Below are positions 1 to 64,000 of a DNA stretch of 64,000 nt, piece by piece. Source of the stretch: Deltaproteobacteria bacterium (GTDB lineage Bacteria > Desulfobacterota > Binatia > UTPRO1); NCBI GenBank assembly GCA_029262315.1, contig JAJCZP010000168.1, positions 10,825 through 74,824 on the forward strand, read 5' to 3'. A program made the translations under genes and the position numbers. Below the pieces are notes generated by a model that was not told the origin of the DNA, did not search any database, and was given only the letters and a program-made list of their open reading frames with translations. The number at the start of each line of letters is the position of its first letter. Position 1 is the stretch's first letter.

Positions 1-880
1 TGACATCCGCACGTGCCGTGCTGGGCTCCGACTCGAACCACTCCACCATCAGCTTGTTGACGTCGTCCGGGTGATCCAGCATCGACCAGTGACCGCCCTG
101 GATGATCTCGACGCGGCACTCGGCGTCCATGTACCGGGGTGTGTCGATGGCCTGCGTCTTCCACAGGAACATGTCGTCCTCGGGGAAGATCACCATGGTC
201 GGCACCTTGCAGTTCGGCAAGCTGTTCGGGTCCTTGGCTTGTGCCAGATAGTCCATCGGAACGTGGTTGGCCCTGTCATAGTTGAGCCACTCGATGCGGC
301 CGGTCTGCTTGACGGCCTCGATGACCTTCTCCGCCTCGGGGTGCTGGCAGAAGAAACTGCGGAAGAACCTGAAATCGTTCGCCATGTAGAGTTCTTCCAT
401 CCCATTGAGACAGTGCATGTACATGTACCAGTTGGCCTTGAGGCACTCATACATCCGTTCCGGGGTTTCATGGGCCTGGCCGAAAACGCACCGCAGGTGG
501 CCAACCGACATGGAAATGAACTTGCGGAACAGTTCCGGGCGTTGGAGGACCATGGGCCATGTGATGGCGGAACCCCAGTCATGGCCCATCAGACAAATGT
601 CCTTGAGGTCCAGCTGGTCGATGATCTCGAACATGTGCCCGATGACCTTCTCGACCTTGTACGCCTCGACCTCCACCGGCCGGTCGGTCCCTCCGTAGCC
701 GAGGGTGTCCGGCACGACCACGCGGTAGCCCGCCTTCAGCAGCGCCGGCGCCTGGTACTTCCAGCAGCTGCCGTCGTCGGGCATGCCGTGGACGAGGAAC
801 GCGACCTTGTCGCCCTCGCCCTGGTCGCTCACGTGATAGTTGTAGCCACCGATCTTCATCGTCTTGCCTGGTAGACTCAT
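1..880 (-). CDS. alpha/beta-hydrolase fold protein (epoxide-hydrolase-like); 3' end runs off window start
   Basis: Reverse-strand translation from ATG at 878-880 gives MSLPGKTMKIGGYNYHV...FLVHGMPDD...MGHDWGSAITW...GGHW. HG oxyanion motif and GHDWG nucleophile elbow are typical of the alpha/beta hydrolase / epoxide hydrolase family. The plus-strand ORF 71..874 is its antisense shadow. Confidence 0.7.
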   Translation of the reverse strand, partial: MSLPGKTMKIGGYNYHVSDQGEGDKVAFLVHGMPDDGSCWKYQAPALLKAGYRVVVPDTLGYGGTDRPVEVEAYKVEKVIGHMFEIIDQLDLKDICLMGHDWGSAITWPMVLQRPELFRKFISMSVGHLRCVFGQAHETPERMYECLKANWYMYMHCLNGMEELYMANDFRFFRSFFCQHPEAEKVIEAVKQTGRIEWLNYDRANHVPMDYLAQAKDPNSLPNCKVPTMVIFPEDDMFLWKTQAIDTPRYMDAECRVEIIQGGHWSMLDHPDDVNKLMVEWFESEPSTARADV

Positions 881-955
881 TCTCGGATCCCTTCCTTTCT
901 TTGAGAATACGGCTGCGGTCCACACGAAGACCGCCCGCTTCGAATGCGCCACCAA

Positions 956-989
956 CCTAGGGATGGGCAGGACCGTTCACATCCCTAGG
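956..989. promoter_or_regulatory. 10-bp perfect inverted repeat (cctagggatg N14 catccctagg) upstream of hydrolase start
   Basis: Read directly from sequence. It lies ~75-110 nt upstream of the minus-strand start at 880. Candidate operator or hairpin. Confidence 0.25.
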
Positions 990-1083
990 AACGGGGGAAA
1001 AACGGGGGACCACCTGGGGGAGTGCTCATCGTCGCCGACCCGGATGCCTCTGACGAAGAGGGTCGCCTCATGCTCCTCGGAAG

Positions 1084-1416
1084 CGGGTCGGGGACATCTC
1101 GGAGGACGCCTTGGCACAGCTGGGGCGATACGCGTTCCCCGGCAACATACGAGAGCTCGAGAACGAGCTGGAGCGGGCGATCCTTCTGGCCGATCCCGGG
1201 GCCGATCTCACGGAGGATCTGCTCTCGGATCATGTTCAGGATGGCGCCGGGGCTGACGCCCCGGCAAGCGCTCTAGACCGTCGCACTGCAGACTTCCAGC
1301 GGAAAGAGATCGAAGAAGCACTCAAACGGGCAGATAACGTCAAGACACGTGCCGCTGAACAACTCGGGATCACCACTCGCGGCCTCAGCAAGAAGATGCA
1401 CCGGCTGGGGATGTAG
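1084..1416 (+). pseudogene. C-terminal remnant of a sigma-54-dependent (NtrC-family) transcriptional activator
   Basis: Translation ...ISEDALAQLGRYAFPGNIRELENELERAILLA...AAEQLGITTRGLSKKMHRLGM. This is the AAA+ C-terminal 'PGNIRELEN' motif plus a Fis-type HTH. An in-frame stop lies immediately upstream (approx. 1051-1053), so there is no N-terminal receiver or AAA+ domain. Only about 110 aa remain. Confidence 0.6.
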
Positions 1417-1740
1417 CTCATCCGAAGGTCAACCGTTGCACCGCCGTGGATAGGCGAGGACCCACGGTATCTGAGCGGCGTCCATGCACCCGACCTCGAA
1501 GTCGCTGATGCAGCGCACGGAATCGATCAGGTCTACGATGGTCGCCACGTCCGCTTCGCAGGTCGCTCCGAGCGGGCCTCTCGCTCCACCGCCCACATAG
1601 CCGTCCTGGGCAAGGTGCCCTTGGGCATACGCGAGTGCTCGCCTACTGCGAGCGCGACACTATAGCGTTCGTCGAACTCCACGCCGCGTCGCGAAAGATA
1701 GGCCGCTAGCTCGATGTCGCCACCGGGAGGCTACGGCGCC

Positions 1741-2844
1741 TCATCCCGATCGCTTCTTTCTGAGCACACCCAGAGTCCGCTCCACCGTGGAGGCCGACCA
1801 TGGGTTACCCTGCTGCGTTCTGCCGCCAACGGCATCGAAACGCGCGGCAATCTCCACAGGCGTCAATCCGGCGTCAGCGAGGGCACGCATCTCCCTATGG
1901 AAGTAGGCTGGGAGCAGCACTTCGAAGGACGTTTCTCGGGCGCCGTCCTCCCAGTGGATGCGACCCCAGATACGCTCACGGTCCCGTCCCTCGATCAGAA
2001 TGGCCTGGACGGCGATCCGGAGAAGCTCCTTCTGGTCGCGCGCCTGGGTGGTTGGGGCAAACCAGATCGCACGAACGTCCCCGCAAATGGCCTCGACCTC
2101 CCTCCACTTCTCGTCCGAGAAGTCGTCTCCGATTCGATCCTCGCCAGCGGCAGCGCCTCCGCGTTCCATCTGCTCAACGCGCTCCGCCAGAGCCTCGATC
2201 TGACTTTCCAGCATCTCACGAACTCGGCGACGGTCCGGTCGACAGGTGGCGTACAGCGCGCCCAGACGATCGAACTCTTCGCGAAGTCGACGAAGCTCAT
2301 GCTGATGTCGTGTACCGGCTCGCCGCTGCTGGCGACGCCGCTCTTCCCAGAGGCGACGTACCTCTGGAATGGAAGGCCCCTGTAAATGATCCAGGAGAAG
2401 CTCAGCGACCCTCGCCTCGAAAGCGAGTCCTGGCATCGATATGCAGGCAGGACCTCCGCTCAGAAGATCTCCCATGCACCGTAGTTGGTACGACTTTGCG
2501 CGCTTCGAAGCGGAGGCCGCATACGCCACGCTCATGACGTGCTCGTCGTGACGCACGCAGCGAACGAGACCCTGCACAAGCGCAGGGCCTCGGCCCAAGG
2601 TCGAGTGGCGCGGGGTGTGGGCGTTTCGCGCGAGGATGCGGAGGTTCTCCTCGAATTCCTCGCGCGAGATGTAGCCCTCGTGATGGCCGAGCACCTCGAC
2701 CCACTGCCCGAACAGGCGCCCATTCACGACGGTGACCCCCTCCGCGCGCTCTTCCGCTTGTTGACCATTCCGTAGACGTAATCGCCGCAGAAGGCAGGGT
2801 GCCTGATCAAGTAGCGGACGCGCGCAACGGTTGGCGCGACCCAA
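1741..2844 (-). CDS. large serine recombinase, C-terminal part (recombinase domain, zinc-ribbon, coiled-coil); frame-shifted relative to the N-terminal ORF
   Basis: HEGYISREEFEENLRIL..., Cys-containing segment YQLRCMGDLLSGGPAC, and long Arg/Glu-rich coiled-coil are typical of large serine recombinases. It overlaps the 2724..3554 ORF in a different frame. Confidence 0.6.
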   Translation of the reverse strand: MGRANRCARPLLDQAPCLLRRLRLRNGQQAEERAEGVTVVNGRLFGQWVEVLGHHEGYISREEFEENLRILARNAHTPRHSTLGRGPALVQGLVRCVRHDEHVMSVAYAASASKRAKSYQLRCMGDLLSGGPACISMPGLAFEARVAELLLDHLQGPSIPEVRRLWEERRRQQRRAGTRHQHELRRLREEFDRLGALYATCRPDRRRVREMLESQIEALAERVEQMERGGAAAGEDRIGDDFSDEKWREVEAICGDVRAIWFAPTTQARDQKELLRIAVQAILIEGRDRERIWGRIHWEDGARETSFEVLLPAYFHREMRALADAGLTPVEIAARFDAVGGRTQQGNPWSASTVERTLGVLRKKRSG

Positions 2845-3554
2845 GCCACGCCGGACCCGCGCTTGGCTGGAATCTCGAGTCCGCGCCTTTTCAGCTCCCG
2901 TACCGTCTGCACGAGCGAGCGCACGGCGCGGAACACCTCGAACACCGACGCAACGGCCGTCCGGACCCGCTTGTCGGGATCCTTCCGCCAGCGACCCGTC
3001 CTGACTTCACGATCGCCCGAGCGCTCGTAGATCGCGCGATAGCCAACAGGCGGACGACTCACCGCCCGCCTATCTCGCACCTTGGCGATCCTGCCACGAT
3101 GCATGTTCTCGGTCCGGAGCTCGTTGTCACGCCCAGCGACGATCGCCTCGATCTGCTTCACGAACACTTGCGCCGAGTCGTGGGGATCGACGAGTCGACC
3201 GTCCACGATCAGCAAGACGTCGTGCGCCGCCAGCAGGCGTAGGAACAAGATCCATTCGACTGGGTCGCGGCCCGCTCGGCTGACATCCGAAATCAGGACG
3301 GCGCCCAGCTCGCCGCGCCGGATCATCGCCAGGAGCCTCTGGTAGCCCGGCCGCTTCGCCGTCATGCCGCTGAGCCCGAGGTCATCGTCGATCATGACGA
3401 TGTCGCGCTCCGACCACCCCAGGCGGAGCGCGTGCTCACGCTGTCCCTCTTGGTATCGCCGGCTGCCCTCGTTCTCTCTGACCTGCTCCAGCGTCGACTG
3501 CCGCTGGTATACGCCAGCCTTCTTCTTCAAGTACCGCTCTTCGATCTTCGTCAT
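2724..3554 (-). CDS. large serine recombinase, N-terminal part (resolvase/invertase catalytic domain plus start of recombinase domain)
   Basis: AGVYQRQSTLEQ carries the catalytic Ser. VLISDVSRAGRD, then ...NPAFCGDYVYG recombinase-domain motif. The ORF ends at 2724 while the continuation is in another frame (1741..2844). This is either a frameshifted pseudogene or a sequencing indel. Confidence 0.7.
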   Translation of the reverse strand: MTKIEERYLKKKAGVYQRQSTLEQVRENEGSRRYQEGQREHALRLGWSERDIVMIDDDLGLSGMTAKRPGYQRLLAMIRRGELGAVLISDVSRAGRDPVEWILFLRLLAAHDVLLIVDGRLVDPHDSAQVFVKQIEAIVAGRDNELRTENMHRGRIAKVRDRRAVSRPPVGYRAIYERSGDREVRTGRWRKDPDKRVRTAVASVFEVFRAVRSLVQTVRELKRRGLEIPAKRGSGVAWVAPTVARVRYLIRHPAFCGDYVYGMVNKRKSARRGSPS

Positions 3555-3743
3555 CGCTGCTTCCCTCCCCTACTCCTAGGTGCGCGCCCAGCACGCAGTT
3601 CTCGCCCTTTGGCCCCTGCCTTCCCCCGAGTCGCAGGGGGGAGCGCGACAACGCCCCCGTGCACCGCCTTGATCGCGAGATGCGCTAGCAACCTGACGGC
3701 GTCCGCCTTCCGCTTGTCGGCCTCCATGGGATGGACGACTAGC

Positions 3744-3783
3744 GCATGAGCTAACATGTTTCAAAAATTGTATGATCTCATGC
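3744..3783. promoter_or_regulatory. AT-rich imperfect inverted repeat (gcatgag N26 ctcatgc) in an otherwise GC-rich region; candidate att/recombinase or promoter site
   Basis: Seen in sequence, ~190-235 nt upstream of the serine recombinase start. Includes an ATGCAT palindrome at 3780-3785. Confidence 0.25.
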
Positions 3784-3961
3784 ATCGTATATCTCCGCTG
3801 TTACTTCGCGGGCTTACGCACGGTCGGCCTCGGCGCGGATCGTCTCGCCTCCAGATCCGTGAGGAGCTGGTGGAGGGCCCGAACCGACACGACTGCGCGG
3901 TCGAGGTCGCACCCTCGGCGGTTGTCGCCTCGCCGGTCGATGGGACCTTCCCGAACGCGAC

Positions 3962-4180
3962 TCATCGCAGCTTCCCCGTACCCGGCTGCGGAGTCCGATC
4001 GGTGGAGCCCTCAAGATCCTTCCCCTGGAGGAACTCCTCTAGAGCAGCGCGGGGCACGACGAAGCGACGCCCGACCCGAACAACCGGTATCTGCCCTTGG
4101 CGAGCTGCCTCGTAGGCACAGCTACGCCCTATCCCGAGGACCTGGGCCGCCTCTTCCACTGTCAGGGTCTCCCTCTCCAT
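3962..4180 (-). CDS. excisionase / AlpA-like helix-turn-helix DNA-binding protein
   Basis: 72 aa. LTVEEAAQVLGIGRSCAYEAARQGQIPVVRVGRRFVVPRAALEEFL matches the excisionase-family HTH_17 pattern. Confidence 0.7.
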   Translation of the reverse strand: MERETLTVEEAAQVLGIGRSCAYEAARQGQIPVVRVGRRFVVPRAALEEFLQGKDLEGSTDRTPQPGTGKLR

Positions 4181-4267
4181 CCCCTCACCTCACTGCTGAC
4201 CCTTGAACTTATAGCGATCGGCTACTAGTAAGGTAACACGCTTTCTCGCACATAAACGTCACGGAGG

Positions 4268-5353
4268 ATGGGGATGATAGATGAGGTCGTGAGGCGAGAG
4301 TTGTTCGACTTCTGCTGGGACGTGCACGTGGACGGCTACACGTTGCTCAAGACGAAGACGGTGAAGAACCGCCCCCCGCTAGTTCGCCCTACACGTCCCA
4401 GGGGCGACGCTGAGCAGGATGTCCATGAACTCGACAAGGAACGGTCACGACCCGCGCTGTTCATCACTAGTGGCCTCCCGCTCGAAGCTCAGGGATTCAA
4501 GCTGAGGAGGTTCGCCCCGCTCGCCGAGACCGGGTTGTTCCGCGAATTCGCGGGGACGGCACCTACACCAGAGGGAGTCCTGGCATTCGCTAACAAGTAT
4601 GGCCTCCTCGGCGGCAGGGTTGCGGCCGAGATCGAGCTTGACCGGCAAGCCGGTCGTGCCGCCGCTCTGGGTGAACCGCTGAGTGCCTGGCGCGATCAGA
4701 TCTTCTTCATTCGCGAGGCTCTGAGGCTCTGGGAGGATACTCGCGCGGGCAATGTCGAACGCCTCGCCAAGGTGATCCGCAAGCGAGAGGTTAGCGGCGA
4801 CGAAGGCGTCGAGTACCAAGCAGAGGAACACCCCAGCAATGAGGTCGGGTTCCCATGCTGGTACGAGAAAATCGCCACGAGAAACGTTTACTCGGACATC
4901 CTCGAGGCTTTTCCGCCAGGTGACTTGATCAAACCCGCGCTCTACCTCGTCCAGCGATGGGTGAACCGGCATCTAGAGGGAAACGTCTCACCCCTGATGC
5001 TGTGGGACAAGCACCGCTTGCGCCTGCAGCTGTACGTCGTGCCGCACAACCTGCTTGGCGCACTCTGGCTGCAGCTTGCTCGAGCGATCGAGGGAGACAA
5101 GATGTACCGCCAGTGCGGGGCCTGTATGAAGTGGTTCGAACTCTCCCCGGACACGGCCCGAACGAATCGGAAATTCTGCTCGAACGCCTGTCGGTCACGC
5201 GACTATCGCGAGCGCACTGCTGCCAGCATGCCTGCCGCTTCCCGAGGGCCTTCTGCCGACCCGCCCGCAAGACGGGAGAAGCCGACATCGCGACGTCAGC
5301 AAGGAAAGGCCGGGGCATCGAGAAGCCGGACCCGGAAGGGAGCAACCAAATGA
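4268..5353 (+). CDS. hypothetical protein with C-terminal zf-CGNR-like zinc ribbon and basic tail
   Basis: C-terminus YRQCGACMKWFELSPDTARTNRKFCSNACRSRDYRER resembles the CGNR zinc finger (C-x2-C ... RxxxFCS.ACRxRxYR). Its stop overlaps the integrase ATG (ATGA), implying translational coupling. An AT-rich divergent promoter region lies at 4181-4267. Confidence 0.5.
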   Translation: MGMIDEVVRRELFDFCWDVHVDGYTLLKTKTVKNRPPLVRPTRPRGDAEQDVHELDKERSRPALFITSGLPLEAQGFKLRRFAPLAETGLFREFAGTAPTPEGVLAFANKYGLLGGRVAAEIELDRQAGRAAALGEPLSAWRDQIFFIREALRLWEDTRAGNVERLAKVIRKREVSGDEGVEYQAEEHPSNEVGFPCWYEKIATRNVYSDILEAFPPGDLIKPALYLVQRWVNRHLEGNVSPLMLWDKHRLRLQLYVVPHNLLGALWLQLARAIEGDKMYRQCGACMKWFELSPDTARTNRKFCSNACRSRDYRERTAASMPAASRGPSADPPARREKPTSRRQQGKAGASRSRTRKGATK

Positions 5354-6519
5354 GGGGACACATTCGACAACGAGGGCAGAGGTCATGGGCGATCGTCCTC
5401 GATCTCGGTCGCGATGCACGAGGCAAGCGCCGACAGAAATGGCACAAGGTTGCCGGGACCAAGCGCGATGCCCAGCGAGAGCTTACTCGCCTACTTCGGG
5501 ATCTCGATACCGGCACCTACGTCGAGCCGTCGCAGATGACAGTCGGCACCTACCTCGAGAAGTGGCTGCGCGACTACGCGAAAACCAACGTCTCCGCCAA
5601 GACATTCGAACGCTATGCCGAGATCGCCCGCGTCCACCTCATCCCTGCGCTCGGCCACTTGCCTCTCGCAAGGATCCAGCCGCTTCATATCCAAGACTAC
5701 TACTCCGTCGCCCTAGAGAGCGGTCGTCGCGACGGCCACGGCGGGCTTTCTGCTCAAACGGTGCTCCATCATCATCGCCTGCTGCGGGCGGCCCTGCGCC
5801 AGGCGCTGAAGTGGCAGCTTCTCGGGCGGAACCCGGCCGACGCCGTCGAGCCTCCCCGGCCCAAACGTCCCGAAATGCGGGTCCTGGATGCAGCGGAAAC
5901 TGGTCGGCTCGTGGCGAGTACGAAGGGAACACGCCTATTCCTTCCTGTGCTGTTGGCCGTCACAACGGGCATGCGACGCGGAGAGATCCTTGGACTCCGT
6001 TGGAAGGACGTGGACTTGAAAAAGGCGACGCTGGCCGTACGACGGTCGCTCGAACAGACCAAGGGCGGCATTCAGTTCAAAGAACCGAAGACGCAGAAGG
6101 GGCGACGCGTGGTAGCTCTGCCAGAAATCGCCGTCGATGCCCTCCGCTCACACAAGACTCGGCAGGCAAAGCATCGCCTCCTATTGGGTCGTGTCTATGA
6201 GAATGGCGATCTCGTTTGCGCCAAGGAAAACGGTAAGCCGACCGTCCCCGCCGATCTCAGCAAGTCCTTCGCACGCCTTCTCGGTCGCCTGGAAGGCGAC
6301 GTCCCGCCGATTCGACTCCACGACCTCCGGCACACTCACGCGACACAATTGCTGCGCGAAGGCATCCACCCGAAGGTCGTTAGCGAGCGGCTCGGCCACT
6401 CGACGGTGGCTTTCACCCTCGACGTCTATTCCCATGTGCTGCCCAGCATGCAGGCTGATGCCGCCCGAAGCATCGACCGCGCACTTGCTCACACCGGAGT
6501 AGCGAACGACACCGATTGA
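5350..6519 (+). CDS. tyrosine-type site-specific integrase (phage integrase family)
   Basis: MRGHIRQRGQRSWAIVLDLG... has the N-terminal arm-binding/SAM-like organisation. Catalytic signature is RRGEILGLRWKDVDL...HDLRHTHAT...LGHSTVAFTLDVYSHV (R..HxxR..Y). The long ORF from 4957 is rejected because its upstream part is the out-of-frame tail of the preceding gene region. Confidence 0.85.
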   Translation: MRGHIRQRGQRSWAIVLDLGRDARGKRRQKWHKVAGTKRDAQRELTRLLRDLDTGTYVEPSQMTVGTYLEKWLRDYAKTNVSAKTFERYAEIARVHLIPALGHLPLARIQPLHIQDYYSVALESGRRDGHGGLSAQTVLHHHRLLRAALRQALKWQLLGRNPADAVEPPRPKRPEMRVLDAAETGRLVASTKGTRLFLPVLLAVTTGMRRGEILGLRWKDVDLKKATLAVRRSLEQTKGGIQFKEPKTQKGRRVVALPEIAVDALRSHKTRQAKHRLLLGRVYENGDLVCAKENGKPTVPADLSKSFARLLGRLEGDVPPIRLHDLRHTHATQLLREGIHPKVVSERLGHSTVAFTLDVYSHVLPSMQADAARSIDRALAHTGVANDTD

Positions 6520-6640
6520 TTTCGACCGCTTCGCGCGACGCTCCCGGCACGACTCTCCGCAAGCTGTTTCGTTCTGATACTCGTCGCACAGGCTCCCGCT
6601 TTCGATTGCGACGGCGCCGCCTTCCAGGTACCGGTGTCGC

Positions 6641-7732
6641 ATGGCCATCCGCCGGGTGCTCATCGAGAACTTCAGAAGCATCAAGAAATGCGAGTTCTTT
6701 CCAACCGACCTTTGCGCTCTTGTGGGGGAGAACAACGCGGGAAAGTCGAACATCCTCGAAGCGCTCGACCTAGTCCTCGGCAGGGACTTCGTAAGCGTGA
6801 ATACCTTCGCGGCATCTGACCACTTCAACCACGACCCAGCTGCGGACATCGTCATCGAAGTGGAGTTCGACCCACCGCTGAAGATCCAGCCGTTCAAGGG
6901 TAGCAGTCCCGTCGAGATCCCGGTTCTGCGCTACACTGTCACCCAGTTCAAGGTCGCAACGAAGCGCGGCAAGAAGGGCGACCCCAGACTGGATACGAAG
7001 TGCCTCGCTACCGACGGGAAGCCGGTTTTCATCCCACAAGAGGCTCCGAAGAAGGGCAAGAAGACGACTTTTGCTCCGCTGACGAACATCCCTCCAGAAG
7101 TCCGCGAGCAGATGCCGGTAATTTTCATAGGGACTGACCGAAGCCTTGATCGACAGCTTCCCTCAGCCGGTCGATGGTCGTTGCTTCGCCGGCTCCTTGA
7201 AGACGTGAACGATCGGCTGCGTGAGACTACCGTTACGGTCGAGAGCAACGGTAAGCTTGTGGAAAAGTCGGCTGTCGAGGTCTTCGAGGAGCAGCTCGCC
7301 TCTGCGCTCGGCACCCTTCGAATTCCGGAGTTCCAACAACTAGAGGAACTCCTGCGTGTACACGCACTCGAGAACCTCGGCTACGACCCCGAGCACGACG
7401 CGGACCGACTGCGCTTCCACTTCGGGCTCTTCGACTCGATGGCCTTCTACCGGACAGTCCGGCTTCTCTTCACAGAAGGAAGTCTCGAACTGGACGCGAC
7501 GCAAATGGGAGAGGGGGCGCAGAACGCACTCGTCATCGCGATCTTCCAGGCGTACGAGGCGCTGCGAAAGAAGGAAGCTGTCTTCCTCCTCGAGGAACCA
7601 GAGATGTTTCTACATCCGCATCGCCGTCGCTTCTTTTACCAAACCCTGCAACGCATCAGCGAGAACAACCAGATCCTCTACAGCACCCATTCTGCCAACT
7701 TCGTCTCGACGCCGGAATACGAGAACGTGTGA
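6641..7732 (+). CDS. OLD-family (overcoming lysogenization defect) ABC-type ATPase domain protein
   Basis: N-terminus IENFRSIKKCEFFPTDLCALVGENNAGKSNILEALDLVLG has the Walker A of the AAA_15/OLD family, cf. P2 Old. C-terminus AVFLLEEPEMFLHPHRRR...YSTHS has Walker B plus H-loop. It ends at TGA 7730-7732. Confidence 0.8.
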   Translation: MAIRRVLIENFRSIKKCEFFPTDLCALVGENNAGKSNILEALDLVLGRDFVSVNTFAASDHFNHDPAADIVIEVEFDPPLKIQPFKGSSPVEIPVLRYTVTQFKVATKRGKKGDPRLDTKCLATDGKPVFIPQEAPKKGKKTTFAPLTNIPPEVREQMPVIFIGTDRSLDRQLPSAGRWSLLRRLLEDVNDRLRETTVTVESNGKLVEKSAVEVFEEQLASALGTLRIPEFQQLEELLRVHALENLGYDPEHDADRLRFHFGLFDSMAFYRTVRLLFTEGSLELDATQMGEGAQNALVIAIFQAYEALRKKEAVFLLEEPEMFLHPHRRRFFYQTLQRISENNQILYSTHSANFVSTPEYENV

Positions 7733-7735
7733 CTC

Positions 7736-8320
7736 GTGTACCGGGATCCTTTCGAGTTCACGCAAGTACGAGCATCCTCACTCGAGCCAACTGAGCAACT
7801 CCGCGAGAAACTTCGTCAGGAACTGGACGCAGAACGCAACGAGCTATTCTTCGCGCGACACGTCATCCTCGTGGAAGGCGATACTGAGAAGCTGGCACTT
7901 CCGGAGTACGCGAGGCGTCTCGGGTTGAACCTCGACCGCGGGGGTTGCTCAATCGTGGAAGTTGGGGGGAAGCGGAACCTGCCCATGTTCCTAGACGTAG
8001 TCAGCTCTTTCGGCATCCCCGTTACCGTTGTCTTCGACACCGACTCGTCCGACTTCCCCAAGGGGAAACAAGACGAGGAGGAAGCCTTCAACGCCGAACT
8101 AAGCGCTCGCCAGAACGATTTAGTACGCGTCACCGAGGTCAGCCCAAAGTACGAGGCTGTTCTCCGCGACCAGATCGGCGACGCTACCTACCAAGCGCTC
8201 TGCCAGAAGTATCCGGGGGCCTCGAAACCGCGTCGGGCGCGACTGATCGCAGCCGACAACGAAGCACCCGTCCCCGCCCTCGCCAACGAGATCCTCAAAC
8301 CGCTCCTCGCACCGGAGTAG
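7736..8320 (+). CDS. OLD-family TOPRIM nuclease domain protein (in frame with upstream ATPase ORF, separated by one TGA)
   Basis: HVILVEGDTEKLALPEYARRLG...VVFDTDSSD are the TOPRIM glutamate and DxD motifs of OLD nucleases. GTG at 7736 is in the same frame as 6641..7732, 3 nt after its stop. Confidence 0.75.
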   Translation: MYRDPFEFTQVRASSLEPTEQLREKLRQELDAERNELFFARHVILVEGDTEKLALPEYARRLGLNLDRGGCSIVEVGGKRNLPMFLDVVSSFGIPVTVVFDTDSSDFPKGKQDEEEAFNAELSARQNDLVRVTEVSPKYEAVLRDQIGDATYQALCQKYPGASKPRRARLIAADNEAPVPALANEILKPLLAPE

Positions 8321-8336
8321 AACTCGGCTACCCGGT

Positions 8337-8359
8337 GGTTTGCAGATGGTTTGCAAACC
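8337..8359. promoter_or_regulatory. hairpin/palindrome ggtttgca-N7-tgcaaacc (contains perfect 12-bp palindrome GGTTTGCAAACC) between OLD gene and tRNA-Ser 3' end
   Basis: Seen in sequence. No U-tract follows. Candidate integrase core-type site or transcription attenuator. Confidence 0.3.
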
Positions 8360-8418
8360 GCTGGCAAGGCCCTCGCAGACTATCAGGACGAGGACCGCAA
8401 GCTCCTGAAGTTATTGAG

Positions 8419-8503
8419 CGGAGGGGGTGGGATTCGAACCCACGAGAGCTTGCGCCCTGCCGGTTTTCAAGACCGGTGCCTTCGACCGCTCGGCCACCCC
8501 TCC
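8419..8503 (-). tRNA. tRNA-Ser (anticodon UGA)
   Basis: Reverse complement folds as GGAGGGG-T-GGCCGAGCGGTCGAAGGC-ACCGG-CTTGAAA-ACCGG-long variable arm-GTGGGTTCGAATCCCAC-CCCCTCC-G. It has a 7-bp acceptor stem, a 5-bp anticodon stem and a loop CU-UGA-AA. The long variable arm indicates a class II tRNA. CCA is not encoded. Plus-strand ORF 8351..8650 ('GGGIRTHE') is the tRNA shadow. Confidence 0.85.
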
Positions 8504-8697
8504 GGTGGTGTGCGCGTGAAGCGCCGGGCCGAGTTTTGCCCTGCCCGCTCGAAGTTGCAACCGACGCCGTATCGGCGCGGCGGACACGGCCGTGAGGAAT
8601 TCGATGTACGGCGCCGCGGCTCAGCGTCGGAGCGCTACCCTACACCCTGATTGCGCTATTTGAGGTACCTGAGCACTCGCGAGCCGCGCCCCGCTGT

Positions 8698-11124
8698 TCA
8701 CGGATTGCACTCTGCCGCGTACTCGATACCGACCGCCGACACGTCATCCCCCACGCTCGCATCGGCCATGCAGTCGGCCTTGAACTCGAGAACGCAGCTG
8801 ATGCAGTCGACGTACTCCTGCAGGGTATCGACGTCGGCGTTGGTGCAGTCGAGGCCACTCGGATGAACGCCGTTCGGCGGCACACTGACGCTCGGGCATA
8901 CGTACGGCAGGTCGACGATGTCGCCGAGCGTGATCGTCACGCCGCTCACGGGTTCACCAACGGCATCACACACGCCGTCCTTGTCGGCGTCGCCGCCCCC
9001 ACCGCACGTCTTGCAGATCTTGGCGATGCTCTTCTGCTCGGCCTTTTTGATCTTCTCGGTGGTCTTGCTGTCGCCGGGGGTGGCGGGTGGATTGCCCGAG
9101 CCGAGTGAGGGATCGGTCTCGGGACATGCGTCGGCATCGTCATATCCGGTCTTGCTCTTCAACTTGGCGTCCCAGCACTTGTTCAAGAGCTTGTGCTTGG
9201 TCACCAGGAACTTGCCGCCCTCTTTGGCGATGGTCTCCTGACACTTGTTGACCCGCTTCCCGGGATCGCCGCTGTTGGCCGGGAAGAAGCTCGCCGTGTT
9301 GAACTCGTCGTAGAGGAGATGGTCGACGGCCTGATCCACGGCCTTGTCGACGATACATTCGAGGCACGTTCCGATGCCGCCACAATCGGTGATGGCATTG
9401 TCGCATTCGGTCCCGGTGCCTGACTCGAGGTTCATGCAGCTGCCGATGCCCCAGCCGATCGCAGCGAGCGTCTCGTCACCGTCACCCGGGGCAACCTCAC
9501 AGATCCTGTTCGACCCCCCGCAGCGCTTGGCGATCCCGTCCTTCAGCTTGGTGACGGCACGGTCGATCTTGCTACCGGGGGTCTTCAGGGCCGCGACCGT
9601 GCAGTTGGCAAAGTCGGGCATGAGCGGCGGATCGCCGCGGGTCATCGACGCTTTCTTGCACTTGTCGATGTTCTTCTGCACCTGCTTCGCGTACTTGCCG
9701 ACTTCTTTGTTGATGGCGCGCGTACACTTGGCGGAGTCGCTGCTTGCGGGTGTGGCCACGCCATCAGCAATCCCCTCGATGGCCGCCACGAGGGCGTTGT
9801 ACGCGATCAACTGGCCGGCGTTCAGGTTGCCGACGGGAAGCAGATTCATGGTCTCGAACGGGAAGGCGTTCAGGTCGAAGAACTCTTCATACACCCCATT
9901 CCGCCAGATCAACTTGTACTGATCGTCGCGAACGGCACGCTGCTCGTCGGTATACGGACCGAAACCGTTCGGCTCGAAGCGCTCGGCGTAGGAATAGGGC
10001 CGAGCCGAGGAGGTCGTGAGCGTGGGATCTTCGAGATACGGCACGAAACTCAGCGAGTCTTCGGTCGCGGCTGCGACCCCTGCGATCTCGGCGATGGTCG
10101 CGAGCAGATCCACCGAGCTGACGAGCGCCTGGCTCTCGTCGCCTTCGTCGAGGGCATCGATCCGCGGGCCCGTCACGATCAACGGGACGTTGGTTCCACC
10201 TTCGTACAGCGACCCCTTGGCGTGCGGCCCGGTGAACGGGGATTCCGACGCGCCCGACGGCGTACCGTTGTCGCCGATGAAGATGACCGTGGTATCGGCC
10301 CGGATGGGAGCAGGAATACTCGCCAATACACGGCCGATCTCGGTGTCCATCGCTTCCACGGCGGCCTTGAACTTGGTGGGATTGTCGGAGCCGGCATTGA
10401 CCGCAATGGTCGTGAGACTCGGTGGCGGCACGTGGAACGGCGTATGGGCAGCGTTGAACGCCAGCCACACGAACCACGGATCCTCGCCATACTCGGCGAT
10501 CTTCGCGATCGCCTCGTCGGCGGCGTCGGTCGTAGCATAGGTGGTCACGCCGACCTGGGTGGAGCCCGTCGTGCTCGTCGAGTTGGTCGTCTTGTTCCAC
10601 GATTCGTAGTCGCCGATGCCACCGCCGAGCCCGCCGGCGTAGTAGTCGAAGCCGGTGTCGATCGGGTGGTCGACATCGCCGTTATCGCCGATGTGCCATT
10701 TCCCGATCGCGGCGGTGTGATGCGTCGCCGTAAGTAACTCCGGAATCGTCGTCTCGTCGAGATCGAGCACCGCCGACTCGGGCACGCCGATGCCGGTCCG
10801 GAATCCGTAGCGTCCGGTCAGGGCCTCGGCGCGTGTCGGCGCGCATACGGGGTTCGTCGATGCGTGGCGAAACAGGATGCCGTCGGCGGCCAGCTGATCG
10901 ATATTGGGCGTGGGACCCGGAGCCGCCCCTTCGCCGTAGACGTTGATCCCGTCCACGCCGACGTCATCGGCGATGATGATCAGGAAGTTGTCTCGCGCCT
11001 GCGCCCACGTGGGGAGGAGAACGGCGACGAGCAACGCGATTGCCCGGAGCGCGCTCGCACTCCGACGTACGCGGCCCGCGTTGGTGGCGTGGCCCGCGTG
11101 AGCAACTCTTCGGGTTCTCGACAT
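8698..11124 (-). CDS. secreted formylglycine-type sulfatase (arylsulfatase family) with ~330-aa Cys/Lys-rich C-terminal extension
   Basis: Signal peptide ...ALRAIALLVAVLLPTWAQA. LIIIADDVG and NPVCAPTRAEALTGRY are the C-x-P-x-R formylglycine motif. GKWHIGD is also present. The C-terminal ~330 aa carry about 26 Cys in two similar modules (KCTRAINKEVGKYAKQVQKNIDKCKK... / KCQETIAKEGGKFLVTKHKLLNKCWDAKLK...). Confidence 0.8.
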   Translation of the reverse strand: MSRTRRVAHAGHATNAGRVRRSASALRAIALLVAVLLPTWAQARDNFLIIIADDVGVDGINVYGEGAAPGPTPNIDQLAADGILFRHASTNPVCAPTRAEALTGRYGFRTGIGVPESAVLDLDETTIPELLTATHHTAAIGKWHIGDNGDVDHPIDTGFDYYAGGLGGGIGDYESWNKTTNSTSTTGSTQVGVTTYATTDAADEAIAKIAEYGEDPWFVWLAFNAAHTPFHVPPPSLTTIAVNAGSDNPTKFKAAVEAMDTEIGRVLASIPAPIRADTTVIFIGDNGTPSGASESPFTGPHAKGSLYEGGTNVPLIVTGPRIDALDEGDESQALVSSVDLLATIAEIAGVAAATEDSLSFVPYLEDPTLTTSSARPYSYAERFEPNGFGPYTDEQRAVRDDQYKLIWRNGVYEEFFDLNAFPFETMNLLPVGNLNAGQLIAYNALVAAIEGIADGVATPASSDSAKCTRAINKEVGKYAKQVQKNIDKCKKASMTRGDPPLMPDFANCTVAALKTPGSKIDRAVTKLKDGIAKRCGGSNRICEVAPGDGDETLAAIGWGIGSCMNLESGTGTECDNAITDCGGIGTCLECIVDKAVDQAVDHLLYDEFNTASFFPANSGDPGKRVNKCQETIAKEGGKFLVTKHKLLNKCWDAKLKSKTGYDDADACPETDPSLGSGNPPATPGDSKTTEKIKKAEQKSIAKICKTCGGGGDADKDGVCDAVGEPVSGVTITLGDIVDLPYVCPSVSVPPNGVHPSGLDCTNADVDTLQEYVDCISCVLEFKADCMADASVGDDVSAVGIEYAAECNP

Positions 11125-11327
11125 GGCTTCACCCCCATCGTCGGATCAGTGCATCTGTTGAACCGCATTCAGGGTCACGGCGAGTCGGCACTCCCCCTAC
11201 GCGGCGTGCCAGCACTACAGCACTCGGGAACCCCTAGGGTCAACAGCGCACCAACGCTCATCTGGCCGGATTGCGATGTGCCCGCTTCGCAACCCGCACG
11301 GGCATCTGGCATCATCCGGCCGCGATC

Positions 11328-13652
11328 ATGCTTTATTTCCGTGTCAGCGAAGACCGCCCACGTACAGGGGAATCATCTTCGCGACGGCGGCAGTGGTCCC
11401 ATCCCGCCGTGCTCAGCGTCCTCGCAATGCTCCTGCTGGCTTGCGACGGCCCCACGGAGCCCACCGCACCCCCGGCGAACCCACCAACTCGGGCCGCGGC
11501 GACACCGGCCGCGCCCGCGGAGTACGTGACGAGCGAGGCGTGCGCTAGCTGCCATGCCGAAGCCTACGCGTCCTGGACAGGCTCGCACCACGACCTCGCC
11601 ATGCAACCCGCGACGGAGACGACTGTCGAGGGCGACTTCGACGACACCTCCTTCACGCACCGGGGAGTGACCTCGCGCTTCTTCCGCCGCAAGGAGCGTT
11701 TCGTCGTTCATACGCAGGGCGCCGACGGGGTCATGGCCGATTTCGAGGTCCTGTACACCTTCGGCGCGATGCCGCTCCAACAATACCTCGTTCGGCAACC
11801 GGACGGCCGGCTCCACGCGCTCACCACCGCCTGGGACGCGCGACCCGCGAGCGACGGCGGACAGCGCTGGTTCGAGCTGAACGATGGTGAGGTGCCACCG
11901 GGCGACGTGCTCCACTGGACAGGACCGGCTCAGAATTGGAACGCCACCTGCGCCGCATGCCATTCGACCGCCCTCCGGAAGGGTTTCGACATCGACGCCG
12001 GGACGTACGACACGACCTGGTCGGACGTGAACGTTGGGTGCGAGGCGTGTCACGGACCGGCCTCGCGACACGTCGCGTGGGCCGAGCGCGAACCAACAGA
12101 GAACACCGACGACGACACTCGCGGGCTGGTAGTCGATCTCGGCAACGACGGCGGGCGCTGGGTCATGAATCCCACGACAGGAATCGCCCGGCGCAGCACG
12201 CCACTCAGTACACGGACCGAGATCGACACCTGCGCCCCCTGCCATGCGCGACGCTCGATGCTACGTGAGGCGGATCCTGGCACTCCGTTTCTCGACGCCT
12301 ACCGTCCAGCATTGCTGGAGCCCGGGCTGTACCACGCCGACGGGCAGATCCGCGACGAGGTCTACGTGTGGGGCTCCTTCGTACAGAGTCGCATGTACCG
12401 TGCGGGCGTCACGTGCAGCGATTGCCATGAGCCACACACGCTGACCGTGCGCGGCGACACCGAACGCGTGTGCCACCAGTGTCACGATGTCGCGCGCTTC
12501 GGTACGACCGGGCATCACCACCATACGCCGGGAACACCAGGATCGGCTTGCGTCGACTGCCACATGCCTGCGCGCACGTACATGGGTGTCGACGAACGGC
12601 GCGATCACGGATTTCAGGTTCCGCGGCCGGATCTCAGCGCACGTCTCGATACCCCGAACGCCTGCAATGGATGCCACGCGGACCAACCCGCATCCTGGGC
12701 AGCGCGCGCGATCGCCGATTGGCCGGGCACGAAGCACGCGGGCACACCCCATTTTGCCGACGTGATGGTCACTGCCGCTCGCGGGGAGCCCGAGGCCATC
12801 CAAGGGCTGGCGGGCCTGAGCGCCGATCCGGACCTGGCCGGGATCGTGCGGGCGACGGCGTTGGCGCAGCTGCCCGGGGCGTTGACGCAGCTCCCCGGGG
12901 CCCCGGCCCCGCTCCTCGCCGCCGCCATCATGCGGGCGCGCGATGATACCGATCCACTGGTTCGCTTCGCCGCCGCGGGCGCCGCGGCTGGGCTCCCCCC
13001 CGCCGATCGCATCGCGCTGCTGACGCCTCTCCTTGCGGATCCCGTGGAGCTGGTTCGAAGCGAGGCCGGCCGCAACCTCGCGCCTGCGCCGCGAACCGCG
13101 CTCGACGCGGCGCAGGCCGAACGGCTCGACGCGGCCCTGCGCACGTACCGACGCCACCAACGGACGAACGCCGACCAGCCGAGCGCCCACGTCAATCTTG
13201 GCCTGCTCTACGCGGAGATGCAGCAACCCTCCCTGGCCGAGAGCGCCTACCGGCGCGCGATCGCGGTCGGGCCGTGGTTCATCCCGGCCTACGTCAACCT
13301 GGCCGATCTGTACCGCGCCACGGGACGGGACGAGAACAGCGAGGCGGTGCTGCTCGCCGCGCTCGAGCAGACACACGACGTCGCGGAGGTCCACCACGCA
13401 CTGGGCCTCCTCCGCGTGCGGCAACAGCGGCTCGATGCCGCCCTCCCTTCGCTCGAGACCGCTGCGACGCTCGCACCTGAGAATCCCCGCTTCGCCTACG
13501 TATACGGCGTGGCCCTGCACTCCTCCGGCCGGACCGAGCAGGCCCTCGACGTGCTGCGCGCGGCGCGCGCACGACATCCGCATCACACCGAGACGAGCCA
13601 GGCCCTCGCCACGTTCGGCCGCGAGCCCGGCGTCGACAGCGCCGACGACTAG
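11328..13652 (+). CDS. multiheme (8x CXXCH) c-type cytochrome lipoprotein with C-terminal TPR-like repeats
   Basis: Eight CXXCH motifs: CASCH, CAACH, CEACH, CAPCH, CSDCH, CHQCH, CVDCH, CNGCH. Lipobox LLLAC. The C-terminal ~250 aa are Ala/Leu-rich TPR-like (..AHVNLGLLYAEMQQPSLAESAYRRAIAVGP..YVNLADLY..). Start chosen is ATG 11328; alternatives are GTG 11409 and ATG 11427. The ORF from 11271 is possible. Confidence 0.7.
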   Translation: MLYFRVSEDRPRTGESSSRRRQWSHPAVLSVLAMLLLACDGPTEPTAPPANPPTRAAATPAAPAEYVTSEACASCHAEAYASWTGSHHDLAMQPATETTVEGDFDDTSFTHRGVTSRFFRRKERFVVHTQGADGVMADFEVLYTFGAMPLQQYLVRQPDGRLHALTTAWDARPASDGGQRWFELNDGEVPPGDVLHWTGPAQNWNATCAACHSTALRKGFDIDAGTYDTTWSDVNVGCEACHGPASRHVAWAEREPTENTDDDTRGLVVDLGNDGGRWVMNPTTGIARRSTPLSTRTEIDTCAPCHARRSMLREADPGTPFLDAYRPALLEPGLYHADGQIRDEVYVWGSFVQSRMYRAGVTCSDCHEPHTLTVRGDTERVCHQCHDVARFGTTGHHHHTPGTPGSACVDCHMPARTYMGVDERRDHGFQVPRPDLSARLDTPNACNGCHADQPASWAARAIADWPGTKHAGTPHFADVMVTAARGEPEAIQGLAGLSADPDLAGIVRATALAQLPGALTQLPGAPAPLLAAAIMRARDDTDPLVRFAAAGAAAGLPPADRIALLTPLLADPVELVRSEAGRNLAPAPRTALDAAQAERLDAALRTYRRHQRTNADQPSAHVNLGLLYAEMQQPSLAESAYRRAIAVGPWFIPAYVNLADLYRATGRDENSEAVLLAALEQTHDVAEVHHALGLLRVRQQRLDAALPSLETAATLAPENPRFAYVYGVALHSSGRTEQALDVLRAARARHPHHTETSQALATFGREPGVDSADD

Positions 13653-13697
13653 CAGAAGCCCGCACATCAGCTCGCTCATCGAGAGCTGACGCGATCG

Positions 13698-13730
13698 GCA
13701 CCCGCCTCCCGCTGGCGGGTGCCGTGTTTT
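13698..13730 (+). terminator. rho-independent terminator downstream of cytochrome gene
   Basis: gcacccgcc-tcccgct-ggcgggtgc, a 9-bp GC stem with 7-nt loop, followed by cgtgtttt. Confidence 0.55.
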
Positions 13731-13992
13731 GCTCCCTCCGCATCCGGGGCCCCACCCGCACGGCGATAGCGCACCCCAGACCCGCACCCAAGCGCGCGCA
13801 CCGAAAGCCGAAACGCGCAGGCGCGCCCGCGCCCACCATGAGACTTCCCGTGCCTCGCGCCACTCGCCGTCGCGGGCGCGCGACTTGCTGTTTCCCTCTG
13901 TCGTGAGCAGACCGAACACGAATTCGACGCACTCCACGGGCCGTAGCGCCGAGCGCACTGCGCGTGCGACCACGCAACCAAGCGGCGCCGCC

Positions 13993-15009
13993 GTGGCGGG
14001 CGTCACGAAATCGTCGACCTCACCCTCGAAACGACAACGGCTTTCGAAGGCGGCGCTCGCCCTCCTCGTGGGCGTGCTGGCAATCGCATGGAGTCCGCGC
14101 GTCGAGGCGTTGATCGTTGGCGGCGGAGGCAGCCGCACAACGGACTGCCTCGCCGTCTTCAACGCGCCCGCGAATCGCCCCGCGCGCCGGCCACGCCACA
14201 TTCAGTGCACCGACGGCGACCCCTGCGATGCGGACGGCCTGGTCGATGGCCAGTGCAGCTTCCCGGTCGCGGCCTGCATCAACAGCACGCTGATCGATCG
14301 CTGCTCCCTGACCGGCATCGAGACCCTCACGGTCGAGCATGCCGAGGACAATGGCGACCCGGAGTTCGACCCCGACTTCCAGGCACTGCAGGCGCGCATC
14401 GACGCCGACCTGACTTTCCCGAGCCTCGCGACGAACCAGTGTGCGCTACCAGCCACGATCCAGGTACCCGTCCGCGGGCCCTTCCGGAAGAATCGCTGCA
14501 AGAAGGGGAAGAAGCGCCTGCGAATGCGCGCCGTCTCGACCCTGATCGACGACCGACGCGTCAAGGTCGATCGCGACGACCTCAAGCTCACGTGCCTGCC
14601 GGCACCGAGCGGCTGCAGTCCACGTCAATTCTTCTCGTCCACCTTCGATCGAGTGCAGCGCCAGATCTTCAATCAGACCTGCGCGGTCAGTGCCTGCCAC
14701 GACTCGGAAGCCGTCGCGGGCAGCCTGCTCCTCGAGACGGGCGCGTCGCATGCCAACCTGGTGGGCGCGATCCCAACGAACGCTCTCGCCGGGAATGCCG
14801 GCTGGCACCGCGTCGCGGTTCCCGCGCCGGGCACCGGCGATCTCACACGAAGCTACCTGCTGCACAAGATCACGGGGGACCTGCCCACAGGCTTCGGCTC
14901 ACGCATGCCTCTCGGCGGACGCAAGCTCGATCGCACGTTGGTGGACGTCATCACGCTTTGGATCGCCGCGGGTGCTCCGAACGACGGGTGGGTCCCCGGA
15001 ACAGACTAG
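13993..15009 (+). CDS. secreted Cys-rich protein with C-terminal PSCyt1-like (planctomycete cytochrome-c-like) domain
   Basis: Putative signal peptide KRQRLSKAALALLVGVLAIAWSPRVEA after GTG 13993. C-terminus FDRVQRQIFNQTCAVSACHDS...LLLE...VPAPGTGDLTRSYLLHKITGDLP...MPLGGRKLDRTLVDVITLWIAAGAP matches the PSCyt1 pattern but with C-x4-CH instead of CXXCH. Start is uncertain; the long ORF from 13729 has an Arg-rich, unlikely N-terminus. Confidence 0.45.
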   Translation: MAGVTKSSTSPSKRQRLSKAALALLVGVLAIAWSPRVEALIVGGGGSRTTDCLAVFNAPANRPARRPRHIQCTDGDPCDADGLVDGQCSFPVAACINSTLIDRCSLTGIETLTVEHAEDNGDPEFDPDFQALQARIDADLTFPSLATNQCALPATIQVPVRGPFRKNRCKKGKKRLRMRAVSTLIDDRRVKVDRDDLKLTCLPAPSGCSPRQFFSSTFDRVQRQIFNQTCAVSACHDSEAVAGSLLLETGASHANLVGAIPTNALAGNAGWHRVAVPAPGTGDLTRSYLLHKITGDLPTGFGSRMPLGGRKLDRTLVDVITLWIAAGAPNDGWVPGTD

Positions 15010-15034
15010 GGCTTTCAGGAGGAGGAGAGACGAC

Positions 15035-16546
15035 ATGGGAGATGCGAACACCCTATTGACCCCGGCGGAAACCCGCCATGTGCTGAAGCGAACCGGCTTC
15101 GGACTCTCGAAGCGCGATCGGCGTACCGCGGAGCGCAATCGCAAATCACGCGGCGCCTTCGTCGACAAGCTGTTGCGGGCGAAACCGAAGAGCCCGCGCT
15201 TCAAAGGCGACAGCTTCAGCAACGCGCAGGACGCCTGGCTCATCCATTTGTCCAAGACCAAGGCGGTACTTCCCGAAAAGCTGGTGCTCTTCTGGCACGA
15301 CCACTTCTCGACGGGCATCGACGTCGTCGCGCGCACCGGCCTCATGACGCAACAGAACGAGTTGCTGCACACCTTCGCGAAGGGAAACTTCAAGGAGTTC
15401 GTGCGGGCGATGAATCGCAACCCGGCGATGATGGAGTTTCTCGACACGGTGCGGAACCGCAAGGAGAACCCGAACGAGAACTATCCGCGCGAGCTCTGCG
15501 AGCTCTTCACGCTCGGCGTGAAGGACCTGCTCGGACAGCCGAACTACACCCAGGACGACATAGTCCAGATCGCACGTGCGTTCACGGGCTGGCGCTATTC
15601 GGCTCCCGAGCGACGGGATGAGCGCCTCTACGAGCGTTCCGAGCCCTTCTTCGAGGAGAGCCGCCACGACTTCGCGGCCAACTATCCCGAGCGCGGCCCA
15701 AAGACGATCTTCACCACCACCGGCGGCTTCGGCCCGGGCGGCGCCGCGTTCGACGCCGACGGCGAAGGCCCGAGCGAGATCGACACAGTCATCGACATCC
15801 TGTTCGCGCACCGCGACAGCGAGGGCATGAACACGATCGCCCGTCGCACGGCGTACCGGCTGCTCGAGTATTTCGCGCACCCGAACCCGGACTTGGCGGT
15901 GGTGGACGAGGTCGTTGCGACGTCGAACTTCGACACCACCTGGAACATCAAAACGCTGCTCCGGGCGATCCTCACCCACGATGCGTTCTATGTCACCGCC
16001 GCACCCGCACCGTTCAATGCCTCGACCATCAAATCCGTGAAGTGGCCGATCGATCTGGTGATCGGCACGATCCGCGCTCTCGGCATGAAGCTCAAAGTCG
16101 ACCGGGAACGCGGTCTGCGGATCGAGGGCGGCGGCCGGGCACGCCTCCGCTCCCATCTCGAAGAGATGGGGCAGGAGCTCATGAACCCGCCGAGTGTCTT
16201 CGGCTGGGACTGGGAAGTGGCGTGGCTGAGCAGTGCGACGCTTCTCGCCCGTTTCGTGTTCGCGCGCGATGTCGGCGCGGCTCGCGGGAGGGGCCGCAAT
16301 ACCTTCATTCCGAAGAAGGTCCTCAACCTGAGACTCACCGATCCAGACGCCATCGTCGATGCCGTGCTCGCCATCCTCGGCCTGTCGGACCAACTCAGCG
16401 CGGCAGAACACGCGGCACTGGTCGACTATCTCACCGATGGCGGCACGCTCACGTCACTCGACCTGAAGGACGAGGACACGCACGACGAGCGACTGCATGG
16501 ACTGTTCGCACTGGCGCTGCAGGCGCCGGCCTATCAGCTGCACTAG
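15035..16546 (+). CDS. DUF1800 family protein
   Basis: LVLFWHDHFSTG and NENYPRELCELFTLGV...YTQDDI are DUF1800 signature blocks. ATG 15035 is preceded by AGGAGGAGGAG. The upstream in-frame extension to 14690 is Arg-rich junk. Confidence 0.75.
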   Translation: MGDANTLLTPAETRHVLKRTGFGLSKRDRRTAERNRKSRGAFVDKLLRAKPKSPRFKGDSFSNAQDAWLIHLSKTKAVLPEKLVLFWHDHFSTGIDVVARTGLMTQQNELLHTFAKGNFKEFVRAMNRNPAMMEFLDTVRNRKENPNENYPRELCELFTLGVKDLLGQPNYTQDDIVQIARAFTGWRYSAPERRDERLYERSEPFFEESRHDFAANYPERGPKTIFTTTGGFGPGGAAFDADGEGPSEIDTVIDILFAHRDSEGMNTIARRTAYRLLEYFAHPNPDLAVVDEVVATSNFDTTWNIKTLLRAILTHDAFYVTAAPAPFNASTIKSVKWPIDLVIGTIRALGMKLKVDRERGLRIEGGGRARLRSHLEEMGQELMNPPSVFGWDWEVAWLSSATLLARFVFARDVGAARGRGRNTFIPKKVLNLRLTDPDAIVDAVLAILGLSDQLSAAEHAALVDYLTDGGTLTSLDLKDEDTHDERLHGLFALALQAPAYQLH

Positions 16547-16567
16547 GACACGAGGGGGGAACGACTC

Positions 16568-17983
16568 ATGGCAATCACACGACGACAGTTTCTGAAGCGC
16601 TCGAGTGCGGCGGCGGCAGGTGGCTTCTTCGGGCCGACACTTCTTGGCAACGGCTGGATGCACCAGGCACTCGCCGACACGATCGGCGACCGATACTTCG
16701 TCCTGCTGTTCCTCGACGGTGGCAACGACGGCCTGAACACGGTCTCGCCGATCGACAACGGCGGCGGGCTCCTTCGCACGGCCTACGATGGATGGCGGAA
16801 TACCGGCGTCGGCGGCATCAATCTGTCGCCAGGCGAGCTGAGCCCGCAAGCGATCGCAGCCGATCCCGGCACGGGCGCCCAGCTCGGACTCCACCCGGGG
16901 CTGGCCGATCTGAAGACGCTCTACGATCTCGGCAAAGTGGCGGTCATCCAGGGGTGCGGCTACCCCGATTTCAGCCTCTCGCATGACGACTCACGACGCG
17001 CCTGGCGCACGGGGTCACCGGGTGGCACCTCGTCGACGGGATGGATGGGCCGGTATTTGGCCGCGAACTACGTCGGCACGGACATCCCCGCGGCCGGCAT
17101 CTCGAACGGAGTACCGGGCGAGTTCGTGCAGAGCGCCACCAGCGTGCTCACCGTGCGCCGGGTGCGCGACTTCCGCTTCCCGTACGACAACAGCTTCCGT
17201 TCGGACATTGATCTGAAACGGACGATATTCAACGATCTGCACGAGTCCGCTCGAGCCGGGGGGCAGCCGAGCGTACTCACGCACATCGGCAACGCCGGCA
17301 CGGCGACGCTGCTCAGCACTGAAGCCTACCCGGCACTCCACGACACGTATCAGCTGGAGCGGCCGACCTGGGATCAAGCGTACAGCGACAACAGCAGCAG
17401 CACGTCGAACGACCTCCGTGAAGTCGCCAAGATCATCTACGGCGTCGAGAGCGGGGTTCCGAACGTCAATGCGCGCTTCTTTCAGGTACGCAACGGCGGC
17501 TACGACACCCATTCGGACCAGGGCGGCGCCAACCCGGATGGCAGCCACTTCAACCTGCACAATGAAGTCGGCAGCGCGCTGAAGCTCTTCTACGACGACC
17601 TGGCCGACATGGGCGCGATCGACAAGGTATGCGTCATGGTCTTCAGCGAGTTCAGTCGTCGGATCCCGCAGAACGACAACGGGACGGACCATGGATCGCA
17701 GGGCCCGATGTTCGTCATCGGCGGCAACGTGGTCGGCGGCACCTATGGCAACCATCCCAACATCGAGGAGAGCGCGCTCGATCGATCGGGGAATACCGTC
17801 TACTCACAGGATGGGGTGGACTCGTTCCGCTCGACTGACTTCCGCGACGTGTACGGCACGGCGCTCAAGCACTGGTTGAACATGCCACACGGGCAGATCC
17901 TCACCGATGTGCTCCCGCTCGATAGCGGCGATCCGGCCGAGTGGTGGACGACCGAGAACTTCGACATGGGCTTCCTACCCTAG
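16568..17983 (+). CDS. DUF1501 family protein, Tat-exported (sulfatase/alkaline-phosphatase-like superfamily)
   Basis: Twin-arginine signal MAITRRQFLKRSSAAAAGG. VFSEFSRRIPQNDNGTDHGSQGPMFVIGGNVVGG is the DUF1501 core. DUF1800/DUF1501 commonly form a gene pair. Confidence 0.8.
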   Translation: MAITRRQFLKRSSAAAAGGFFGPTLLGNGWMHQALADTIGDRYFVLLFLDGGNDGLNTVSPIDNGGGLLRTAYDGWRNTGVGGINLSPGELSPQAIAADPGTGAQLGLHPGLADLKTLYDLGKVAVIQGCGYPDFSLSHDDSRRAWRTGSPGGTSSTGWMGRYLAANYVGTDIPAAGISNGVPGEFVQSATSVLTVRRVRDFRFPYDNSFRSDIDLKRTIFNDLHESARAGGQPSVLTHIGNAGTATLLSTEAYPALHDTYQLERPTWDQAYSDNSSSTSNDLREVAKIIYGVESGVPNVNARFFQVRNGGYDTHSDQGGANPDGSHFNLHNEVGSALKLFYDDLADMGAIDKVCVMVFSEFSRRIPQNDNGTDHGSQGPMFVIGGNVVGGTYGNHPNIEESALDRSGNTVYSQDGVDSFRSTDFRDVYGTALKHWLNMPHGQILTDVLPLDSGDPAEWWTTENFDMGFLP

Positions 17984-17997
17984 GGAGCCAAGCTGAC

Positions 17998-18032
17998 GGG
18001 CCCGTCCGGACGCATCGTGTTCGGACGGGCCC
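17998..18032. terminator. GC-rich hairpin (gggcccgtccg-N13-cggacgggccc) between convergent genes; candidate bidirectional terminator
   Basis: Perfect 11-bp stem read from sequence. No clear U-tract. Confidence 0.35.
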
Positions 18033-18055
18033 TGCCCGCTCGGACGGAACGCGAG

Positions 18056-18877
18056 CTACTCAGCGACGGCGAGGCCGGGCCGCAACAACGACCGCAGGCG
18101 ATCGATCGCTTGCGAGTGCAACTGCGAGACGCGTGACTCGCTGATGCCGATCTCATCCGCGACTTCGCGCATCGTCAGATCGCGGCGGTAGTACGCGTCG
18201 AGCGCGGTGAACTCTTTCGCGGGAAGCCGGCGCAGCCCTTCAGCCACCAGACACGCGCGTTCGTATCCGAGGACAGCCTGCAGCGGATCGCTATCGCGAT
18301 CCGGCATATGCTGGTCGATCTCGGTCCGCCCGTGCTCCGCGGGACTGAGATCTTCGAAGGAGATCGTCCCGAACTCGGTCTGCCGCGCCATCTTTCTGAG
18401 GGTGTCGACGTCAATACGCAACGCGCGTGCGATCTCGTCCTCGCGCGGAGCACGAGCAAGCACTCCCTCGAGTTGTGCGCGCGTCCGCTCGATCAAGACC
18501 GCCTTCTTGCGTGCGGTCCGCGAGAGCCAATCCTGCTCTCGGAGGTTGTCGAGAATCATGCCGCGCACGCGAAAACGCGCGTACGTACGAAATGAAGCGT
18601 GTTTGTCGGGCCGGTAGCGTTGGTAGGCGTCCAGCAGCCCTTCCATCCCCCAGCTGACCAACTCGTCGAACTCGACGCGCGGAGGCTGTCGACACGCGAT
18701 GGTATGCGCCACGTCCCGGACGAGAGGGAGGTGGCGACGCACGACTGCTTCGCAGCTCGAACCGGATGGCTCGTATGCGATTCTCGCTGGGGCTCCCACG
18801 ACGGACCTGAGACGCAAGAAGCTTGCCAGTCGTCGGCTCTGCGCGACCATACGGCAGACCGCATGCCAGCCCGCCAT
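18056..18877 (-). CDS. RNA polymerase sigma factor, sigma-70 family group 3 (FliA/WhiG-like)
   Basis: LPLVRDVAHTIACRQPPRVEFDELVSWGMEGLLDAYQRYRP...FRTYARFRVRGMILDNLR is region 2. LTMREVADEIGISESRVSQLHSQAIDRLR is the region 4 HTH. True start is probably downstream of 18877. Confidence 0.65.
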   Translation of the reverse strand: MAGWHAVCRMVAQSRRLASFLRLRSVVGAPARIAYEPSGSSCEAVVRRHLPLVRDVAHTIACRQPPRVEFDELVSWGMEGLLDAYQRYRPDKHASFRTYARFRVRGMILDNLREQDWLSRTARKKAVLIERTRAQLEGVLARAPREDEIARALRIDVDTLRKMARQTEFGTISFEDLSPAEHGRTEIDQHMPDRDSDPLQAVLGYERACLVAEGLRRLPAKEFTALDAYYRRDLTMREVADEIGISESRVSQLHSQAIDRLRSLLRPGLAVAE

Positions 18878-19207
18878 GCACCTCCCGTCCCGGGACGGAC
18901 CAGCAACCGTCGGTGTGCTGCTCGAGGACGAAACCTGGAGAGAAACCGACCGAGAAACGCCGCGATAGGGGCAGCGCGCACGGGTGCGGGACGCACTGAC
19001 ACAACGCCCCCCGCGCCGCCGCGCGACCGCCGGCAGGCGACGTACTCCACGCCACGATCAGCCGCATCACTTTGCTCGCGCGCACGACCGGCATCCTGGT
19101 AACACCAGTGCCGCGATGTGGCGCCTCGAAACGCGCTCCTGAGCCAGCCTTTACAGATCCGGCCACCTTGCGTATACGCGCCGGATTCCAACGGAGGTCG
19201 ACCACGC

Positions 19208-20077
19208 ATGCCCATCGAACTCAAGAAGGTACTCGGAGCCAAGCTCCCGCCCATGGACTTCTCCTGGGACCAGGACCGCCTCATGCTCTATGCACTCGGC
19301 GCAGGCGTCGGCATCGACGCCGATCCGACCACGCCCGGCGTGCTGCAGTACACCTACGAGGACGAGAATCTCAAGGCGCTCCCAACCTTCGGCGTCGTGC
19401 CGAGCTTCGCCGCCCTCATGAACCTGATGAGCGTCGATGGCCTCTCATTCAATCCGATGATGCTGCTGCATGGCGAGCAGTATCTCGAGATCCTGGCACG
19501 CCCGATTCCAACGAGCGCCACCGTGCGAAGCGAAGGCTCGATCAAGGCGATCTACGACAAAGGCAAAGGAGCACTCCTGGTGATCGAGGTCACGACGACC
19601 ACGACCGACGGGGCACCGCTATTCCGGAACGAATACGGCATCTTTCTTCGTGGCGAGGGCGGCTTCGGAGGTGAACAGGGACCGGCGGCCGGTCATCTTC
19701 CGCCCGATCGCGCCCCCGATGCGGTCGTCGAAACCCCGACGGTGGCACATCAGGCGCTCCTCTACCGTCTGTCCGGCGACAAGAACCCGCTCCATGCCGA
19801 CCCGAGCTTTGCGGCGCTTGGCGGCTTCGACCGCCCGATTCTGCACGGCCTCTGCACGTTCGCCAACGTCGCGCGAGCGGCGATTCAAGCATTCGCCGAC
19901 AACGACCCCACACGCTTCCGATCGATCCGCGTGCGCTTCGTCCGACCGGTCATGCCGGGGGAGACGATCGTCACCGAAATGTGGGACATGGGCGGCGGCG
20001 AGATCGTCCTACGCGCCAAGACCAAGCCGAACGACACTGTCGTCATCTCGAACGCGCAAGTGGTCCTCGACGCATGA
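19208..20077 (+). CDS. MaoC-like (R)-specific enoyl-CoA hydratase/dehydratase, double hot-dog fold
   Basis: DKNPLHADPSFAALGGFDRPILHGLCTF is the MaoC dehydratase motif. ATG at 19208 (MPIELKKVLGAKLPPMDF). Confidence 0.75.
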   Translation: MPIELKKVLGAKLPPMDFSWDQDRLMLYALGAGVGIDADPTTPGVLQYTYEDENLKALPTFGVVPSFAALMNLMSVDGLSFNPMMLLHGEQYLEILARPIPTSATVRSEGSIKAIYDKGKGALLVIEVTTTTTDGAPLFRNEYGIFLRGEGGFGGEQGPAAGHLPPDRAPDAVVETPTVAHQALLYRLSGDKNPLHADPSFAALGGFDRPILHGLCTFANVARAAIQAFADNDPTRFRSIRVRFVRPVMPGETIVTEMWDMGGGEIVLRAKTKPNDTVVISNAQVVLDA

Positions 20078-20105
20078 GCCGTGAATCAACCGCGCCTCGG
20101 CGATG

Positions 20106-20412
20106 TCAATCCGCGAGCGTAACCTCAGCGACGGGGACGACCACGTTCGGAGGCTCGTTCGAGAGCAGCACGTACAGCCCGAGCCCAAGAATCGCGCTCG
20201 TCAGCACGAGCGCCGTAACGCCCGCGGCACGCGTCACGCCCTCGTGGCGTGGAGCATGAACCCTCAGCGGTAAGATCCAGAGACGGCATCGGGGACAGCG
20301 GCGGTTGACGGGATCGATGCGTTGCCCGCATCCCGGGCACTCCCCGGGAAGCTTTCGCGTTTCCTCGGACGCGACTGTGACGGCGACACGCACCTGAGAG
20401 GATGATTTCACG
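20106..20412 (-). CDS. small zinc-ribbon protein with C-terminal transmembrane anchor (hypothetical)
   Basis: GTG start at complement of 20410-20412 with GGAGGTG upstream. ...KLPGECPGCGQRIDPVNRRCPRCRLW... has two CxxC pairs. Hydrophobic helix AAGVTALVLTSAILGLGLYVLL. The longer overlapping minus ORFs have Arg-rich, implausible N-termini. Confidence 0.45.
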
Positions 20413-20576
20413 GCACACCTCCAGGGCTTGGAGCCACGCGAACTGTAGTGCTTTCCGGCACCCCACGTCAAATTTTCCGGCGTTGACGCAACGCAGCGCA
20501 CCGTTGCCGTAGTCACACCTGCCCCGATTCGGGGCATGCTTGGTCCAGCCCGCGCGACTGTGCTTGAATACACGCG

Positions 20577-21095
20577 ATGGCGCCGCAGAAGCAGGGATCG
20601 AACCGGCAGGCAACACCGCAGCGCTCGCTGGGTTCCGCACATCTGCGGACGGTCTTCGAGGTGTCGGCGGGCGGAATCGTCTATCGCAAGAGCGACTCCG
20701 GTCTCGAGGTCTGTCTGATCTCGACGCGTGGCGGCACGCGCTGGCAACTCCCCAAGGGCCGACAGGAAGATGGCGAGTCACTGGGCCAAACCGCGGTCCG
20801 CGAGGTCGCCGAAGAAACCGGGCTCGAAGCGACCCTCGGACCGCCGCTCGATACGCTCGAACTCTGGTACACCTGGACGGAGAACGGCGAGCCCGTCCGC
20901 CACCACAAGCTGGTCCACCTTTTTCTCCTCACCTACGTCAGCGGGGACACGAGTAACCACGATGGCGAGGTCGATGATGCCGCGTGGTGCATACCGGCCG
21001 AGGCCTTGGCGCGCCTGACATTTCCCAGCGAGCGCCGCGTACTGAAGCGCGCCCTCGCGCTCCTCGACTTTCCGACCCCCAACGTCGGCGAGTAA
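20577..21095 (+). CDS. NUDIX hydrolase
   Basis: GGIVYR...WQLPKGRQEDGESLGQTAVREVAEETG is the Nudix box GX5EX7REUXEEXGU. Confidence 0.75.
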   Translation: MAPQKQGSNRQATPQRSLGSAHLRTVFEVSAGGIVYRKSDSGLEVCLISTRGGTRWQLPKGRQEDGESLGQTAVREVAEETGLEATLGPPLDTLELWYTWTENGEPVRHHKLVHLFLLTYVSGDTSNHDGEVDDAAWCIPAEALARLTFPSERRVLKRALALLDFPTPNVGE

Positions 21096-21099
21096 GCGC

Positions 21100-22380
21100 T
21101 CAGCGCGACGGCGCGATGACCGTCTGCTCGCCGAAATACGGCCGCAGCACATCCGGAATCGCCACCGTACCATCGGCCTGCTGATACGTCTCGAGCACCC
21201 CGATGAGGACGCGCGGCAGGGCCAGCCCAGAACCGTTCATCGTGTGCACAAACGCCGGACGTTCGCCCGCGGCCGCACGATATCGGATGTTGGCCCGCCG
21301 CGCTTGAAAGTCCCGGAAGTTGGAGCACGAACTGACCTCGAGCCACTCGCCACAACCCGGCGCCCACAACTCCACGTCGTACTTCATGGCCGCCACGAAA
21401 CTGAGATCGCCAGTGCACATCTGAACGACGCGGTGAGGAATGCCCAAACGACGACAGACATCCTCGGCGTCGTCGAGAAGCGCGAGCAGCTCACCATCCG
21501 AGGTCGATGGCTCGACGAACTTCACCATTTCGACCTTGTCGAACTGGTGGCCGCGCTTGATGCCGCGCACGTCACGTCCCGCCGACATCTTCTCGCGCCG
21601 GAAGCACGGCGTGTACGCCACGTGCCGCACAGGCAATGAGCCTGGCTCGAGGATCTCGTCGCGGTACATATTGGTGACGGGGACCTCGGCCGTGGGAACG
21701 AACCAGTAGTCGTCCTCGGCGTCCCGATAGAGGTTGTCGCCGAACTTCGGAAGATTGCCGGTCCCGACCAAGCACTCGCGACGCACCATGACCGGCGGAT
21801 ACACCTCCGCATAGTCGTGTTCGCGTGTGTGGAGATCGAGCATCCAGCTGATCAACGCCCGCTGAAGCCGGGCGCCGTCGCCCCGGAGCACATAGAAACG
21901 CGACCCAGAGATCTTGGCACCGCGCTCGAAGTCGATGATGCCGAGGGCCTCACCGAGTTCCCAGTGGGGCTTCGGCGCAAAGTCGTACTCGCGCGGACTC
22001 CCGATCGTGCGGAGCACGATGTTCGCGTCCTCGTCGGGGCCGACCGGCACGTCGGGATGGGGCAGGTTCGGAATCTCGAGCATGCGGGTCTCGAAGCGTT
22101 CTTCGATCTCGGTCAGTGCCGACTCGGCCGCCGCGATGGCTTCGCCAACGCCATGCTGGGCGGCAATCGCCGCTTCGCGCTCCTTCGGATCCTTCAGCGC
22201 GCCGATACGCTTCGAGGCCTTCCCCCGTTCGGCCTTGAGCGACTCGACTTTCTGGATGGCCGCCCGCCGCTCCGTATCCAGCGCGAGCAGCCCATCGACC
22301 TCGGCGGTGTCCACGCCGACGGTCGCCAGACGCGCCTTCACCGAATCGGGCTGCTCGCGGATCAGCTTGATGTCGAGCAT
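21100..22380 (-). CDS. serS: seryl-tRNA synthetase
   Basis: N-terminal coiled-coil ([18 protein letters not shown]...) and class II aaRS core ([25 protein letters not shown], ...[15 protein letters not shown]). Confidence 0.9.
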
Positions 22381-22482
22381 CGCCGCCTCGTAGCACGCGG
22401 CCCCGGAGGCATCAATTGAGCGGGCTGAACGGCAGCCCGCGCGCCCATGAAAGGCGGCACGGGGCTATCCCGGTGGCGCCGC

Positions 22483-22851
22483 TTAGTCCGCGCGGAACGC
22501 GTCGACGACGTGCGCGATCCCAACGACCGACCCACGCATGTCGATGGCGACCACGTCGAATCTGAGCCCCGCCGCCCGACGCGGATACTCCGCAAGGTAG
22601 TGCCGCGCGACCCGCAACACCTTGATCTGCTTCTGGCGCGTCACCGATTCGACGGCCTGCCCCGCGACCGCGCTCCGCCGGGTCCGCACCTCACAAAACA
22701 CGAGCACCGACCCGTCACGAAAGATGAGGTCGATCTCACCCCGCCGACAGCGATAGTTGCGTGAGACCACAACATGCCCGCGAGCCGCAATGAACGCCGC
22801 CGCCAGGTCCTCGCCAATTCTCCCCCAGCGCCGCCGCTCCTCCGTCACCAC
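22483..22851 (-). CDS. YraN family (UPF0102) endonuclease
   Basis: GEDLAAAFIAARGHVVVSRNYRCRRGEIDLIFRDGSVLVFCEVRTR is the YraN/UPF0102 pattern. Confidence 0.7.
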   Translation of the reverse strand: MVTEERRRWGRIGEDLAAAFIAARGHVVVSRNYRCRRGEIDLIFRDGSVLVFCEVRTRRSAVAGQAVESVTRQKQIKVLRVARHYLAEYPRRAAGLRFDVVAIDMRGSVVGIAHVVDAFRAD

Positions 22852-22919
22852 CCCATAGTGAAGCAGACCACCACGCTGGTCCCAGCACTACGAGTAGGCC
22901 CCGCGCAAACGAGACGTTC

Positions 22920-23711
22920 CTACGCCAGCCCCAACATCTCGCTGATGCCGTAGCGGTGCCCAGCCGTCAGGCCGCCGTCGACGACGAGGGCATGCCCGAC
23001 GACGAACGAGGCATCGTCCGAGGCCAGGAACAGCACGGCGGAGGCGATCTCTTCGGAGCGCCCCAAACGCCCGAGCTGATGCGCATCGGCGATGCGCTCG
23101 CGCACCGGACCGAGATCGTTCTGGTCGAAGATGGACCGCAACAGCGGCGTATCGACGAAGCCCGGGCAGACGCAGTTCACGCGGATGCCGCGCCGCGCAT
23201 AGTCGATGGCGAGGTTTTTCGTCAGGACCACGACCCCGCCCTTCGAGGCGTTGTAGGCGCTGCCGCCTTCGGTTCCTTCGAGGCCCTCGATACTCGCGAT
23301 ATTGACGATGTTGCCGGCGCGGCGTTCGAGCATCCCCTCGACCGCGTACTTGCACATGAGGTACGTGCCTTTGAGATTGATGTCGACGACGCGGTCCCAC
23401 TCCTCGCTCGGCAACATGTGCACCGGCCCACCACCGCCGACGCCAGCGGCATTCACGAGGACATCGAGCCGACCGAAACGCTCCTCGACCGCGCGCACCG
23501 TGGCTTGAACGCCCTGCTCATCTCGAACATCACCGGCGCGATACAGCGACTCCGGCGCGTCCGCGACCAACGTTGCCCAGTTGGCGGGCTCCTCACTGAC
23601 GTCGAAGCCGGCGACACGAGCCCCCTCGCGCGCGAACCGTTCAACACACGCGGCGCCTATACCCGATGCGGCGCCCGTCACGAGTGCAACCTTGTTCTCC
23701 AAACGTCCCAT
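22920..23711 (-). CDS. SDR family NAD(P)-dependent oxidoreductase
   Basis: TGAASGIG Rossmann motif, NAAG, and YNASK catalytic motif. Confidence 0.85.
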   Translation of the reverse strand: MGRLENKVALVTGAASGIGAACVERFAREGARVAGFDVSEEPANWATLVADAPESLYRAGDVRDEQGVQATVRAVEERFGRLDVLVNAAGVGGGGPVHMLPSEEWDRVVDINLKGTYLMCKYAVEGMLERRAGNIVNIASIEGLEGTEGGSAYNASKGGVVVLTKNLAIDYARRGIRVNCVCPGFVDTPLLRSIFDQNDLGPVRERIADAHQLGRLGRSEEIASAVLFLASDDASFVVGHALVVDGGLTAGHRYGISEMLGLA

Positions 23712-23714
23712 GAC

Positions 23715-24641
23715 TCAGCTCCAGTGCCCGCGAACGAAGGTGCCGATCTTGGCGACCGCGTCGTCGGCCTCGGGGATGATCGGCGAGAAAGCGTGCCACA
23801 CGTGGATCATCTCGTCCCACGCTTCGAGCGTCACCGCGACGCCCGCCGCGCGCGCGCGTTCGGCAAGCCTGGTCGCATCATCGAGCAACACTTCGCGGCC
23901 GCCCACGTGGATGAGCAGCGGCGGGAGCCCCGCGAGTTCCGCGAATACCGGACTGGCAAGCGGCGTCGCCGGATCGGCGCCGTGGAGATACGCCTCGGCC
24001 ATCGGCGCCAGGGTCTCCCGACTGACCATGGGATCGCTCGCGGCCTTGCTGCTCATCGAGGGTGCCGTGAGGGTGAGATCGGTCCACGGCGAGATGCAGA
24101 CCGCCGCCGCCGGCAACGGGATACCGGCGTCGCGCAGCGCAACGAGCGCCGCCGCCGTCAATCCGCCCCCGGCCGAGTCCCCGGCAATGACGATCTTGCC
24201 TGGCGCGACGCCAGTCTCCAGCAGCCACCGATACGACGCCACGGCGTCGTCGACTGCCGCCGGATACGGGTGCTCCGGTCCAAGCCGATAGTCGACGGTC
24301 AGCCCCTGCGCATCGCAAGCACGCGCCAGACGGGCGACGAGCAGCCGGTGGGTGCGCGGCGATCCCAGCACGTAGCCGCCGCCGTGCAGGTACAGCACGA
24401 CATGGTCGACGCGCGTTGCCTCGGGCCGCACCCATTCGGCCGGCACGCCCCCGGCGTCGATCGCTTCGAGGCGCGCCCCCTCGGGGGGCGGAGCCGCCGC
24501 TGTCAACGTCTCGAAGTTCGCACGCATCTGCTCGATGCTCAGGGGCTCCGCGACAGTACCCGCCCCCAGCATCTCGATGACCGCCTGCACGCCTGCGTTT
24601 GCCATGACGCCCGCTCTACCAGCCTGTCCGAGCAGTGTCAC
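23715..24641 (-). CDS. alpha/beta hydrolase, HSL-type esterase/lipase
   Basis: LYLHGGGYVLG is the HGGG oxyanion box. IVIAGDSAGG is the GDSAG nucleophile elbow. Confidence 0.8.
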   Translation of the reverse strand: MTLLGQAGRAGVMANAGVQAVIEMLGAGTVAEPLSIEQMRANFETLTAAAPPPEGARLEAIDAGGVPAEWVRPEATRVDHVVLYLHGGGYVLGSPRTHRLLVARLARACDAQGLTVDYRLGPEHPYPAAVDDAVASYRWLLETGVAPGKIVIAGDSAGGGLTAAALVALRDAGIPLPAAAVCISPWTDLTLTAPSMSSKAASDPMVSRETLAPMAEAYLHGADPATPLASPVFAELAGLPPLLIHVGGREVLLDDATRLAERARAAGVAVTLEAWDEMIHVWHAFSPIIPEADDAVAKIGTFVRGHWS

Positions 24642-24709
24642 ACTGTGCCGGCACTTTCACTCCCAGGCCTCGGTGGCAGGCGCAGGCCGCAGTTGCTAGA
24701 CTCTGCGCC

Positions 24710-24997
24710 GTGAAGATTGGCCCCGACGATATCCGCACGGTGGCACGCCTCGCCCGCCTCAATCTCACCCCGGAAGAAGAGGCGAGCATGGTCACGACCC
24801 TCGATGCGATCCTGACCTACATGGAAACCCTGAACGCCCTCGATACTACCGACATCGAACCGACCGCGCATATCATCGACCTCGAAACCCCGTGGCGCGC
24901 TGACGAGGTCACGAACGAGGCCAACACCGAGGCGCTGCTCGCCAACGCCCCTGCGCGCGACGGCAACCACTTCCGCGTCCCCAAGATCATCGATTGA
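24710..24997 (+). CDS. gatC: Asp-tRNA(Asn)/Glu-tRNA(Gln) amidotransferase subunit C
   Basis: [27 protein letters not shown]...NVMREDEV-like pattern. 95 aa from GTG 24710, immediately upstream of gatA. The long ORF from 24635 has a non-protein-like N-terminus. Confidence 0.8.
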
Positions 24998-25004
24998 TCC
25001 GCGC

Positions 25005-26489
25005 GTGACCACGCCCCTTCACGATCTCACGCTTGCCGAGGCCAGTGCGCGCCTGCGGGACGGCAGCGTCTCCTCGGAGGATCTGACCGAAGCGGCGCTC
25101 GCCCGCATCGCGGCCACGGATGAGACGTGGCACTCGTTCATCACCGTGAGCGCGGACGAAGCACGCGCAACCGCACGAGCGATCGACGCGCAACGGCAGT
25201 CCGGTGCGGCGGCTGGCGTCCTCGCCGGTATCCCGATCGCCGTGAAAGACGTCATCGCGACCGCGGGTATTCGAACGACCGCGGCCTCGAAGCTGCTGGA
25301 GGATTTCGTCCCCCCCTACGACGCCACGGTGACGACCCGCCTGAAGAACGCTGGGGCCGTCATCATCGGCAAGGCCAATTGTGACGAGTTCGCAATGGGA
25401 TCGTCCAACGAGAATTCCGCCTACGGCCCGACGCGCAATCCCTGGGACCCGACGCGTGTCCCCGGCGGCTCGTCGGGCGGCTCGGCGACCGCCATTGCCG
25501 GTCGGCAGGCGTACGGCAGCCTCGGCACAGATACTGGTGGATCCATCCGCCTCCCGGCGGCCTATTGCGGGGTGGTCGGCATGAAGCCGACCTACGGACG
25601 GGTCAGTCGCTACGGCGTCATCGCCTACGCCTCTTCACTCGATCAGGTCGGACCGTTCGGACGCACGGTCGAAGATTGCGCCCGCATGCTCGGCGTCATC
25701 GCCGGACACGATCCCCGCGATTCGACATCCGTCGACCGCCCCGTGCCCGATTATCACGCGGCGCTCGGCGGCGACGCCGCTGGCCTGCGCATCGGTGTCC
25801 CGAAGGAGTACTTCATCGACGGCATGCAGCCCGCCGTCGAGGGCGCGGTCCGTGCCGCCCTCGACACCCTGGGCGGCCTTGGAGCGACGACGAGCGACGT
25901 ATCGCTGCCCCATACCTCGTACGCTGTCGCCTGCTACTACATACTCGCGACCGCCGAAGCGAGCTCGAATCTCGGACGCTACGACGGTATCCGCTACGGC
26001 GCGCGCCAAGCCGCTGATGACGGACTCGCCAGCTTGTACCGCAATACTCGCGCGCTCGGTTTCGGGCCCGAGGTAAAGCGACGCATCATGCTGGGCACCT
26101 ACGCGCTTTCGGCCGGATACTACGACGCCTACTATCTGAAAGCACAGAAGGTCCGCACGCTCATCCGCCAAGATTTCGATCGCGTTTTCGCCGATGTCGA
26201 CGTGCTCGCGACGCCTGTCGCACCCACGACCGCATTTCGCCTCGCGGAAAAAACCTCCGATCCTCTCGCCATGTATCTCGTCGATGTGTTCACAAATCCA
26301 GCGAGTCTGGCGGGCCTTCCGGCCATCGTCGTCCCGTGTGGGCGCGACGAGGCAGGCATGCCGATCGGTCTTCAGCTGATCGGCCCTCCGTTCGGCGAGG
26401 AACTCGTGTTGCGCGCTGCCCACGCTTTCGAACAAGCGACGTCCTGGCATCGAGAGCGCCCCCCGGAGCCGGCAGGAGCAGCGGCATGA
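25005..26489 (+). CDS. gatA: Glu-tRNA(Gln) amidotransferase subunit A (amidase signature family)
   Basis: GGSSGGSA amidase signature and conserved GatA N-terminal region. Its stop overlaps the gatB ATG (ATGA). Confidence 0.9.
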
Positions 26490-27943
26490 ATCCCGATCTC
26501 GATCGCTATGAGGGCGTCATCGGGCTCGAGGTGCATGCCGAGATGCTCACCGCCTCGAAGATCTTCTGCGGTTGCTCGGCGGCGTTCGGCGCACCACCAA
26601 ACGACAACACCTGCCCCGTGTGTCTCGGGATGCCGGGTGTGCTCCCCGTCCTGAACCGCCGCGTGGTCGAGTTCGCCGTGCGTGCCGGGCTGGCGATCGA
26701 CTGCCGCATCGCCCGCCGCAATCGCTGGGCACGCAAGAACTACTTCTACCCCGACCTCTGCAAGGGCTATCAGATCAGCCAGTTCGAGTTACCGATCTGC
26801 GAAGGCGGCTACCTCGACATCCATGTCGACGAAACGACCAAACGGGTCCATCTGACCCGCATTCACATGGAAGAGGACACCGGCAAGAACATCCACGACG
26901 CGCACGGCGACTCGAGCCTGGTCGACTTCAATCGCTCGGGCGTCCCCTTGCTCGAGATCGTGAGCGAGCCCGAGATGTCCTCGCCTGCCGAAGCCGGAGC
27001 GTACCTCCGGAAGCTCCGCACGTTGGTCCAGTATCTCGGGATCTGCGACGGCAACATGGAAGAAGGGAGCTTCCGCTGCGACGCCAACGTCTCGGTCCGC
27101 CTGCGCGGCGCGACCGAGCTCGGCGTCAAAGTCGAGGTCAAGAACATGAACTCGTTTCGCGCCGTGGAGAAAGCGATCGCGTTCGAGCTCGAGCGTCAGG
27201 CCGACACGCTCGATGACGGCGGCCACCTGGTTCAGGAGACACGCCTGTGGGACGCCGACCGGGAAGAGACGCGCTCGATGCGCAGCAAGGAGTCGGCACA
27301 CGACTACCGATACTTCCCGGATCCCGACCTGCCGCCCATCATTCTGTCCGAGGACTTCATCGAGACTATACGGCGCGCGTTGCCCGAGCTTCCCGATGCC
27401 CGCCGCGAGCGGTTCGTGTCGGCGTTCGGCCTCCCCGCGTACGACGCAGAGGTCCTGACCTCACGGCGCGATCTGGCCGAGTACTTCGAAGCCGTCGTCG
27501 CCGCACATGGGAACGCGAAGGCCGCAAGCAATTGGATCATGGGCGACATCATTCGGCTGATCCACGAACGCAAGCTCGACGATGCCCCGATCATCACCGA
27601 CTGGCCGGTTCCCGCCGCGAACCTGGCTGCCCTGATCGCCCTCATCGACGAAGGCACCATCAGCGGCAAGATCGCCAAGACCGTCTTCGAGGAGATGCTA
27701 ACGAGCGACGAATCACCGCGTGCCATCGTCGAACGCAAGGGCCTGGTCCAGATGTCCGACGAGAGTGCGATCCAGGCGGTCATCGACGAGGTCCTTGCCG
27801 CCAGCCCCGACAAGGTCGCGGAATATCGTGGCGGCAAGGAAAAACTGCAGGGGTTCTTCGTCGGCCAGGTGATGAAGGCCACAGGCGGCAAGGCCAACCC
27901 GCCCCTGGTCAACAAGCTGCTGATGGCAAAGCTCAAGGCGTAG
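26486..27943 (+). CDS. gatB: Asp-tRNA(Asn)/Glu-tRNA(Gln) amidotransferase subunit B
   Basis: [20 protein letters not shown]...CGC...[15 protein letters not shown] is GatB N-terminal. C-terminal GatB/YqeY domain. ATG 26486. Confidence 0.9.
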
Positions 27944-27990
27944 CCGCCGGAACTTGACCCGTCGCCCTGAAGGCGCCAGAACCCAGGAAC

Positions 27991-28908
27991 ATGCGGATCG
28001 GATCGGAAGAGCACCTGACGCTTCTGTGTCGCGAGTTCATCGATTCTCACCTGGAGTTCGATCCCAACGGCTTGCCATGGCCGGCTCTCGGCGAGGACGA
28101 TGTCGCCAAGCTCCGCGCGCTCCCCTTTTGGGACGAGGCCGTCCGGACCGAGCGGCGGACGGGCGCCAAGATCACCGCCTACGCGCCGGAGGAGTCACCG
28201 GCCCTCCTCCGTGAAGCCGTGGCGCTGCAGGGCTTCGAGGAGACGCGCCACGCCGGATTGCTCGACGCGCTGATCTCCCACTACGGCATCGTGGTCGACC
28301 CGGGACCAGAGCAGCCGCTGCCGACGAATCTCCAGGCGGCGTTCATCCGCACCGGATACGGAGAGTGTATCGACTCGTTCTTCGCCTTCGGGCTTTTCGC
28401 CATGGCCGAGGATCTCGAGTTTCTGCCGCGTCCACTGCTCGCGCTCCTCGAGCCGATCGTGCACGAGGAAGTCCGACACATCCTCTTCCTCGTGAACTGG
28501 GTCGCCTACAAACGGCGCCAGGAACCGCTGCCTCTGCGCCCGCTACACGTGGCGCGATGTGTCGGCGCGTTCGCCGGCGCCGCCTACGACCGCGCCCGTT
28601 CAGCCGGGAACGTCGCCGGGGGCGTGAGCGGCACCTCGAAGGACGGATTTACGGCCAGCGGCGCTAGCGCGATCGCAGGCGACTTCTCCCTCACCGGCTT
28701 CGTCGGTCGCTGCCTCGCAGAAAACGAGCGTCGATTCGCGGCGTACGACCCGCGACTGCTCCGCCCCCGCCTCGTACCGACCGCGGCACGGAGCTTCCTG
28801 GTGCTCGCCAACCTCCAGGCCAAAGCACGATCGGCGCTCCGACCCGGGGCACCGAGTCCGCCCCGAAGCGATCATCCGACCCACGATTCCAGCAGCAACG
28901 CCGCCTAG
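27991..28908 (+). CDS. ferritin-like diiron-carboxylate family protein (hypothetical)
   Basis: Two E-x-x-H motifs (FEETRHAG, HEEVRHILF) spaced as in diiron oxygenases/desaturase-like proteins. Ala/Gly-rich C-terminal tail. Confidence 0.5.
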   Translation: MRIGSEEHLTLLCREFIDSHLEFDPNGLPWPALGEDDVAKLRALPFWDEAVRTERRTGAKITAYAPEESPALLREAVALQGFEETRHAGLLDALISHYGIVVDPGPEQPLPTNLQAAFIRTGYGECIDSFFAFGLFAMAEDLEFLPRPLLALLEPIVHEEVRHILFLVNWVAYKRRQEPLPLRPLHVARCVGAFAGAAYDRARSAGNVAGGVSGTSKDGFTASGASAIAGDFSLTGFVGRCLAENERRFAAYDPRLLRPRLVPTAARSFLVLANLQAKARSALRPGAPSPPRSDHPTHDSSSNAA

Positions 28909-29141
28909 GAACACGCGTTTTCCAGCGCGGTAGAAGTAGCGTTCCCCACGCGTCGCGGGGTAACGGCACCGCGCACCACAAGCGGCGGCCCCTACGCACC
29001 ACGTCGCCCCGCAAGCGTGGAGCCGCACCAGAACCGCGACTCAGTGACCGTGTGGCACGTGGCCGATGCCGAAGTGCAGAAAAGGCAGGCTCGCCAAGGC
29101 GAGTCCGAGAAGTGTCGCCAGCGTCCATGCCGCAGCGGATC

Positions 29142-29549
29142 TCACGCCGCGCTCTTCTCGCTCCGCGCGAGGAGTCCCAGCAGGACGATCAGGAACCCGG
29201 TCGTCCCATAGACCGGTCCGGCATCTATCGCCCATTGGCCGGGAGGAAAGAGACCTCGCACCGTATCGAGTACGTGGATCAGTGCATGCGCGGTGTTGAA
29301 CACCGTCACCACGACAAGAAGCGGAAAGCGGAACGCAGGACGACGTGCACCCCAGGCCAGGGCCGCGCCGAGGGTCGAGAAGGTGGCGCCGATGTCGCGA
29401 ACGAAGTGCTCGTTCAGCGGCCCCGAACCAGGCACGCCAGGGAACGCGTGATACCAACCAGCCGGGTCGACCAGCATCCACAGCCCAATGGCCAGATTGC
29501 CAACCGCTCCGATCGCGAAGATCAGCCCCCATCGGCGCTCGTTCAGCAT
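29142..29549 (-). CDS. small integral membrane protein (hypothetical)
   Basis: Three predicted hydrophobic helices (GLIFAIGAVGNLAIGLWMLV, FPLLVVVTVFNTAHALIHV, TTGFLIVLLGLLA). Confidence 0.5.
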   Translation of the reverse strand: MLNERRWGLIFAIGAVGNLAIGLWMLVDPAGWYHAFPGVPGSGPLNEHFVRDIGATFSTLGAALAWGARRPAFRFPLLVVVTVFNTAHALIHVLDTVRGLFPPGQWAIDAGPVYGTTGFLIVLLGLLARSEKSAA

Positions 29550-29685
29550 CGACGAACTGTAGCGAAGCCGCTCGGCAATCGGAACCCTCCACGCCTCCGG
29601 GAGCGACCACCTGGATGGCGCGGATGCGCCGTCTTGCCAGGCCGGCGATCGGCAAACAAGCGCTACTCGCAGACGTAAAAGGAAA

Positions 29686-30897
29686 TCAGGTCGAGTACGC
29701 GGAATTGAAGCGCACGTACGCTGGCGTGAGATCGCTCGTCGTCATCGCCGCCGCGCCGGTCCCGCCGCTGCCGAGATCGATACCGACGGTGAACGCCGAC
29801 TGGCGCATCAAGCGCGCCGCGCGGCGTTCGGCATCGCCTGGCACGGGCGCTCCCCGACGTAGCACCGGCACATTCCCGATGCGGACCGTCATCCGCTCGA
29901 GTCGCAGCGGCACGCCGGCATAGCCCGCCGCGCATACGATCCGGCCCCAGTTGGGATCTCCGCCGTACAACGCCGTCTTGACCAGCAGCGAGCCAGCAAT
30001 CGAGCGCGCCACCTGCCGCGCGGCCCGTCCACTTCGCGCGCCCCGGACGGCGATCCGCACGCGCTTGGTCGCCCCCTCCCCGTCGGCCACGACGTAATCC
30101 GCGAGTTCGCGCGTGACCGCCGCCAGTGCCGCACCGAACCGGCGACCATCGGCCGAGGTTCGGGCGAGAGGAGCGTTTCCGGCGTATCCGTTCGCCAGCG
30201 CAAGCACCGTGTCGTTCGTGCTCGTGTCTCCGTCGACCGTGATCGCATTGAAGGACTCGGCAACCGCGTCCGCGAGAAAGCCGCGGAGTGCCGGTGTGGG
30301 CACCGTCGCATCGGTGAGCAGGCACACGATCAGCGTTGCGAGGTCGGGCGCGATCATGCCCGCCCCCTTGGCGAGCCCAGCGATCGTCACCATGCGGCCG
30401 TCGATCCGCAGCCTACGGGACGCCACCTTGGGAAAAGCATCGGTCGTCATCATGGCGCGAGCTGCGTGCCACAACCGATCGTCGCCCAGCGCCCGCACTG
30501 CCTTTGCGATGCCCCGCACCATCGGCACGGCGGGGAGCGGCACGCCGATCTTCCCGGTAGAACACGGCACTACGGCGGAGACTGGTATGCCGAGCGCGAT
30601 CGCGGTCTGCCGACATGCGGCTCGCGCCACCCGTTCGCCCGCCGCGCCCGTACACGCGTTGGCATTGCCGCTGTTGATCAAGACGGCCTGCCCATGGCCT
30701 CGTCGCACGTGCCGCGCCGCCAGATCCACGGCGATCGCCCGAACCCGATTCTGCGTGAACACGCCCGCAACCGTCGCGGGAACCTCGGAGTGAATCAGCG
30801 CCAGATCGCGGCGGCCGCTCGGCTTGATGCCGCAAGTGACACCGGCGAACCGAAATCCGGGAACGCGAAGCGGCCGTTCGCGGATCTCACGTCGCAT
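29686..30897 (-). CDS. argJ: bifunctional glutamate N-acetyltransferase / amino-acid acetyltransferase (ornithine acetyltransferase)
   Basis: ArgJ family: ...GMIAPDLATLIVCLLTDA contains the autoprocessing Thr site (ATL). Confidence 0.85.
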   Translation of the reverse strand: MRREIRERPLRVPGFRFAGVTCGIKPSGRRDLALIHSEVPATVAGVFTQNRVRAIAVDLAARHVRRGHGQAVLINSGNANACTGAAGERVARAACRQTAIALGIPVSAVVPCSTGKIGVPLPAVPMVRGIAKAVRALGDDRLWHAARAMMTTDAFPKVASRRLRIDGRMVTIAGLAKGAGMIAPDLATLIVCLLTDATVPTPALRGFLADAVAESFNAITVDGDTSTNDTVLALANGYAGNAPLARTSADGRRFGAALAAVTRELADYVVADGEGATKRVRIAVRGARSGRAARQVARSIAGSLLVKTALYGGDPNWGRIVCAAGYAGVPLRLERMTVRIGNVPVLRRGAPVPGDAERRAARLMRQSAFTVGIDLGSGGTGAAAMTTSDLTPAYVRFNSAYST

Positions 30898-30972
30898 GAC
30901 ACACCACTACGCCTTCACGTCGCATGACACACCACTACGCCTTCACGTCGCATGACACACCACTACGCCTTC
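30889..30972. repeat. perfect 28-bp tandem repeat x3 (acgtcgcatgacacaccactacgccttc) spanning secA stop / argJ start junction
   Basis: Three identical contiguous units at 30889-30916, 30917-30944 and 30945-30972. Each unit contains the reverse complement of '...AAG GCG TAG' (secA K-A-stop), a 9-nt spacer, and 'ATG CGA CGT' (argJ M-R-R). Confidence 0.9.
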
Positions 30973-33656
30973 GCGCCGCAACACTTCTTGTACTTCTTGC
31001 CCGAACCGCACACGCACGGATCGTTCCGTCCCACCTTGGGCTGGTCGCGGCGGACGGTCTCTGGCTTCGCATCGGCACCCGCCTCGCCGTGGCTCATGAC
31101 CATGGGCGTCGCCCGGCGCTTCTGCTCGAGCCGCTCGACGTCCTCCTCGCGCGCGAGTTGGACCGTATAGAGCCGCTCCACGATATCGACATCGAGCCGC
31201 CCCATCATTTCCTGGAACATCTCGAACCCTTCGCGCTGATACTCGTTCAAGGGATTCTTCTGCCCGTAACCGCGGAGACCGATGCCTTCCTTGAGATGGT
31301 CCATCGCGAGGAGATGGTCCTTCCACGTGCCATCGATCGTCTGCAGCATGATCACCTTCTCGAGGTGCCGCAGCACGGGCGCGGTGAACGTTTGTTCTCG
31401 CTCTCCGTAGAGCGCCTTGACCCGCTCGACGAGGAGCTCTTGCACCGCCTCGGGTGTCAGGCCGGCCTGCTCATCCTCGGAAAGATTCAGACGACAATTG
31501 AATTGCTTGAACACCAGATCGTCGAGCGCCTTCCAGTCCCACTCGGAAGGATGGATGTCTTTACTGATCACCTGCGGCACGAGGTTCTCGGCCAGGTCCT
31601 CGGCGGCCTCGATCACGTCTTCCTTGAGATCGACCTCGGCCAGTACCGCGCGACGGCGGGCGTAGATGACCTCACGCTGCTTGTTCATGACGTCGTCGTA
31701 TTCGAGGAGGTGCTTCCGGATGTCGAAGTTGTGCCCTTCGACCTTCTTTTGCGCATTCTCGATGGCGGCGTTGATCCACCGATGCTCGATGGGCTCGCCT
31801 TCCTCCATCCCAAGGCGCTCCATGATCTTCTGCACCCGCTCGGCGCCGAAGATGCGCAGGAGATCGTCCTCGAGCGACATGTAGAACCGCGATGTTCCGG
31901 GATCGCCTTGGCGCCCGGAACGGCCGCGCAGCTGATTGTCGATACGCCGACTCTCGTGGCGCTCGGTGCCCAGGATGTGCAGCCCGCCGGCCTCCAGCAC
32001 CTTCTCGCGATCGGCGGCACACTCCACCTTGTGCTTCTCGAACGCGGCCTGGAACGTTGGATCGTTCGGATCGCGGGTGCCGGCCTCGTTCGCGGCCAGC
32101 GTCTCCGCGTTGCCTCCGAGGACGATGTCGGTACCGCGGCCGGCCATGTTCGTCGAGATCGTGAGCGAGCCCGAGCTGCCCGCCTGCGCAACGATCTCGG
32201 CCTCGCGGCCGTGCTGCTTGGCGTTCAGCACGTCGTGCTTGATGCCGCGCTGCTTTAGAAGTCGGCCGACGTGTTCTGACTTTTCGATCGAGATGGTGCC
32301 GACCAAGATCGGTTGGCCGCGGGCGTGGCGCTCGGCAATATCGTCGGCGACCGCCTCGAACTTCTCGCGTTCGGTCTTGTAGACGACGTCGGGCAAGTCT
32401 TCACGAACCATCGGCTTGTGCGTCGGCATGACCATCACGCCGAGCCCGTAGATCTGCCCGAACTCCACGGCCTCGGTGTCGGCAGTGCCGGTCATGCCCG
32501 CGAGCTTCTTGTACATGCGAAAATAGTTCTGGAACGTCACCGTCGCGAGCGTCTGGTTCTCGCGCTCGATCTTGACGTTCTCCATCGCCTCCACGGCCTG
32601 GTGGAGCCCATCGCTCCAACGCCGCCCGGGCATCATTCGGCCGGTGAACTCGTCGACGATGATGATCTCGCCGTCCTTCACGACATAGTCGACGTCGCGC
32701 CTGTAGAGCGCGTGCGCGCGCAGCGCCTGATTCACATGGTGGAGCGTGTCGATCTGGCCCGGATCGTACAGGTTCGAAACGCCAAGAATCTCCTCGACCT
32801 TATTGATACCCTCCTCGGTCAGTAGGGCGTTCTTCGTCTTCTCGTCGACCGTGAAGTGCTCTTCCTTCTGCAGCCGGGGAATGACGCGATCGACGACATA
32901 GTACTTCTCCGTCGACTCCTCCGCCGGGCCGGAGATGATGAGCGGCGTCCGCGCCTCATCTATGAGAATCGAATCGACCTCGTCGACGATCGCGTAGTTG
33001 AAGAGCTTGGTGACTTGTTGGCCTTTGAAGTTCGTCACCTCCTCCGGCTTCACGCGATGCACGTACTCGTCGAGGTCGAACTTCATGTTGTCGCGGAGGT
33101 AATCGAACCCGAACTCGTTGTTCTGTCCGTAGGTGACGTCGGCGTTGTAGGCGACCTTCCGTTCCTGATCGTCCATCCCATGAAGGATGACGCCGATCGA
33201 CAAGCCGAGGAAGTTGTAGAGCCGCCCCATCCACTCGGCGTCACGCCGGGCCAGGTAATCGTTCACGGTGATGACGTGCACGCCCTCGCCGGCAAGCGCG
33301 TTCAGGTAGACCGGAAGCGTGGCCACCAGCGTCTTCCCTTCACCGGTCTTCATCTCGGCCAGGACGCCTCGGTGGAGCACCACACCACCGAGCAGCTGGA
33401 CATCGAAGTGGCGCATCCCGAGGACGCGTATGGAGGCCTCCCGGCAGACGGCGAACGCCTCCGGCAGGAGATCGTCGAGCGAGGCCCCCTGCTCGAGCTG
33501 CTCCTTGAACGCACCCGTCTTGGCACGCAACTCGTCGTCCGAGAGCGCCTGTATCGCCGGCTCGAGCTCATTGATGCTCGCCACGATGGGCTGCATCTTC
33601 TTGAGGTCGCGGTCGTTCTTGGTCCCGATGACCCTACGGACGAGACTTTTCAGCAT
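30963..33656 (-). CDS. secA: preprotein translocase ATPase subunit SecA
   Basis: Full-length SecA: DEAD-like motor ([12 protein letters not shown]...), C-terminal zinc-binding tail [14 protein letters not shown]. 897 aa. Confidence 0.95.
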
Positions 33657-33735
33657 CGAATCCTTCTAGTCATAACGCAGCCGCGAAGGTGCCGCAAAGG
33701 TGGCTCCTTTCGGGGGGCCGTGTTAGCCGACACGC

Positions 33736-34668
33736 ATGGCTATCGAGACCTTGAAAACGATGACCTACGAGGTCACCGGGCGGATCGCGCGCATCACCTT
33801 GAACCGGCCTGCCCGGGGCAATGGCATCACCCTCGACCTACCGCGCGAGCTCGCCAGTTGCGTGGAACAGGCCGATCTCGACCCCACCGTCCACGTAATC
33901 GCGCTTGCCGGCAACGGCAAGGGCTTCTGTGGCGGGTACGATCTGGTCGCCAGCGCCGAACGCCTCACGGACGGTGATCGTCCGGGCCTCGGCGAGGCGA
34001 CGGCACCCGCAGGCTCGGCGATCGACCCACGCGTCACCGCCCGCAACCACGACCCACGGGAGACCTGGGACCCGATGGTCGACTATCAGATGATGGCCCG
34101 GAATGTCCGCGGATTCATGAGCCTCTTCCACGCCAACAAGCCGGTCGTCTGCAAGGTGCAGGGCTTCTGCGTCGCCGGCGGTACCGACATGGCCCTCTGC
34201 AGCGATCTGCTGGTGATCGCCGAGGATGCGAAGATCGGCTACCCCCCGGCACGCGTCTGGGGATCGCCCACGACTTCGGTCTGGGCCTTTCGGATCGGCA
34301 TCGAGAAAGCGAAGCGACTGCTCTTCACGGGCGACTGCCTGAACGGACGCGAGGCCGTCGACTGGGGCCTCGCCACCGAGTGCGCACCGGCCGCCGATCT
34401 CGACACGCGCTTCGAAGTACTACTCGACCGCATCGCCCAGATGCCCATCAATCAGCTGATGATGATGAAGCTTCTCGTCAATCAAACGGTACTCGCGGCC
34501 GGGCTCCAGCCAACGCAAATCCTTGGTACTGTCTTCGACGGCATCACGCGACACACCCCTGAAGGCTACGCGTTCCAGCAGCGCGCGGCGGACGTGGGCT
34601 TCAAGACCGCTGTCCGCGAACGCGATGAACCCTTCGGCGACACCGGCCCACGTACGTTCAAGGGGTAG
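33736..34668 (+). CDS. enoyl-CoA hydratase/isomerase (crotonase) family protein
   Basis: RITLNRPARGNGITLDLPRELASCVEQADLDPTVHVIALAGNGKGFCGGYDL is the crotonase fold N-terminal signature. Confidence 0.8.
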   Translation: MAIETLKTMTYEVTGRIARITLNRPARGNGITLDLPRELASCVEQADLDPTVHVIALAGNGKGFCGGYDLVASAERLTDGDRPGLGEATAPAGSAIDPRVTARNHDPRETWDPMVDYQMMARNVRGFMSLFHANKPVVCKVQGFCVAGGTDMALCSDLLVIAEDAKIGYPPARVWGSPTTSVWAFRIGIEKAKRLLFTGDCLNGREAVDWGLATECAPAADLDTRFEVLLDRIAQMPINQLMMMKLLVNQTVLAAGLQPTQILGTVFDGITRHTPEGYAFQQRAADVGFKTAVRERDEPFGDTGPRTFKG

Positions 34669-34728
34669 GGATCGGCGAACGCGCACCGTCGCCAGGTCCG
34701 CACGACAATCGTTTCGTTGCCAATTTCC

Positions 34729-34777
34729 GCCTCAGCGCTCGATGCGTACGGCGGCCTCAGCGCTCGATGCGTACGGC
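34729..34777. repeat. 24-bp direct repeat x2 (gcctcagcgctcgatgcgtacggc, period 25) duplicating the murI 3' end/stop
   Basis: Units at 34729-34752 and 34754-34777. Unit 2 contains the murI stop (complement of 34757-34759) and last codons (..R-I-E-R-stop). Unit 1 is an extra copy in the downstream intergenic region. Confidence 0.85.
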
Positions 34778-35554
34778 CGAGTCGACCGTACTGCCGAGAA
34801 ACCGGCTTCCGATCTTGACGAAACGATCCGGAACATCGGTCACGAAAAAGGACGCCGATCCCGCCACGCCCGCACGCGCACTCCCCTGCTCCGCGAGCGT
34901 TGCCGCGACTTCGCGGGCAGTCTCGGTGGCCGAGTCGACGAGCTGGACTTCGGGCCCGAGCACCGCGCCGATCGTCTCGGCAAGCAACGGATAGTGCGTG
35001 CAGCCGAGAATCAAGCTGTCGATGTGGCTCTGGCGGAGGCTCGCGAGATAGACCCCCGCGGCCTCGCGGGCGACCGGGTTGGCCACCCACCCCTCCTCGG
35101 CCAGCGGCACGAAGAGCGGACACGCGCGGGTATAGATCTCGAGGGTCGGATCCAACGCCTGCAGTGCGCGCGTGTAGCTCCCGCTCGCGATCGTGGCCTC
35201 GGTACCAATGACGCCGACCTTCCGGTTGCGGGTCGCGCCGATGGCGGCCCGCGCCCCGGGCTCGATGACGCCGATGATCGGCACGGCAAAGCGGGCCCGC
35301 AGCATCTCGAGCGCCACTGCCGACGCACTATTGCAGGCCACGACGACCAACTTGACGCCCTTGTCCACCAGGAAGGCGGTATTCTCCTCCGCATAGCTGG
35401 CGACGGTCGCCGCCGACTTCGTTCCGTAGGGGTGGCGCGCGGTGTCGCCGAGGTAGAGGAGATCCTCGCCCGGCACGACCTCGAGCAAGCGTTGCACGAC
35501 GGTCAGTCCGCCGACGCCCGAGTCGAAAATGCCGATGCCGGGAACGCGCGTCAC
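34757..35554 (-). CDS. murI: glutamate racemase
   Basis: IGIFDSGVGGLTV, VVACNSAS and LGCTHYP motifs. Start set at GTG (complement of 35552-35554), 5 aa before IGIFDSG. The longer ORF to 35851 adds an Arg/Ala-rich, unlikely extension. Confidence 0.8.
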   Translation of the reverse strand: MTRVPGIGIFDSGVGGLTVVQRLLEVVPGEDLLYLGDTARHPYGTKSAATVASYAEENTAFLVDKGVKLVVVACNSASAVALEMLRARFAVPIIGVIEPGARAAIGATRNRKVGVIGTEATIASGSYTRALQALDPTLEIYTRACPLFVPLAEEGWVANPVAREAAGVYLASLRQSHIDSLILGCTHYPLLAETIGAVLGPEVQLVDSATETAREVAATLAEQGSARAGVAGSASFFVTDVPDRFVKIGSRFLGSTVDSAVRIER

Positions 35555-35556
35555 GA

Positions 35557-36630
35557 CTACCGGGCGGCGAGCGTCGCGCCGAGGAGTTGCTCGCGGGGCG
35601 GCGTCTCGCCGAACACCTTCTCCCACACGGGCGGCGTCTCCATGCAGAGGTAGAGCGGCACATCGGCGAAAGCCTCGGTCAGCCACGCGCGGATCTGGCG
35701 ATACATATGGACGCGTAGGGGTTGAAAGTCCCGCCACTTTCCGTCGAGCCCGGGCACCTGCTCGCCCGCCAACAACGGCAGAGGACCGAAGCGCTCGCGG
35801 ATGCGTGTTCGGAGCCCCGGGGAGAGCCGCAGAGCCCCCATGCTCGTCCACGCCAATCGATCACGCGGCACCGCGACAGCCACCGCCGCGATCAGCTCAC
35901 GGTAGCCCTCGGCCCAACCGTCGTGCTCGATCAGCGGATCGAGATGCACGCCTACTTTGTAGCCGGCCGCAACGACACGGCGCATCGCATCCAGGCGATG
36001 CGCGATCGAGGCCGTTCCGAACTCGGCTGTGGCCACGACCGCCTCGGGCGCCAGTGACCATGACACCACGACACGATCGCACGGATCGAGATCGAGCAGA
36101 TCCTCGATGGCCGTCGTCTTCGTCTTCAGCTCCAGCAACCCATTCGGCCGCGCGGCAAAGAAGGGCACCAGCTCGCGGCTGAGGCCGGTAAGCGGATCGA
36201 GAGCCAAGCTGTCGGCAAGCTCTCCGGTACCGATCCGGAACTGCCGCTCGGGATGGGCATCCAACATCGCCCCGATCTCGGCCAAACCCGCCTCGGGGTT
36301 CACGAAGGCCGTCAAAGGCGCGTTCGCGGCGAGATACTCCTGCAAGAAGCAGTAGCGACAGTCCATCGGGCAGTTCGAGGCGAAATGCATCACCAGATAG
36401 TTGCAGCAGGCCATGCCGCGCGTCCCCGCCGGGCAGTGCTCGAGAAACGCGCTCCGTCTGAGGGCGAGAACCAGCTGGCGCTTGGAGGATGCGACGTCGC
36501 CCTCGCCGAGCAGTTGGCGCCGGTCGTCGATCTCCACGACCGGCACGTCGGGCGCGCGCGACCGGCAACGCCGCACCATGGGAGCCCCGAGAACCTCACG
36601 CTCGACGAAGATGGTTTCCGGGACGAACAC
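35557..36630 (-). CDS. radical SAM protein, spore-photoproduct-lyase-like (SPL) family
   Basis: CNYLVMHFASNCPMDCRYCFLQ contains the CxxxCxxC radical SAM cluster motif in an SPL-like context. Confidence 0.7.
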   Translation of the reverse strand: MFVPETIFVEREVLGAPMVRRCRSRAPDVPVVEIDDRRQLLGEGDVASSKRQLVLALRRSAFLEHCPAGTRGMACCNYLVMHFASNCPMDCRYCFLQEYLAANAPLTAFVNPEAGLAEIGAMLDAHPERQFRIGTGELADSLALDPLTGLSRELVPFFAARPNGLLELKTKTTAIEDLLDLDPCDRVVVSWSLAPEAVVATAEFGTASIAHRLDAMRRVVAAGYKVGVHLDPLIEHDGWAEGYRELIAAVAVAVPRDRLAWTSMGALRLSPGLRTRIRERFGPLPLLAGEQVPGLDGKWRDFQPLRVHMYRQIRAWLTEAFADVPLYLCMETPPVWEKVFGETPPREQLLGATLAAR

Positions 36631-36688
36631 GCCTGATTTGTATACCTTTCCGCCCCTGCTCGGCTACGTCGAGGGGCCTCCCCTCGGC

Positions 36689-37165
36689 CTACAATTCGTC
36701 GAGGAGGCCGAAGAGGCGGGCGATGTCCCCGGCGCGAAGACTCGTGTCGAGGCGGGCAAGCGCCTGCGCAAGCGCGTCGGCGGACGTCACGGTGAGCGTC
36801 ACGGTGAGCGCTCCGCCTTCGAGCGCCGGCGGGAGCTGGATACGGGCCGCCGGGCCCAACGCCATGCCGCGAATCAGTGTCGTTGCCTCCGCCTCGCGCG
36901 CGACCAGGCGAGGATAGCGCAGGCGCCGGAGCGCCTCCTTCCAGCGCTTCAAACGGTCGGGCGCGGAGCCGCGCGCGGCGAGCAGGCGGCTGAGACCCGG
37001 GTCGGCGAGCACCGCACCTGGTCGCCCCGCGTCGCGGGTGGCGATGTCGTCCAGCCAATCGAGAATGTCGCGAAGATGGCGTGGACTCGGGCGCAACACG
37101 TCGACCACACGACCGAGCGCCACGCATTCGTGGTCGGACCAGTCGGCCGTGCGCGCATCGATCAT
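36689..37165 (-). CDS. hypothetical protein
   Basis: ORF with protein-like composition (MIDARTADWSDHECVALGRVVDVLRPSPRHLRDILDWLDD...LFGLLDEL) filling the gap between the radical SAM and GT2 genes. Start is uncertain; the longest ORF extends to 37405 but then overlaps the GT2 3' end. Confidence 0.35.
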   Translation of the reverse strand: MIDARTADWSDHECVALGRVVDVLRPSPRHLRDILDWLDDIATRDAGRPGAVLADPGLSRLLAARGSAPDRLKRWKEALRRLRYPRLVAREAEATTLIRGMALGPAARIQLPPALEGGALTVTLTVTSADALAQALARLDTSLRAGDIARLFGLLDEL

Positions 37166-37193
37166 CTCGGTGATGGCGGCGGAGGCCACGGCG

Positions 37194-38102
37194 TCACCCC
37201 CCGACACCAGCGGTGGCCCGAGCATGCGCTTGCCGCAACCCGCGACTATCCCCACATGCGGGCGGCACCAGATCGTGCGCAGCGGTCGCGAGCGCACGGT
37301 AGCGAGCCGCCTCGTCATGCCGCCCGCGACGGGCAGCCCCACCAGCCAATAGCGCGCACTTGGTGTCGAGCACGCGCAGCACTGCCTCGCGAGCCGCCGC
37401 GTCAAGCGATCGCTGCGCCAGGAACTTCACCAGCGCGGCAACGCGATATCGGTCGAGTCCCCACATCGAACGGGAAAGCTGATCCGCATGACCTCCCCGC
37501 TTTACGACCAACTGCTCAGGCACCAACCCCACGGGCTCGTCGAGGGCGACCCGCAGCCAGAGCTCGTAGTCCTCGCAGACGGGAAAACTCTCATCGAAAC
37601 CACCGAGTTCGTCGTACGCATCACGGCGAATGGCGACCGCCGAGGGACTCACGAGGCAACGCTCGAGACAGCGCGGAAAGAGCTGCTCTTCCTTGCGATG
37701 CCAGTACCGCGGGTTGCGGTGCCTCCCCGCATCGATCCAGCGCTCCGCCGTCTGCGTAAGCCGATAGGTAGGGTGTGCATCGACCCAGGCCATCTGACGT
37801 GCGAGCTTCGTCTCGAGCCAGAGATCGTCGGAATCGAGAAAGGCGATCCACGCGCTGTCGACCGCAGCAACCCCGGCGTTGCGGGCGGCGGCAACGCCGA
37901 CGTGCGGCCGGCAGAGGACGCTGGCGGCAATCGAAGCACCCTGCATCGCCTCCTCGGCCGCCACAGCGGTCCGGTCGTCCGAGCCATCGTCGACCACGAC
38001 CAGCGCGTGATCGTCATATGTTTGCGACAGCACCGACGCGATGGCGTCGAGCACGAAATCTGCCCGGTTGCGCACGGGGATCACGCACAGCACCCGCGGC
38101 AT
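37194..38102 (-). CDS. family 2 glycosyltransferase
   Basis: MPRVLCVIPVRNRADFVLDAIASVLSQTYDDHALVVVDDGSDD...FLDSDD has the GT-A DxD motifs. ATG at complement of 38100-38102 overlaps the engB stop (ATGA). The longer ORF to 38207 is rejected. Confidence 0.75.
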   Translation of the reverse strand: MPRVLCVIPVRNRADFVLDAIASVLSQTYDDHALVVVDDGSDDRTAVAAEEAMQGASIAASVLCRPHVGVAAARNAGVAAVDSAWIAFLDSDDLWLETKLARQMAWVDAHPTYRLTQTAERWIDAGRHRNPRYWHRKEEQLFPRCLERCLVSPSAVAIRRDAYDELGGFDESFPVCEDYELWLRVALDEPVGLVPEQLVVKRGGHADQLSRSMWGLDRYRVAALVKFLAQRSLDAAAREAVLRVLDTKCALLAGGAARRGRHDEAARYRALATAAHDLVPPACGDSRGLRQAHARATAGVGG

Positions 38103-38764
38103 CAGCGCGCCCGTGCTTTCGGAGCCGAGGATGCTGGCTGCGATTTCGGTCTCGGCGGGGCACCTGGCTTGCCGCGTGGCCCAGCCGGCTCCTTCTCCTG
38201 CATCCACTGCCGGATCGTACGCCAGACCGCGTCCACCCCCTCGCCCTTGACCGCGGAGAACGGCACGACCGGCAGGCCAACCTCGGACAATGCCTTCAAG
38301 GCACGGGTGCGGTCGCGCCGGTTCAGCTTGTCCACCTTCGTGGCCACGAGCAACGCCGGCAGGCCACGGGTCGCCAGAAAGTCGAGGAGCTGTTGCTCCT
38401 CGGCCTCGGGTCCGCGACGCACATCGACCAGGATCACGACACCGACCAGGACCGCGCGATCGCCGAGATAGCTCTCGACCAGCGGACGCCAGGCGGCACG
38501 CGCGCTCTGGGAGACCCTGGCATAGCCGTACCCCGGAAGGTCGACGAACACGAGGCGATCGTCGATCGCGAAAAAGTTGATCTGCTGCGTACGCCCGGGG
38601 GTACTGCTCGTACGCGCGAGCTTCCGACGCCCGAGGAGCCGGTTGATCGCCGAAGACTTGCCAACGTTGGACCGACCCGCGAACGCCACCTCCGGATGCG
38701 TGGCCGGAGGGAAGCGCCCAGGCTGACTCGATGCGCCGGCGAACGTGGCCGTGGAAATCTTCAC
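38102..38764 (-). CDS. engB: ribosome biogenesis GTP-binding protein YihA/EngB
   Basis: GRSNVGKSSAINRL is G1. DLPGYGYA is G3. TKVDKL is G4. Confidence 0.85.
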   Translation of the reverse strand: MKISTATFAGASSQPGRFPPATHPEVAFAGRSNVGKSSAINRLLGRRKLARTSSTPGRTQQINFFAIDDRLVFVDLPGYGYARVSQSARAAWRPLVESYLGDRAVLVGVVILVDVRRGPEAEEQQLLDFLATRGLPALLVATKVDKLNRRDRTRALKALSEVGLPVVPFSAVKGEGVDAVWRTIRQWMQEKEPAGPRGKPGAPPRPKSQPASSAPKARAR

Positions 38765-38792
38765 CCGGCCACCCTTCGCCGACCGGCGATCG

Positions 38793-39341
38793 CTATCCTT
38801 GTGCCTCGATCTGTTTCAGGGTCCCGCTGACGAGGTCGTCAAACAGGCCCTTGATCGCCGTCTTCTGCACACTCACGGGCACCGGGATATTCGCCTTGTC
38901 CTTCTGAATGGCCCGGTAGATGAGGGTCGTGCCTTTGCCGTCGGCGCTCGGCTTCAGCTCGTAGCTCCCATCGATCTCGGCGAGCGAACTCTCGAGGGTC
39001 TTGAGATTCACCCTCTTGGCATCCGGCTCCATGGTGAGTTGCATCGTAAACGCTTGCACCTGTCCCAGCGCTTTCACCCGGTAGTCGAGAACCTTGACGT
39101 TCCCCTCTTCCTTGACGAGCTTCGTCTGCTGGTAGGACTCGGAATACTTCTCGAGGTTCTCCGGCGACTGCAGCCCCGCCCACGCCTTGTCGATCGGGAT
39201 ATCGATGTCTTTGCTGAGCCGAATGGTAAAGGTGTCGCCCACCTTCTCGAGGACCTCGCCTTCCTCGAGCTTCGGCGAGCACGCGGCCAAGCCAACCAAC
39301 ACGACGGCGACCGCACTGGTCGCGATGAGCGTTCTCTTCAT
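38793..39341 (-). CDS. lipoprotein (hypothetical); locally lower-GC gene
   Basis: MKRTLIATSAVAVVLVGLAACSP is a lipoprotein signal with lipobox LAAC. Lys-rich mature protein. GC looks ~58% by eye versus ~68-70% in neighbours. Confidence 0.6.
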   Translation of the reverse strand: MKRTLIATSAVAVVLVGLAACSPKLEEGEVLEKVGDTFTIRLSKDIDIPIDKAWAGLQSPENLEKYSESYQQTKLVKEEGNVKVLDYRVKALGQVQAFTMQLTMEPDAKRVNLKTLESSLAEIDGSYELKPSADGKGTTLIYRAIQKDKANIPVPVSVQKTAIKGLFDDLVSGTLKQIEAQG

Positions 39342-39459
39342 GGGTGAGCCCTCCTGATTCGATGCTTCGGGGCTTCCCTGTCAGAAACCCGCCGCGCTGA
39401 CAAGCCGACAGGCCCCGAGGCTGATCCGCCCCGAAACCCGCGGCATGTCATTTAGACCC

Positions 39460-39903
39460 TCAATAGCCCTTGAAAGACTCGTCCGAGCCTGCCTCAACGG
39501 GCGCCGGCGGGGTGCTCTCGGTCCGGGTGGGTGTCAGCTGCTGCGCCCCGGACAAGGCGACCTCGGTCGGCTTCGGCTCGGTCGTACCGCTGAACATGAC
39601 CGTTTCCTCGCCACGAAGCATGGTCGGCGTGACGACGTAGGTTCCACCCATCGACGGGTTCCAGACCTTGCGCGCGACGTCGAGGTTGCCGCCCGTCAAC
39701 GCGTACGCGAAACCACCCGTGATCCCGCCTAGCGTGGCATAGACGATCTTCGTGGGCATGTAGACCAGGTTGGCTCCACTTGCGCCAAGGCCCATGCCGA
39801 AGTCGCGGGCGAATTGATTCTCCTCAGCCTGCGCGATCGTCCCGGAGCCCAACAGCATGCCCAACAGCGCGACCACTACTGCCGCGCCCCTTGTCTTCCG
39901 CAT
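39460..39903 (-). CDS. secreted hypothetical protein
   Basis: MRKTRGAAVVVALLGMLLGSGTIAQA is a signal peptide. Gly/Thr-rich mature protein. An upstream in-frame extension to 39948 is possible. Confidence 0.5.
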   Translation of the reverse strand: MRKTRGAAVVVALLGMLLGSGTIAQAEENQFARDFGMGLGASGANLVYMPTKIVYATLGGITGGFAYALTGGNLDVARKVWNPSMGGTYVVTPTMLRGEETVMFSGTTEPKPTEVALSGAQQLTPTRTESTPPAPVEAGSDESFKGY

Positions 39904-39947
39904 TACCGCTTCTCCCATCATCAACCCCTCCTCAGCGTTATTTACCA

Positions 39948-40682
39948 CTACTCCTCGGTTTTGACGACACTCCCGTCCGGTAGCACCCCTAAAAGATAGG
40001 CGAAGGCGCGGGCGACATACGGACCGTCCTTCGATTCCAGCGTCACCTTGACGGTGTACTCCGGGTGGCCAATTTTCGGATAAGATCCCAGCATCAAGTC
40101 CGGGAATTCACGCATCGTGTCGTTCAGAAACTCCGCGATCGTCCCCTCTCCAGCCGAAGTATAGATCACTTTCAGCTGGTACGGGATCCCGGTGAACCGG
40201 GTTTTCAAGCGCGCGACCTTCTGCTGAAAGATCTCGGGAATCCCCGGCAGAATGTAGATGTTCTCGACCTTGATGGTGGGGAAATTCAGGCTGACATCGG
40301 TAATGAGCTCGGCGCCATCAGGGACCTCGGCCATCTTCAGCCGCGCATCGTTGATCTTGTCACCGTAGAAGCCCCGCAGCTTCTCCTCGATGTCAGGATG
40401 TCGGACGACCGCCCGGCCCAGTGCACCTGCGATCCCCTCGATCGTAATATCGTCGTGCGTCGGGCCCACTCCGCCGGAGGTGAACACGAGATCGTACGCC
40501 GCGCGGCACGCGTTCACCTCCTGGCCGATCATCGCCAGATCGTCGGGCACGACCACCACGCGCTGCAGCGCGACCCCGACGCTCCGCAATTCGGTTGCGA
40601 GGAAGTGAGAATTCGAGTCCGCGACCTTCCCGGAGAGAATCTCGTTGCCGATGACAATTGCGGACGCGGTGAGCTCACCCAT
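39948..40682 (-). CDS. CinA-like molybdopterin-binding (MoCF biosynthesis domain) protein
   Basis: MGELTASAIVIGNEILSGKVADSNSHFLATEL...VFTSGGVGPTHDDIT is the CinA N-terminal / MogA-MoaB-like domain. Confidence 0.75.
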   Translation of the reverse strand: MGELTASAIVIGNEILSGKVADSNSHFLATELRSVGVALQRVVVVPDDLAMIGQEVNACRAAYDLVFTSGGVGPTHDDITIEGIAGALGRAVVRHPDIEEKLRGFYGDKINDARLKMAEVPDGAELITDVSLNFPTIKVENIYILPGIPEIFQQKVARLKTRFTGIPYQLKVIYTSAGEGTIAEFLNDTMREFPDLMLGSYPKIGHPEYTVKVTLESKDGPYVARAFAYLLGVLPDGSVVKTEE

Positions 40683-40691
40683 GCACGAGCC

Positions 40692-42344
40692 TCAGATCGA
40701 CATCGAGCCTTTGCGAAACTCGCTCACGCCGAGCTTGACGTTGACGAGCGCCGGCTTACCCGCGCCGAGTGCCCGCTCGAGCGCGGGGCGGATGTCGGCG
40801 GGGCGCTCGACGTACTCGCCGTGCCCACCGAGCGCCTCGACCACCTGATCGTACCGGGTGAAGGCCAACTCCGTGGCGACGGACCGCTCCATGCCGTACA
40901 TCTCGACCTGGCCGCGCCGGATCTGCATCCATGCGGCATCGTTGCCGATCACGCCGACGACGTTGATCTTCTGACGTACCATCGCCTCGAACTCGAACCC
41001 GTTCAATCCGAACGCCCCGTCACCGTACACGATGACGACGTTCTTGTCGGGTCGTGCGAGCTTGGCGGCCATCGCGTAGCCCGGCCCGACGCCAAGGGTG
41101 CCGAGTGGTCCGGGATCGAGCCAGTGCGCGATCTTCGAGATCCGCAAGACCGACGCCGCCGTCGCGACGAAGTCACCGCCGTCGCCGATCACCGTCGTGT
41201 CCGGATCGAGTACTCCGTCGAGCTCCTTACAGAGGCGGAGCGGATTGACCGGGGCCGCGTCGGATTCCATCTCGGGACGCATCTGCTCGTGACGCTGCGT
41301 CTCCTTCTCGCGCAACTCCGCGACCCACGACCGGACGTCCGCACTCCCACCTTTGGCCTGCCCGGGGGTCGCCGCCGCGAGCTGCGCCATCACGAGACCG
41401 GTATCACCGACGATGCCAACATCGACATTCCGATTGCGACCGATCTCACCGCCATCGAGATCGACCTGGATCAGCTTCGCGTCGGGGTTGAGATGGGTAT
41501 CGCGCCCGTAGCCCAGCCGGAAATCGAGCGGTGTCCCGAACACGAGGATCACATCGGCCCCGCGCAGAGCGTCTTTCCGTGTCCGGTGGAAATAGTTCGC
41601 GTGATCCGGAGGAAGCGATCCCCGTCCCTGCCCGTTTACGTACACGGGCATGCCGAAGTGCTCGACGAACGGCTCGTAGGCGTCGCGGCGCTTCGACCAG
41701 AAGAGCTGGCTCCCGACCAGCGCGACGGGACGTTTCGCCCCGGCCAGCAACTCGGCCGCACGCTCGATGTAGGTGGGGTCACCCGCGATGGTCGCCTCGG
41801 TTCGATAGCCGGTTGGGACGACGACGTCGTCCTCGGCGACAGTCCCGAACAAGAAGTCGACCGGCATCTCGAGAAACACCGGACCGGGGACGCCGGTCGT
41901 CGCGATGCGGAACGCCATGCTGACGTACTCCGCCAGCCGCCGTGGCTCGGGAACGGCGTGCGACCACTTGGTGATGGGCCGCATCAAATCGACATGATTC
42001 ATGTCCTGCAGCGAGCCCATGTCCTGGAGGCTGCGTGGGCCCTGTCCGCCGATGCAGATCATCGGGATATTGGCCCGCCACGCACTGGCCACACCCGTCA
42101 CGGCGTCGGTCAATCCGGGCCCCGCTGTCACGATCGCGACGCCGGGCTGGCCGGTGACGCGCGCCCAGCCATCCGCGGCGTGAGACGCCGTCTGCTCGTG
42201 CCGGGTATCGACGACGCGAATCCCGACATCGAGGCAGCCGTCGTAGATGGGCATGACGTGCCCGCCGCAAAGCGTAAACACATGGGACACGCCCTCGGCC
42301 TTGAGTGCGCGCGCAACGATCCTACCGCCGTGAAGCTGCTCCAT
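40692..42344 (-). CDS. thiamine-pyrophosphate-dependent enzyme (acetolactate synthase large-subunit-like)
   Basis: N-terminal TPP pyrimidine-binding domain (GVSHVFTLCGGHVMPIYDG), central domain, and C-terminal TPP-binding GDGAFGLNGFE motif. Start at ATG complement of 42342-42344 (MEQLHGGRIVARAL). Confidence 0.8.
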   Translation of the reverse strand: MEQLHGGRIVARALKAEGVSHVFTLCGGHVMPIYDGCLDVGIRVVDTRHEQTASHAADGWARVTGQPGVAIVTAGPGLTDAVTGVASAWRANIPMICIGGQGPRSLQDMGSLQDMNHVDLMRPITKWSHAVPEPRRLAEYVSMAFRIATTGVPGPVFLEMPVDFLFGTVAEDDVVVPTGYRTEATIAGDPTYIERAAELLAGAKRPVALVGSQLFWSKRRDAYEPFVEHFGMPVYVNGQGRGSLPPDHANYFHRTRKDALRGADVILVFGTPLDFRLGYGRDTHLNPDAKLIQVDLDGGEIGRNRNVDVGIVGDTGLVMAQLAAATPGQAKGGSADVRSWVAELREKETQRHEQMRPEMESDAAPVNPLRLCKELDGVLDPDTTVIGDGGDFVATAASVLRISKIAHWLDPGPLGTLGVGPGYAMAAKLARPDKNVVIVYGDGAFGLNGFEFEAMVRQKINVVGVIGNDAAWMQIRRGQVEMYGMERSVATELAFTRYDQVVEALGGHGEYVERPADIRPALERALGAGKPALVNVKLGVSEFRKGSMSI

Positions 42345-42494
42345 GAGTGTCCTGCCCCCCTGAAGAAGAAATGAGCGAGCGGGTATTATATCCGCCGTGC
42401 TCGAACCCTGGCAAGGAGAGGCTGGCTGGAGCACCGTCGCAGGGCGGTTCACCTCGCAACCGACGTCGGCGCGGGCAGAAAGCTCGTGATCCGC

Positions 42495-43547
42495 CTAGCC
42501 GACTTCCATGTCGACACCGCGGAGATCCTCGAAATGCTCTTCGAGGAACTCGCGCAGCCGCCGTTTTACGCGACTCTCGATCTGACGAACCCGCTCGCGA
42601 CTGATGCCGTAGCGGTCACCGATTTCCTGCAGCGTGTGTGGCTCCTCGGCCAGCAAACGCTCGTCGAAGATCACGCGATCCTTGTCCCGCAACGTCGCCC
42701 CGAACTCACGGATCTTGGTGCCGACGCGTGCCCGGAACTCCTCGCGGGCGACTTCGTCCTCGGTCGTCTCGGTGCCACTTTTCAAGAGGTCGAGCAGCGT
42801 CGACTCGTCACCCTCTCGCACCGGCGCGTCGACGGACAGATCGCGCCCCGACAACCGCTGATCCATCTCGATGACCTCGCGCTCCTTCACGTCGAGCTGC
42901 TTGGCGAGCGCCTTCGCGTCCGCTGAGAACCCCTTCGCTTCGAGCTTGTCTTTCTCTTTCTGCAGATTGAAGAAGAGCTTCCGCTGGGCTTGGGTGGTCC
43001 CAAGCTTCACCATGCGCCAATTGTTCATGACGTAGCGAATGACGTAGGCGCGAATCCACCACACCGCGTAGGACGGGAAGCGAACGCCCCGATAGGGGTC
43101 GAAGTTCTTCACCGCCTCCATGAGCCCGATGTTGCCCTCCTGAATGAGGTCAAGGAGGGCCTTGAACGAGCGCTGATACTGGCGCGCGATCATGACGACC
43201 AAGCGCAAGTTTCCCGTCACGAGGCGGTACGCGGCCTCGACGTCATGGTCGCGTTGATATCGCACCGCAAGCTCGTGCTCTTCCTCACGCGTCAGCAACG
43301 GGTGGCGGCGGATCTCCTGCAGATAGCGCTGCAGGGGATCGTAGCGGACCAGCGCGCCCGCGTCCGGATCCTCGGACGCAGCGAGAGCACCTCCGATCGG
43401 GCGCGCGATCGGCCGTCCCTCGTCGTCGAGCGCGGTCTCGACCTCGATCTCGGCAACGGCATCGGCCGCGGCGGCCGGCTCTGCATCCGTCTCGGCTACG
43501 ACCTCGACTTCGGGCTCGAGCGGGCCCTTCTGGGATCGTCGACTCAT
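42495..43547 (-). CDS. rpoH: RNA polymerase sigma-32 factor (heat-shock sigma)
   Basis: QRKLFFNLQKEK is the RpoH box. Regions 2 and 4 are conserved. About 70-aa acidic N-terminal extension if the annotated ATG is used. Confidence 0.85.
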   Translation of the reverse strand: MSRRSQKGPLEPEVEVVAETDAEPAAAADAVAEIEVETALDDEGRPIARPIGGALAASEDPDAGALVRYDPLQRYLQEIRRHPLLTREEEHELAVRYQRDHDVEAAYRLVTGNLRLVVMIARQYQRSFKALLDLIQEGNIGLMEAVKNFDPYRGVRFPSYAVWWIRAYVIRYVMNNWRMVKLGTTQAQRKLFFNLQKEKDKLEAKGFSADAKALAKQLDVKEREVIEMDQRLSGRDLSVDAPVREGDESTLLDLLKSGTETTEDEVAREEFRARVGTKIREFGATLRDKDRVIFDERLLAEEPHTLQEIGDRYGISRERVRQIESRVKRRLREFLEEHFEDLRGVDMEVG

Positions 43548-43551
43548 CGGC

Positions 43552-44562
43552 TCAGAGCCTCACGTCAGCGCGAGGATCTCGCGAATAGCCCTTCTCGAGG
43601 GTCTGGATGGCCTCGCGAACACCGTCGTCTGTGCGGTCGGGAACGTGCACCTGAAGCACGACGTAGAAATCGCCGTGCCCGCTCCCTTTCATGCGAGGCA
43701 CCCCTTTGCCCCGCAGGCGCAATTTCGCGCCGCTTTGGCTTCCAACTGGAATCTTGACCTTCACGTTCCCCGCGGGCGTGGGAACCGTGACCTGCGCCCC
43801 GAGCAGCGCCTCACCGATGGTGATCGGGAGGTCGAGCGCCAGATCCTGCCCCAGACGACGTAGCAACGGATGCGGGCGCACCCGGGTAGCAATGAAGAGA
43901 TCCCCGGCCGCACCGCCGCCCGACCCCGCGCCGCCCTTGCCAGCGAGACGGACCCGCGATCCGTCGTCGACCCCCGCGGGGATCTTCACACGCAGGCGCT
44001 CCGATTTCTCGATCGCGCCGGTCCCGTAGCAAGTCGGACACCGGCGGGTCGCCCCGTCCATACCCGACCCACGACAGGTCGTGCAGGTCACCGGCTTCTG
44101 CAACGCGATCGTGGCACTGGTGCCGCGAACGGCCTCGAGGAAATCGATCTCGAGCGAGGACTCGAGATCCGCTCCCCGCGCGGCTGGGGCCTTGCGTCGA
44201 CCCTGGCTCCCGCGGGTCGCACGTTGACCGAACAGATCGCCGAGGATGTCCTCGAAACTGTAGCCGCCGAAGTCGCCCTGGGGCTGAGGACCCGGGCCTC
44301 GCTTGAACTGACGCGCGCGGGTGGGATCGAACCCCGCCTGTAATCCATCGAACCCGAACTCGTCGTACAGACCGCGCTTGTCCGGGTCGGACAGAATGTC
44401 GTGCGCGACCGAGATCCGCTTGAACCGTTCCTCGGCCTTCGCCTCCCCCTGATTCACATCAGGGTGAAACTTACGCGCGAGCTTCCGGTAGGCCTTCTTG
44501 ATGTCGTCGGCCGAGGCCGACTTCTTAACACCAAGCTCGGCGTACAGTTCGGGTGTTGCCAT
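43552..44562 (-). CDS. DnaJ-family chaperone (J-domain, 2 CxxCxGxG zinc motifs, C-terminal substrate-binding domain)
   Basis: ELYAELGVKKSASADDIKKAYRKLARKFHPDVN is the J-domain with HPD. CTTCRGSG and CPTCYGTG are also present. Start set at MATPELY. Confidence 0.8.
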   Translation of the reverse strand: MATPELYAELGVKKSASADDIKKAYRKLARKFHPDVNQGEAKAEERFKRISVAHDILSDPDKRGLYDEFGFDGLQAGFDPTRARQFKRGPGPQPQGDFGGYSFEDILGDLFGQRATRGSQGRRKAPAARGADLESSLEIDFLEAVRGTSATIALQKPVTCTTCRGSGMDGATRRCPTCYGTGAIEKSERLRVKIPAGVDDGSRVRLAGKGGAGSGGGAAGDLFIATRVRPHPLLRRLGQDLALDLPITIGEALLGAQVTVPTPAGNVKVKIPVGSQSGAKLRLRGKGVPRMKGSGHGDFYVVLQVHVPDRTDDGVREAIQTLEKGYSRDPRADVRL

Positions 44563-44652
44563 CGGAGCAAAGACCGCCGTCTCAGGGGGCCAAACGCACC
44601 CGGCACCCGGCCCAGCGCGCGACAATGCGCGGCGTCATCGCGAGGGCCGAAA

Positions 44653-44874
44653 TCAGTCGGTCTTCTCGGGCGGCAATGCCGGCGGCCCGGGATCGCCGAT
44701 CCATACTTTGCCCGAAGCAATCTCCCGCAGCGCGGTGACGACTTCTTTGTTGTCGGCATCGAGCAACGGCCGCGAACCTTTGAGAAGCTGCTTGGCCCGC
44801 TTGGCACCCAGGAGGACGAGCTGGAACCGGTTCGCCACGTTATCGAGACAATCTTCAACGGTGATCCTGGCCAT
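44653..44874 (-). CDS. rpoZ: DNA-directed RNA polymerase subunit omega
   Basis: [30 protein letters not shown] is the canonical RpoZ N-terminus. Confidence 0.85.
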
Positions 44875-44956
44875 CTAGTCCTCCTCGGCGAAACCTACGA
44901 GCCACGGGCAATATAGCGGAATCACACCCGTAAGGAAACTGGGCGCCCAGGGCAAC

Positions 44957-45460
44957 TTGACAGCCCCGTGGGGCGCCGATAACGAGAGCGACCTCATGGG
45001 ACTGTTCACAAACATCCGTCGCATGGCGGCGGGCCCACGCGGGCGCCTCCTGGAAGACCTGGTCACCGCATTCAACAGTGAGCAGCAGCTGGCGGACCAA
45101 CTCCGCGCCCATGCCAAGGCCGTGCCGTACCCCTCCCTCGCCGGCAGCCTCAGCGATCTCGCAGGGGGCAACGAACAGAACGGCAGCCTCCTCAAGAGCG
45201 AGATCGAGCGGCTCGGGGGCACGATCCGCGTCCCCGACCAGCCTGTACCGCGCCCTGGCAAAAACTACTGGGAGCGGCTGACGTTCGACCTCGACGATCT
45301 ACGCGCAATGAGCCGCCGCTACGTCGAGTTTGCCCAGCACTGGGACACCGAGTACCCGGAAGCCGCCGCGCTATTCAGCACGCTGGCGCGCGAAGCCGGC
45401 ACCAGCGGACGCACCGTCCGCGATATGATCGCGCGTAGCGACTCACACGCCGTCGACTGA
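44957..45460 (+). CDS. hypothetical protein
   Basis: ORF with protein-like composition and no recognised motifs. Start uncertain (alternative ATG ~44996). Confidence 0.4.
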   Translation: MTAPWGADNESDLMGLFTNIRRMAAGPRGRLLEDLVTAFNSEQQLADQLRAHAKAVPYPSLAGSLSDLAGGNEQNGSLLKSEIERLGGTIRVPDQPVPRPGKNYWERLTFDLDDLRAMSRRYVEFAQHWDTEYPEAAALFSTLAREAGTSGRTVRDMIARSDSHAVD

Positions 45461-45466
45461 TCCCCT

Positions 45467-46222
45467 TCAGCGCCCGCTCGGCACGCGCAGCACCAGGAAG
45501 AACTCGCGATTGCCCGCCGGCCCGATGAGCGGCGACGTCAGCAATCCCTCCACCGCGAGCCCGAGGCCTAGGCTCACCCCCTGCACGGCGGCAAGAACCT
45601 CGGCGTGCAGCGCCGGATCGCGCACGACCCCGCCGGCGCCGACGCGGCCTTTCCCCACCTCGAATTGCGGCTTCACCAACGCGACCACGGTCGCTCCTGG
45701 TCGGAGAAGCGGGATGACCGCCGGCAGCACCAATCGCAACGAGATGAACGAGACGTCGATCGTCGCGAGATCCAGGATCTCCGGGAAGCTGGTCGGCGTC
45801 AGCGTGCGCGCATTGGTGCGCTCCAGGTTGATGACGCGCGCGTCCTCACGCAGTTGCCACGCCAGCTGGCCGTAGCCGACATCGACGGCGTAGACCCGTG
45901 CCGCCCCGCGCTGCAAGAGACAATCGGTAAACCCGCCGGTGGACGCCCCCATATCGAGGCACACCAAGCCGGTGACATCGAGCCCCACACCATCGAGTGC
46001 CCCCGCGAGCTTGACCCCACCCCGGCTGACGAAAGGATGCTCGTGCCCGCGAACCTCGAGCGGGCCATCGATCGCGATCTTCAGACCAGGCTTGTCGAGC
46101 CGCCGGTCGCCCGCGAACACCGCCCCGGCCATGATCAGGCGCTGCGCTCGCTCACGGCTAGGAGCGAGCCCCCGATCGACGAGCACTTTGTCCAGGCGCT
46201 CCTTCCGTCCGGCCGCTGTCAC
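45467..46222 (-). CDS. tlyA: TlyA family rRNA (cytidine-2'-O)-methyltransferase (hemolysin A-like)
   Basis: S4 domain (RLDKVLVDRGLAPSRERAQRLIMAGAV) plus FtsJ-like MTase (CLDMGASTGGFTDCLLQRGAARVYAVDVG). GTG start at complement of 46220-46222. Confidence 0.8.
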   Translation of the reverse strand: MTAAGRKERLDKVLVDRGLAPSRERAQRLIMAGAVFAGDRRLDKPGLKIAIDGPLEVRGHEHPFVSRGGVKLAGALDGVGLDVTGLVCLDMGASTGGFTDCLLQRGAARVYAVDVGYGQLAWQLREDARVINLERTNARTLTPTSFPEILDLATIDVSFISLRLVLPAVIPLLRPGATVVALVKPQFEVGKGRVGAGGVVRDPALHAEVLAAVQGVSLGLGLAVEGLLTSPLIGPAGNREFFLVLRVPSGR

Positions 46223-46254
46223 CTGCTCGCCCCGAGCACTCGACGCTCCCTGGA

Positions 46255-47145
46255 CTACGCCGTCGCGCGCTCGACCACGAACGACGCCAGGGCTCGCAGC
46301 TGGTCGCCCGCCGGGCCGAGAGGCTCGAGCGCCGCGTGGCACTGGGTCTTCAGATCGCACGCGACGCGGCGTGCGCCGTCCACACCAAGCACCGCGGGAT
46401 ACGTGGCCTTCTGGTGCTCGGCATCACGGCCGGCGCGCTTGCCCGTCACCGCTGTCGGTGCGGCATCGAGGATGTCGTCGGCAACCTGGAATGCCAGCCC
46501 GAGCGCACGGCCGAAGGCTCGCAGCGCCTCCAGCGTCCGCCCGGAAGCCCCGCCAGCCAGCGCGCCGGTCTCGACGGCTACCCCCAGGAGCGCGCCGGTC
46601 TTGCGACGATGAATGGCTTCGACCAGCGTCAGATCGGCGGGCTTCCCCGCGGCGTCGAGATCCAGGGCTTGGCCTCCCACCATGCCTCGCTCACCCGCGG
46701 CGACCGCGATCGCCGTGACGATGGCCAGCACACGATCAGGTGCGAGCCCGCTCCGCACACCGCCCTCCGCAGCAACGCGGAACGCGGCCGTCAGCAACGC
46801 GTCGCCAGTGAGCACGGCGACCGCTTCGCCGAACGCAACGTGGACCGTGGGACGACCCCGACGGAGGTCGTCGTCATCCATGGCCGGCAGATCGTCATGT
46901 ACGAGTGAGTACGTATGAATCAGCTCGAGCGCGCAGGCGAAGGGCTCCGCGTGGGCACTCGAACCGCCGACGGCCTCGCACGCGGCAAGCGCCAGGACCG
47001 GACGCATGCGCTTGCCTCCGGAGAACACGGCATAGCGCATCGCCTCGACCAGGTGCGCCGGTGCATCGTCGTGCGGCTGAAGCACCGCGTCGAGCGCGGC
47101 ATCGATCGTCGTCCGCCAATCCGCGAGACTGGCATCGAGCGTCAC
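46255..47145 (-). CDS. ispA: polyprenyl diphosphate synthase (farnesyl/geranylgeranyl diphosphate synthase)
   Basis: LIHTYSLVHDDLPAMDDDDLRRGRPT is the FARM. FQVADDILD is the SARM. GTG start overlaps the xseB stop (GTGA). Confidence 0.85.
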   Translation of the reverse strand: MTLDASLADWRTTIDAALDAVLQPHDDAPAHLVEAMRYAVFSGGKRMRPVLALAACEAVGGSSAHAEPFACALELIHTYSLVHDDLPAMDDDDLRRGRPTVHVAFGEAVAVLTGDALLTAAFRVAAEGGVRSGLAPDRVLAIVTAIAVAAGERGMVGGQALDLDAAGKPADLTLVEAIHRRKTGALLGVAVETGALAGGASGRTLEALRAFGRALGLAFQVADDILDAAPTAVTGKRAGRDAEHQKATYPAVLGVDGARRVACDLKTQCHAALEPLGPAGDQLRALASFVVERATA

Positions 47146-47417
47146 TCGTCCACCGGGTCGAGGGGCCTGGTGCGTAGGCCGCCCTCCGCCCCACCCTCGT
47201 GATCGCGCATGAGCACGTCGACGCGACGCTCGACGCCTGCGAGCTTCTCGTTCAGCACCCGGACGAGTGCCACTCCCTGCTCGAACGCCGCGAGGGAGTC
47301 CTCGAGCGAGAGGTCGCCCGACTCGAGACGCTGGACGGTGCTCTCCAGATCGCGGAGCGCCTCCTCGAACCGGAGGGCGTCGGGCGTCGGATTTTTGTCG
47401 GTCTTGCGTGGGCTCAT
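47142..47417 (-). CDS. xseB: exodeoxyribonuclease VII small subunit
   Basis: FEEALRDLESTVQRLESGDLSLEDSLAAFEQGVAL is the XseB pattern. 91 aa, upstream of ispA as in the classic xseB-ispA arrangement. Confidence 0.85.
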   Translation of the reverse strand: MSPRKTDKNPTPDALRFEEALRDLESTVQRLESGDLSLEDSLAAFEQGVALVRVLNEKLAGVERRVDVLMRDHEGGAEGGLRTRPLDPVDE

Positions 47418-47478
47418 TTAGCGCATCGCCGCCGTCGGACGGCTTACTCGAAACGACCGCGGATGCCAACGGGGAAGA

Positions 47479-48867
47479 TCACGCTGACGTCGGGTCGTCC
47501 CCGCCACTGCTCTCGATCCGGGCCCGCGCCCGTCCAGCTGCGAACCTGATCTCGACCTCGTCGCCCGCTGCCACTGCCGCCGCGTCTCGGACGACCGTCC
47601 GATCAGGGAGCGTCCGGGTAAGACTGTAACCGCGCTGCAGGACGGCAAGCGGGCTGAGGTCGTCGAGCGCCGAAGCCGCGCGCGCCACCCGGCCCCGCGC
47701 CTGCTGCACCACGTGCCCGGCGGCAAGCTGCAGGCGGCGCTCTACCGCGTCCAGGTGCGCCGCCAGCCCCGCGGTCCGCGTCCGCGGATCCTGCACGTGC
47801 AGGCGATGCCGGGCGCTGTCAACCGCCGTGCGCGCGGCATCGAGCAGTCCACCAAGGGCCTGCGTCGCGCGCACGGTGAGCCCTTCGATGCGAACCCGAC
47901 GCTCGAGCAAGGTCCGGCGCGGATCACGGAGGCGGCGACCGAGATCGTCTACCCGCCGACGCTCTCGCGTCGTCTGGCGCTCGACCGAGGCAACGAGCGC
48001 CGCCGTCGCGCGGGCGACGGTCGCCGCGAGGTCGACGACACGCGGCACCACGATCTCGGCGGCAGCCGTTGGTGTCGGCGCCCGGCGATCGGCAACCAGA
48101 TCGGCGATCGTAACATCGACCTCGTGCCCAACCGCCGAGATAACCGGAATGCGGGACGCCAAGATGGCACGCGCTACCCGTTCCTCGTTGAAGGGCCAAA
48201 GATCCTCGAGCGATCCACCCCCGCGCCCGACGATGAGCACTTCCACCCCCGGATAGGCATTCAAGTCGGCGATGGCGCGTACCAGGTCGTCCGCGGCGCC
48301 CTCGCCTTGCACCCGCGCGGAACTGACGACCACGTGGGCTCCCGGATGTCGCTCGTGGAGCACGACGAGGATGTCCCGAAGCGCCGCACCGCCAACAGCC
48401 GTGGCGATACCGATACGGTGTGGGAAGAACGGCAGCGGACGTTTGCGCTCCTCGGCGAAGAGCCCCTCGGCGGCGAGGCGTGCCTTCAACTGCTCGAAGG
48501 CGAGTTGCAGGGCGCCCCGCCCTTGGGGGTCCATCGTCTCGACGTAGAGCTGCATCTCACCCCGCGCCGGATAGACACTCACCTGCCCACGGACGATGAC
48601 CTCCTGACCGTCCGCCGGGGTAAAGACCAACGACTGCAGGGCGCTGCGAAACATCACGCACCGCACCTGACAGCGGTCGTCCTTCAACGTGAAGTAGGCG
48701 TGCCCGGACGGAGCACGGCGCAAGTTCGACACCTCGCCGGCAACCAGGACCTGCCCGACCTCGCGCTCGAGCGTGGCGCGCAGCAGCGTCGCCAGCTCGG
48801 TCACGGAGAGCGTCGGCGACAATCCGTGGGGTCCCAGGGATCGCGACGGGCGACGAGCGACCCTCAT
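47479..48867 (-). CDS. xseA: exodeoxyribonuclease VII large subunit
   Basis: N-terminal OB-fold (LSVTELATLLRATLEREVGQVLVAGEVSNLRRAPSGHAYFTLKD) and catalytic core (RGGGSLEDLWPFNEE). Confidence 0.85.
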   Translation of the reverse strand: MRVARRPSRSLGPHGLSPTLSVTELATLLRATLEREVGQVLVAGEVSNLRRAPSGHAYFTLKDDRCQVRCVMFRSALQSLVFTPADGQEVIVRGQVSVYPARGEMQLYVETMDPQGRGALQLAFEQLKARLAAEGLFAEERKRPLPFFPHRIGIATAVGGAALRDILVVLHERHPGAHVVVSSARVQGEGAADDLVRAIADLNAYPGVEVLIVGRGGGSLEDLWPFNEERVARAILASRIPVISAVGHEVDVTIADLVADRRAPTPTAAAEIVVPRVVDLAATVARATAALVASVERQTTRERRRVDDLGRRLRDPRRTLLERRVRIEGLTVRATQALGGLLDAARTAVDSARHRLHVQDPRTRTAGLAAHLDAVERRLQLAAGHVVQQARGRVARAASALDDLSPLAVLQRGYSLTRTLPDRTVVRDAAAVAAGDEVEIRFAAGRARARIESSGGDDPTSA

Positions 48868-48894
48868 CGCTCGCTCATCGCTCGCATGGCGTGC

Positions 48895-50253
48895 CTACTC
48901 CCGCTTGGCGAGAACCGTGCTGAACACGCGCCAGCTCTTCAGCAACTCGAGCGCGTGGTCGAGCTGTGGATCGCCTCCGAGCACGCCCTGCTCAGGTAGA
49001 CCCGGCTCGGCATCTTCCGCATCGTCCGCGTCCGCATCGGGCTCGGCCCGCGCCGGCTCGCTGCCACGCCCGCGCCCGTCGATATGCCCCGGCAGATTCA
49101 GCTCGCGCACGCCAGACGTGCGATCTTCATCGACGCGCGCCATCCGCACGTTCTCCATGACGATGTCGGGCTCGATGCCTTTTGCCTGAATGGAACGTCC
49201 GCTCGGCGTGTAGTAGCGCGCCGTCGTCAGTCGAAGTGCCGAACGGTCGTCGAGTGGAAGGATGGTCTGGACGGACCCCTTGCCAAACGTGGTCGTCCCG
49301 AGCACCAGGGCGCGCTTGTGGTCCTGCAACGCGCCGGCAACGATCTCGGAGGCGCTCGCGGTGCCGCCGTTCACGAGGATCACCATCGGGAAGTCGGGAT
49401 AGCTCCCGGTGCGATGGGCGAAGTACTTCTGCTTCTGATTGTCGAGACGCCCGTCGGTGTACACGATCAGGCCCGAGTCGAGGAACAGGTCGCTGACCTT
49501 GACGGCCTGGGTGAGCAGCCCGCCGGGATCGTTGCGAAGGTCGAGCACGAGCCCCTCGATCCCGTCGCTGCGTGTCCATTCCTCGAGTGCCCGCCCGACA
49601 TCGTTGGCGGTGCGCTCCTGAAACTGTGCGATCCGGATGTAGCCGTACCCGTCGTCGAGCGTCTTCGACTTGACGCTGCGGATCTTGATCACCTCGCGCA
49701 CGAGCGAAACGTCGAGCAGTCTGCCCACCCCTTCGCGACGCAAGGTCAGCTCGATCTTCGTGCCCTTCTTGCCGCGCATTTTCTTCACGGCCTCGAGCAA
49801 CGACATGTCTTTGGTGAACTCGCCGTCGATCTTGATGATCTGGTCGGCCGCCTGCATGCCGGCCCGGTGGGCTGGCGTGTCTTCGATCGGGGAGACCACC
49901 GTCAGCACACCATCGCGCAGCGTGATCTCGATACCGAGGCCCCCGAAGCTCCCCTTCGTGTCGACCTGCAACTCCTTGTAGAGATCCGGCGTCAGGTACG
50001 CGCTGTGGGGATCCAGCGACATGAGCATGCCGGTAATGGCGCCCTCGACCAGTTGCTCGGTCTCGATCTCCTCGACGTAGTTCTTCTGCACGATCGCGAG
50101 GATGTTGGTGAAGGCCTGCAACTCTTCATAGGCCGCATCCCTGCCAACCGCGCCCACATGCTCGACCACACGCCCGCCCGCAAGGAAGGTCAACAGGACC
50201 ACGAGCAACGCGACAAAGAACGTGACACCACGCCGTGAGGAGGCCATCGTCAT
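48895..50253 (-). CDS. ctpA: carboxyl-terminal processing protease (S41 family, PDZ domain)
   Basis: Signal/TM N-terminus, PDZ (GGLGIEITLRDGVLTVVSPIEDTPAHRAGMQAADQIIKIDG), and S41 catalytic region (ILVNGGTASASEIVAGALQD...). Confidence 0.85.
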   Translation of the reverse strand: MTMASSRRGVTFFVALLVVLLTFLAGGRVVEHVGAVGRDAAYEELQAFTNILAIVQKNYVEEIETEQLVEGAITGMLMSLDPHSAYLTPDLYKELQVDTKGSFGGLGIEITLRDGVLTVVSPIEDTPAHRAGMQAADQIIKIDGEFTKDMSLLEAVKKMRGKKGTKIELTLRREGVGRLLDVSLVREVIKIRSVKSKTLDDGYGYIRIAQFQERTANDVGRALEEWTRSDGIEGLVLDLRNDPGGLLTQAVKVSDLFLDSGLIVYTDGRLDNQKQKYFAHRTGSYPDFPMVILVNGGTASASEIVAGALQDHKRALVLGTTTFGKGSVQTILPLDDRSALRLTTARYYTPSGRSIQAKGIEPDIVMENVRMARVDEDRTSGVRELNLPGHIDGRGRGSEPARAEPDADADDAEDAEPGLPEQGVLGGDPQLDHALELLKSWRVFSTVLAKRE

Positions 50254-50321
50254 CCACTATACTAGACCCGCCCGCCGCCGCAAAGGAGTGTATCGGAGCT
50301 TCCGAGGATCGGGTGGAACCG

Positions 50322-51638
50322 CTACAGGCCCGTCCATTCTCCCGAATCGATCAGTCGGCGGACGGCGGTAAACGTCGTCGGAGTGCTCCAATGGTGGGGA
50401 CCGATCGTATGCGAGACCACCCGGCCATTGCGATCGATGAGGAAGGTCTCCGGGTAGCCGGTGACGCGGTAGCGGGAGGACACCTGGCGCTCCGGGTCGC
50501 GGAGCACGCGAAACGTCAGGGCCAAGGACTCGGCGAACGCGCGCACGTCGGCCCCATCACCCGTATCGGCGCTCACCGCCAACATCTCGAAGTCGGCGCC
50601 ACCGAAACGCTCGTACAACGCCTGCATCGACGGCATCTCCTGACGACAGGGCTCGCACCAGGTCGCCCATACGTTGACGAACACCACGCGACCTTTCAGG
50701 TTGGCGAGGCGCACGGTACGACCGTCGAGGTCACTGAGCGCGAAATCGGGTGCGGGCTTGCCGACCAGCGCACTGCCCTGCTCGCACCCCACGCCGACGA
50801 ACGCCAGGAGCATGAGCGCCGTGGCCTGGAGGCCGAAACCTCGCGTGCGCACCAATTGCAGGACGCCGATCGTCACCAGAACGATGCTGATGAGTTGGGC
50901 CTCGCTGAGCCCGTACGCGAGCTTCGGATTGAGTCGGATGAACTCGACGCAAAAGCGCACCGCGGGACTGAGGATGAGGTAGAGCCAGAACATCGTCCCC
51001 GGCCGGTGGGGGCGGTGGCGCAGCGACCAGAGGACCAGGAACACGGTCGTGTACCCCAGGGTTTCGTAGATCGGTGCCGGATGGACCAACACATCCGCCG
51101 GGAGACCGCTCGATTGTACCCAGGCATCCCAGCCAATGATCGCGTTCGGGAAACGCATCGCCCAGGGCAGCGTCGTCGGCGTTCCCCAGTCACCATCGCC
51201 CGCGAGCAGGCAGCCGATGCGGCCGATGGCCTGCCCAACGGCGAGCGCCGGAGCGCAGCAATCGACAATCACGCCCCACGGCAAGCCGCGGCGCCAGATG
51301 AACATCGACACGGTGGCGAAACCGCCAATGAGGCCGCCGTAGAAGACGAATCCTGCGCCCGTGAACACGAAGGCGAGAGGATCGGCAAGAAACCCCTTCC
51401 AGTCATCGACGAACGAGAGCAGGCGCGAACCGACCAATCCACCGACGGCCGCCCACAGCACGAAGGACGACGCGAGCTCTGGATCGAGCCGCTCGCGGCG
51501 CAACTCGCGCTCTACGACGTTCCCGGCAGCCAGGAACGCGATCGCCAACATGACCCCGAAGCTGTAGATCGTGATGGGTCCGATCGAAAAGATGATCGGG
51601 TGCACTGTCGGCGAAGCATATCGAAACGCCGCGCACAC
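50322..51638 (-). CDS. lgt: prolipoprotein diacylglyceryl transferase fused to C-terminal TlpA-like thioredoxin domain
   Basis: N-terminal ~280 aa are Lgt (HPIIFSIGPITIYSFGV..., ..GRIGCLLAGDGDWG..). C-terminal ~150 aa form a thioredoxin fold with WATWCEPC (CxxC) preceded by the lipobox-like VGVGCEQG. Confidence 0.8.
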   Translation of the reverse strand: MCAAFRYASPTVHPIIFSIGPITIYSFGVMLAIAFLAAGNVVERELRRERLDPELASSFVLWAAVGGLVGSRLLSFVDDWKGFLADPLAFVFTGAGFVFYGGLIGGFATVSMFIWRRGLPWGVIVDCCAPALAVGQAIGRIGCLLAGDGDWGTPTTLPWAMRFPNAIIGWDAWVQSSGLPADVLVHPAPIYETLGYTTVFLVLWSLRHRPHRPGTMFWLYLILSPAVRFCVEFIRLNPKLAYGLSEAQLISIVLVTIGVLQLVRTRGFGLQATALMLLAFVGVGCEQGSALVGKPAPDFALSDLDGRTVRLANLKGRVVFVNVWATWCEPCRQEMPSMQALYERFGGADFEMLAVSADTGDGADVRAFAESLALTFRVLRDPERQVSSRYRVTGYPETFLIDRNGRVVSHTIGPHHWSTPTTFTAVRRLIDSGEWTGL

Positions 51639-51706
51639 TACCAGGCGGGTGGTGCCGACCCGATGCCCATTTGCGTCAACGTCCCCGCCCCGCCTAAAGT
51701 TGGCGC

Positions 51707-52168
51707 GTGGTACAGGGCGGCTTTTGGGCAGTTTCGTCGGGCAAGATCAGCTTCCGGGCAGACGGACGCTGGTATTCGGACGACGAGCCGATCAACAACC
51801 CACGCATCGCCAAGCTGTTCAGCAAGTGCCTGAGCCAGGGTGAAGACGGCCGCTGGCAGATCGCCATGGCCGACGAGCGAGCGTTCGTCGAGATCGAGGA
51901 CACCCCCTGGGTCGTCACCTCGGCAAGCACTGCCGCCGACGCCGGCTGGACGCTGCACCTGAACGACGACACGGAGGAATCGCTGGACCCGAGCACCCTC
52001 GTGAGCGGAGCCGGGCACGTGCTCTACGCCACAGTGAAGGGTGGCCGCTACCCGGCGCGTTTTCTACGCCCGGCCTACTACCAGCTGGCCGCCGCGTTTC
52101 AGGACGATGACGGACATGTCGTGCTCCCGAGCCGCGGCCAGCGGTACACCATCGCCTCACGCGCCTGA
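51707..52168 (+). CDS. conserved hypothetical protein (small; DUF1285-like pattern)
   Basis: GTG start. DGRWYSDDEPINNPRIAKLF motif. Its stop overlaps the trmL start. Confidence 0.45.
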   Translation: MVQGGFWAVSSGKISFRADGRWYSDDEPINNPRIAKLFSKCLSQGEDGRWQIAMADERAFVEIEDTPWVVTSASTAADAGWTLHLNDDTEESLDPSTLVSGAGHVLYATVKGGRYPARFLRPAYYQLAAAFQDDDGHVVLPSRGQRYTIASRA

Positions 52169-52614
52169 TGCACGTCGCCCTGGTTGAACCGGAAATTCCC
52201 CCCAATACTGGCTCGATCGCCCGATTGTGCGCCGCCACCGAGACGTCCCTGCACCTGATCGGGCAGCTCGGATTCAAGATCGACGACCGCCACCTCAAGC
52301 GCGCCGGACTGGACTACTGGCCATTCGTCACCGTCACCCAGCATACGAGCTGGGCGACATTCCGTGCGGCGGTCCCCGGACGCCGACTGGCCTTCTCGGC
52401 GCAGGCCACGACGCCCTACACCGCCATCCGATTCGCCAGCGACGACATCCTGGTCTTTGGGGGCGAAACCCGCGGCCTGCCCGCGATCATCAAGGACGAG
52501 CTGGCCGCCGACCTGTACACAATCCCGATGACGAGTTCGCACGTGCGAAGCCTGAACCTGGCCAATGCGGTTTCGATCGTCCTCTACGAGGGCCTGCGCC
52601 AGCTGGGACTATGA
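52168..52614 (+). CDS. trmL: tRNA (cytidine/uridine-2'-O)-methyltransferase TrmL (SpoU family)
   Basis: MHVALVEPEIPPNTGSIARLCAATETSLHLI...LVFGGETRGLP...SLNLANAVSIVLYE are SPOUT motifs. 148 aa. Confidence 0.8.
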   Translation: MHVALVEPEIPPNTGSIARLCAATETSLHLIGQLGFKIDDRHLKRAGLDYWPFVTVTQHTSWATFRAAVPGRRLAFSAQATTPYTAIRFASDDILVFGGETRGLPAIIKDELAADLYTIPMTSSHVRSLNLANAVSIVLYEGLRQLGL

Positions 52615-52691
52615 GGCTGGCACGGGGTCAATTGAATACCCGGACCGCTTCCAGTACACAGTGAATAGGCCCTCCTGACCTTGGCACCGGC

Positions 52692-54167
52692 TTGGGAGGC
52701 CGGAGCTCGGGTCCCATGCGACAGGTTCTGACCCTCGGTATCGTCGCTTCGTGGGTCGTCATGGCGACATTGCTGGTCCAACGCCATGCACGACCAAGCG
52801 CGGAGCCGTTGATGCTGCCCACGGCAGCAACGCTCGACGAACGAGACGAATGGTTCGGGGTCTACGCCGAGGGTCGCAAGATCGGCCACGCGCACCGGGT
52901 GACCGCTCGCACCGAGGACGGCTACGCCTTCTATGAGGACTCGGTCGTCGCGCTCGCCATGCTGGGCGTCCCACAGACGCTCCGGACCGCGCTCGCCACC
53001 GAGACCGACGATACCTTCGCCCTGCGGAGCTTCACCTTCACGCTGACGTCGCCGGCCACCGAATTCAGCGCCCATGGCACCAGCGACGGACACCGCCTCG
53101 ATGTCACCTACGGCGCGGCCGGCCACGAGGCCGAGCTCAGCCTCCCGCTCGACGACCCAATCCACCTGCCGAGCACGCTTCGGCCACACGTCCTGGCGGC
53201 AGCTCCCGCCCCGGGAACACGCTACACCCTGCCCGTCTTCAGCCCGATGACACTCGGCAACGAACCCATGACCGTGACGATCGAGGGACGCGAGCAGCTC
53301 CCCGGCACCGTAGGGGCCCCCGAGGCCCTAAAGCTGTCCGAGGAGTACGGCGGCGTCCGCACCACGGTCTGGTTGGATGACACCGGGGCCGTGCTCCGGG
53401 AGACCACGGCGCTGGGATTCGCGCTCGAACGCGAGCCGCGCGCCATGGCACTGCGCGGGGCCGACGACCACGCCCCGATCGATCTGGTCACGGTCAGTCG
53501 CATCCCGCTCACCGGCACGATCCCGTCGCCACGCGGCGCGGCCCTGCTGAAGCTCCGCGTGACCGGCGCCGGACGAACGACGATCCCCAACGCCCCGCCA
53601 CGGCAGCACCTGCGCCGCGATCTCCTGCGCGTAGTCCGAGAGCCGATGCCCGTGGCCGCGCCGCTCGACGAGATGCGCCAGGCCTCACTCGCCCCGTACC
53701 TCCTCGCCGCCCCGCTCATCGAAGCCGACGATCCCGAGATCGCCGCCCGGGCGCGGGCCATCGTCGGGGACACCGACGATGGCGTCGTTGCGGCCCGCCG
53801 CCTGGTCCACTGGGTCTACGCCCACGTGGCCAAGGAGCCGAGCGTCACCGTCCCGAGTGCCCGCGCCGTGCTTGCGGCCGGGCGGGGCGATTGCAATGAA
53901 CACGCCGTACTTCTGACGGCCCTGGCGCGGGCCAGCGGCATCCCGGCCCGGATGGTCGCCGGCGCGGTGTATGCCAACGACGGATTCTACTATCACGCAT
54001 GGACGGAGCTTTGGCTGGGAGCATGGATCAGCGCCGATGCGGTGTTCGATCAGCTCCCCGTCGATGCGACGCACGTGAAGCTCATGGATGGAGGACCCGA
54101 ACGCCATATCGCCCTGGTCAGCGTCATCGGGCGTCTGGCGTTCGAGGTGGAGGGGGTGTCGTCATGA
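52692..54167 (+). CDS. transglutaminase-like domain membrane protein
   Basis: N-terminal TM helix. C-terminal GRGDCNEHAVLLTALARASGIPAR (catalytic Cys), FYYHAWTE (His), and ..D forming the transglutaminase-like Cys-His-Asp triad. Its stop overlaps the ABC ATPase start (ATGA). Confidence 0.7.
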   Translation: MGGRSSGPMRQVLTLGIVASWVVMATLLVQRHARPSAEPLMLPTAATLDERDEWFGVYAEGRKIGHAHRVTARTEDGYAFYEDSVVALAMLGVPQTLRTALATETDDTFALRSFTFTLTSPATEFSAHGTSDGHRLDVTYGAAGHEAELSLPLDDPIHLPSTLRPHVLAAAPAPGTRYTLPVFSPMTLGNEPMTVTIEGREQLPGTVGAPEALKLSEEYGGVRTTVWLDDTGAVLRETTALGFALEREPRAMALRGADDHAPIDLVTVSRIPLTGTIPSPRGAALLKLRVTGAGRTTIPNAPPRQHLRRDLLRVVREPMPVAAPLDEMRQASLAPYLLAAPLIEADDPEIAARARAIVGDTDDGVVAARRLVHWVYAHVAKEPSVTVPSARAVLAAGRGDCNEHAVLLTALARASGIPARMVAGAVYANDGFYYHAWTELWLGAWISADAVFDQLPVDATHVKLMDGGPERHIALVSVIGRLAFEVEGVSS

Positions 54168-54916
54168 TCGAATTCGTGGAGCTGCGCAAAGAGTTCGGCA
54201 CGAGTACCGTCGTCGAAGATCTCGACCTGATCATCCCGGCGGGCGAGATCTTCGGCTTTCTCGGGCCGAACGGAGCCGGCAAAACGACCACCATCAAGAT
54301 GATGATGGGCGTGCTCGAGCCGACATCGGGTACCGTCATCCTGAACGGCCACGACATCGCGAAGGCGCCCGAGGAAGCGAAAGCGCAGACGGGATACGTC
54401 CCCGACCAGCCCGCGCTCTACGACAAGCTGACCGGGATGGAGTTCCTGCGCTTCGTCGGCGGATTGTACGGACTCGATCGCGGCGACATCGATGAGCGCG
54501 CCCGCGACCTGCTCGAAGAGTTCGACATGCTGGCACGCGCAGAGGAGCTCATCGAGACCTACTCCCACGGCATGAAGCAGCGCCTGACCTTGAGTGCCGC
54601 GCTCATGCACCGGCCCCGCATCCTGGTCCTCGACGAGCCCATGGTCGGCCTCGACCCCCAAGGGGGACTCGAGCTCCGGCAGATCTTGCTGGCCCTCGCC
54701 GCTGGCGGCGTGACCGTGTTTCTCTCGACGCACAGCCTGAGCGTCGCCGAGGAACTCTGCGACCGAATCGGCATCCTCGATGCGGGCCGACTCGTTGCAC
54801 TCGGGAGTCTCGACGAGCTCCAATCCCGCGCGGCCCTCCGGCCGGAAACGGCGCCGCGCGACGCCTCGCTCGAGTCTGTGTTCCTACGACTCACCGGCAC
54901 GGAGGATCGCGAGTGA
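54164..54916 (+). CDS. ABC transporter ATP-binding protein
   Basis: GPNGAGKTT is Walker A. YSHGMKQRL is the signature. ILVLDEP is Walker B. LSTHS is the H-loop. Confidence 0.9.
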   Translation: MIEFVELRKEFGTSTVVEDLDLIIPAGEIFGFLGPNGAGKTTTIKMMMGVLEPTSGTVILNGHDIAKAPEEAKAQTGYVPDQPALYDKLTGMEFLRFVGGLYGLDRGDIDERARDLLEEFDMLARAEELIETYSHGMKQRLTLSAALMHRPRILVLDEPMVGLDPQGGLELRQILLALAAGGVTVFLSTHSLSVAEELCDRIGILDAGRLVALGSLDELQSRAALRPETAPRDASLESVFLRLTGTEDRE

Positions 54917-56601
54917 GTCGCGGTCCGTCGCTCGGGCTGCTGGTCGCCCCCCGCCTGCTCGCCGCGCGCCACGCACTCCGACGGAGCTACCTCAAGGCCG
55001 TGGTGCTGGTCGCCTTCACGGCGGCGTTCTGGGTCGGCTGCTTCACGTTCTTCACCAACGTCCTCGAGTTCTTCCAGACGGTCACGGCACTCGGCCCACT
55101 GCTGACGCAGCGACTGCTGGTGATGATCCTGGTGAGCTTCTTCGCGATTCTGACGATCAGTAACATCGTCACGGCTCTCACGACGTTCTACCTCGCCAAC
55201 GACGTCCGATTTCTCCTCGCCGCTCCCGTCAGTCGGCGCCGGCTCCATCAAGCCCGCTTCACCGAAACTCTGGTTGCATCATCGTGGATGGTCTTGCTCT
55301 TCGGCCTGCCAGTCTTCCTGGCATACGGCGTCGTCTACCAGGCGGGCCCGCTCTTCTATGGAGCGGCGCTGGCAACCATGCTGCTGCTCCTCATCCTGTG
55401 CGCGGCCCTCGGCGTGATCATCACCACCGGGCTGGTCCTGGTGTTTCCAGCGCGACGCACGCGCGATGCGCTCCTCGTCATCACCGTGGCCCTTGTCGCT
55501 GGTGGCTACATGACGCTCCGCCTGCTCCAACCAGAGCGCCTCGCGGACCCCACGGAGATGGCGGGCTTCATGGCATTTCTCACGAGCTTCGAGGCCCCGT
55601 CCTCGCCCTACCTGCCAACGACATGGGCGGCCGAGGTCCTGATCCCGCTCCTTGGCGACCGCGGCGGCGATCCCCTCTTCTATCTGGGCATGTTGCTGAC
55701 GACGACGGCGGTCGCCTACCTGGCAAGTGCCGGCCTCGTGGCGTCGCTGTATCTCAAGGCTTGGACCCGCGCCCAGGAGGGCGAAGCGCGGAGCGGCGGC
55801 CGGCGGCGACTCGCCTCGTGGCTCCGACCGCTCGCCGCCCCGCTCCCGCGCACGTCGGGTCTTCTACTCGTCAAAGACCTGACGGTGTTTTTCCGAGACC
55901 CCAGCCAGTGGTCGCAGCTGCTCCTGCTGCTGGCGCTCGTGGTCGTCTACATCTACAATTTCTCCGCACTCCCGATCGACGACGGAACGCCGCTCGCCGC
56001 AACGCTCCGCGAAGTCGTGGCGTTCGCGAATCTGGCCCTGGCCGCTTTCGTCATCGCGGCCGTGGCCGTCCGCTTCGTCTACCCTGTCGTCAGTCTCGAA
56101 GGCCGCGCGTGGTGGGTACTCCGAGCGGCACCTCTGTCGCTTCGGACCCTGTGGTGGAGCAAATTCTGGATCGCGTTCCTGCCGCTGGCGACCCTCGGCG
56201 AGATCCTGATCGTCGTTACGGGCCGGTTCCTTGGGGTGGCCCCAGAGCAGACCGTCGTATTCATGGCCACCCTGCTGCTGCTGATCGCGGCCATCGTCAG
56301 TCTCGGGCTCGCGTTCGGCGCGGCCTATCCCAGACTCGACACGCAGAACGCGGCCCAAATCGCCACCGGCTTCGGCGGCGTGATCTACATGGTCTCCTGT
56401 CTCGGCCTGATTGCCGTGGTCGTCGCCCTCGAGGCCTGGCCGGTTTCGCGCCTGTTCTGGCATCAGTTCGCGCCGTTCCCGGTCACGACGGGTGAGCAGG
56501 CAGCCATCGGCATCGCCTTTGCTGGCGTCGCCGTAGTGACGATTGTGACCTGGGCCGTCGCCCGAAGCACGGCCATCCGGCACTTCGCGCGCCTCGGCTG
56601 A
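54913..56601 (+). CDS. ABC transporter permease ('putative ABC exporter' family), polytopic membrane protein
   Basis: About 12 hydrophobic helices. Its start overlaps the ATPase stop. Architecture is typical of the ABC_exp family paired with a single NBD gene. Confidence 0.7.
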   Translation: MSRGPSLGLLVAPRLLAARHALRRSYLKAVVLVAFTAAFWVGCFTFFTNVLEFFQTVTALGPLLTQRLLVMILVSFFAILTISNIVTALTTFYLANDVRFLLAAPVSRRRLHQARFTETLVASSWMVLLFGLPVFLAYGVVYQAGPLFYGAALATMLLLLILCAALGVIITTGLVLVFPARRTRDALLVITVALVAGGYMTLRLLQPERLADPTEMAGFMAFLTSFEAPSSPYLPTTWAAEVLIPLLGDRGGDPLFYLGMLLTTTAVAYLASAGLVASLYLKAWTRAQEGEARSGGRRRLASWLRPLAAPLPRTSGLLLVKDLTVFFRDPSQWSQLLLLLALVVVYIYNFSALPIDDGTPLAATLREVVAFANLALAAFVIAAVAVRFVYPVVSLEGRAWWVLRAAPLSLRTLWWSKFWIAFLPLATLGEILIVVTGRFLGVAPEQTVVFMATLLLLIAAIVSLGLAFGAAYPRLDTQNAAQIATGFGGVIYMVSCLGLIAVVVALEAWPVSRLFWHQFAPFPVTTGEQAAIGIAFAGVAVVTIVTWAVARSTAIRHFARLG

Positions 56602-56745
56602 CCTACGCGCAGAGCGCCGCATGCGAGTTGCGTGGGCGGCTGCGTGCGGACTTCTCCGGGTGCCACCTCAAGTCGTCCCCGATTCGTTCCGATAAGCATG
56701 TCGCAACGGGAACGCGACAGCACCGCCTGACATGTCACACGCGAT

Positions 56746-58773
56746 GTGCGCTGCGCAAAGGGGCTACTGGTGGAACCGATCTCACCCGCACTGCAAGGCA
56801 CGAACGAAAACGATACACCCGCGAGCGGAGCCACCCGCCCGTCGGTCACGCTAGCCGCCACGGACTCGCCGTCGAGCGAGCCCGCGGTCGACACTCGTCC
56901 GGTCGAGCAGATCCTGGTCGAGCAAGGCCTGCTCACGTCGAAGCAGGTCGACAAAGCGCTCAGGATCCAGAGCCGACTCGAAGAACAAAAGCCCCTCGCG
57001 GCACTGGTCGTAGAACTCGGATGGGTCTCACGGAACGCCATCGAGTGCGCGCTGAAGTCGCACCGGAGGCAGCTGCCCATCGAGGAGATCCTTCTCGAAA
57101 AGGGCGCCGTCACCGGCGACGAACTCGAGCACGCCCGCGAGCATGCGCGCAAGAACCCGGGCCACACGGTCGTGCAATCGCTGATCGAGATGAACTTCGT
57201 CGCCGAGCGAGAGTATCTCAGCGCGTGCTGCGAGCGCTACGATCTCCCGTTCGTCGAAGCCGACGCGAATCTCGTCGACCGACGCCTCTTGAAGAAGGCG
57301 AGCGTCCAGTACCTCACGCGCCACCGGATTCTCCCCCTGACGACGGACGACGCCGGCCAGATCACCGTCCTGGTGGACGACCCGGAACAGCCGGATCTGG
57401 TCGTCGAGATGAGCCGTCTGTTTGGGGGCCCGGTCACCCTGGCTCTCTCGACACGTGCCGGGATTGAAGAAGCCCTCGCCGCGCTCGCCGGCTCCCGCCC
57501 CGAGTCGGGTGCCGTGCCCCACGGCTCGATTCAGTACCACAAGATCCAAGAGGATCTGGATACCGAGAAGACCACCAGCATCGTCGACCACATCTTCCTC
57601 AAGGCGATTCGGCAGGGCGCGAGCGACATCCACCTCGAACCGATGGCGTCGAAGATGCGCGTACGTTTTCGCATCGACGGCAGCCTCGTGCACGTTACCG
57701 ACTACCCGAGCGCCTACGCGGGACCCATCATCTCGCGCATGAAGGTGCTCGCGCAGGCCGACGTCGCCCAACACCGGATTCACCAGGACGGCCGCATCTA
57801 CGTCCGCGACGGCAGCGAGGAAATCGACTGCCGCGCCTCATTTTACGTGACCGTCTTCGGGGAAAACTGCGTCATCCGCGTCCTGCGGAAAGACCAGGCG
57901 CTCGTCGGCCTCGAGTCACTCGGACTCCCGCCACCCGTCCTGCGGACCTTCATCGACGATGTCGTCGAGCCCACGACGGGTATCGTACTCGTCTGCGGCC
58001 CCACCGGGAGCGGCAAGACGACGACGCTCTATTCGACGGTGGACAGGCTGAACGACAACTCCCGGAAAATCATCACCTGCGAGGATCCCGTCGAGTACGT
58101 CATTCAGGGCATCACGCAGTGCTCCGTGCAGAACCGCCCTGGCATCAACTTCGTCGACTCCCTCAAAGCGATCGTGCGCCAGGACCCGGACATCATCCTC
58201 ATTGGGGAGGTCCGGGACGCCGCCTCGGCCGAAATGGCCATCCAATCGGCACTCACCGGCCACAAGGTTCTGTCGACGTTCCACACCGAGGATTCGGTCG
58301 GCGCGCTGGTGCGTCTGCTCGACATGGGCATCGAAGCCTTTCTCCTCGCGTCAACGATCACCGCCATCATGAGCCAGCGCCTCGTCCGCCGGCAATGCAA
58401 GGAGTGCAAGGTCCCCTACACGCCGACACCTCGCGAGGTACGAGCGCTCTCCCTCGCTCGCGCCGAACTCGAGGGCGTCAAACTCACCCGCGGGAAAGGC
58501 TGTGAACGATGCCTGCATACGGGGTACCGCGGCCGCACCGGTTTGTACGAGCTCCTGGTACTCACCGACGATATCCGCGACGGCATCATTCAACGCCTGC
58601 CGTCCCATGAACTACGCACCATGGCTGCCAAAGCGCCGAGCTTCGTTCACCTCCAAGAGGACGGCGTCTTGAAGACCATTCAGGGAGAAACCACCTTCGC
58701 GGAGGTTCTCGACAACACGCCTCGCGTTCAGGACGTACGCCCGGTTCGCGAGCTCATGGAGATGTATGGATAA
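56746..58773 (+). CDS. GspE/PilB-family secretion ATPase with tandem N-terminal MshEN/GSPII_E_N-like domains
   Basis: Walker A GPTGSGKTT. Asp box, Walker B DPDIILIGEVRD, His box. Tetracysteine C..C...C..C (CKECKV...CERCLHTGY). Two N-terminal T2SSE_N-like repeats (LLTSKQVDKALRIQ..., LLEKGAVTGDELEHA...). Confidence 0.85.
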   Translation: MRCAKGLLVEPISPALQGTNENDTPASGATRPSVTLAATDSPSSEPAVDTRPVEQILVEQGLLTSKQVDKALRIQSRLEEQKPLAALVVELGWVSRNAIECALKSHRRQLPIEEILLEKGAVTGDELEHAREHARKNPGHTVVQSLIEMNFVAEREYLSACCERYDLPFVEADANLVDRRLLKKASVQYLTRHRILPLTTDDAGQITVLVDDPEQPDLVVEMSRLFGGPVTLALSTRAGIEEALAALAGSRPESGAVPHGSIQYHKIQEDLDTEKTTSIVDHIFLKAIRQGASDIHLEPMASKMRVRFRIDGSLVHVTDYPSAYAGPIISRMKVLAQADVAQHRIHQDGRIYVRDGSEEIDCRASFYVTVFGENCVIRVLRKDQALVGLESLGLPPPVLRTFIDDVVEPTTGIVLVCGPTGSGKTTTLYSTVDRLNDNSRKIITCEDPVEYVIQGITQCSVQNRPGINFVDSLKAIVRQDPDIILIGEVRDAASAEMAIQSALTGHKVLSTFHTEDSVGALVRLLDMGIEAFLLASTITAIMSQRLVRRQCKECKVPYTPTPREVRALSLARAELEGVKLTRGKGCERCLHTGYRGRTGLYELLVLTDDIRDGIIQRLPSHELRTMAAKAPSFVHLQEDGVLKTIQGETTFAEVLDNTPRVQDVRPVRELMEMYG

Positions 58774-59644
58774 CCTAGTCCCGGAAAGCACCCCCACAGA
58801 CGCAACACGCCAAGGCGAGATCACCCTGGTCGGCGTCATCGAGGCCGAAATCCTGGCCGGCAATGTCGAGCTCCCGCCATTGCCGAAGATCGCACTCAAA
58901 GTGCGCGAGCTGATCAACAACGATGGAGACCTCAAAGACATTGCGGCTCTCATTGAACAGGATCCGGGATACGCAGCCGCCATCCTGCGGTACGCGAACT
59001 CGGTAGCGTTCGCCGGGCTGAAGCAGGTCGCCGATCTCTCTACCGCGACGCAACGCCTCGGCCTGAAGGCGGTGGAACAGACCGTGCTCGCCCTCTCCGC
59101 ACAGGAAGCGTTCACGAGCGACAACCCCGAGGAGGAGCGCATCCTCAGCCAGCTGTGGGACCACTCGCTGGCGACAGCCCTGGGGGCGCGTCGTCTCACC
59201 ATCAAGGGCGTGAGTCCGGAGCTCGCCTTCCTCGCGGGCCTCCTCCACGACGTCGGTAAGGTAATCGTCCTGCGTTGCGCGAGTGACCTTCGCAAGCAGA
59301 ATCCGGAGCGCTTCAACTTCTCCGATCTCGTGCTCCGCGAGTTCCTCGACGAGCTCCACTGCAGGATCGGCGATCAGTTTCTGGAGAGCTGGAACATCCC
59401 CGCGGAAGTGCGTGACGCCGTCCGCCGACACCACGACACCGAGTTTGGCGCCGACGATCTCCTCCCGGCCATCGTGTCATGCGCGGACCTGGTGGCGAGC
59501 AAGCTCGGGGTGAGCCTGCACCCGAACCCGGACGCACATCTCCTCGAGTGCCCCGCCGCCGAGATTCTGCATCTCGACGACGTGAAGGTCGCGAATCTCT
59601 TGATCGACGTCGAGGACGACCTCGAGAATTTCAAGGGGGCGTAG
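58766..59644 (+). CDS. HDOD domain protein
   Basis: LPPLPKIALKVRELINNDGDLKDIAALIEQDPGYAAAILRYANS...LLHDVGK is the HDOD signature. Its ATG overlaps the GspE stop by 8 nt. Confidence 0.8.
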   Translation: MDNLVPESTPTDATRQGEITLVGVIEAEILAGNVELPPLPKIALKVRELINNDGDLKDIAALIEQDPGYAAAILRYANSVAFAGLKQVADLSTATQRLGLKAVEQTVLALSAQEAFTSDNPEEERILSQLWDHSLATALGARRLTIKGVSPELAFLAGLLHDVGKVIVLRCASDLRKQNPERFNFSDLVLREFLDELHCRIGDQFLESWNIPAEVRDAVRRHHDTEFGADDLLPAIVSCADLVASKLGVSLHPNPDAHLLECPAAEILHLDDVKVANLLIDVEDDLENFKGA

Positions 59645-60689
59645 GCTCGCCGGACGTCTGCAGGGCGGCCCGAACGGCGGCGAGCGGCGCCTCCGGCGCC
59701 GTCTTCGCCGCCGCCTCGATGCGGTCGAGCGCCGGGCGCAGGCCACCGGCGTCCTGCCAGAGTTGCTCGAAGACATCGAGCTCGCTGGCATACATCCGAT
59801 AGTGAAGGACGAGCGCGTTGTCGAGCCGCCTGTCCGTGAAGCCCGTGTAGCGCTTCCCCTCGAAGGGTAGCGCTTCAAACTCCGCACGGGCCTCCGCGAA
59901 CACCGCCTCGCGAGCGACCAGGATGTGCGCCGTATCGGTTCCGGCGTAGAGGGCCTCGAGCCGAGCGACGAGGCCGCGCATGAACGTCGCGAAGCGCCGT
60001 GCGTCGGCCCACCGCGCCTCGGCTTCTCGCAGCAGTGTGGCATCCCCGCCACGAGTGGCGAAAAACTCGAGGGCGCCCCGGTGTCCGACGAAACTCGCCA
60101 CCGACTCGTTGAAGACGCTCGCCCCGGCGCCCTTCAGGAAGAACGTACGATGGTACGTCTCGTGGAGCACCAGGTCGACGAGAAAAACGTCGTCGCTCTC
60201 GAGCAGATGGCGGAGCAACGGATCGTCGAACCATCCGAGGGTGCTGAACGCGGCCGCTGGCCGCACCAGCGTATCGTAGCCTTCGGCCTCGATACGCCCC
60301 GCCTCTTGCTTCGCGCGCTCGCGATCGAAGAATCCCTTGTAGGGGAGATGGCCGACGATCGGGAACCACCACACGTAGGGCTCGAGCGCGGTCCGTTTCG
60401 CGGCCGTGACGACGAAGACCGTATCCTCTGCATCGACGTACGAGAGACTCCCGAAGCTACCGCCGACGTCCAGCCCAAGGTCCGTGGCAAAGGCCCGTAC
60501 CTCCTCGACCAGCACGATTTTTCGACGCCAGTCCGGATCGAGATCGTCGCGAGCCAATACCGCGGCGAACGGCTCACGTCGCCAGAGGATCTTGGCCTCG
60601 CCGTACGCGGCCTGCAGGACATAGAGCGGGGAGCAGCCCGCGAGCAGGCCGGCCAGCGCCACAAGGACCCAGCGCTGCGGACCCGTCAC
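59631..60689 (-). CDS. predicted zinc aminopeptidase lipoprotein (HExxH; Aminopep/DUF2265-like)
   Basis: Lipobox LLAGCS. VLHETYH is an HExxH zinc motif. Pattern matches the 'predicted aminopeptidase' family. Its start overlaps the upstream ABC gene stop. Confidence 0.6.
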   Translation of the reverse strand: MTGPQRWVLVALAGLLAGCSPLYVLQAAYGEAKILWRREPFAAVLARDDLDPDWRRKIVLVEEVRAFATDLGLDVGGSFGSLSYVDAEDTVFVVTAAKRTALEPYVWWFPIVGHLPYKGFFDRERAKQEAGRIEAEGYDTLVRPAAAFSTLGWFDDPLLRHLLESDDVFLVDLVLHETYHRTFFLKGAGASVFNESVASFVGHRGALEFFATRGGDATLLREAEARWADARRFATFMRGLVARLEALYAGTDTAHILVAREAVFAEARAEFEALPFEGKRYTGFTDRRLDNALVLHYRMYASELDVFEQLWQDAGGLRPALDRIEAAAKTAPEAPLAAVRAALQTSGEPTPP

Positions 60690-62509
60690 GACGTCACGGG
60701 CGCAACGGCAACAGGCGCCTTCGCCGGAACGTGGTACTGCAACTCGTAGAGGCGGCGATAGATCCCACGCACCTCGAGGAGCTCTTGATGGGTTCCGATC
60801 TCGCGAATCTCACCGTGGTGGAGCACGACGATCCGATCCGCGTGCTCGATCGTGGACAGCCGGTGCGCGATCACGACAGAGGTTCTGTCGGCCATCAAGG
60901 TCACGAGCGCGTCCTGAATGAGATTCTCCGTCTCGGTATCGACGCTCGAGGTTGCCTCGTCGAGCACGAGAATTTTCGGATCGTACGCCAGCGCCCGCGC
61001 GAAGGCGAGGAGTTGCCGCTGCCCGGTCGAGAGATTGGACCCGCGCTCGCGGAGTCGATGGTGCAACCCACCAGGAAGGGCGGCGATGAACGGCCACGCG
61101 TTCACCCGTCGCGCCGCCTCTTCCATGACCGCCGGCGAGATCTCATCGTTGCCGAGAGAGATATTGCTCGCGATGTCTCCGCTGAAGAGGTAGACGTCCT
61201 GCAGCACGACCCCGATCCGCCGCCGGAGGGCCGCGAGTTCCCACTCACGCACGTCGACGCCATCCACCCGGATCGTACCGCGATTGACGTCGTAGAAACG
61301 AGACAGCAGCTTGATGAGACTCGTCTTGCCGGAGCCCGTCGCCCCGACGATGGCGATCTTCTCGCCCGGCGCGACCCGAAAGGACACGTCGCGGAGCACG
61401 TAGTCGTCGTCCTTGTAGGCGAACCAGACGCCGTCGAACTCAATCGCCCCCGCAGCCGTCGGCTCGGGACTGGGCACGGCAGGTGAGACAATCGCCGGCT
61501 CGGTGTCGAGCAACTGGAAGATACGTTCCGCGGATGCCATCGCTGATTGCATCACCGCATACTTCGTACTGAAGTCACGAATCGGAATGAAGAACCGCTG
61601 CAGGTACTCGATGAACGCGACCAGGGTCCCAAGCGCCAACACACCGGAGGCGATGCCGCCCGCCGCCCACCAAATCATCAATGCGGCCGAGATACTGGCC
61701 AGCGACTCGACCATGGAAAAGAGCGCGGCCTCATAGATGTTCGACCAGTGATTGGCGCGGCGATGCTGATCGTTCAAGGCGCGGAACTCGTCGAGGCTTC
61801 GGGCCTCGCGCACGAAGAGTTGGATGACGAGCATCCCCGACAGCGCCTCCTGGAGATAGGAGTTCAACCGGGCCAACGCCTCACGAATGGCCCGATAGGT
61901 GTGCCGAGCGGCGATCCTAAAGTAGTTGATCGCGAGCAGGAGCACCGGCATCGTCGCCAGGGCGACGAGCGCAAGCTTGAAATCGAGGCTCAGCATGATC
62001 GCAACGATGCCGGCCATCGTGATGACGTCCATGAAGATCGTCATTGCCCCGGCCGAAAACATCTCGTTCATGACATCGACGTCCGACGTCAGTCGGGTAA
62101 CCAGGCGGCCGATGGGATTGCGATCGAAATAGCTGAGCGGCAAGCGCTGGATGTGCGCGAACACGCGCACCCGGAGGTCGGCGAGGCTGCGCTGCGCCAC
62201 CAGCATGGTGCAGTAGTACTGGGCGTAGAAGAAGCAGCACTCCCCGATGATCGCCGCGAGGTAGACCATCCCCATGAGGGCCAAGCCGTCCGCATCGCCG
62301 GTCGCGACGTGACGATCGATGGCCAATTTCAAGATGTAGGGCTGGGTCAACATCAACGCCGAGCTGATCGGCAGCAACAAGATCGAGAGCGCGAAGAGCC
62401 CCCGATAGGGGCGCACGAAGCCCCACAAACGACGCGCCAAGCGCGCGTCGTACGCTTTCCCGAGGGCGTCTTCCTGTTGATGTTCGACGACGTCGCCCGC
62501 GTTGCTCAT
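60686..62509 (-). CDS. ABC transporter ATP-binding/permease protein (MsbA-like exporter half-transporter)
   Basis: Six-helix TMD plus NBD: GATGSGKTS, LSTGQRQLLAFARAL, ILVLDEATSSVD, AHRLST. Confidence 0.9.
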   Translation of the reverse strand: MSNAGDVVEHQQEDALGKAYDARLARRLWGFVRPYRGLFALSILLLPISSALMLTQPYILKLAIDRHVATGDADGLALMGMVYLAAIIGECCFFYAQYYCTMLVAQRSLADLRVRVFAHIQRLPLSYFDRNPIGRLVTRLTSDVDVMNEMFSAGAMTIFMDVITMAGIVAIMLSLDFKLALVALATMPVLLLAINYFRIAARHTYRAIREALARLNSYLQEALSGMLVIQLFVREARSLDEFRALNDQHRRANHWSNIYEAALFSMVESLASISAALMIWWAAGGIASGVLALGTLVAFIEYLQRFFIPIRDFSTKYAVMQSAMASAERIFQLLDTEPAIVSPAVPSPEPTAAGAIEFDGVWFAYKDDDYVLRDVSFRVAPGEKIAIVGATGSGKTSLIKLLSRFYDVNRGTIRVDGVDVREWELAALRRRIGVVLQDVYLFSGDIASNISLGNDEISPAVMEEAARRVNAWPFIAALPGGLHHRLRERGSNLSTGQRQLLAFARALAYDPKILVLDEATSSVDTETENLIQDALVTLMADRTSVVIAHRLSTIEHADRIVVLHHGEIREIGTHQELLEVRGIYRRLYELQYHVPAKAPVAVAPVTS

Positions 62510-64000
62510 AGCGCTTCCAACTCCTCGGTGAGACGCTGGCGCTGGTAGAGATCGGCGTAGAATCCGTCACGGTCCAAGAGCGCAGCGTGATTCCCCACCT
62601 CGATGATGCGTCCCTCGTCGACGACGAGAATGAGGTCCGCCTCCATGACTGTCGAGATACGATGCGCGATGAGGATACTGGTGCGCTCGTGCATCATCCC
62701 CCGCAGGCGCCCGAGAATACGACGCTCGGTCTCCGTATCGACGCTCGACAACGCGTCATCGAGGATGAGAATGGTCGGATCGACGATCAGGGCCCGCGCG
62801 AGCGTGACGCGCTGCTTCTGCCCCCCCGAGAGGGTGATCCCGCGTTCGCCGACGATGGTGTCGTAGCCACGCAACAACTCGTCGAGGTCGCGATCGAGCC
62901 CCGCCGTCTCCGCCGCGCGCTTGATCGCCTCCTCATCCGCGCCGGGCGCGCCAAAACGGATGTTCTCGCGCACCGTGCGCGAGAACAGGAAAGGATCCTG
63001 CGGTACGAAGCCGATACTCCGGCGCAGCACTCCGACCGGAATCTCGCGGAGATCGCGCCCATCGATCGTGATGACCCCGGCGGTGGGATCGTAGAGCCGC
63101 GGAATGAGATCGACGATGCTGGTCTTCCCAGAGCCGGTGCGCCCCACGATGCCCAGCGTGCCACCCGCCGGCAATGTGAAGCTGATGTCCGACAGCACAC
63201 GCGCACCGTTGGTTGCACCATCATAGCCGAAGTCGACCCGATGAAACGCGATCTCTCCTGTGAGCCCGGTGCCATTGGTGACGGCCCGACGATCGTCAAT
63301 GGCGGGCTCGACGGCGAAGACCGCCTCGAGTCTGATGAGCGCCGCCCGGCCGCGCTGCACGATCGACAACATCCACCCGAGCGCCATCGTGGGCCACGCC
63401 AGCAAGTGCAAGTAGCCAATGAACGCGACGAGGTCGCCCAGACTGATCGCACCGGAAATGACCCGAAGACCGCCATACCAGAGAACGACGAGCGTCCCGA
63501 ACGAGCTGACACCGCGCATCACCGGCATGATGGTACCGCGCACACGCGCGAGCCCCATGTTCTGCTCCGAGAAGTCGTGATTCATCGCACGAAACGTCTC
63601 GATCTCTGCCGACTCCCGCGCGTAGGCCTGCAACACATGGATCCCAGAGAGACTCTCCTGAACGCGGCTACTCATGGCCGCAAGCCCCTCCTGCACCTTG
63701 AGCGTGCGCTCCATCAGCTCGCGACTCGAGCGCTTCACGAAGGCGAGCGCGAGCGGGTACGTCAAGAGCGATGCGATGGTCAACCGCCAGTCGATCGACA
63801 CCATGATCGACACGCCGTAGATGTAGTAGATGGGCGTATTGATCATGTTGAGAAGCCCGATCCCCAGCAGCAGGCGCACGGCGGTGATGTCGTTCACGAG
63901 TCGCGACATCAAGTCGCCGGTCTGCTGCCCCTGGTAGTAGGCAAGCGGCAGACGTTCGAGGTGTGAGAAGAGGTCGTTCCGGAGGTCGAACTCGATGTCG
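62506..64000 (-). CDS. ABC transporter ATP-binding/permease protein (MsbA-like); 5' end beyond window
   Basis: TMD plus NBD: GRTGSGKTS, LSGGQKQRVTLARAL, ILILDDALSSVD, AHRIST. The in-frame coding sequence continues upstream of 63912 to the window edge (...DIEFDLRNDLFSHLERLPLAYYQGQQTGDLMS). Its stop overlaps the start of the downstream partner, suggesting a heterodimeric exporter. Confidence 0.9.
   Translation of the reverse strand, partial: DIEFDLRNDLFSHLERLPLAYYQGQQTGDLMSRLVNDITAVRLLLGIGLLNMINTPIYYIYGVSIMVSIDWRLTIASLLTYPLALAFVKRSSRELMERTLKVQEGLAAMSSRVQESLSGIHVLQAYARESAEIETFRAMNHDFSEQNMGLARVRGTIMPVMRGVSSFGTLVVLWYGGLRVISGAISLGDLVAFIGYLHLLAWPTMALGWMLSIVQRGRAALIRLEAVFAVEPAIDDRRAVTNGTGLTGEIAFHRVDFGYDGATNGARVLSDISFTLPAGGTLGIVGRTGSGKTSIVDLIPRLYDPTAGVITIDGRDLREIPVGVLRRSIGFVPQDPFLFSRTVRENIRFGAPGADEEAIKRAAETAGLDRDLDELLRGYDTIVGERGITLSGGQKQRVTLARALIVDPTILILDDALSSVDTETERRILGRLRGMMHERTSILIAHRISTVMEADLILVVDEGRIIEVGNHAALLDRDGFYADLYQRQRLTEELEAL

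Follow-up and report, generated by a model that had tools for sequence, protein, structure and literature searches.

The region of the 64-kb window (the whole stretch of 64,000 nucleotides analysed here) that begins at approximately 1417 or 1741 and ends at 8417 is likely a single island of about 6.7–7 kb, which is integrated at the 3' end of a tRNA-Ser(TGA) gene, and the copy found here is probably immobilised and decaying. The tRNA gene, detected with ARAGORN and Rfam at 8418-8503 on the minus strand, points its 3' end into the region 1-8400, and this end forms the island boundary and the attL core. The original prediction had placed a mobile region at this point, and all of the features it listed were recovered in the predicted positions on the side that faces the tRNA 3' end. 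The boundary itself is directly observed in the comparison with a close relative, L114. The flank of L114 is collinear with 8417-19998 of the window at 84% nucleotide identity (91% amino acid identity for the sulfatase), the two tRNA-Ser genes are identical except at a single position, and similarity is lost 2 nt beyond the end of the tRNA. Beyond this breakpoint, L114 carries other content, namely a different island with an unrelated integrase (25%–28% identical to that of the window), and thus the tRNA-Ser end represents an integration hotspot. A relative with a truly empty site was not found among the loci compared. Two features of Islander-type islands are therefore present, a tyrosine integrase gene (5350-6519) near a tRNA (8418-8503) whose 3' end faces the island, and content polymorphism in a relative (L114) with its breakpoint at the tRNA.

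The tyrosine integrase gene (5350-6519, plus strand) has an intact reading frame with Arm-DNA-bind_4 (weak), Phage_int_SAM_3, and Phage_integrase domains, and the catalytic R, K, HxxR, H, and Y residues are visible in its sequence. The encoded protein is 60%–66% identical to the integrases of L026, L030, L053, and L074, and those of L053 and L074 adjoin a tRNA-Ser. The nearest integrases (50%–62% identity) are all encoded at a distance of 1.5–1.9 kb from a tRNA-Ser and in an arrangement like that of the window. The integrase ATG overlaps the stop codon of the upstream ORF (4268-5353) as ATGA at 5350-5353, an overlap that is also present in L030, and the predicted integrase and its coupling to the upstream gene are thus both confirmed.

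A tandem GGTTTGCARA repeat is located at 8337-8357 (plus strand), between the cargo gene and the tRNA. This repeat is conserved in L053, L064, and L074 at 76–95 nt from the tRNA-Ser and is absent from L114, whose integrase is unrelated. The shorter motif GTTTGCA occurs three times in the 64-kb window, each time in the repeat beside the tRNA, and no second cluster was found anywhere in the 64 kb. Judged by this distribution, the tandem repeat is probably an arm-type binding site of the integrase in attL. Its conservation on the tRNA side of the cargo places the cargo inside the element.

The ORF coupled to the integrase gene (4268-5353, plus strand) encodes a 361-aa protein of an uncharacterised family, which is represented by 56 homologs and by 3428 cluster representatives at E <= 1e-30. 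The protein combines a new N-terminal domain with a C-x2-C...C-x3-C zinc ribbon whose cysteines are invariant in the family, and it yielded no match in Pfam, NCBIfam, or PADLOC. The only PDB fold match of its AF2 model (pLDDT 86) is 3h0n, a DUF1470 protein with ABATE and zf-CGNR domains (probability 0.97; TM-score 0.20–0.34). In both proteins, a basic helix follows a four-Cys, treble-clef-like zinc ribbon at the C-terminus, whereas the N-terminal ~270 residues of the 361-aa protein have no recognised relative. The predicted resemblance to zf-CGNR proteins consequently holds at the level of the fold, with a low TM-score, and not at the level of Pfam, as neither zf-CGNR (PF11706) nor ABATE was matched at E <= 1 in the 19 members scanned. 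Most members of the family also have a C-terminal HTH_23/HTH_7-like domain that is lacking in the window copy. We infer a regulatory role for this protein.

Divergently oriented from the operon of the 361-aa protein and the integrase, a gene of the excisionase family is located at 3962-4180 on the minus strand. Its product matches HTH_17 (PF12728; E = 8e-15, 55.2 bits against a cut-off of 27) and TIGR01764 'excise' (52.4 bits against 28.8), which substantiates the excisionase-like HTH gene of the original prediction. Of 60 evaluable family loci, 19 have an excisionase homolog at the corresponding position, and the profile matches suggest that the product would act as an excisionase. The start of a putative small ORF of 54 aa (3801-3965, minus strand) overlaps the excisionase stop codon; L026 and L030 possess a small ORF of weak similarity (26%–28%) at the same position, and a 63-aa gene occupies it in the P0008 contig. 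The 87-nt divergent intergenic region (4181-4267), in which no match to a consensus sigma-70 promoter was found, is presumed to be a control region.

The leftmost gene of the island encodes a large serine recombinase (LSR; 1741-3554, minus strand), which would comprise 604 aa upon repair of a single frameshift in the C5 run at 2736-2740. As the original prediction had stated, the gene is frameshifted, and this single break divides it into 2724-3554, which contains the Resolvase and Recombinase domains, and 1741-2844. Profile matches were obtained for both predicted recombinases; of the traits expected of an LSR, namely a Resolvase domain with a catalytic serine and a Recombinase domain in one polypeptide of about 450–700 aa, the domains and the serine are present, but the reading frame is broken once. 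It is possible that the frameshift in the C5 homopolymer is a sequencing or assembly error. The LSR retains the catalytic YxRxS motif and shares several properties with the LSRs of mobile elements (XisF, Ccr, TnpX/TndX, and phage integrases): a Resolvase domain with the YxRxS serine, a Recombinase domain, a Cys/His zinc-site region, a long coiled-coil-like segment, and a length of ~600 aa. Similarity to XisF and Ccr (CcrB) in NCBIfam is weak and far below every curated family cut-off, and no Pfam match to Zn_ribbon_recom was obtained for the LSR. Its clade is very small, consisting of four homologs of ~600 aa that are 44%–50% identical, with the next sequences at <=30%.

OLD-type ATPase-TOPRIM nucleases, such as that encoded by old of P2, are classic cargo of phages and satellites. 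The gap from the integrase gene to the tRNA contains an OLD-family gene (6641-8320, plus strand) that the original prediction did not list; it has AAA_15/AAA_21 and OLD-like_TOPRIM domains and 'Old' as its best PADLOC match. Similar to P2 Old and the Thermus scotoductus OLD (6p74), it encodes a single polypeptide in which an ABC-type ATPase occupies the N-terminal part and TOPRIM the C-terminal part, and it has no adjacent helicase partner, its neighbours being the integrase gene and the tRNA; it therefore belongs to class 1. In contrast to these proteins, the window gene is broken at 7730-7732 by an in-frame TGA, whose counterpart in 6p74 is an Arg, although the alignment to residues 3-481 of 6p74 (E = 7e-50) continues across the stop. 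The nuclease is presumably inactive because of this stop codon. In tetranucleotide composition, no part of the window deviates more strongly than this gene (z = 4.1; GC 0.59 versus 0.65), and the compositional signal expected for a mobile region is thus confined to the cargo, the rest of the region being average. The same slot between the integrase gene and the tRNA holds SoFic in L074, a SAVED effector in L030, an SDH protease in L053, and genes of another, unrecognised kind in L064.

The far end of the island is less distinct. No direct-repeat copy of the 3' part of the tRNA was found in 1-8400 or in the whole 64 kb by blastn (word size 7), an exact-match k-mer scan, or Smith-Waterman alignment scored against shuffles, in agreement with the original failure to find attR, and the displaced tRNA 3' fragment expected at the distal end of Islander-type islands is likewise not present in the 64 kb. 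As positive controls, the more distant family members L029 and L060 exhibit clear 57-bp tRNA-derived direct repeats that bound elements of 6.9 and 9.8 kb, respectively. In the three tRNA-Ser relatives, whose elements extend past the DNA compared, no such repeat was found either, and it is therefore possible that the att core of this subfamily is short and that a missing attR says less about decay than it seems to. The element is expected to end on the left at 1417-1740, between the LSR 3' end and a sigma-54 remnant, and no att repeat and no similarity to L026, the tRNA, or the GTTTGCA motif was found in this interval. The counterpart in L026 extends for ~340 nt from the LSR stop codon to the C-terminal end of an MFS-transporter gene of the chromosome. 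Mapping of the left boundary was not possible; upstream of the hydrolase gene, no similarity is shared with the relatives of that flank.

The sigma-54 remnant (1084-1416, plus strand; ~110 aa with AAA_lid_14 and HTH_8) aligns solely to the last ~105 residues of NtrC/NorR-type activators of 445–690 aa, as expected from the truncated activator fragment of the original prediction. A stop codon is located 16 codons upstream, no AAA+ core was found there in any frame, and no counterpart was found in any related locus fetched. This fragment is outside the conserved element module.

Conservation of the family is observed directly in its relatives. The trio of excisionase gene, 361-aa gene, and integrase gene is present in 13 of 37 evaluable metagenome loci, and a D5_N primase-helicase gene is found to the left of the excisionase gene in relatives, while no primase or packaging gene is present in 881-8417 of the window. 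An independent contig, L026, is collinear with 1771-6486 of the window and has the same order of LSR, small ORF, HTH_17 excisionase, 361-aa protein, and tyrosine integrase. On the basis of these sequences, the family is widespread and previously undescribed, consisting of small tRNA-targeting elements that carry anti-phage genes. Its core is likely a divergent operon pair, in which the HTH_17 gene leads a leftward operon containing a D5-type primase-helicase in most members and the LSR in the window and L026, and in which the other operon expresses the zinc-ribbon protein with the translationally coupled integrase. The integrase would set the specificity for tRNA-Ser, and integration would produce the order of integrase, cargo slot, arm-type repeats, and regenerated tRNA end. 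The slot may allow for the swapping of defence genes, with the class-1 OLD as its occupant in the window. Decay of the present copy would comprise the OLD nonsense codon, the LSR frameshift, and the loss of the replication gene and of the far-end attachment site, and the sigma-54 fragment may be what remains of the DNA past the lost end. The earlier suspicion that the island is old or decayed is supported by the nonsense codon, the frameshift, and the missing attR.

The presence of two recombinase types had originally suggested two nested elements or a mosaic. Two independent elements, in tandem or nested, would be a tyrosine-integrase island at the tRNA and a separate LSR unit inserted at or near its distal end. 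In support of this idea, the LSR of the window shares just 35%–43% identity with that of L026, a divergence that far exceeds that of their integrases (65% identity) and that fits module exchange better than simple co-descent. Moreover, an LSR is lacking at the corresponding position in L030, L053, L064, and L074, whose integrases are closely related, and the gap between the small ORF and the LSR start (246 nt in the window and 159 nt in L026) is long enough to contain a promoter or a junction, such that the LSR may be transcribed separately. LSR elements also leave no long direct repeats, and a junction would consequently be invisible. However, position and orientation of the LSR are identical in two otherwise collinear elements, L026 having an intact 605-aa LSR as its terminal gene beside the chromosomal MFS-transporter gene. 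The LSR being the last gene before an unrelated flank in both, a second element would consist of the recombinase gene alone. Furthermore, no remnant of a disrupted target gene was found between the small ORF and the LSR, and the closest LSR homolog, L115, likewise stands in a divergent arrangement with an HTH_17 gene plus a tyrosine integrase of another family. Two independent elements or a mosaic are thus unlikely. LSRs of this clade were found beside tyrosine-integrase modules in three of the four contexts examined. The linkage of the LSR is seen in two, perhaps three, loci, which limits the support for a single element. A speculative and rather doubtful idea is that the LSR, excisionase, 361-aa protein, and integrase form a functional dual-recombinase module, in which the LSR clade is a dedicated partner of tyrosine-integrase islands and the 361-aa family a new integrase-coupled regulator or directionality factor. 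If true, the LSR might provide another target site, act in the resolution or excision of tandem islands, or exert control over the left end, and the 361-aa family, with thousands of members and no Pfam model, would work with either recombinase type.

A single island could also be intact and mobile if the frameshift, and perhaps the TGA, were assembly errors and if the att core were too short to detect or the LSR used dinucleotide-only sites at the left end. The frameshift is indeed a single-base change in a C5 run, the integrase, excisionase, and 361-aa genes are full length, attL with its arm repeats is whole, and the tRNA-Ser relatives also have no detectable direct repeat. Nevertheless, a substitution to TGA where 6p74 has an Arg is an atypical assembly error, more distant members do possess 57-bp repeats, no second arm-motif cluster exists in the 64 kb, the replication module of most relatives is lacking, and a truncated gene abuts the left end; we consider an intact island improbable. 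It is far less probable that the region contains no mobile insertion and that the tRNA simply adjoins ordinary, variable chromosomal DNA or a chimera of the assembly. The source is a contig of an uncultured genome, the left flank has no synteny to the relatives with the hydrolase gene, and most of the region is average in composition, but homology to L114 breaks off no more than 2 nt from the end of the tRNA, and integrase gene, excisionase gene, and conserved arm-type repeats are arranged as in related elements at tRNA-Ser on four unrelated contigs.

A single decaying island of this type can be compared with known islands and satellites. Tycheposon-type elements are small, sit proximally in tRNA-anchored islands, and carry variable cargo along with genes for an excisionase, a primase/helicase, and a site-specific integrase, which is reported to be a recombinase of the tyrosine or the large serine type; tRNA-Ser(TGA) is among the integration sites named (Hackl et al., bioRxiv 10.1101/2020.12.28.424599). 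The likeness to tycheposons and PICI-like islands is architectural only: a small tRNA-anchored element with an integrase and an excisionase, degenerate elements that accumulate beside the tRNA, and different islands at the same tRNA in related genomes, here L114. Unlike tycheposons, the window element has both recombinase types, and its 361-aa zinc-ribbon gene is not among the hallmark genes listed for them. The gene set of PICIs (int, alpA/stl-str, pri-rep, and capsid-redirection genes or terS) is incomplete in 881-8417, where primase and packaging genes are lacking, whereas the relatives of the window element do carry a D5 primase. Of the P4-like core genes (int, alpA, psu, delta, sid, and alpha primase), only the integrase and HTH_17 genes were detected in a general Pfam search of the window, and cos was not detected either. 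The window copy differs from P4-like satellites in the lack of a primase and in its host, an uncultured high-GC bacterium, while its family relatives resemble them in an AlpA/HTH_17-type regulator and a D5/alpha-type primase-helicase; integration at a tRNA is a further likeness. In P4-like satellites, a variable locus beside int houses a defence system that changes from element to element (Rousset et al. 2022, PMC9122126); this slot is located between psu and int there, whereas the slot of the window element is flanked by the integrase gene and the att site.

The tRNA-Ser(TGA) gene (8418-8503, minus strand) is the sole tRNA of the window and points its 3' end towards lower coordinates, while a sulfatase gene (8698-11124, minus strand) adjoins it on the far side. 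A homology search with this sulfatase recovered a 91% identical ortholog on L114, a contig from a close relative that shares the chromosomal flank. The window and L114 align at 84% nucleotide identity from position 19998 down to 8417 and at no base beyond; their tRNAs differ at a single position in the D-loop, and divergence starts 2 nt past the tRNA end. Past the tRNA, L114 holds other genes, among them an integrase merely 25-28% identical to that of the window, and the content at this tRNA varies between relatives, as the original prediction of an island here had implied. Judged from these alignments, the region is a mobile insertion and the 3' end of the tRNA is its boundary. Composition is uneven across the insertion. 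The interval 6501-8500 is the top tetranucleotide outlier of the 64 kb (z = 4.1, GC 0.59 vs 0.65), but the segment that encodes a large serine recombinase (LSR) is average, and composition supports a foreign origin for the nuclease gene next to the tRNA only.

Each gene that had been called from sequence alone was confirmed by Pfam and NCBIfam. The tyrosine integrase (5350-6519, plus strand; SAM_3 and Phage_integrase domains with a weak Arm-DNA-bind_4 match) starts at an ATG placed on the stop codon of ORF 4268-5353 in an ATGA overlap, and this ORF encodes a 361-aa zinc-ribbon protein. Divergent from this operon lies an HTH_17/TIGR01764 excisionase-family gene (3962-4180, minus strand). As the small ORF that follows it, 3576-3785 was dropped for 3801-3965 on comparison with L026, an independent contig with a collinear element, and with locus L030. 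The LSR is found in two pieces (2724-3554 and 1741-2844, minus strand), and adding or removing one base in a run of five C (2736-2740) fuses the halves into a 604-aa protein. Farther left, 1084-1416 (plus strand) encodes the C-terminal end of a sigma-54 activator, ~110 residues with an AAA lid and HTH_8, and an alpha/beta hydrolase gene (2-880) forms the left flank. The earlier gene list stands in its calls but omitted a gene between integrase and tRNA, a class-1 OLD nuclease (6641-8320; best PADLOC model 'Old'), whose alignment to the Thermus scotoductus OLD (6p74) runs unbroken across an in-frame TGA at 7730-7732, where the latter has arginine. An Rfam search of the window returned nothing except the tRNA, and a promoter and terminator scan was uninformative.

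The 361-aa protein has no match in Pfam, NCBIfam or PADLOC, and its homologs are many: a search of 1.84 billion proteins at E <= 1e-30 yielded 3428 cluster representatives. A C-x2-C...C-x3-C motif is invariant across the family, and most members possess a C-terminal HTH that the window copy lacks. AlphaFold predicts the fold with confidence (pLDDT 86, pTM 0.82), and among solved structures the model resembles 3h0n alone (DUF1470/ABATE with zf-CGNR; probability 0.97, TM-score 0.2-0.34); a profile matched only HTH and L24e-like zinc ribbon sequences in the PDB. The earlier label 'zf-CGNR-like' is fair for the fold, but when tested for membership the protein fell outside the zf-CGNR family. Because its gene is flanked by the presumed divergent control region on one side and by the integrase gene, with which it is co-transcribed, on the other, and encodes DNA-binding modules, we infer on purely positional grounds that the protein regulates integrase expression or recombination.

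A metagenome scan with the 361-aa family alignment as query returned 80 loci. A related tyrosine integrase gene directly follows the 361-aa-family gene in 13 of the 37 loci with enough downstream DNA, and a related HTH_17 gene lies divergently ahead of it in 19 of 60. In three loci a DUF2924-like gene and an LSR occur downstream in place of the tyrosine integrase, and several family members encode a D5_N/DUF5906 primase-helicase at the position of the window LSR. The closest integrases, those of loci L053, L064 and L074 (50-62% identity), are located 1.5-1.9 kb from an opposite-strand tRNA-Ser (cga or tga) in exactly the geometry of the window; more distant ones adjoin tRNA-Thr, tRNA-Met, tRNA-Leu or tRNA-Asp. 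Clean 57-bp tRNA-derived direct repeats enclose elements of 6.9 and 9.8 kb in two distant loci, which validates the method used to search for att repeats. L060, a more distant member, has the 3' region of tRNA-Leu three times over (57-117 nt; 13-129, 1730-1786 and 11484-11600), which indicates two tandem elements at one tRNA. L064 shows two extra copies (24-27 nt, 96-100% identity) of the 5' end of its tRNA-Ser together with the bases upstream (11516-11547, 11706-11729 and 11876-11902 in all); the extra copies lie 5' of the tRNA, on the side away from the island.

The gap between integrase and tRNA differs in gene content from element to element, holding the OLD nuclease in the window, SoFic (E = 2e-122) in L074, a SAVED-domain effector in L030, an SDH-type protease in L053 and two unknown genes in L064. 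All four tRNA-Ser elements have in common a tandem repeat between this cargo and the tRNA, which reads GGTTTGCAGA-T-GGTTTGCAAA at window 8337-8357 and has the version GTTAGCA in L064; GTTTGCA occurs three times in the window, every time inside this cluster. We read these repeats as putative arm-type integrase sites of attL, which would place the cargo within the element and make its position a slot for defence genes, much like the hotspot between psu and int in P4-like satellites (PMC9122126). At the corresponding place L114 has another tandem repeat, two copies of ACACGGACAA at ~11575-11600 and thus about 55-80 nt away from the end of the tRNA, which probably serves that unrelated island's own integrase as an arm-type site. 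In L074, where 87 nt separate the 361-aa-family gene from the integrase gene, an inverted GTTTGCA pair (3115-3132) occupies this spacer and may serve integrase autoregulation. The two genes overlap in the window, and no inverted GTTTGCA site is present there.

No second copy of the tRNA 3' part, exact or degenerate, was found anywhere in the 64 kb by blastn at word size 7, a repeat finder, exact 8-mers or Smith-Waterman alignment scored against shuffles, so that the failure to see an attR by eye in 1-8400 holds for the whole window. A second arm-motif cluster was sought throughout the window and not found, and no conserved motif emerged when the left-end regions were aligned between the window and L026. 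A contig scan identified 15 relatives of the hydrolase at 70-92% identity in metagenome-assembled genomes and yielded neither an empty site nor a left boundary; none has a tRNA-Ser, and because the DNA upstream of the gene is unlike the window and unlike that of the other relatives, the left boundary is only bracketed, at about 881 to 1740. These orthologs (L001-L015) have downstream synteny in common, and their labels (Inquilinaceae, Desulfobacterales, Kiloniellales, cyanobacteria, Cloacimonadaceae, Nitrospinae and others) cannot all be right. The sigma-54 remnant has a counterpart in no related locus. Insertion of an LSR element into the sigma-54 activator gene was ruled out, since the truncated end of the fragment points away from the LSR and the element; this gene is thus not a target split by the insertion.

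The presence of two recombinases had been attributed to two nested elements or a mosaic island. L026 is collinear with window 1771-6486, encoding an LSR, the small ORF, an HTH_17 gene, the closest 361-aa homolog (51% identical) and a tyrosine integrase (65% identical). No gene lies between its LSR, which is intact (605 aa), and the C-terminal end of a chromosomal MFS-transporter gene, and the window LSR is likewise the final gene before the sigma-54 remnant. Given this collinearity and the terminal LSR in both, the juxtaposition was inherited as a block and not made here. Two independent elements are therefore unlikely, although the two LSRs share only 35-43% identity, the start of the window LSR has 246 nt ahead of it, and other close integrase relatives have no LSR at that place; for these reasons module exchange or a recombinase-only insertion is possible. 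The LSR clade is tiny, with four homologs at 44-50% identity and the next ones at 30% or less. Its closest homolog, in L115, is encoded divergently beside an HTH_17 gene and a tyrosine integrase of another family; L116, holding another clade member, is without such a neighbourhood. The clade is absent from the viral contigs scanned, in which integrases at 45-49% identity sit at prophage ends without a 361-aa gene. The L115 LSR (3182-5002) is preceded by a duplicate of its own N-terminal ~130 residues (2752-3195), 57% identical to the window LSR, as if part of the recombinase gene had been duplicated in tandem. Among the more distant LSR homologs of ~690 aa (P0184-P0296), most have an HTH_17 excisionase-type domain fused at the N-terminus, and the window HTH_17 gene could therefore partner the LSR, not the tyrosine integrase alone.

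As to the state of this copy, the most economical reading, which we consider probable, is that a family member would have lost its distal end and be decaying in place. The integrase, HTH_17 and 361-aa genes are full length, attL looks complete, and the LSR frameshift falls in a homopolymer and may thus be an assembly error, all of which would suit an intact, still mobile element. Such an element is nonetheless improbable, as the OLD gene is broken by a stop codon, the window element has no replication gene, and neither a distal att repeat nor a second arm-site cluster accompanies it. A truncated sigma-54 activator gene also abuts the left end.

As a tRNA-anchored defence island, the element is similar in function to tycheposons, PICI-like elements and P4-like satellites, but P4 and PICI core genes are absent, which places it outside both families. 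It is set apart from described island kinds by a conserved zinc-ribbon gene that is uncharacterised and coupled in translation to the integrase gene, by the cargo slot between integrase and attL and, in one sublineage, by the LSR beside the tyrosine integrase. Small tRNA-anchored islands are one of the main ways in which anti-phage genes pass between bacteria. The window copy is a largely decayed island of an ordinary kind; the region points to an undescribed, widespread element family. The integrase-tRNA slot of this family offers a place to look for new defence genes in lineages not yet cultured, and its 361-aa protein, as a candidate new regulator of integration, lends itself to study. That members of a rare LSR clade are repeatedly paired with tyrosine-integrase modules raises the question of why two site-specific recombinases are kept, and this question and the family are worth following rather than the degraded copy.

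On the far side of the tRNA, the sulfatase has a cysteine-rich C-terminal extension of ~380 aa, and just one homolog (P0057, 91% identity) covers the full length of the protein, the others reaching its first 50-60% only. The second strongest tetranucleotide outlier, at 12500-14500 (GC up to 0.71-0.74 vs a mean of 0.65), lies within and just past ORF 11271-13652.

What the first reader, a model, noticed from the sequence alone, without database searches (positions are those of the whole stretch)
6641..8320. Class-1 OLD-family nuclease split by a single in-frame TGA into ATPase and TOPRIM ORFs, carried next to a tRNA-Ser
**Shape and placement**
- ORF 6641..7732 has the OLD/AAA_15 Walker A (VGENNAGKSNILEA) and Walker B/H-loop (FLLEEPEMFLHP...THS).
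- ORF 7736..8320 has the OLD TOPRIM motifs (ILVEGDTEK, VVFDTDSSD).
- Both ORFs are in the same frame, separated only by TGA (7730-7732) plus one codon.
- Read-through would give a ~559-aa protein, the size of stand-alone class-1 OLD nucleases (P2 Old-like anti-phage/abortive-infection effectors).
- No Gabija-type helicase partner is adjacent.
- The gene sits between a tyrosine integrase and the 3' end of tRNA-Ser and looks lower in GC than the flanks. This is the typical placement of a defense cargo on an integrative element.

**Possible explanations**
- A recent nonsense mutation inactivating a defense gene.
- A sequencing error.
- TGA read-through.
- A PARIS-like two-polypeptide (AriA-like ATPase plus AriB-like TOPRIM) arrangement caught at the point of fission. 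Reinitiation at the GTG without a clear SD would be needed for this.
Basis: partly seen in the sequence, partly recalled or inferred. Interest (0 to 1): 0.75.

Follow-up and report, generated by a model that had tools for sequence, protein, structure and literature searches.

The report
Broken stand-alone OLD defence nuclease gene
A single-gene anti-phage nuclease (Class 1 OLD family) on a small, decaying mobile island beside a tRNA-Ser gene is cut in two by one premature stop codon, most likely an ordinary, recent inactivating mutation and not a new two-part system.

Summary
ORF 6641-7732 (363 aa, ABC-type ATPase) and ORF 7736-8320 (194 aa, OLD-like TOPRIM) are in one frame, separated by TGA 7730-7732 plus one codon. 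Joined, they give a 559-aa protein. Its best sequence and fold match is the Class 1 OLD nuclease of Thermus scotoductus (6P74). All 119 other proteins among the top 120 database hits are single polypeptides of 527-693 aa, and 23 of 24 near-full-length genome loci have one uninterrupted ORF. The stop aligns with Arg in the nearest relatives (CGG in the closest), so CGA to TGA is the likely change. A second, separate assembly of reads (Logan, SRR15505516) carries the identical TGA, so this is not an assembler artefact. The stop lies about 40 residues before the ATPase/TOPRIM boundary, just ahead of two predicted ATPase β-strands, so it is not a clean domain fission. ORF2 has no Shine-Dalgarno sequence and matches no DUF4435 (AriB) model. 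The downstream part shows no decay, so the mutation is recent. The island (integrase, low GC3, tRNA-Ser) also carries a frameshifted serine recombinase. Verdict: a recently pseudogenised Class 1 OLD gene. Low interest.

The parts
6641..8320 (+). Class 1 OLD-family nuclease gene (559 codons if the stop is read as a sense codon), interrupted by one in-frame stop
   Evidence: One-frame translation. Homologues at E = 1e-275, all single proteins. 6P74 matches at E = 1.3e-50 over residues 3-481. Foldseek best hit is 6P74, TM 0.68/0.73. The best PADLOC model for the joined protein is Old, 170.6 bits.
6641..7732 (+). ORF1, 363 aa: ABC-type ATPase with Walker A, the inserted helical (dimerisation) region, Walker B and the H-loop, but lacking the last two predicted β-strands of the ATPase core. 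Carries G312E at a position that is Gly in 118 of 119 homologues.
   Evidence: Pfam AAA_15/AAA_21. Secondary structure of the AlphaFold model. Column counts.
7730..7732 (+). Premature TGA (codon 364), followed by C (UGA-C context). Aligns with Arg in the nearest relatives.
   Evidence: Sequence. Column residues across the 23 homologues are RRRRRHAKHHHHRRRRRLALVGM. Across 119 homologues the counts are R36 L23 V22 A18 H9, with no Cys. The closest homologue has CGG. CGA is 9 of the 42 Arg codons in this gene. The same TGA is in Logan contig SRR15505516_337009.
7736..8320 (+). ORF2, 194 aa from GTG. It holds two ATPase-core β-strands (res 366-368, 374-376), two linking helices and the TOPRIM domain, with the catalytic residues E412, E416, D466 and D468 intact. 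No Shine-Dalgarno sequence lies upstream.
   Evidence: Pfam PF20469 4.2e-22. Alignment to Ts OLD E377/D381/D431/D433. Upstream sequence GAATACGAGAACGTGTGACTC.
5347..6519 (+). Tyrosine integrase (390 aa from the homology-supported start); ends in TGA
   Evidence: Pfam Phage_integrase, Phage_int_SAM_3 and Arm-DNA-bind_4. phrog_1 integrase 1.2e-76.
8418..8503 (-). tRNA-Ser (anticodon TGA), with its 3' end facing the island
   Evidence: ARAGORN. Rfam RF00005, 61.9 bits.
1741..3554 (-). Large serine recombinase broken by a frameshift near 2718-2745 (a G5 run at 2736-2740). It is a homologue of the recombinase that sits next to the intact OLD gene in the closest related locus.
   Evidence: tblastn with the 600-aa L001 protein gives residues 2-269 in frame -3 and 274-589 in frame -2. 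Pfam Resolvase and Recombinase. Sequence.
4268..5353 (+). 361-aa hypothetical protein overlapping the integrase start. C-terminal Cys-rich segment; no defence-system match.
   Evidence: No Pfam or PADLOC hit. Weak phrog_1271 HNH-like hit, 1e-6.
1050..8417 (.). Approximate extent of the lower-GC3 island. The left limit is approximate, and no att repeat was found.
   Evidence: GC3 frame plot. GC profile. Repeat searches were negative.

Best explanation
This is a Class 1 (stand-alone, P2 Old / Thermus scotoductus OLD type) OLD-family ATPase-TOPRIM nuclease gene. It is carried as cargo on a small integrase-bearing island at tRNA-Ser. It has suffered a genuine, recent nonsense mutation at codon 364, most likely CGA (Arg) to TGA.

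In its intact form the protein would work like other Class 1 OLDs. These are homodimers held together by a helical domain inserted in the ABC ATPase, and ATP binding or hydrolysis controls a two-metal TOPRIM nuclease that damages nucleic acid during phage infection.

In this allele, translation stops before the last two core β-strands of the ATPase. The TOPRIM part has no ribosome-binding site of its own. The gene is therefore inactive or severely crippled. The same island also has a frameshifted serine recombinase, so the element as a whole appears to be decaying.

Shown: the family, the stop, its presence in a second, separate assembly of reads, the single-polypeptide state of the relatives, and the position of the stop in the fold. 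Inferred: the loss of function, the ancestral codon, and the mechanism of the intact protein (taken from the literature on the family).
For: - **Family and class.** Pfam AAA_15/AAA_21 plus OLD-like_TOPRIM. 6P74 (Ts OLD, Class 1) matches at E = 1.3e-50 over residues 3-481, against 1e-12 for GajA. The AlphaFold model (pLDDT 86.6, pTM 0.83) has 6P74 as best fold match at E = 9e-34, TM 0.68/0.73, against about 0.54 for GajA. The best PADLOC model for the joined protein is Old.
- **Single polypeptide is the norm.** 119 of the top 120 hits are 527-693 aa, and the only split entry is this window. 23 of 24 near-full-length loci in species-representative genomes have one uninterrupted ORF. Phage family phrog_4747 spans both ORFs.
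- **Stand-alone context in relatives.** Neighbours are ParDE, integrases, resolvases, AbiJ and methyltransferases, with no UvrD-type helicase.
- **The stop column.** It is Arg in the five nearest relatives and in Ts OLD (R324) and is never Cys. The closest homologue has CGG. CGA is a common Arg codon in this gene.
- **The TGA is real.** A Logan contig from SRR15505516 is 100% identical over 7523-8446, TGA included.
- **TGA is an ordinary stop here.** 21 of 41 long high-GC3 ORFs end in TGA, including the integrase and the sulfatase.
- **The stop is inside the ATPase fold.** Strands 366-368 and 374-376 follow it in the model. The NTR/CTR boundary of Ts OLD (369/370) corresponds to residues 404/405 here.
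- **No independent expression signals for ORF2.** There is no Shine-Dalgarno sequence and no promoter-like site.
- **A second broken gene on the island.** The serine recombinase is frameshifted.
Against: - The part downstream of the stop shows no decay. It deviates at 2 of 61 columns that are at least 90% conserved, like intact homologues, and shows no lineage-specific acceleration: 12 of 194 unique changes against 13 of 194 in the nearest relative. This fits a very recent mutation, but it equally fits continued selection on ORF2.
- From general knowledge, not tested here: UGA followed by C is a weak termination context in E. coli, and a GTG lies 3 nt after the stop. Some full-length or ORF2 product cannot be excluded.
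- Induced expression of E. coli YbjD (a Class 1 OLD) keeps its anti-phage phenotype without the TOPRIM domain (PMC13261556). An ATPase-only product is therefore not necessarily inert.
- Only one genome carries this allele. The Logan run may be the same read set the deposited assembly was built from, so it excludes an assembler artefact but not a rare variant in the sample.
Confidence: 0.8

Rival explanations
1. Functional two-polypeptide OLD (a PARIS-like fission in progress). Ribosomes terminating at TGA 7730-7732 reinitiate at GTG 7736. The two chains reassemble, with ORF2 supplying the missing ATPase strands in trans.
For: - The GTG lies only 3 nt after the stop.
- All catalytic and conserved residues of ORF2 are intact.
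- ORF1's best PADLOC hit on its own is an AriA model covering the full profile, 1.4e-33.
- PARIS shows that an ATPase and a TOPRIM can work as separate chains (PMC10568477).
Against: - There is no Shine-Dalgarno sequence before the GTG.
- The break is about 40 residues before the domain boundary, inside the ATPase β-sheet.
- ORF2 matches OLD/GajA-type TOPRIM models, not DUF4435.
- The joined protein scores Old above AriA, 170.6 against 112.9 bits.
- No relative has a conserved split. The one locus with similar ORF lengths (L094, 364 + 192 aa) has frameshifts at more than one place.
Confidence: 0.06
2. Leaky or programmed read-through of UGA-C gives a low dose of full-length OLD, for example Trp inserted at codon 364. 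This would keep a toxic effector at a tolerable level.
For: - The stop is followed by C.
- Position 364 is variable across homologues (R, L, V, A, H, M, G, I), so a substituted residue would probably be tolerated.
- The downstream frame is intact.
Against: - The stretch around and downstream of the stop has no stimulatory structure: the fold of 7715-7800 has z = +0.87.
- Rfam finds no element there.
- No homologue has a stop at this position.
- Basal read-through is normally a few percent at most (general knowledge). That would be an accident of context, not a design.
Confidence: 0.05
3. Sequencing or assembly error: the true sequence has a sense codon and the gene is intact.
For: - The source appears to be a draft contig of 84 kb.
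- A second gene on the island is frameshifted at a G5 homopolymer run, a typical error site.
Against: - A separate assembly from raw reads (Logan, SRR15505516) is identical base for base over 924 nt, including the TGA.
- The lesion is a substitution, not a homopolymer indel.
Confidence: 0.05
4. The truncated ATPase-only product (ORF1) is itself the active defence or toxic protein, as reported for E. coli YbjD lacking its TOPRIM domain.
For: - YbjD residues 1-377 retain anti-phage phenotypes on induced expression (PMC13261556).
- ORF1 keeps Walker A, Walker B, the H-loop and the inserted helical domain.
Against: - ORF1 ends about 40 residues earlier than the domain boundary used for Ts OLD NTR (1-369, equivalent to about 1-404 here). 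It loses two core β-strands.
- It also carries G312E next to Walker B, where 118 of 119 homologues have Gly.
- P2 Old needs both domains in vivo (PMC7049728).
Confidence: 0.04

Closest known systems
Thermus scotoductus OLD (PDB 6P74) and phage P2 Old: Class 1 OLD-family nucleases
   Same: [quoted passage not shown]
- About 560 aa and stand-alone genomic context.
- Conserved metal ligands: E412, E416, D466 and D468 correspond to Ts E377, D381, D431 and D433.
- Best sequence hit (E = 1.3e-50) and best fold hit.
   Different: - Only 26% identity to Ts OLD over the structural alignment.
- This allele is interrupted by a stop at the position of Ts R324.
- G312E sits next to Walker B.
- It is carried on a tRNA-Ser island with a tyrosine integrase, not on a P2-type prophage.
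Vibrio cholerae Vc OLD and E. coli YbjD/OldB (bacterial Class 1 OLDs with shown anti-phage phenotypes)
   Same: Single-gene OLD proteins in bacterial chromosomes or mobile elements (PMC12392090, PMC13261556).
   Different: - Those genes are intact and were tested experimentally. Nothing is tested here.
- YbjD tolerates loss of the TOPRIM domain, but its truncation is at the domain boundary (1-377), not inside the ATPase.
Gabija GajA (Class 2 OLD)
   Same: ATPase plus TOPRIM architecture. GajA models hit both ORFs, and GajA structures are the second-best fold matches.
   Different: - No GajB/UvrD-like helicase is adjacent in the window or in relatives.
- The matches are much weaker (1e-12; TM about 0.54).
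PARIS AriA/AriB (proposed Class 4 OLD)
   Same: The ATPase and TOPRIM are on two ORFs. An AriA model aligns end to end with ORF1.
   Different: - AriB is a DUF4435-type TOPRIM, and ORF2 is not.
- The break is inside the ATPase fold.
- ORF2 has no ribosome-binding site.
- All close relatives are fused.
- The joined protein scores higher on Old than on AriA.

Membership tests
OLD-family nuclease, Class 1 | N-terminal ABC-type ATPase with Walker A, Walker B and H-loop | tested here: met
   AAA_15 5.6e-32, AAA_21 3.7e-23 and SMC_N. Motifs GENNAGKS, LLEEPE and THS are present. Caveat: G312E next to Walker B.
OLD-family nuclease, Class 1 | Helical dimerisation domain inserted in the ATPase | tested here: met
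   The model has helices 181-245 between ATPase strands. The whole-chain fold match to 6P74 has TM 0.68/0.73. Dimerisation itself was not tested.
OLD-family nuclease, Class 1 | C-terminal TOPRIM with conserved acidic metal ligands, without the Class 2 helical insert or C-terminal bundle | tested here: met
   PF20469 4.2e-22. E412, E416, D466 and D468 align to Ts E377, D381, D431 and D433. Total length is 559 aa. 6P74 is the best fold match, ahead of GajA.
OLD-family nuclease, Class 1 | ATPase and TOPRIM on one polypeptide | tested here: not met
   An in-frame TGA sits at codon 364 in this allele. The feature is met in all 119 other top hits, so this is a disrupted member of the family.
OLD-family nuclease, Class 1 | Stand-alone gene: no UvrD/PcrA/Rep-like helicase, retron or other partner adjacent | tested here: met
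   The neighbours are an integrase and tRNA-Ser. The island ORFs have no PADLOC hit. Relatives are also stand-alone.
OLD-family nuclease, Class 1 | ATP hydrolysis, metal-dependent nuclease activity and anti-phage phenotype | not testable with these tools
   Needs biochemistry and phage challenge.
Gabija (Class 2 OLD, GajA/GajB) | GajB helicase gene immediately downstream | tested here: not met
   tRNA-Ser lies downstream, followed by a sulfatase on the opposite strand.
PARIS (AriA/AriB) | Second gene encodes a DUF4435-type TOPRIM (AriB) | tested here: not met
   ORF2 hits only PF20469 in Pfam. The 25 PADLOC hits listed (of 43 matched) are all GajA or Old models, with no AriB among them.
PARIS (AriA/AriB) | Two genes with their own translation signals, conserved as two genes in relatives | tested here: not met
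   No Shine-Dalgarno sequence precedes the GTG at 7736. Relatives are fused.
Retron-associated OLD (Class 3) | Adjacent reverse transcriptase and msr/msd non-coding RNA | tested here: not met
   The neighbouring ORFs scanned with Pfam contain no reverse transcriptase. Rfam finds only the tRNA in the 64-kb window.
tRNA-integrated genomic island | Integrase next to a tRNA gene's 3' end, with deviant base composition | tested here: met
tRNA-integrated genomic island | Direct repeat of the tRNA 3' segment (att) at the far end | tested here: not met
   No repeat of 11 nt or more of 8321-8520 lies in a plausible position. The island may be degraded or its far end eroded.

The most novel reading that the evidence does not exclude
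The TGA allele is maintained rather than decaying. Termination-reinitiation at the GTG 3 nt downstream, or leaky UGA-C read-through, would yield either a two-chain OLD or a low, tolerable dose of full-length nuclease. In the two-chain case the TOPRIM chain donates the last two ATPase β-strands in trans. That would be a natural snapshot of how a fused Class 1 OLD could become a PARIS-like two-gene system.
Probability: 0.06. Interest if true: 0.5.

Novelty: new member of a known kind. Interest (0 to 1): 0.12.

Why it matters
It matters little beyond correct annotation. The two ORFs should be annotated as one disrupted Class 1 OLD gene, not as an AAA ATPase plus a separate TOPRIM protein or a PARIS-like pair. 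This is another example of a defence gene on a mobile island being inactivated soon after, or during, the decay of its carrier. Other remnants of the same subfamily were seen in passing, which suggests such losses recur. If the minority reading were true, the locus would offer a natural test of whether OLD ATPase and TOPRIM modules can work as separate chains.

Tried and rejected
- **att repeats.** I searched for a direct repeat of the tRNA-Ser 3' end: a 31-mer with 3 mismatches, the repeat finder and k-mer diagonals. None was found, so the left island border is set only by GC3.
- **Selenocysteine or recoding.** No homologue has Cys at the stop column. The RNA at 7715-7800 folds no better than shuffles, z = +0.87. 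Rfam finds nothing there. TGA ends about half of the long ORFs in the window. Rejected.
- **Intact allele in JGI metagenomes.** An exact pattern with NNN at the stop codon gave no match, so this was uninformative.
- **Natural split forms.**
  - A search with ORF2 alone returned only short proteins, mostly fragments from 1-3 kb contigs. That list is biased towards short entries and cannot give a fused-to-split ratio.
  - L094 has 364 + 192 aa ORFs, which looked like the same split, but it carries more than one frameshift.
  - P0188 is a TOPRIM-only ORF with no ATPase ORF called upstream.
  - L095 has a 206-aa TOPRIM-only ORF with no upstream gene called for about 700 nt.
- **Source record and host taxon.** Exact look-ups of ORF1 and of the 361-aa ORF found no gene on record. 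The run accession appears in no paper held. The host taxon stays unknown. The nearest OLD homologue is in a Polyangiaceae MAG.
- **Plasmids.** A plasmid DNA search found only a 50-nt Walker-A match.
Full report
**1. What is in the sequence**

Translating window 6641-8320 in one frame gives 363 residues, a single stop (TGA, 7730-7732), then 195 more residues to TAG at 8318-8320. The ORF list reports 6641..7732 (ATG) and 7736..8320 (GTG) on the plus strand.
- ORF1 matches Pfam AAA_15 (5.6e-32) and AAA_21 (3.7e-23).
- ORF2 matches PF20469 OLD-like_TOPRIM (4.2e-22) and nothing else.
- A tRNA-Ser(TGA) lies at 8418-8503 on the minus strand.
- A tyrosine integrase lies at about 5347-6519.
- Beyond the tRNA comes a sulfatase on the other strand. 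No helicase is adjacent.

**2. Which family**

The joined protein has its best solved relative in Thermus scotoductus OLD (6P74). That protein is the structural archetype of Class 1 OLD nucleases.
- The 6P74 match is E = 1.3e-50 over residues 3-481. GajA (Class 2) reaches only 1e-12.
- An AlphaFold model built on 24 sequences (pLDDT 86.6, pTM 0.83) finds 6P74 as best fold match: E = 9e-34, TM 0.68/0.73. GajA follows at about 0.54, and retron Eco8 OLD is lower.
- In PADLOC, ORF1 alone scores slightly best on an AriA model, which is an ATPase-only model and so fits an ATPase-only query end to end.
- The joined protein scores best on Old: 170.6 bits, against GajA 160.2 and AriA 112.9.
- The metal ligands of Ts OLD (E377, D381, D431, D433; PMC7049728) align with E412, E416, D466 and D468 here.
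- Relatives sit alone among toxin-antitoxin genes, integrases, resolvases, AbiJ and methyltransferases, never next to a UvrD-like helicase.
- One 49%-identical full-length copy lies on a 48.6-kb viral contig. Phage family phrog_4747 spans both ORFs.

This is a Class 1 OLD gene.

**3. Is the split a property of the family or of this copy?**

- Among the 120 best database hits, 119 are single proteins of 527-693 aa (median 561). The only split entry is the window's own ORF1.
- In 24 species-representative genome loci with near-full-length matches, 23 have one uninterrupted ORF. One (L020) is disrupted.
- A search with ORF2 alone turned up short proteins only, mostly fragments from short contigs. 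Three of them on longer contigs were inspected:
  - L094 has frameshifts at more than one place.
  - P0188 is a TOPRIM-only ORF with no ATPase ORF called upstream. It was seen on at least 24 contigs from several samples, and one source labels it Holophaga sp..
  - L095 has a 206-aa TOPRIM-only ORF with no upstream gene called for about 700 nt, in a locus that also has a Tn3-type transposase fragment.

None of these is a conserved two-gene arrangement. The split is private to this copy.

**4. Nature of the lesion**

- The stop column holds Arg in the five nearest relatives and in Ts OLD. Further out it holds H, K, A, L, V, G or M, and never Cys.
- The closest relative (76% identity, a Polyangiaceae MAG) has CGG there.
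- CGA is the second most used Arg codon in this gene, 9 of 42. A single C-to-T change from CGA to TGA is therefore the simplest history. This step is inferred.
- TGA is an ordinary stop in this genome. It ends 21 of 41 long high-GC3 ORFs, among them the integrase and the sulfatase.
- The RNA around the stop folds no better than shuffled sequence, z = +0.87. Rfam finds no element there. Selenocysteine or an alternative genetic code can be set aside.

**5. Is the TGA real?**

Both ORFs are on record as called genes of an 84,262-bp NCBI contig. ORF2 is also on record from a Logan assembly. That Logan contig (SRR15505516_337009, 924 nt) is identical to window 7523-8446 at every base, including the TGA. 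An assembler artefact is therefore excluded. I could not establish whether that run is the same read set used for the deposited assembly.

**6. Where the stop falls in the fold**

- Schiltz et al. split Ts OLD into NTR 1-369 and CTR 370-525 (PMC7049728). By the phmmer alignment, that boundary corresponds to residues 404/405 here, and the stop corresponds to Ts R324.
- In the model, the H-loop strand (344-348) is followed by two more strands (366-368, 374-376) and two helices (385-404). The first TOPRIM strand (407-411) comes after those.
- In Ts OLD the last two ATPase strands, β11 and β12, lie in the middle of the sheet (order β7-6-4-1-2-12-11-3-10-9-8). I infer that strands 366-368 and 374-376 correspond to them.
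- ORF1 is thus an ATPase missing two core strands, and ORF2 carries them. This is not the clean module boundary seen in PARIS.
- ORF2's GTG has no Shine-Dalgarno sequence upstream (GAATACGAGAACGTGTGACTC|GTG), and no promoter-like site is found.

**7. Age of the lesion**

- At columns at least 90% conserved among 23 homologues, the window deviates at 4 of 94 columns upstream and 2 of 61 downstream of the stop. That is within the range of intact homologues.
- Lineage-specific changes downstream (12 of 194) match those of the nearest relative (13 of 194).
- Two window-specific changes hit highly conserved positions. G312E lies six residues before the Walker B acidic pair (E318-E319), where 118 of 119 homologues have Gly and one has Asp. 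P397A is at a position where 115 of 119 have Pro.

The lack of downstream decay means the stop is recent. Alternatively ORF2 is still under selection, and these data cannot separate the two.

**8. The carrier**

- From about 1050 to 8417, GC3 is 0.70-0.78 against 0.83-0.90 in the flanking genes. GC drops to 57-59% over the OLD gene.
- The segment holds:
  - a C-terminal remnant of a sigma-54 activator;
  - a large serine recombinase split by a frameshift at a G5 run;
  - a 361-aa hypothetical protein;
  - the tyrosine integrase;
  - the OLD gene.
- The recombinase is homologous to the one that sits beside the intact OLD gene in the Polyangiaceae locus.
- No att repeat of the tRNA 3' end was found.

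Two broken genes and a missing att site fit a decaying island.

**9. Mechanism**

- Intact Class 1 OLDs are dimers through the inserted helical domain. They hydrolyse ATP and cut or nick DNA through a two-metal TOPRIM site. P2 Old needs both activities in vivo (PMC7049728), and Vc OLD needs its ATP-binding residues (cited in PMC13261556).
- For this allele, the most likely outcome is a truncated, unstable ATPase and no TOPRIM product, that is, loss of defence (confidence 0.8).
- Rivals kept open at low probability are termination-reinitiation giving two chains (0.06), UGA-C read-through (0.05), a sequencing error (0.05), and an active ATPase-only product by analogy with YbjD lacking its TOPRIM domain (0.04; PMC13261556).

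**10. Verdict**

This is a correctly observed, ordinary event: a recently pseudogenised member of a known family on a degrading mobile element. It is new only as a member. Interest is 0.12.

Noticed in passing
window 1741-3554 (-): A large serine recombinase is split by a frameshift near 2718-2745, next to a GGGGG run at 2736-2740. The two halves match residues 2-269 (frame -3, 56% identity) and 274-589 (frame -2, 40% identity) of the 600-aa recombinase that neighbours the intact OLD homologue in locus L001. This is either a real second pseudogene on the island or a homopolymer error.
   Followed up: partly
window ~1050-1416 (+): Only the C-terminal ~115 residues of a sigma-54 enhancer-binding protein are present (GNIRELENELERA plus a Fis-type HTH). 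No AAA+ core lies upstream. The gene remnant sits at the left edge of the low-GC3 segment.
   Followed up: no
window 8337-8359 (+): Seventeen nt after the OLD stop codon lies GGTTTGCA-GAT-GGTTTGCA-AACC. This is an 8-nt direct repeat at 11-nt spacing that can also form an 8-bp hairpin (GGTTTGCA/TGCAAACC) with no T-run. It could be a terminator-like hairpin or a recombinase-binding site between the cargo gene and the tRNA.
   Followed up: no
window 7574-7576 (codon 312 of the OLD gene): G312E (GAA; the closest homologue has GGG) lies six residues before the Walker B acidic pair (E318-E319). 118 of 119 homologues have Gly and one has Asp. It may be a second damaging or attenuating mutation in the same gene.
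   Followed up: partly
L090-L093 (P0188, 186 aa): A TOPRIM-only OLD ORF with no ATPase ORF called upstream lies beside an AbiEi_4 gene. The identical protein is on at least 24 contigs from several samples, and one source labels it Holophaga sp. This looks like a stably carried OLD fragment in another lineage.
   Followed up: partly
L094 2920-4579 and L020: Other disrupted copies of the same OLD subfamily. L094 has frameshifts at more than one place, one just before Walker B. In L020 (a Gemmatimonadetes MAG) the largest uninterrupted ORF covers only 60% of the match. Loss of this gene seems to recur.
   Followed up: partly
window 30887-30980: A 28-nt unit (TCACGTCGCATGACACACCACTACGCCT) is repeated 3.4 times in tandem at 96% identity. 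It spans the junction between two minus-strand ORFs.
   Followed up: no
window, whole: TAG is an unusually common stop: 19 of 41 long high-GC3 ORFs, against 21 TGA and 1 TAA. The list includes some overlapping shadow ORFs, so the ratio is rough.
   Followed up: no
window 4268-5353 (+): A 361-aa protein with no Pfam or PADLOC match. Its stop overlaps the integrase start by 7 nt. The C-terminus has a CGAC...CSNAC Cys cluster and a weak HNH-like PHROG hit (1e-6). It may be an accessory factor of the integrase.
   Followed up: partly

Follow-up and report, generated by a model that had tools for sequence, protein, structure and literature searches.

A sulfatase joined to a duplicated cysteine-rich didomain that recurs on many secreted proteins of Binatia-like bacteria

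S1 sulfatases (PF00884; SulfAtlas family S1) are marked by a C-x-P-x-R-x4-T-G-R signature and a set of standard motifs, and those with additional appended modules form a known pattern, for example PDB 9s8x with its 1263 aa. The protein described here, encoded in a 64-kb stretch of DNA (the window), shares this signature and these motifs, and its N-terminal 455 aa match across the whole catalytic fold. Unlike the known S1 fusions, it carries an appended module that matches no catalogued one. The sulfatase part is itself routine; it is the appended domain, a duplicated unit that we call the didomain, that carries the value of this locus (Table 1).

Table 1. Positions in the window of the fusion gene, its parts and its neighbours
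Feature	Coordinates	Strand	Basis
Sulfatase-didomain fusion gene, secreted, 808 aa	8698..11124	-	ORF list; stop codon 8698-8700
Signal peptide (predicted), aa 1-43	10996..11124	-	read from sequence
S1 (type I, formylglycine-dependent) sulfatase catalytic domain, aa 44-455	9760..10995	-	PF00884, PF16347
Formylglycine signature C94-A-P-T-R-A-E-A-L-T-G-R	10810..10845	-	motif search
Linker GVATPAS, aa 456-462	9739..9759	-	between end of sulfatase homology and first didomain helix
Didomain module 1, aa 463-620, 10 Cys	9265..9738	-	AF2, hhalign, conservation
Didomain module 2, aa 621-808, 12 Cys	8701..9264	-	AF2, hhalign, conservation
Octaheme c-type cytochrome with C-terminal TPR region, divergent neighbour	11271..13652	+	8 CXXCH motifs; Pfam multihaem and TPR
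tRNA-Ser(TGA), 194 bp beyond sulfatase stop	8418..8503	-	ARAGORN
3' remnant of second, divergent didomain gene (module 2 end)	1432..1659	-	six-frame hmmsearch, tblastn

Pfam places PF00884 (Sulfatase) at aa 46-350 (E 1.1e-40, 140.3 bits against a cut-off of 25) and PF16347 (SGSH_C) at aa 303-429. A preliminary description of this gene had read the N-terminal ~480 aa as a canonical formylglycine sulfatase; the assignment stands, on the Pfam match and on C94-A-P-T-R, while the boundary moves to near aa 455-460. The formylglycine motif CAPTRAEALTGR is intact, and the C94 signature aligns with CSPTRASILTGK of the solved sulfatase 9fo1. D53, D54, K142, H144, H227, D285, N286 and K303, which from family knowledge we take to have catalytic and metal-binding roles, align with their 9fo1 counterparts within standard S1 motifs. 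Among solved structures the best matches are carrageenan sulfatases from S1_16 (9fo1) and S1_19 (9hh3), at 1e-33 against the PDB, and the subfamily and substrate are not assignable from the sequence because identity to characterised enzymes is too low. The putative signal peptide has a basic n-region, a hydrophobic core (AIALLVAVLL) and a cleavage-type site (A-Q-A/RD, the slash marking the cut), and is kept in the orthologue P0006. An exported Cys-type S1 sulfatase of this kind would hydrolyse sulfate esters outside the cytoplasm once a maturase encoded elsewhere had turned Cys94 into formylglycine. As first reported, neither an FGE-sulfatase gene (PF03781) nor a radical-SAM/SPASM anSME gene is found by Pfam among the ~50 called genes of the window, and none is listed on the 17-kb contig (L001) that encodes P0006. 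Because sulfatase maturases are often encoded away from sulfatase genes, this absence is not unusual.

The fusion of sulfatase and didomain is real, because two metagenomic orthologues (P0006, 93% identical, and one on contig L012, 95% identical) retain it and the module has a dN/dS of 0.06; both orthologues are full-length at 808 aa, and the whole gene has a dN/dS of 0.08. An assembly or frameshift artefact that joined two separate genes might be suspected of a rare architecture from an uncultured organism, but the ORF is single and uninterrupted, the fusion is present in three independent assemblies, and the identical-length orthologues from the two other assemblies differ at many synonymous sites (dS 0.56), with a dN/dS that stays low across the junction. 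The artefact is effectively refuted, and we consider its probability negligible. An exact look-up of the 808-aa sequence returned no record, and a literature search covering Binatota/Binatia sulfatases, cysteine-rich proteins and multimodular cysteine-rich sulfatases returned nothing relevant.

The two orthologous contigs, from genomes 82-84% identical, are syntenic with the window from the tRNA-Ser, across the sulfatase gene, up to about 19-20 kb, and the blastn match of both to the window stops at 8417. Since synteny ends at the tRNA-Ser, positions 1-8417 constitute a strain-specific island and the sulfatase gene lies on the chromosomal side. An integrase and an OLD-type nuclease occupy 4957-8320; that the sulfatase is cargo of this integrase/OLD island was rejected because synteny breaks exactly at the tRNA, and a search of the island for att-type repeats of the tRNA found chance 11-mers only. 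The remnant of a second didomain gene (hmmsearch E 2.4e-7 to module-2 positions 126-181; tblastn 35% identity to aa 755-791) adjoins a large serine recombinase, with Resolvase/Recombinase Pfam matches at 2724-3554. The divergent octaheme cytochrome gene, correctly recognised at the outset, also adjoins the orthologue in L001, but as this synteny is seen only among genomes 82-84% identical it is not evidence of anything unusual.

The C-terminal region (aa 461-808, 348 aa) contains 22 cysteines (6.3%), against one in the first 460 aa. The preliminary description was right about this enrichment, though its count of about 26 was too high, and its 'Lys-rich' label gives half the picture: there are 33 lysines, but the region is net acidic (charge -13, pI 4.8; the family median charge is -3). 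It had also excluded CXXCH haem-binding motifs, and none occurs anywhere in the 808 aa, so haem binding, or a multihaem c-type cytochrome, was rejected for the sulfatase fusion. The two similar modules that it saw are, by profile comparison, homologous repeats of one unit, aligning over 133 columns with an hhalign probability of 99.2% (E 7.7e-20), whereas blastp gives just E 1e-4. Each has C-x21-C on helix 1 (H1), C-G-G after helix 2 (H2) and C-x2-C where helix 3 (H3) begins. Module 1 is laid out as H1 (about 35 aa), H2 (about 17 aa), a cysteine-rich loop and H3 (about 25 aa); module 2 follows a like three-helix plan with a longer loop that includes an acidic D-A-D-K-D-G-V-C-D.

The didomain is a real, conserved and strongly selected domain. 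All 22 cysteine positions are at least 74% conserved among 170 relatives, most at 96-100%, and those of module 1 at 90-100% with the exception of C48 (74%). Its dN/dS of 0.058 (0.08 for module 2) compares with 0.103 in the sulfatase part. Helix 1 of each module has recurring basic residues at i, i+4, i+11 and i+15 (K13, K17, K24 and K28, then K174, K178, K185 and K189 of the didomain), of which all but K17 are K or R in at least 70% of the 170 relatives, K17 being invariant in 7 close relatives only. A conserved Y-P-x-x-C ends C-terminal didomains, and N-terminal copies follow right after the signal peptide at A-x-A/D-P-x-K-C, the slash again marking the cut. The copy on the sulfatase falls within our provisional definition of the family, with a profile match, the conserved positions, ~22 cysteines and an extracytoplasmic location (signal peptide read from the sequence).

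AlphaFold2 models the didomain with a pLDDT of 87 and a pTM of 0.89, each half consisting of three long helices and a cysteine-rich loop, and gives the same helix plan for a 27-31%-identical relative, with a mean pLDDT above 90 across most of its didomain. We picture two homologous three-helix bundles, each with a cysteine-knotted loop cap, probably held by 11 disulfides in total; the even, constant cysteine count fits structural disulfides. The halves are thus repeats with the same three-helix plan, as the preliminary description had raised, but not repeats of a known fold: Foldseek against the PDB gave a best E of 3.3 for the window didomain and nothing better than E 0.2 for the two confident models together. 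The C-terminal region matched no Pfam or NCBIfam family at E<=1, its relatives P0003, P0007 and P0010 likewise had no NCBIfam match, and a profile search of PDB sequences gave no match at E<=10. Residues 461-808 therefore appear to lie outside any catalogued carbohydrate-binding, dockerin or other domain in Pfam, NCBIfam and the PDB, in keeping with the original view that the module is of a nonstandard kind. We rejected the TSP3 repeat (PF02412/PF18884), as D-A-D-K-D-G-V-C-D of module 2 resembles one loop but gives no Pfam match at E<=1; true TSP_3 matches lie elsewhere in 3 didomain relatives. Membership of DUF4215 was rejected too, the didomain having no Pfam match.

An exhaustive HMM search found the didomain in 586 protein clusters (50% identity). 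A genome-contig scan used a 7-sequence alignment, and a word-indexed protein search with a 27-sequence alignment gave 6 matches and added one protein. Exactly two modules are present in 161 of 170 inspected members and four in 3, and the modal cysteine count is 22 (104 of 156 didomains). By a crude test for a hydrophobic stretch, the N-terminus resembles a signal peptide in about 95% of complete members, and the named genomes are Binatia or 'delta proteobacterium' MAGs. The didomain is attached to many different secreted proteins by uncultured Binatia-like soil bacteria, and it stands far more commonly at the N-terminal end of large secreted proteins rich in cysteine than on enzymes. Its partners include PQQ and Kelch propellers, NosD/beta-helix, Laminin_G_3, Big_2, cadherin-like, FG-GAP, Lcl_C, TSP3 and DUF4215, and lectin domains are also among them. 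Fusion to other hydrolases, suggested earlier as a point to examine, does occur: M19 peptidase, metallophosphoesterase (Metallophos), PHB-depolymerase-type esterase (Esterase_PHB) and lactonase. A conserved gene partner was considered and rejected, as the neighbourhoods of paralogues (L002-L011) are heterogeneous and show no recurrent partner gene.

On balance, we think it probable that the didomain serves as a non-catalytic module for targeting or binding that is specific to the lineage, the tethering being argued from domain-architecture logic. It would be an autonomous mobile module of Binatia-like bacteria, placed on unrelated secreted enzymes, beta-propellers and adhesin-like repeats, that localises or tethers its passenger to a common extracellular partner, either a component of the cell envelope or matrix or else a different protein. 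The variable loop caps, together with the conserved basic helix positions, would probably make contact with that partner, and a contribution to sulfatase chemistry is unlikely. Given the net acidic charge of the didomain, it is not obvious that its lysines simply bind a polyanion, and they may form internal salt bridges instead; a simple polycationic binder was rejected on the same ground.

A module that binds the substrate, like a CBM for the sulfated polymer on which the sulfatase acts, would suit a non-catalytic module appended to a secreted hydrolase. The conserved loop tryptophan (W98, 84% across the 170 relatives) and the conserved basic helix positions could be read in this way, and sulfated polysaccharides such as carrageenans are the substrates of the closest solved sulfatases. 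Yet a sulfatase is a partner in the orthologue group of the window protein only and in none of 34 other proteins scanned with a C-terminal or internal didomain. The partners at large have no common chemistry (peptidase, esterase, phosphoesterase, propellers and adhesin repeats), the majority of copies sit on non-enzymatic cysteine-rich proteins, and the domain is net acidic. We therefore hold substrate binding to be unlikely.

The position of the didomain could point to a different function. Among 170 members it stands at the mature N-terminus in 105, at the C-terminus in 32 and alone in 30; being always terminal, either next to the signal peptide or at the very C-terminal end, it could be the recognition or sorting domain of a system for export, surface attachment or processing that is specific to the lineage (one linked to exosortase-type machinery, for example) rather than a ligand binder. 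A 155-aa mini-exosortase (TIGR04178 at 44.8 bits, cut-off 23; XrtH-like, 1.4e-16) is encoded 6 bp after the stand-alone member P0001. This adjacency counts as one observation because the contigs involved carry an identical protein, and it is absent from the window and from L001-L008 and L011-L012. Known sorting domains such as PEP-CTERM and T9SS CTD use one fixed terminus, whereas the didomain uses either and has no C-terminal transmembrane helix or PEP-like motif, leaving a sorting role quite improbable.

The CXXC pairs C127-x2-C130 and C314-x2-C317, 98-100% conserved and at or near the start of H3 in each module, raise the further idea of a redox-active or cis-acting maturation domain that compensates for the missing FGE/anSME, in a window that lacks a maturase gene. 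Set against this are the overwhelmingly non-sulfatase partners, an even and constant cysteine count that fits structural disulfides, the fact that maturases are commonly unlinked to sulfatase genes and searches of Pfam, the PDB and Foldseek that gave no fold or sequence signal of thioredoxin, Erv or FGE. We regard such a role as very improbable.

The didomain defines a protein family of considerable size, with at least 586 clusters at 50% identity. The family can be modelled with confidence, is under strong selection and has no match in Pfam, NCBIfam or the PDB, and it appears to be a hallmark of the Binatia secretome. Binatia are an uncultured lineage, globally common in soil and sediment. 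New lineage-specific accessory domains turn up regularly, and this one bears on no long-standing open question. With the family defined, hundreds of secreted proteins now called 'hypothetical' would gain an annotation, and sulfatase, peptidase, esterase and propeller proteins would be marked out as belonging to a single set associated with the surface or matrix. The isolated 35-kDa didomain offers a handle on how Binatia organise extracellular enzymes.

Comparison with known systems places the didomain among accessory modules in its use but not in its structure. DUF4215, or the Myxococcus cysteine-rich repeat (PF13948, TIGR02232), is also cysteine-rich and extracytoplasmic, occurs in 'deltaproteobacterial' lineages and shares a protein with the didomain in 7 of 111 relatives scanned, but it is a short beta-rich CGNG...CDDGN repeat, whereas the didomain is helical in the AlphaFold2 model. 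PhoU (1t8b, 4q25), with two consecutive three-helix bundles, has a similar gross plan and supplies the highest-probability Foldseek rows for the compact relative, although these are not significant (E 0.6-0.8, probability 0.25-0.33, TM <=0.35); it is cytoplasmic and has neither disulfides nor loop caps, and the resemblance is generic. Parallels in architecture are dockerin, SLH, CBMs, T9SS CTD and PEP-CTERM, which like the didomain are compact terminal units common to many unrelated secreted enzymes or adhesin-type repeats within one lineage, although no sequence or fold relation to them was found in Pfam, NCBIfam, PDB or Foldseek comparisons. By analogy with cohesin and dockerin, one could speculate, tentatively and with the odds against it, that Binatia-like bacteria have a protein-display or assembly system, unrecognised until now, that is built on the didomain: a disulfide-stapled helical adaptor that would dock dozens of secreted enzymes and adhesin-like proteins per genome, the sulfatase being one cargo, onto a shared receptor in the envelope or matrix or onto stand-alone didomain proteins. 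What sets the didomain apart from all of these terminal modules is that it is all-alpha, with 11 putative disulfides, and that it serves at either terminus and also alone.

The sulfatase-didomain ORF encodes a secreted S1 sulfatase of multimodular build, and its accessory module is one of a sizeable, conserved family for which Pfam, NCBIfam and PDB gave no match. A preliminary description had proposed a sulfatase fused to a duplicated cysteine-rich module, and our analysis supports that observation and its interpretation with small corrections. The catalytic part, described there as a canonical formylglycine sulfatase, is borne out by its Pfam Sulfatase match (residues 46-350; E 1.1e-40; 140 bits, cut-off 25) and by an intact signature, C94-A-P-T-R-A-E-A-L-T-G-R, found by motif search; SGSH_C matches residues 303-429. 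All S1 motifs were found (D53/D54, G-K142-W-H144, H227, D285/N286 and K303), and each of these residues, whose catalytic and metal-binding roles we assign by analogy with the family, has an aligned counterpart in 9fo1, an S1_16 kappa-carrageenan sulfatase of solved structure. The nearest solved relatives are polysaccharide sulfatases, at a distance too great for substrate assignment. The N-terminus combines a basic n-region, a hydrophobic core (AIALLVAVLL) and A-Q-A↓R-D, and, judged from sequence, looks like a cleavable signal peptide; the enzyme part is most likely a standard exported Cys-type S1 sulfatase. Third-position GC of the ORF is 0.83, the usual level for genuine genes in a window of 65% GC.

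Two independent metagenome assemblies hold full-length 808-aa orthologues (93% protein identity on contig L001, 95% on L012), in contigs whose DNA is 82-84% identical to the window and collinear with it from the tRNA-Ser onward, across the genes for the sulfatase, the cytochrome, DUF1800, DUF1501 and a sigma factor. Between the window and L001, dS is 0.56, and dN/dS is 0.058 in the C-terminal region (residues 461-808, the didomain) versus 0.103 in the sulfatase domain part; purifying selection on the didomain is at least as strong as on the enzyme. Same-length orthologues and low dN/dS exclude a misassembly or frameshift joining the two parts, and the notion that the fusion is an artefact is refuted.

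Coordinates of features in the window and on contigs carrying didomain genes
Feature	Location	Coordinates	Strand	Remark
Didomain-gene remnant	window	1432-1659	-	ends '...CEADVATIVDLIDSVRCISDFEVGCMDAAQIPWVLAYPRRCNG*'
Serine recombinase	window	2724-3554		left of tRNA-Ser
Tyrosine integrase	window	4957-6519		left of tRNA-Ser
OLD-family nuclease	window	6641-8320		left of tRNA-Ser; split into AAA_15/AAA_21 and TOPRIM ORFs
tRNA-Ser(TGA)	window	8418-8503		194 bp from end of sulfatase gene
Sulfatase-didomain ORF	window	8698-11124	-	808 aa, ORF list
Conserved hypothetical	window	13729-15009	+	426 aa
Its counterpart	L001	5007-5954		called at 315 aa
ORF, probably not a gene	window	22956-24713	+	585 aa
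gatC-gatB interval	window	24997-26336		no called gene
Didomain with common tail	L003	5800-8292
Didomain with common tail	L007	5929-8538
Didomain paralogue	L005	1589-3625
Didomain paralogue	L006	1803-3844
Mini-exosortase	L009	3619-4086	+	155 aa; also on L010

Synteny with both orthologous contigs ends exactly at the tRNA-Ser gene, which places the sulfatase on the conserved chromosomal side, beside an integration hotspot, and makes window positions 1-8417 a strain-specific island at that hotspot. No att repeat of the tRNA-Ser was found in the island; L001 also has an integrase at this site. The divergent octahaem cytochrome neighbour reported earlier is indeed present and also carries TPR repeats; the two genes are linked only in genomes that are close relatives, which therefore says little about function. 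As likewise reported, neither FGE nor anSME was found in the ~50 genes called in the window; sulfatase genes commonly lack one nearby, so this is not a peculiarity. Between the cytochrome gene and the DUF1800/DUF1501 pair, in the window and in L001, lies a conserved hypothetical gene without Pfam or NCBIfam matches; given its shorter L001 counterpart, the window ORF probably starts later. Its N-terminus is cysteine-rich, and a single C-A-V-S-A-C-H motif lies in a stretch that we take to resemble planctomycete PSCyt-type cytochrome domains. The 585-aa ORF has atypical codon-position GC (GC1 0.82, GC3 0.73), and the gatC-gatB interval is presumably gatA.

The didomain contains 22 cysteines, whereas residues 1-460 have one, the catalytic Cys94; the earlier account was right that the region is cysteine-rich and, by motif search, that it lacks CXXCH, but overcounted at about 26. 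With 33 Lys, 35 Asp and 17 Glu, it has a net charge of -13 and a pI of 4.8. The profile search proposed for this region returned no known family: neither Pfam nor NCBIfam matched residues 474-808 at E ≤ 1, and the didomain had no match at E ≤ 10 among all PDB sequences. The suggestion of two similar modules holds. Compared by blastp, the two halves match weakly (E 1e-4); compared as profiles, using both halves of a 27-sequence family alignment, they match with 99.2% probability (E 7.7e-20 over 133 columns), and the module-1 profile also matches module 2 in a distant relative, which together show that the duplication is real.

AlphaFold2, also proposed earlier and run with the same alignment, gave a confident model (mean pLDDT 87, pTM 0.89; all five models at 86-87) of two three-helix modules, each with a ~35-residue helix, a ~17-residue helix, a loop of 45-60 residues that is rich in cysteine and largely irregular, and a ~25-residue helix. 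A separate model of P0025, a compact relative with 27-31% identity to the other aligned members, has the same helix plan, with mean pLDDT >90 over most of its didomain. Foldseek gave no significant PDB match for either model (best E 3.3 and 0.2, respectively) and returned generic helical bundles; PhoU-type tandem three-helix bundles ranked highest in probability, yet at only 0.25-0.33. The C-terminal part is probably an autonomous, extracytoplasmic double three-helix bundle with 11 putative disulfides.

Word-indexed searches found 25 relatives, and searching 1.84 billion cluster representatives exhaustively with HMMER yielded 586 clusters at E ≤ 1e-3, of which 403 reach ≤ 1e-10 and 142 reach ≤ 1e-30. 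Among 170 retrieved sequences, on which our module, cysteine and conservation statistics rest, 161 have two modules, three have four and six, short and possibly partial, have one. The commonest cysteine count per didomain is 22 (104 of 156). Conservation covers all 22 positions (96-100% at 18 of these) and extends to the G-G after the helix-2 cysteine, W98, Q169, W191, P208 and a terminal Y-P-x-x-C (didomain numbering). The first helix of each module spaces basic residues at i, i+4, i+11 and i+15 (K13, K17, K24, K28; K174, K178, K185, K189); all are at least 70% K/R except K17, which is invariant only in seven close relatives, and helix 2 has further such positions. Close relatives come from named genomes: a Microflora-Danica MAG ('uncultured delta proteobacterium') carries four didomain paralogues, a 'Candidatus Binatia bacterium' MAG two, and a 'Deltaproteobacteria bacterium' MAG the relative P0022. 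Another, divergent didomain gene has left a 3' remnant in the window, which matches the final ~55 positions of module 2 (E 2.4e-7). This remnant lies immediately downstream of the large serine recombinase, on the same strand, and looks like a family member cut short by a mobile element.

In 105 of the 170 the didomain directly follows the signal peptide and precedes a long tail, in 32 it is at the extreme C-terminus, in 3 internal, and 30 are essentially didomain alone; a crude hydrophobic-stretch test finds signal-peptide-like N-termini in ~95% of complete sequences. Pfam scans of 35 + 76 members revealed very diverse partners, each in few proteins: propellers (PQQ, Kelch, PD40), NosD/beta-helix, Laminin_G_3, Big_2, cadherin-like, FG-GAP, Lcl_C, TSP3, DUF4215, DUF7450, DUF7453 and DUF1554. 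As the preliminary description had wondered, other hydrolases also occur (Peptidase_M19, Metallophos, Esterase_PHB, lactonase/SGL); a sulfatase appeared in no member other than the window protein's orthologue. This diversity and the acidic charge weaken the idea that the didomain binds sulfated glycan specifically for the sulfatase, and because nearly all partners are non-sulfatases, a redox or maturation role for its conserved CXXC pairs is unlikely.

Most tails lack a Pfam match, and blastp joins 69 into one cysteine-rich cluster. The commonest partner, in about 69 of the 105 N-terminal-didomain proteins and in relatives P0010-P0022, is a C-terminal tail of ~400-500 aa without Pfam or NCBIfam match (56-69 Cys per protein; conserved motifs include 'LSAASP.C...G....C.CDTC' and an ending 'GLPGL.R...PGT'), which looks like a second uncatalogued family. 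The L005 and L006 paralogues belong to different MAGs but have flanking genes in common: one for a membrane protein of ~480 aa, a lipoprotein-like ORF of ~170 aa and, downstream, one for a membrane protein of ~265 aa. The two loci may be orthologous, with their neighbours conserved. The stand-alone protein P0001 is followed after 6 bp by a mini-exosortase (TIGR04178 signature at 44.8 bits, cut-off 23; XrtH is the closest model, 1.4e-16). This adjacency would suit a sorting or processing domain, but it amounts to one observation, P0001 lacks a PEP-CTERM-like tail, and the didomain is missing features of known sorting signals.

In Binatia-like bacteria the didomain is joined to either end of a wide range of unrelated secreted proteins and also occurs as stand-alone copies. 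Such a distribution is the signature of a targeting or binding module, and we infer such a non-catalytic role for it here. Its conserved helical stalks, lineage-variable loop caps and conserved Trp could plausibly form the interaction surface. The fusion brings no surprise at the level of mechanism; the family should help to annotate secreted proteins of Binatia, and the didomain makes a sensible subject for structure determination and biochemistry. It would work much as dockerins, SLH domains and CBMs do, while being a member of none of them.
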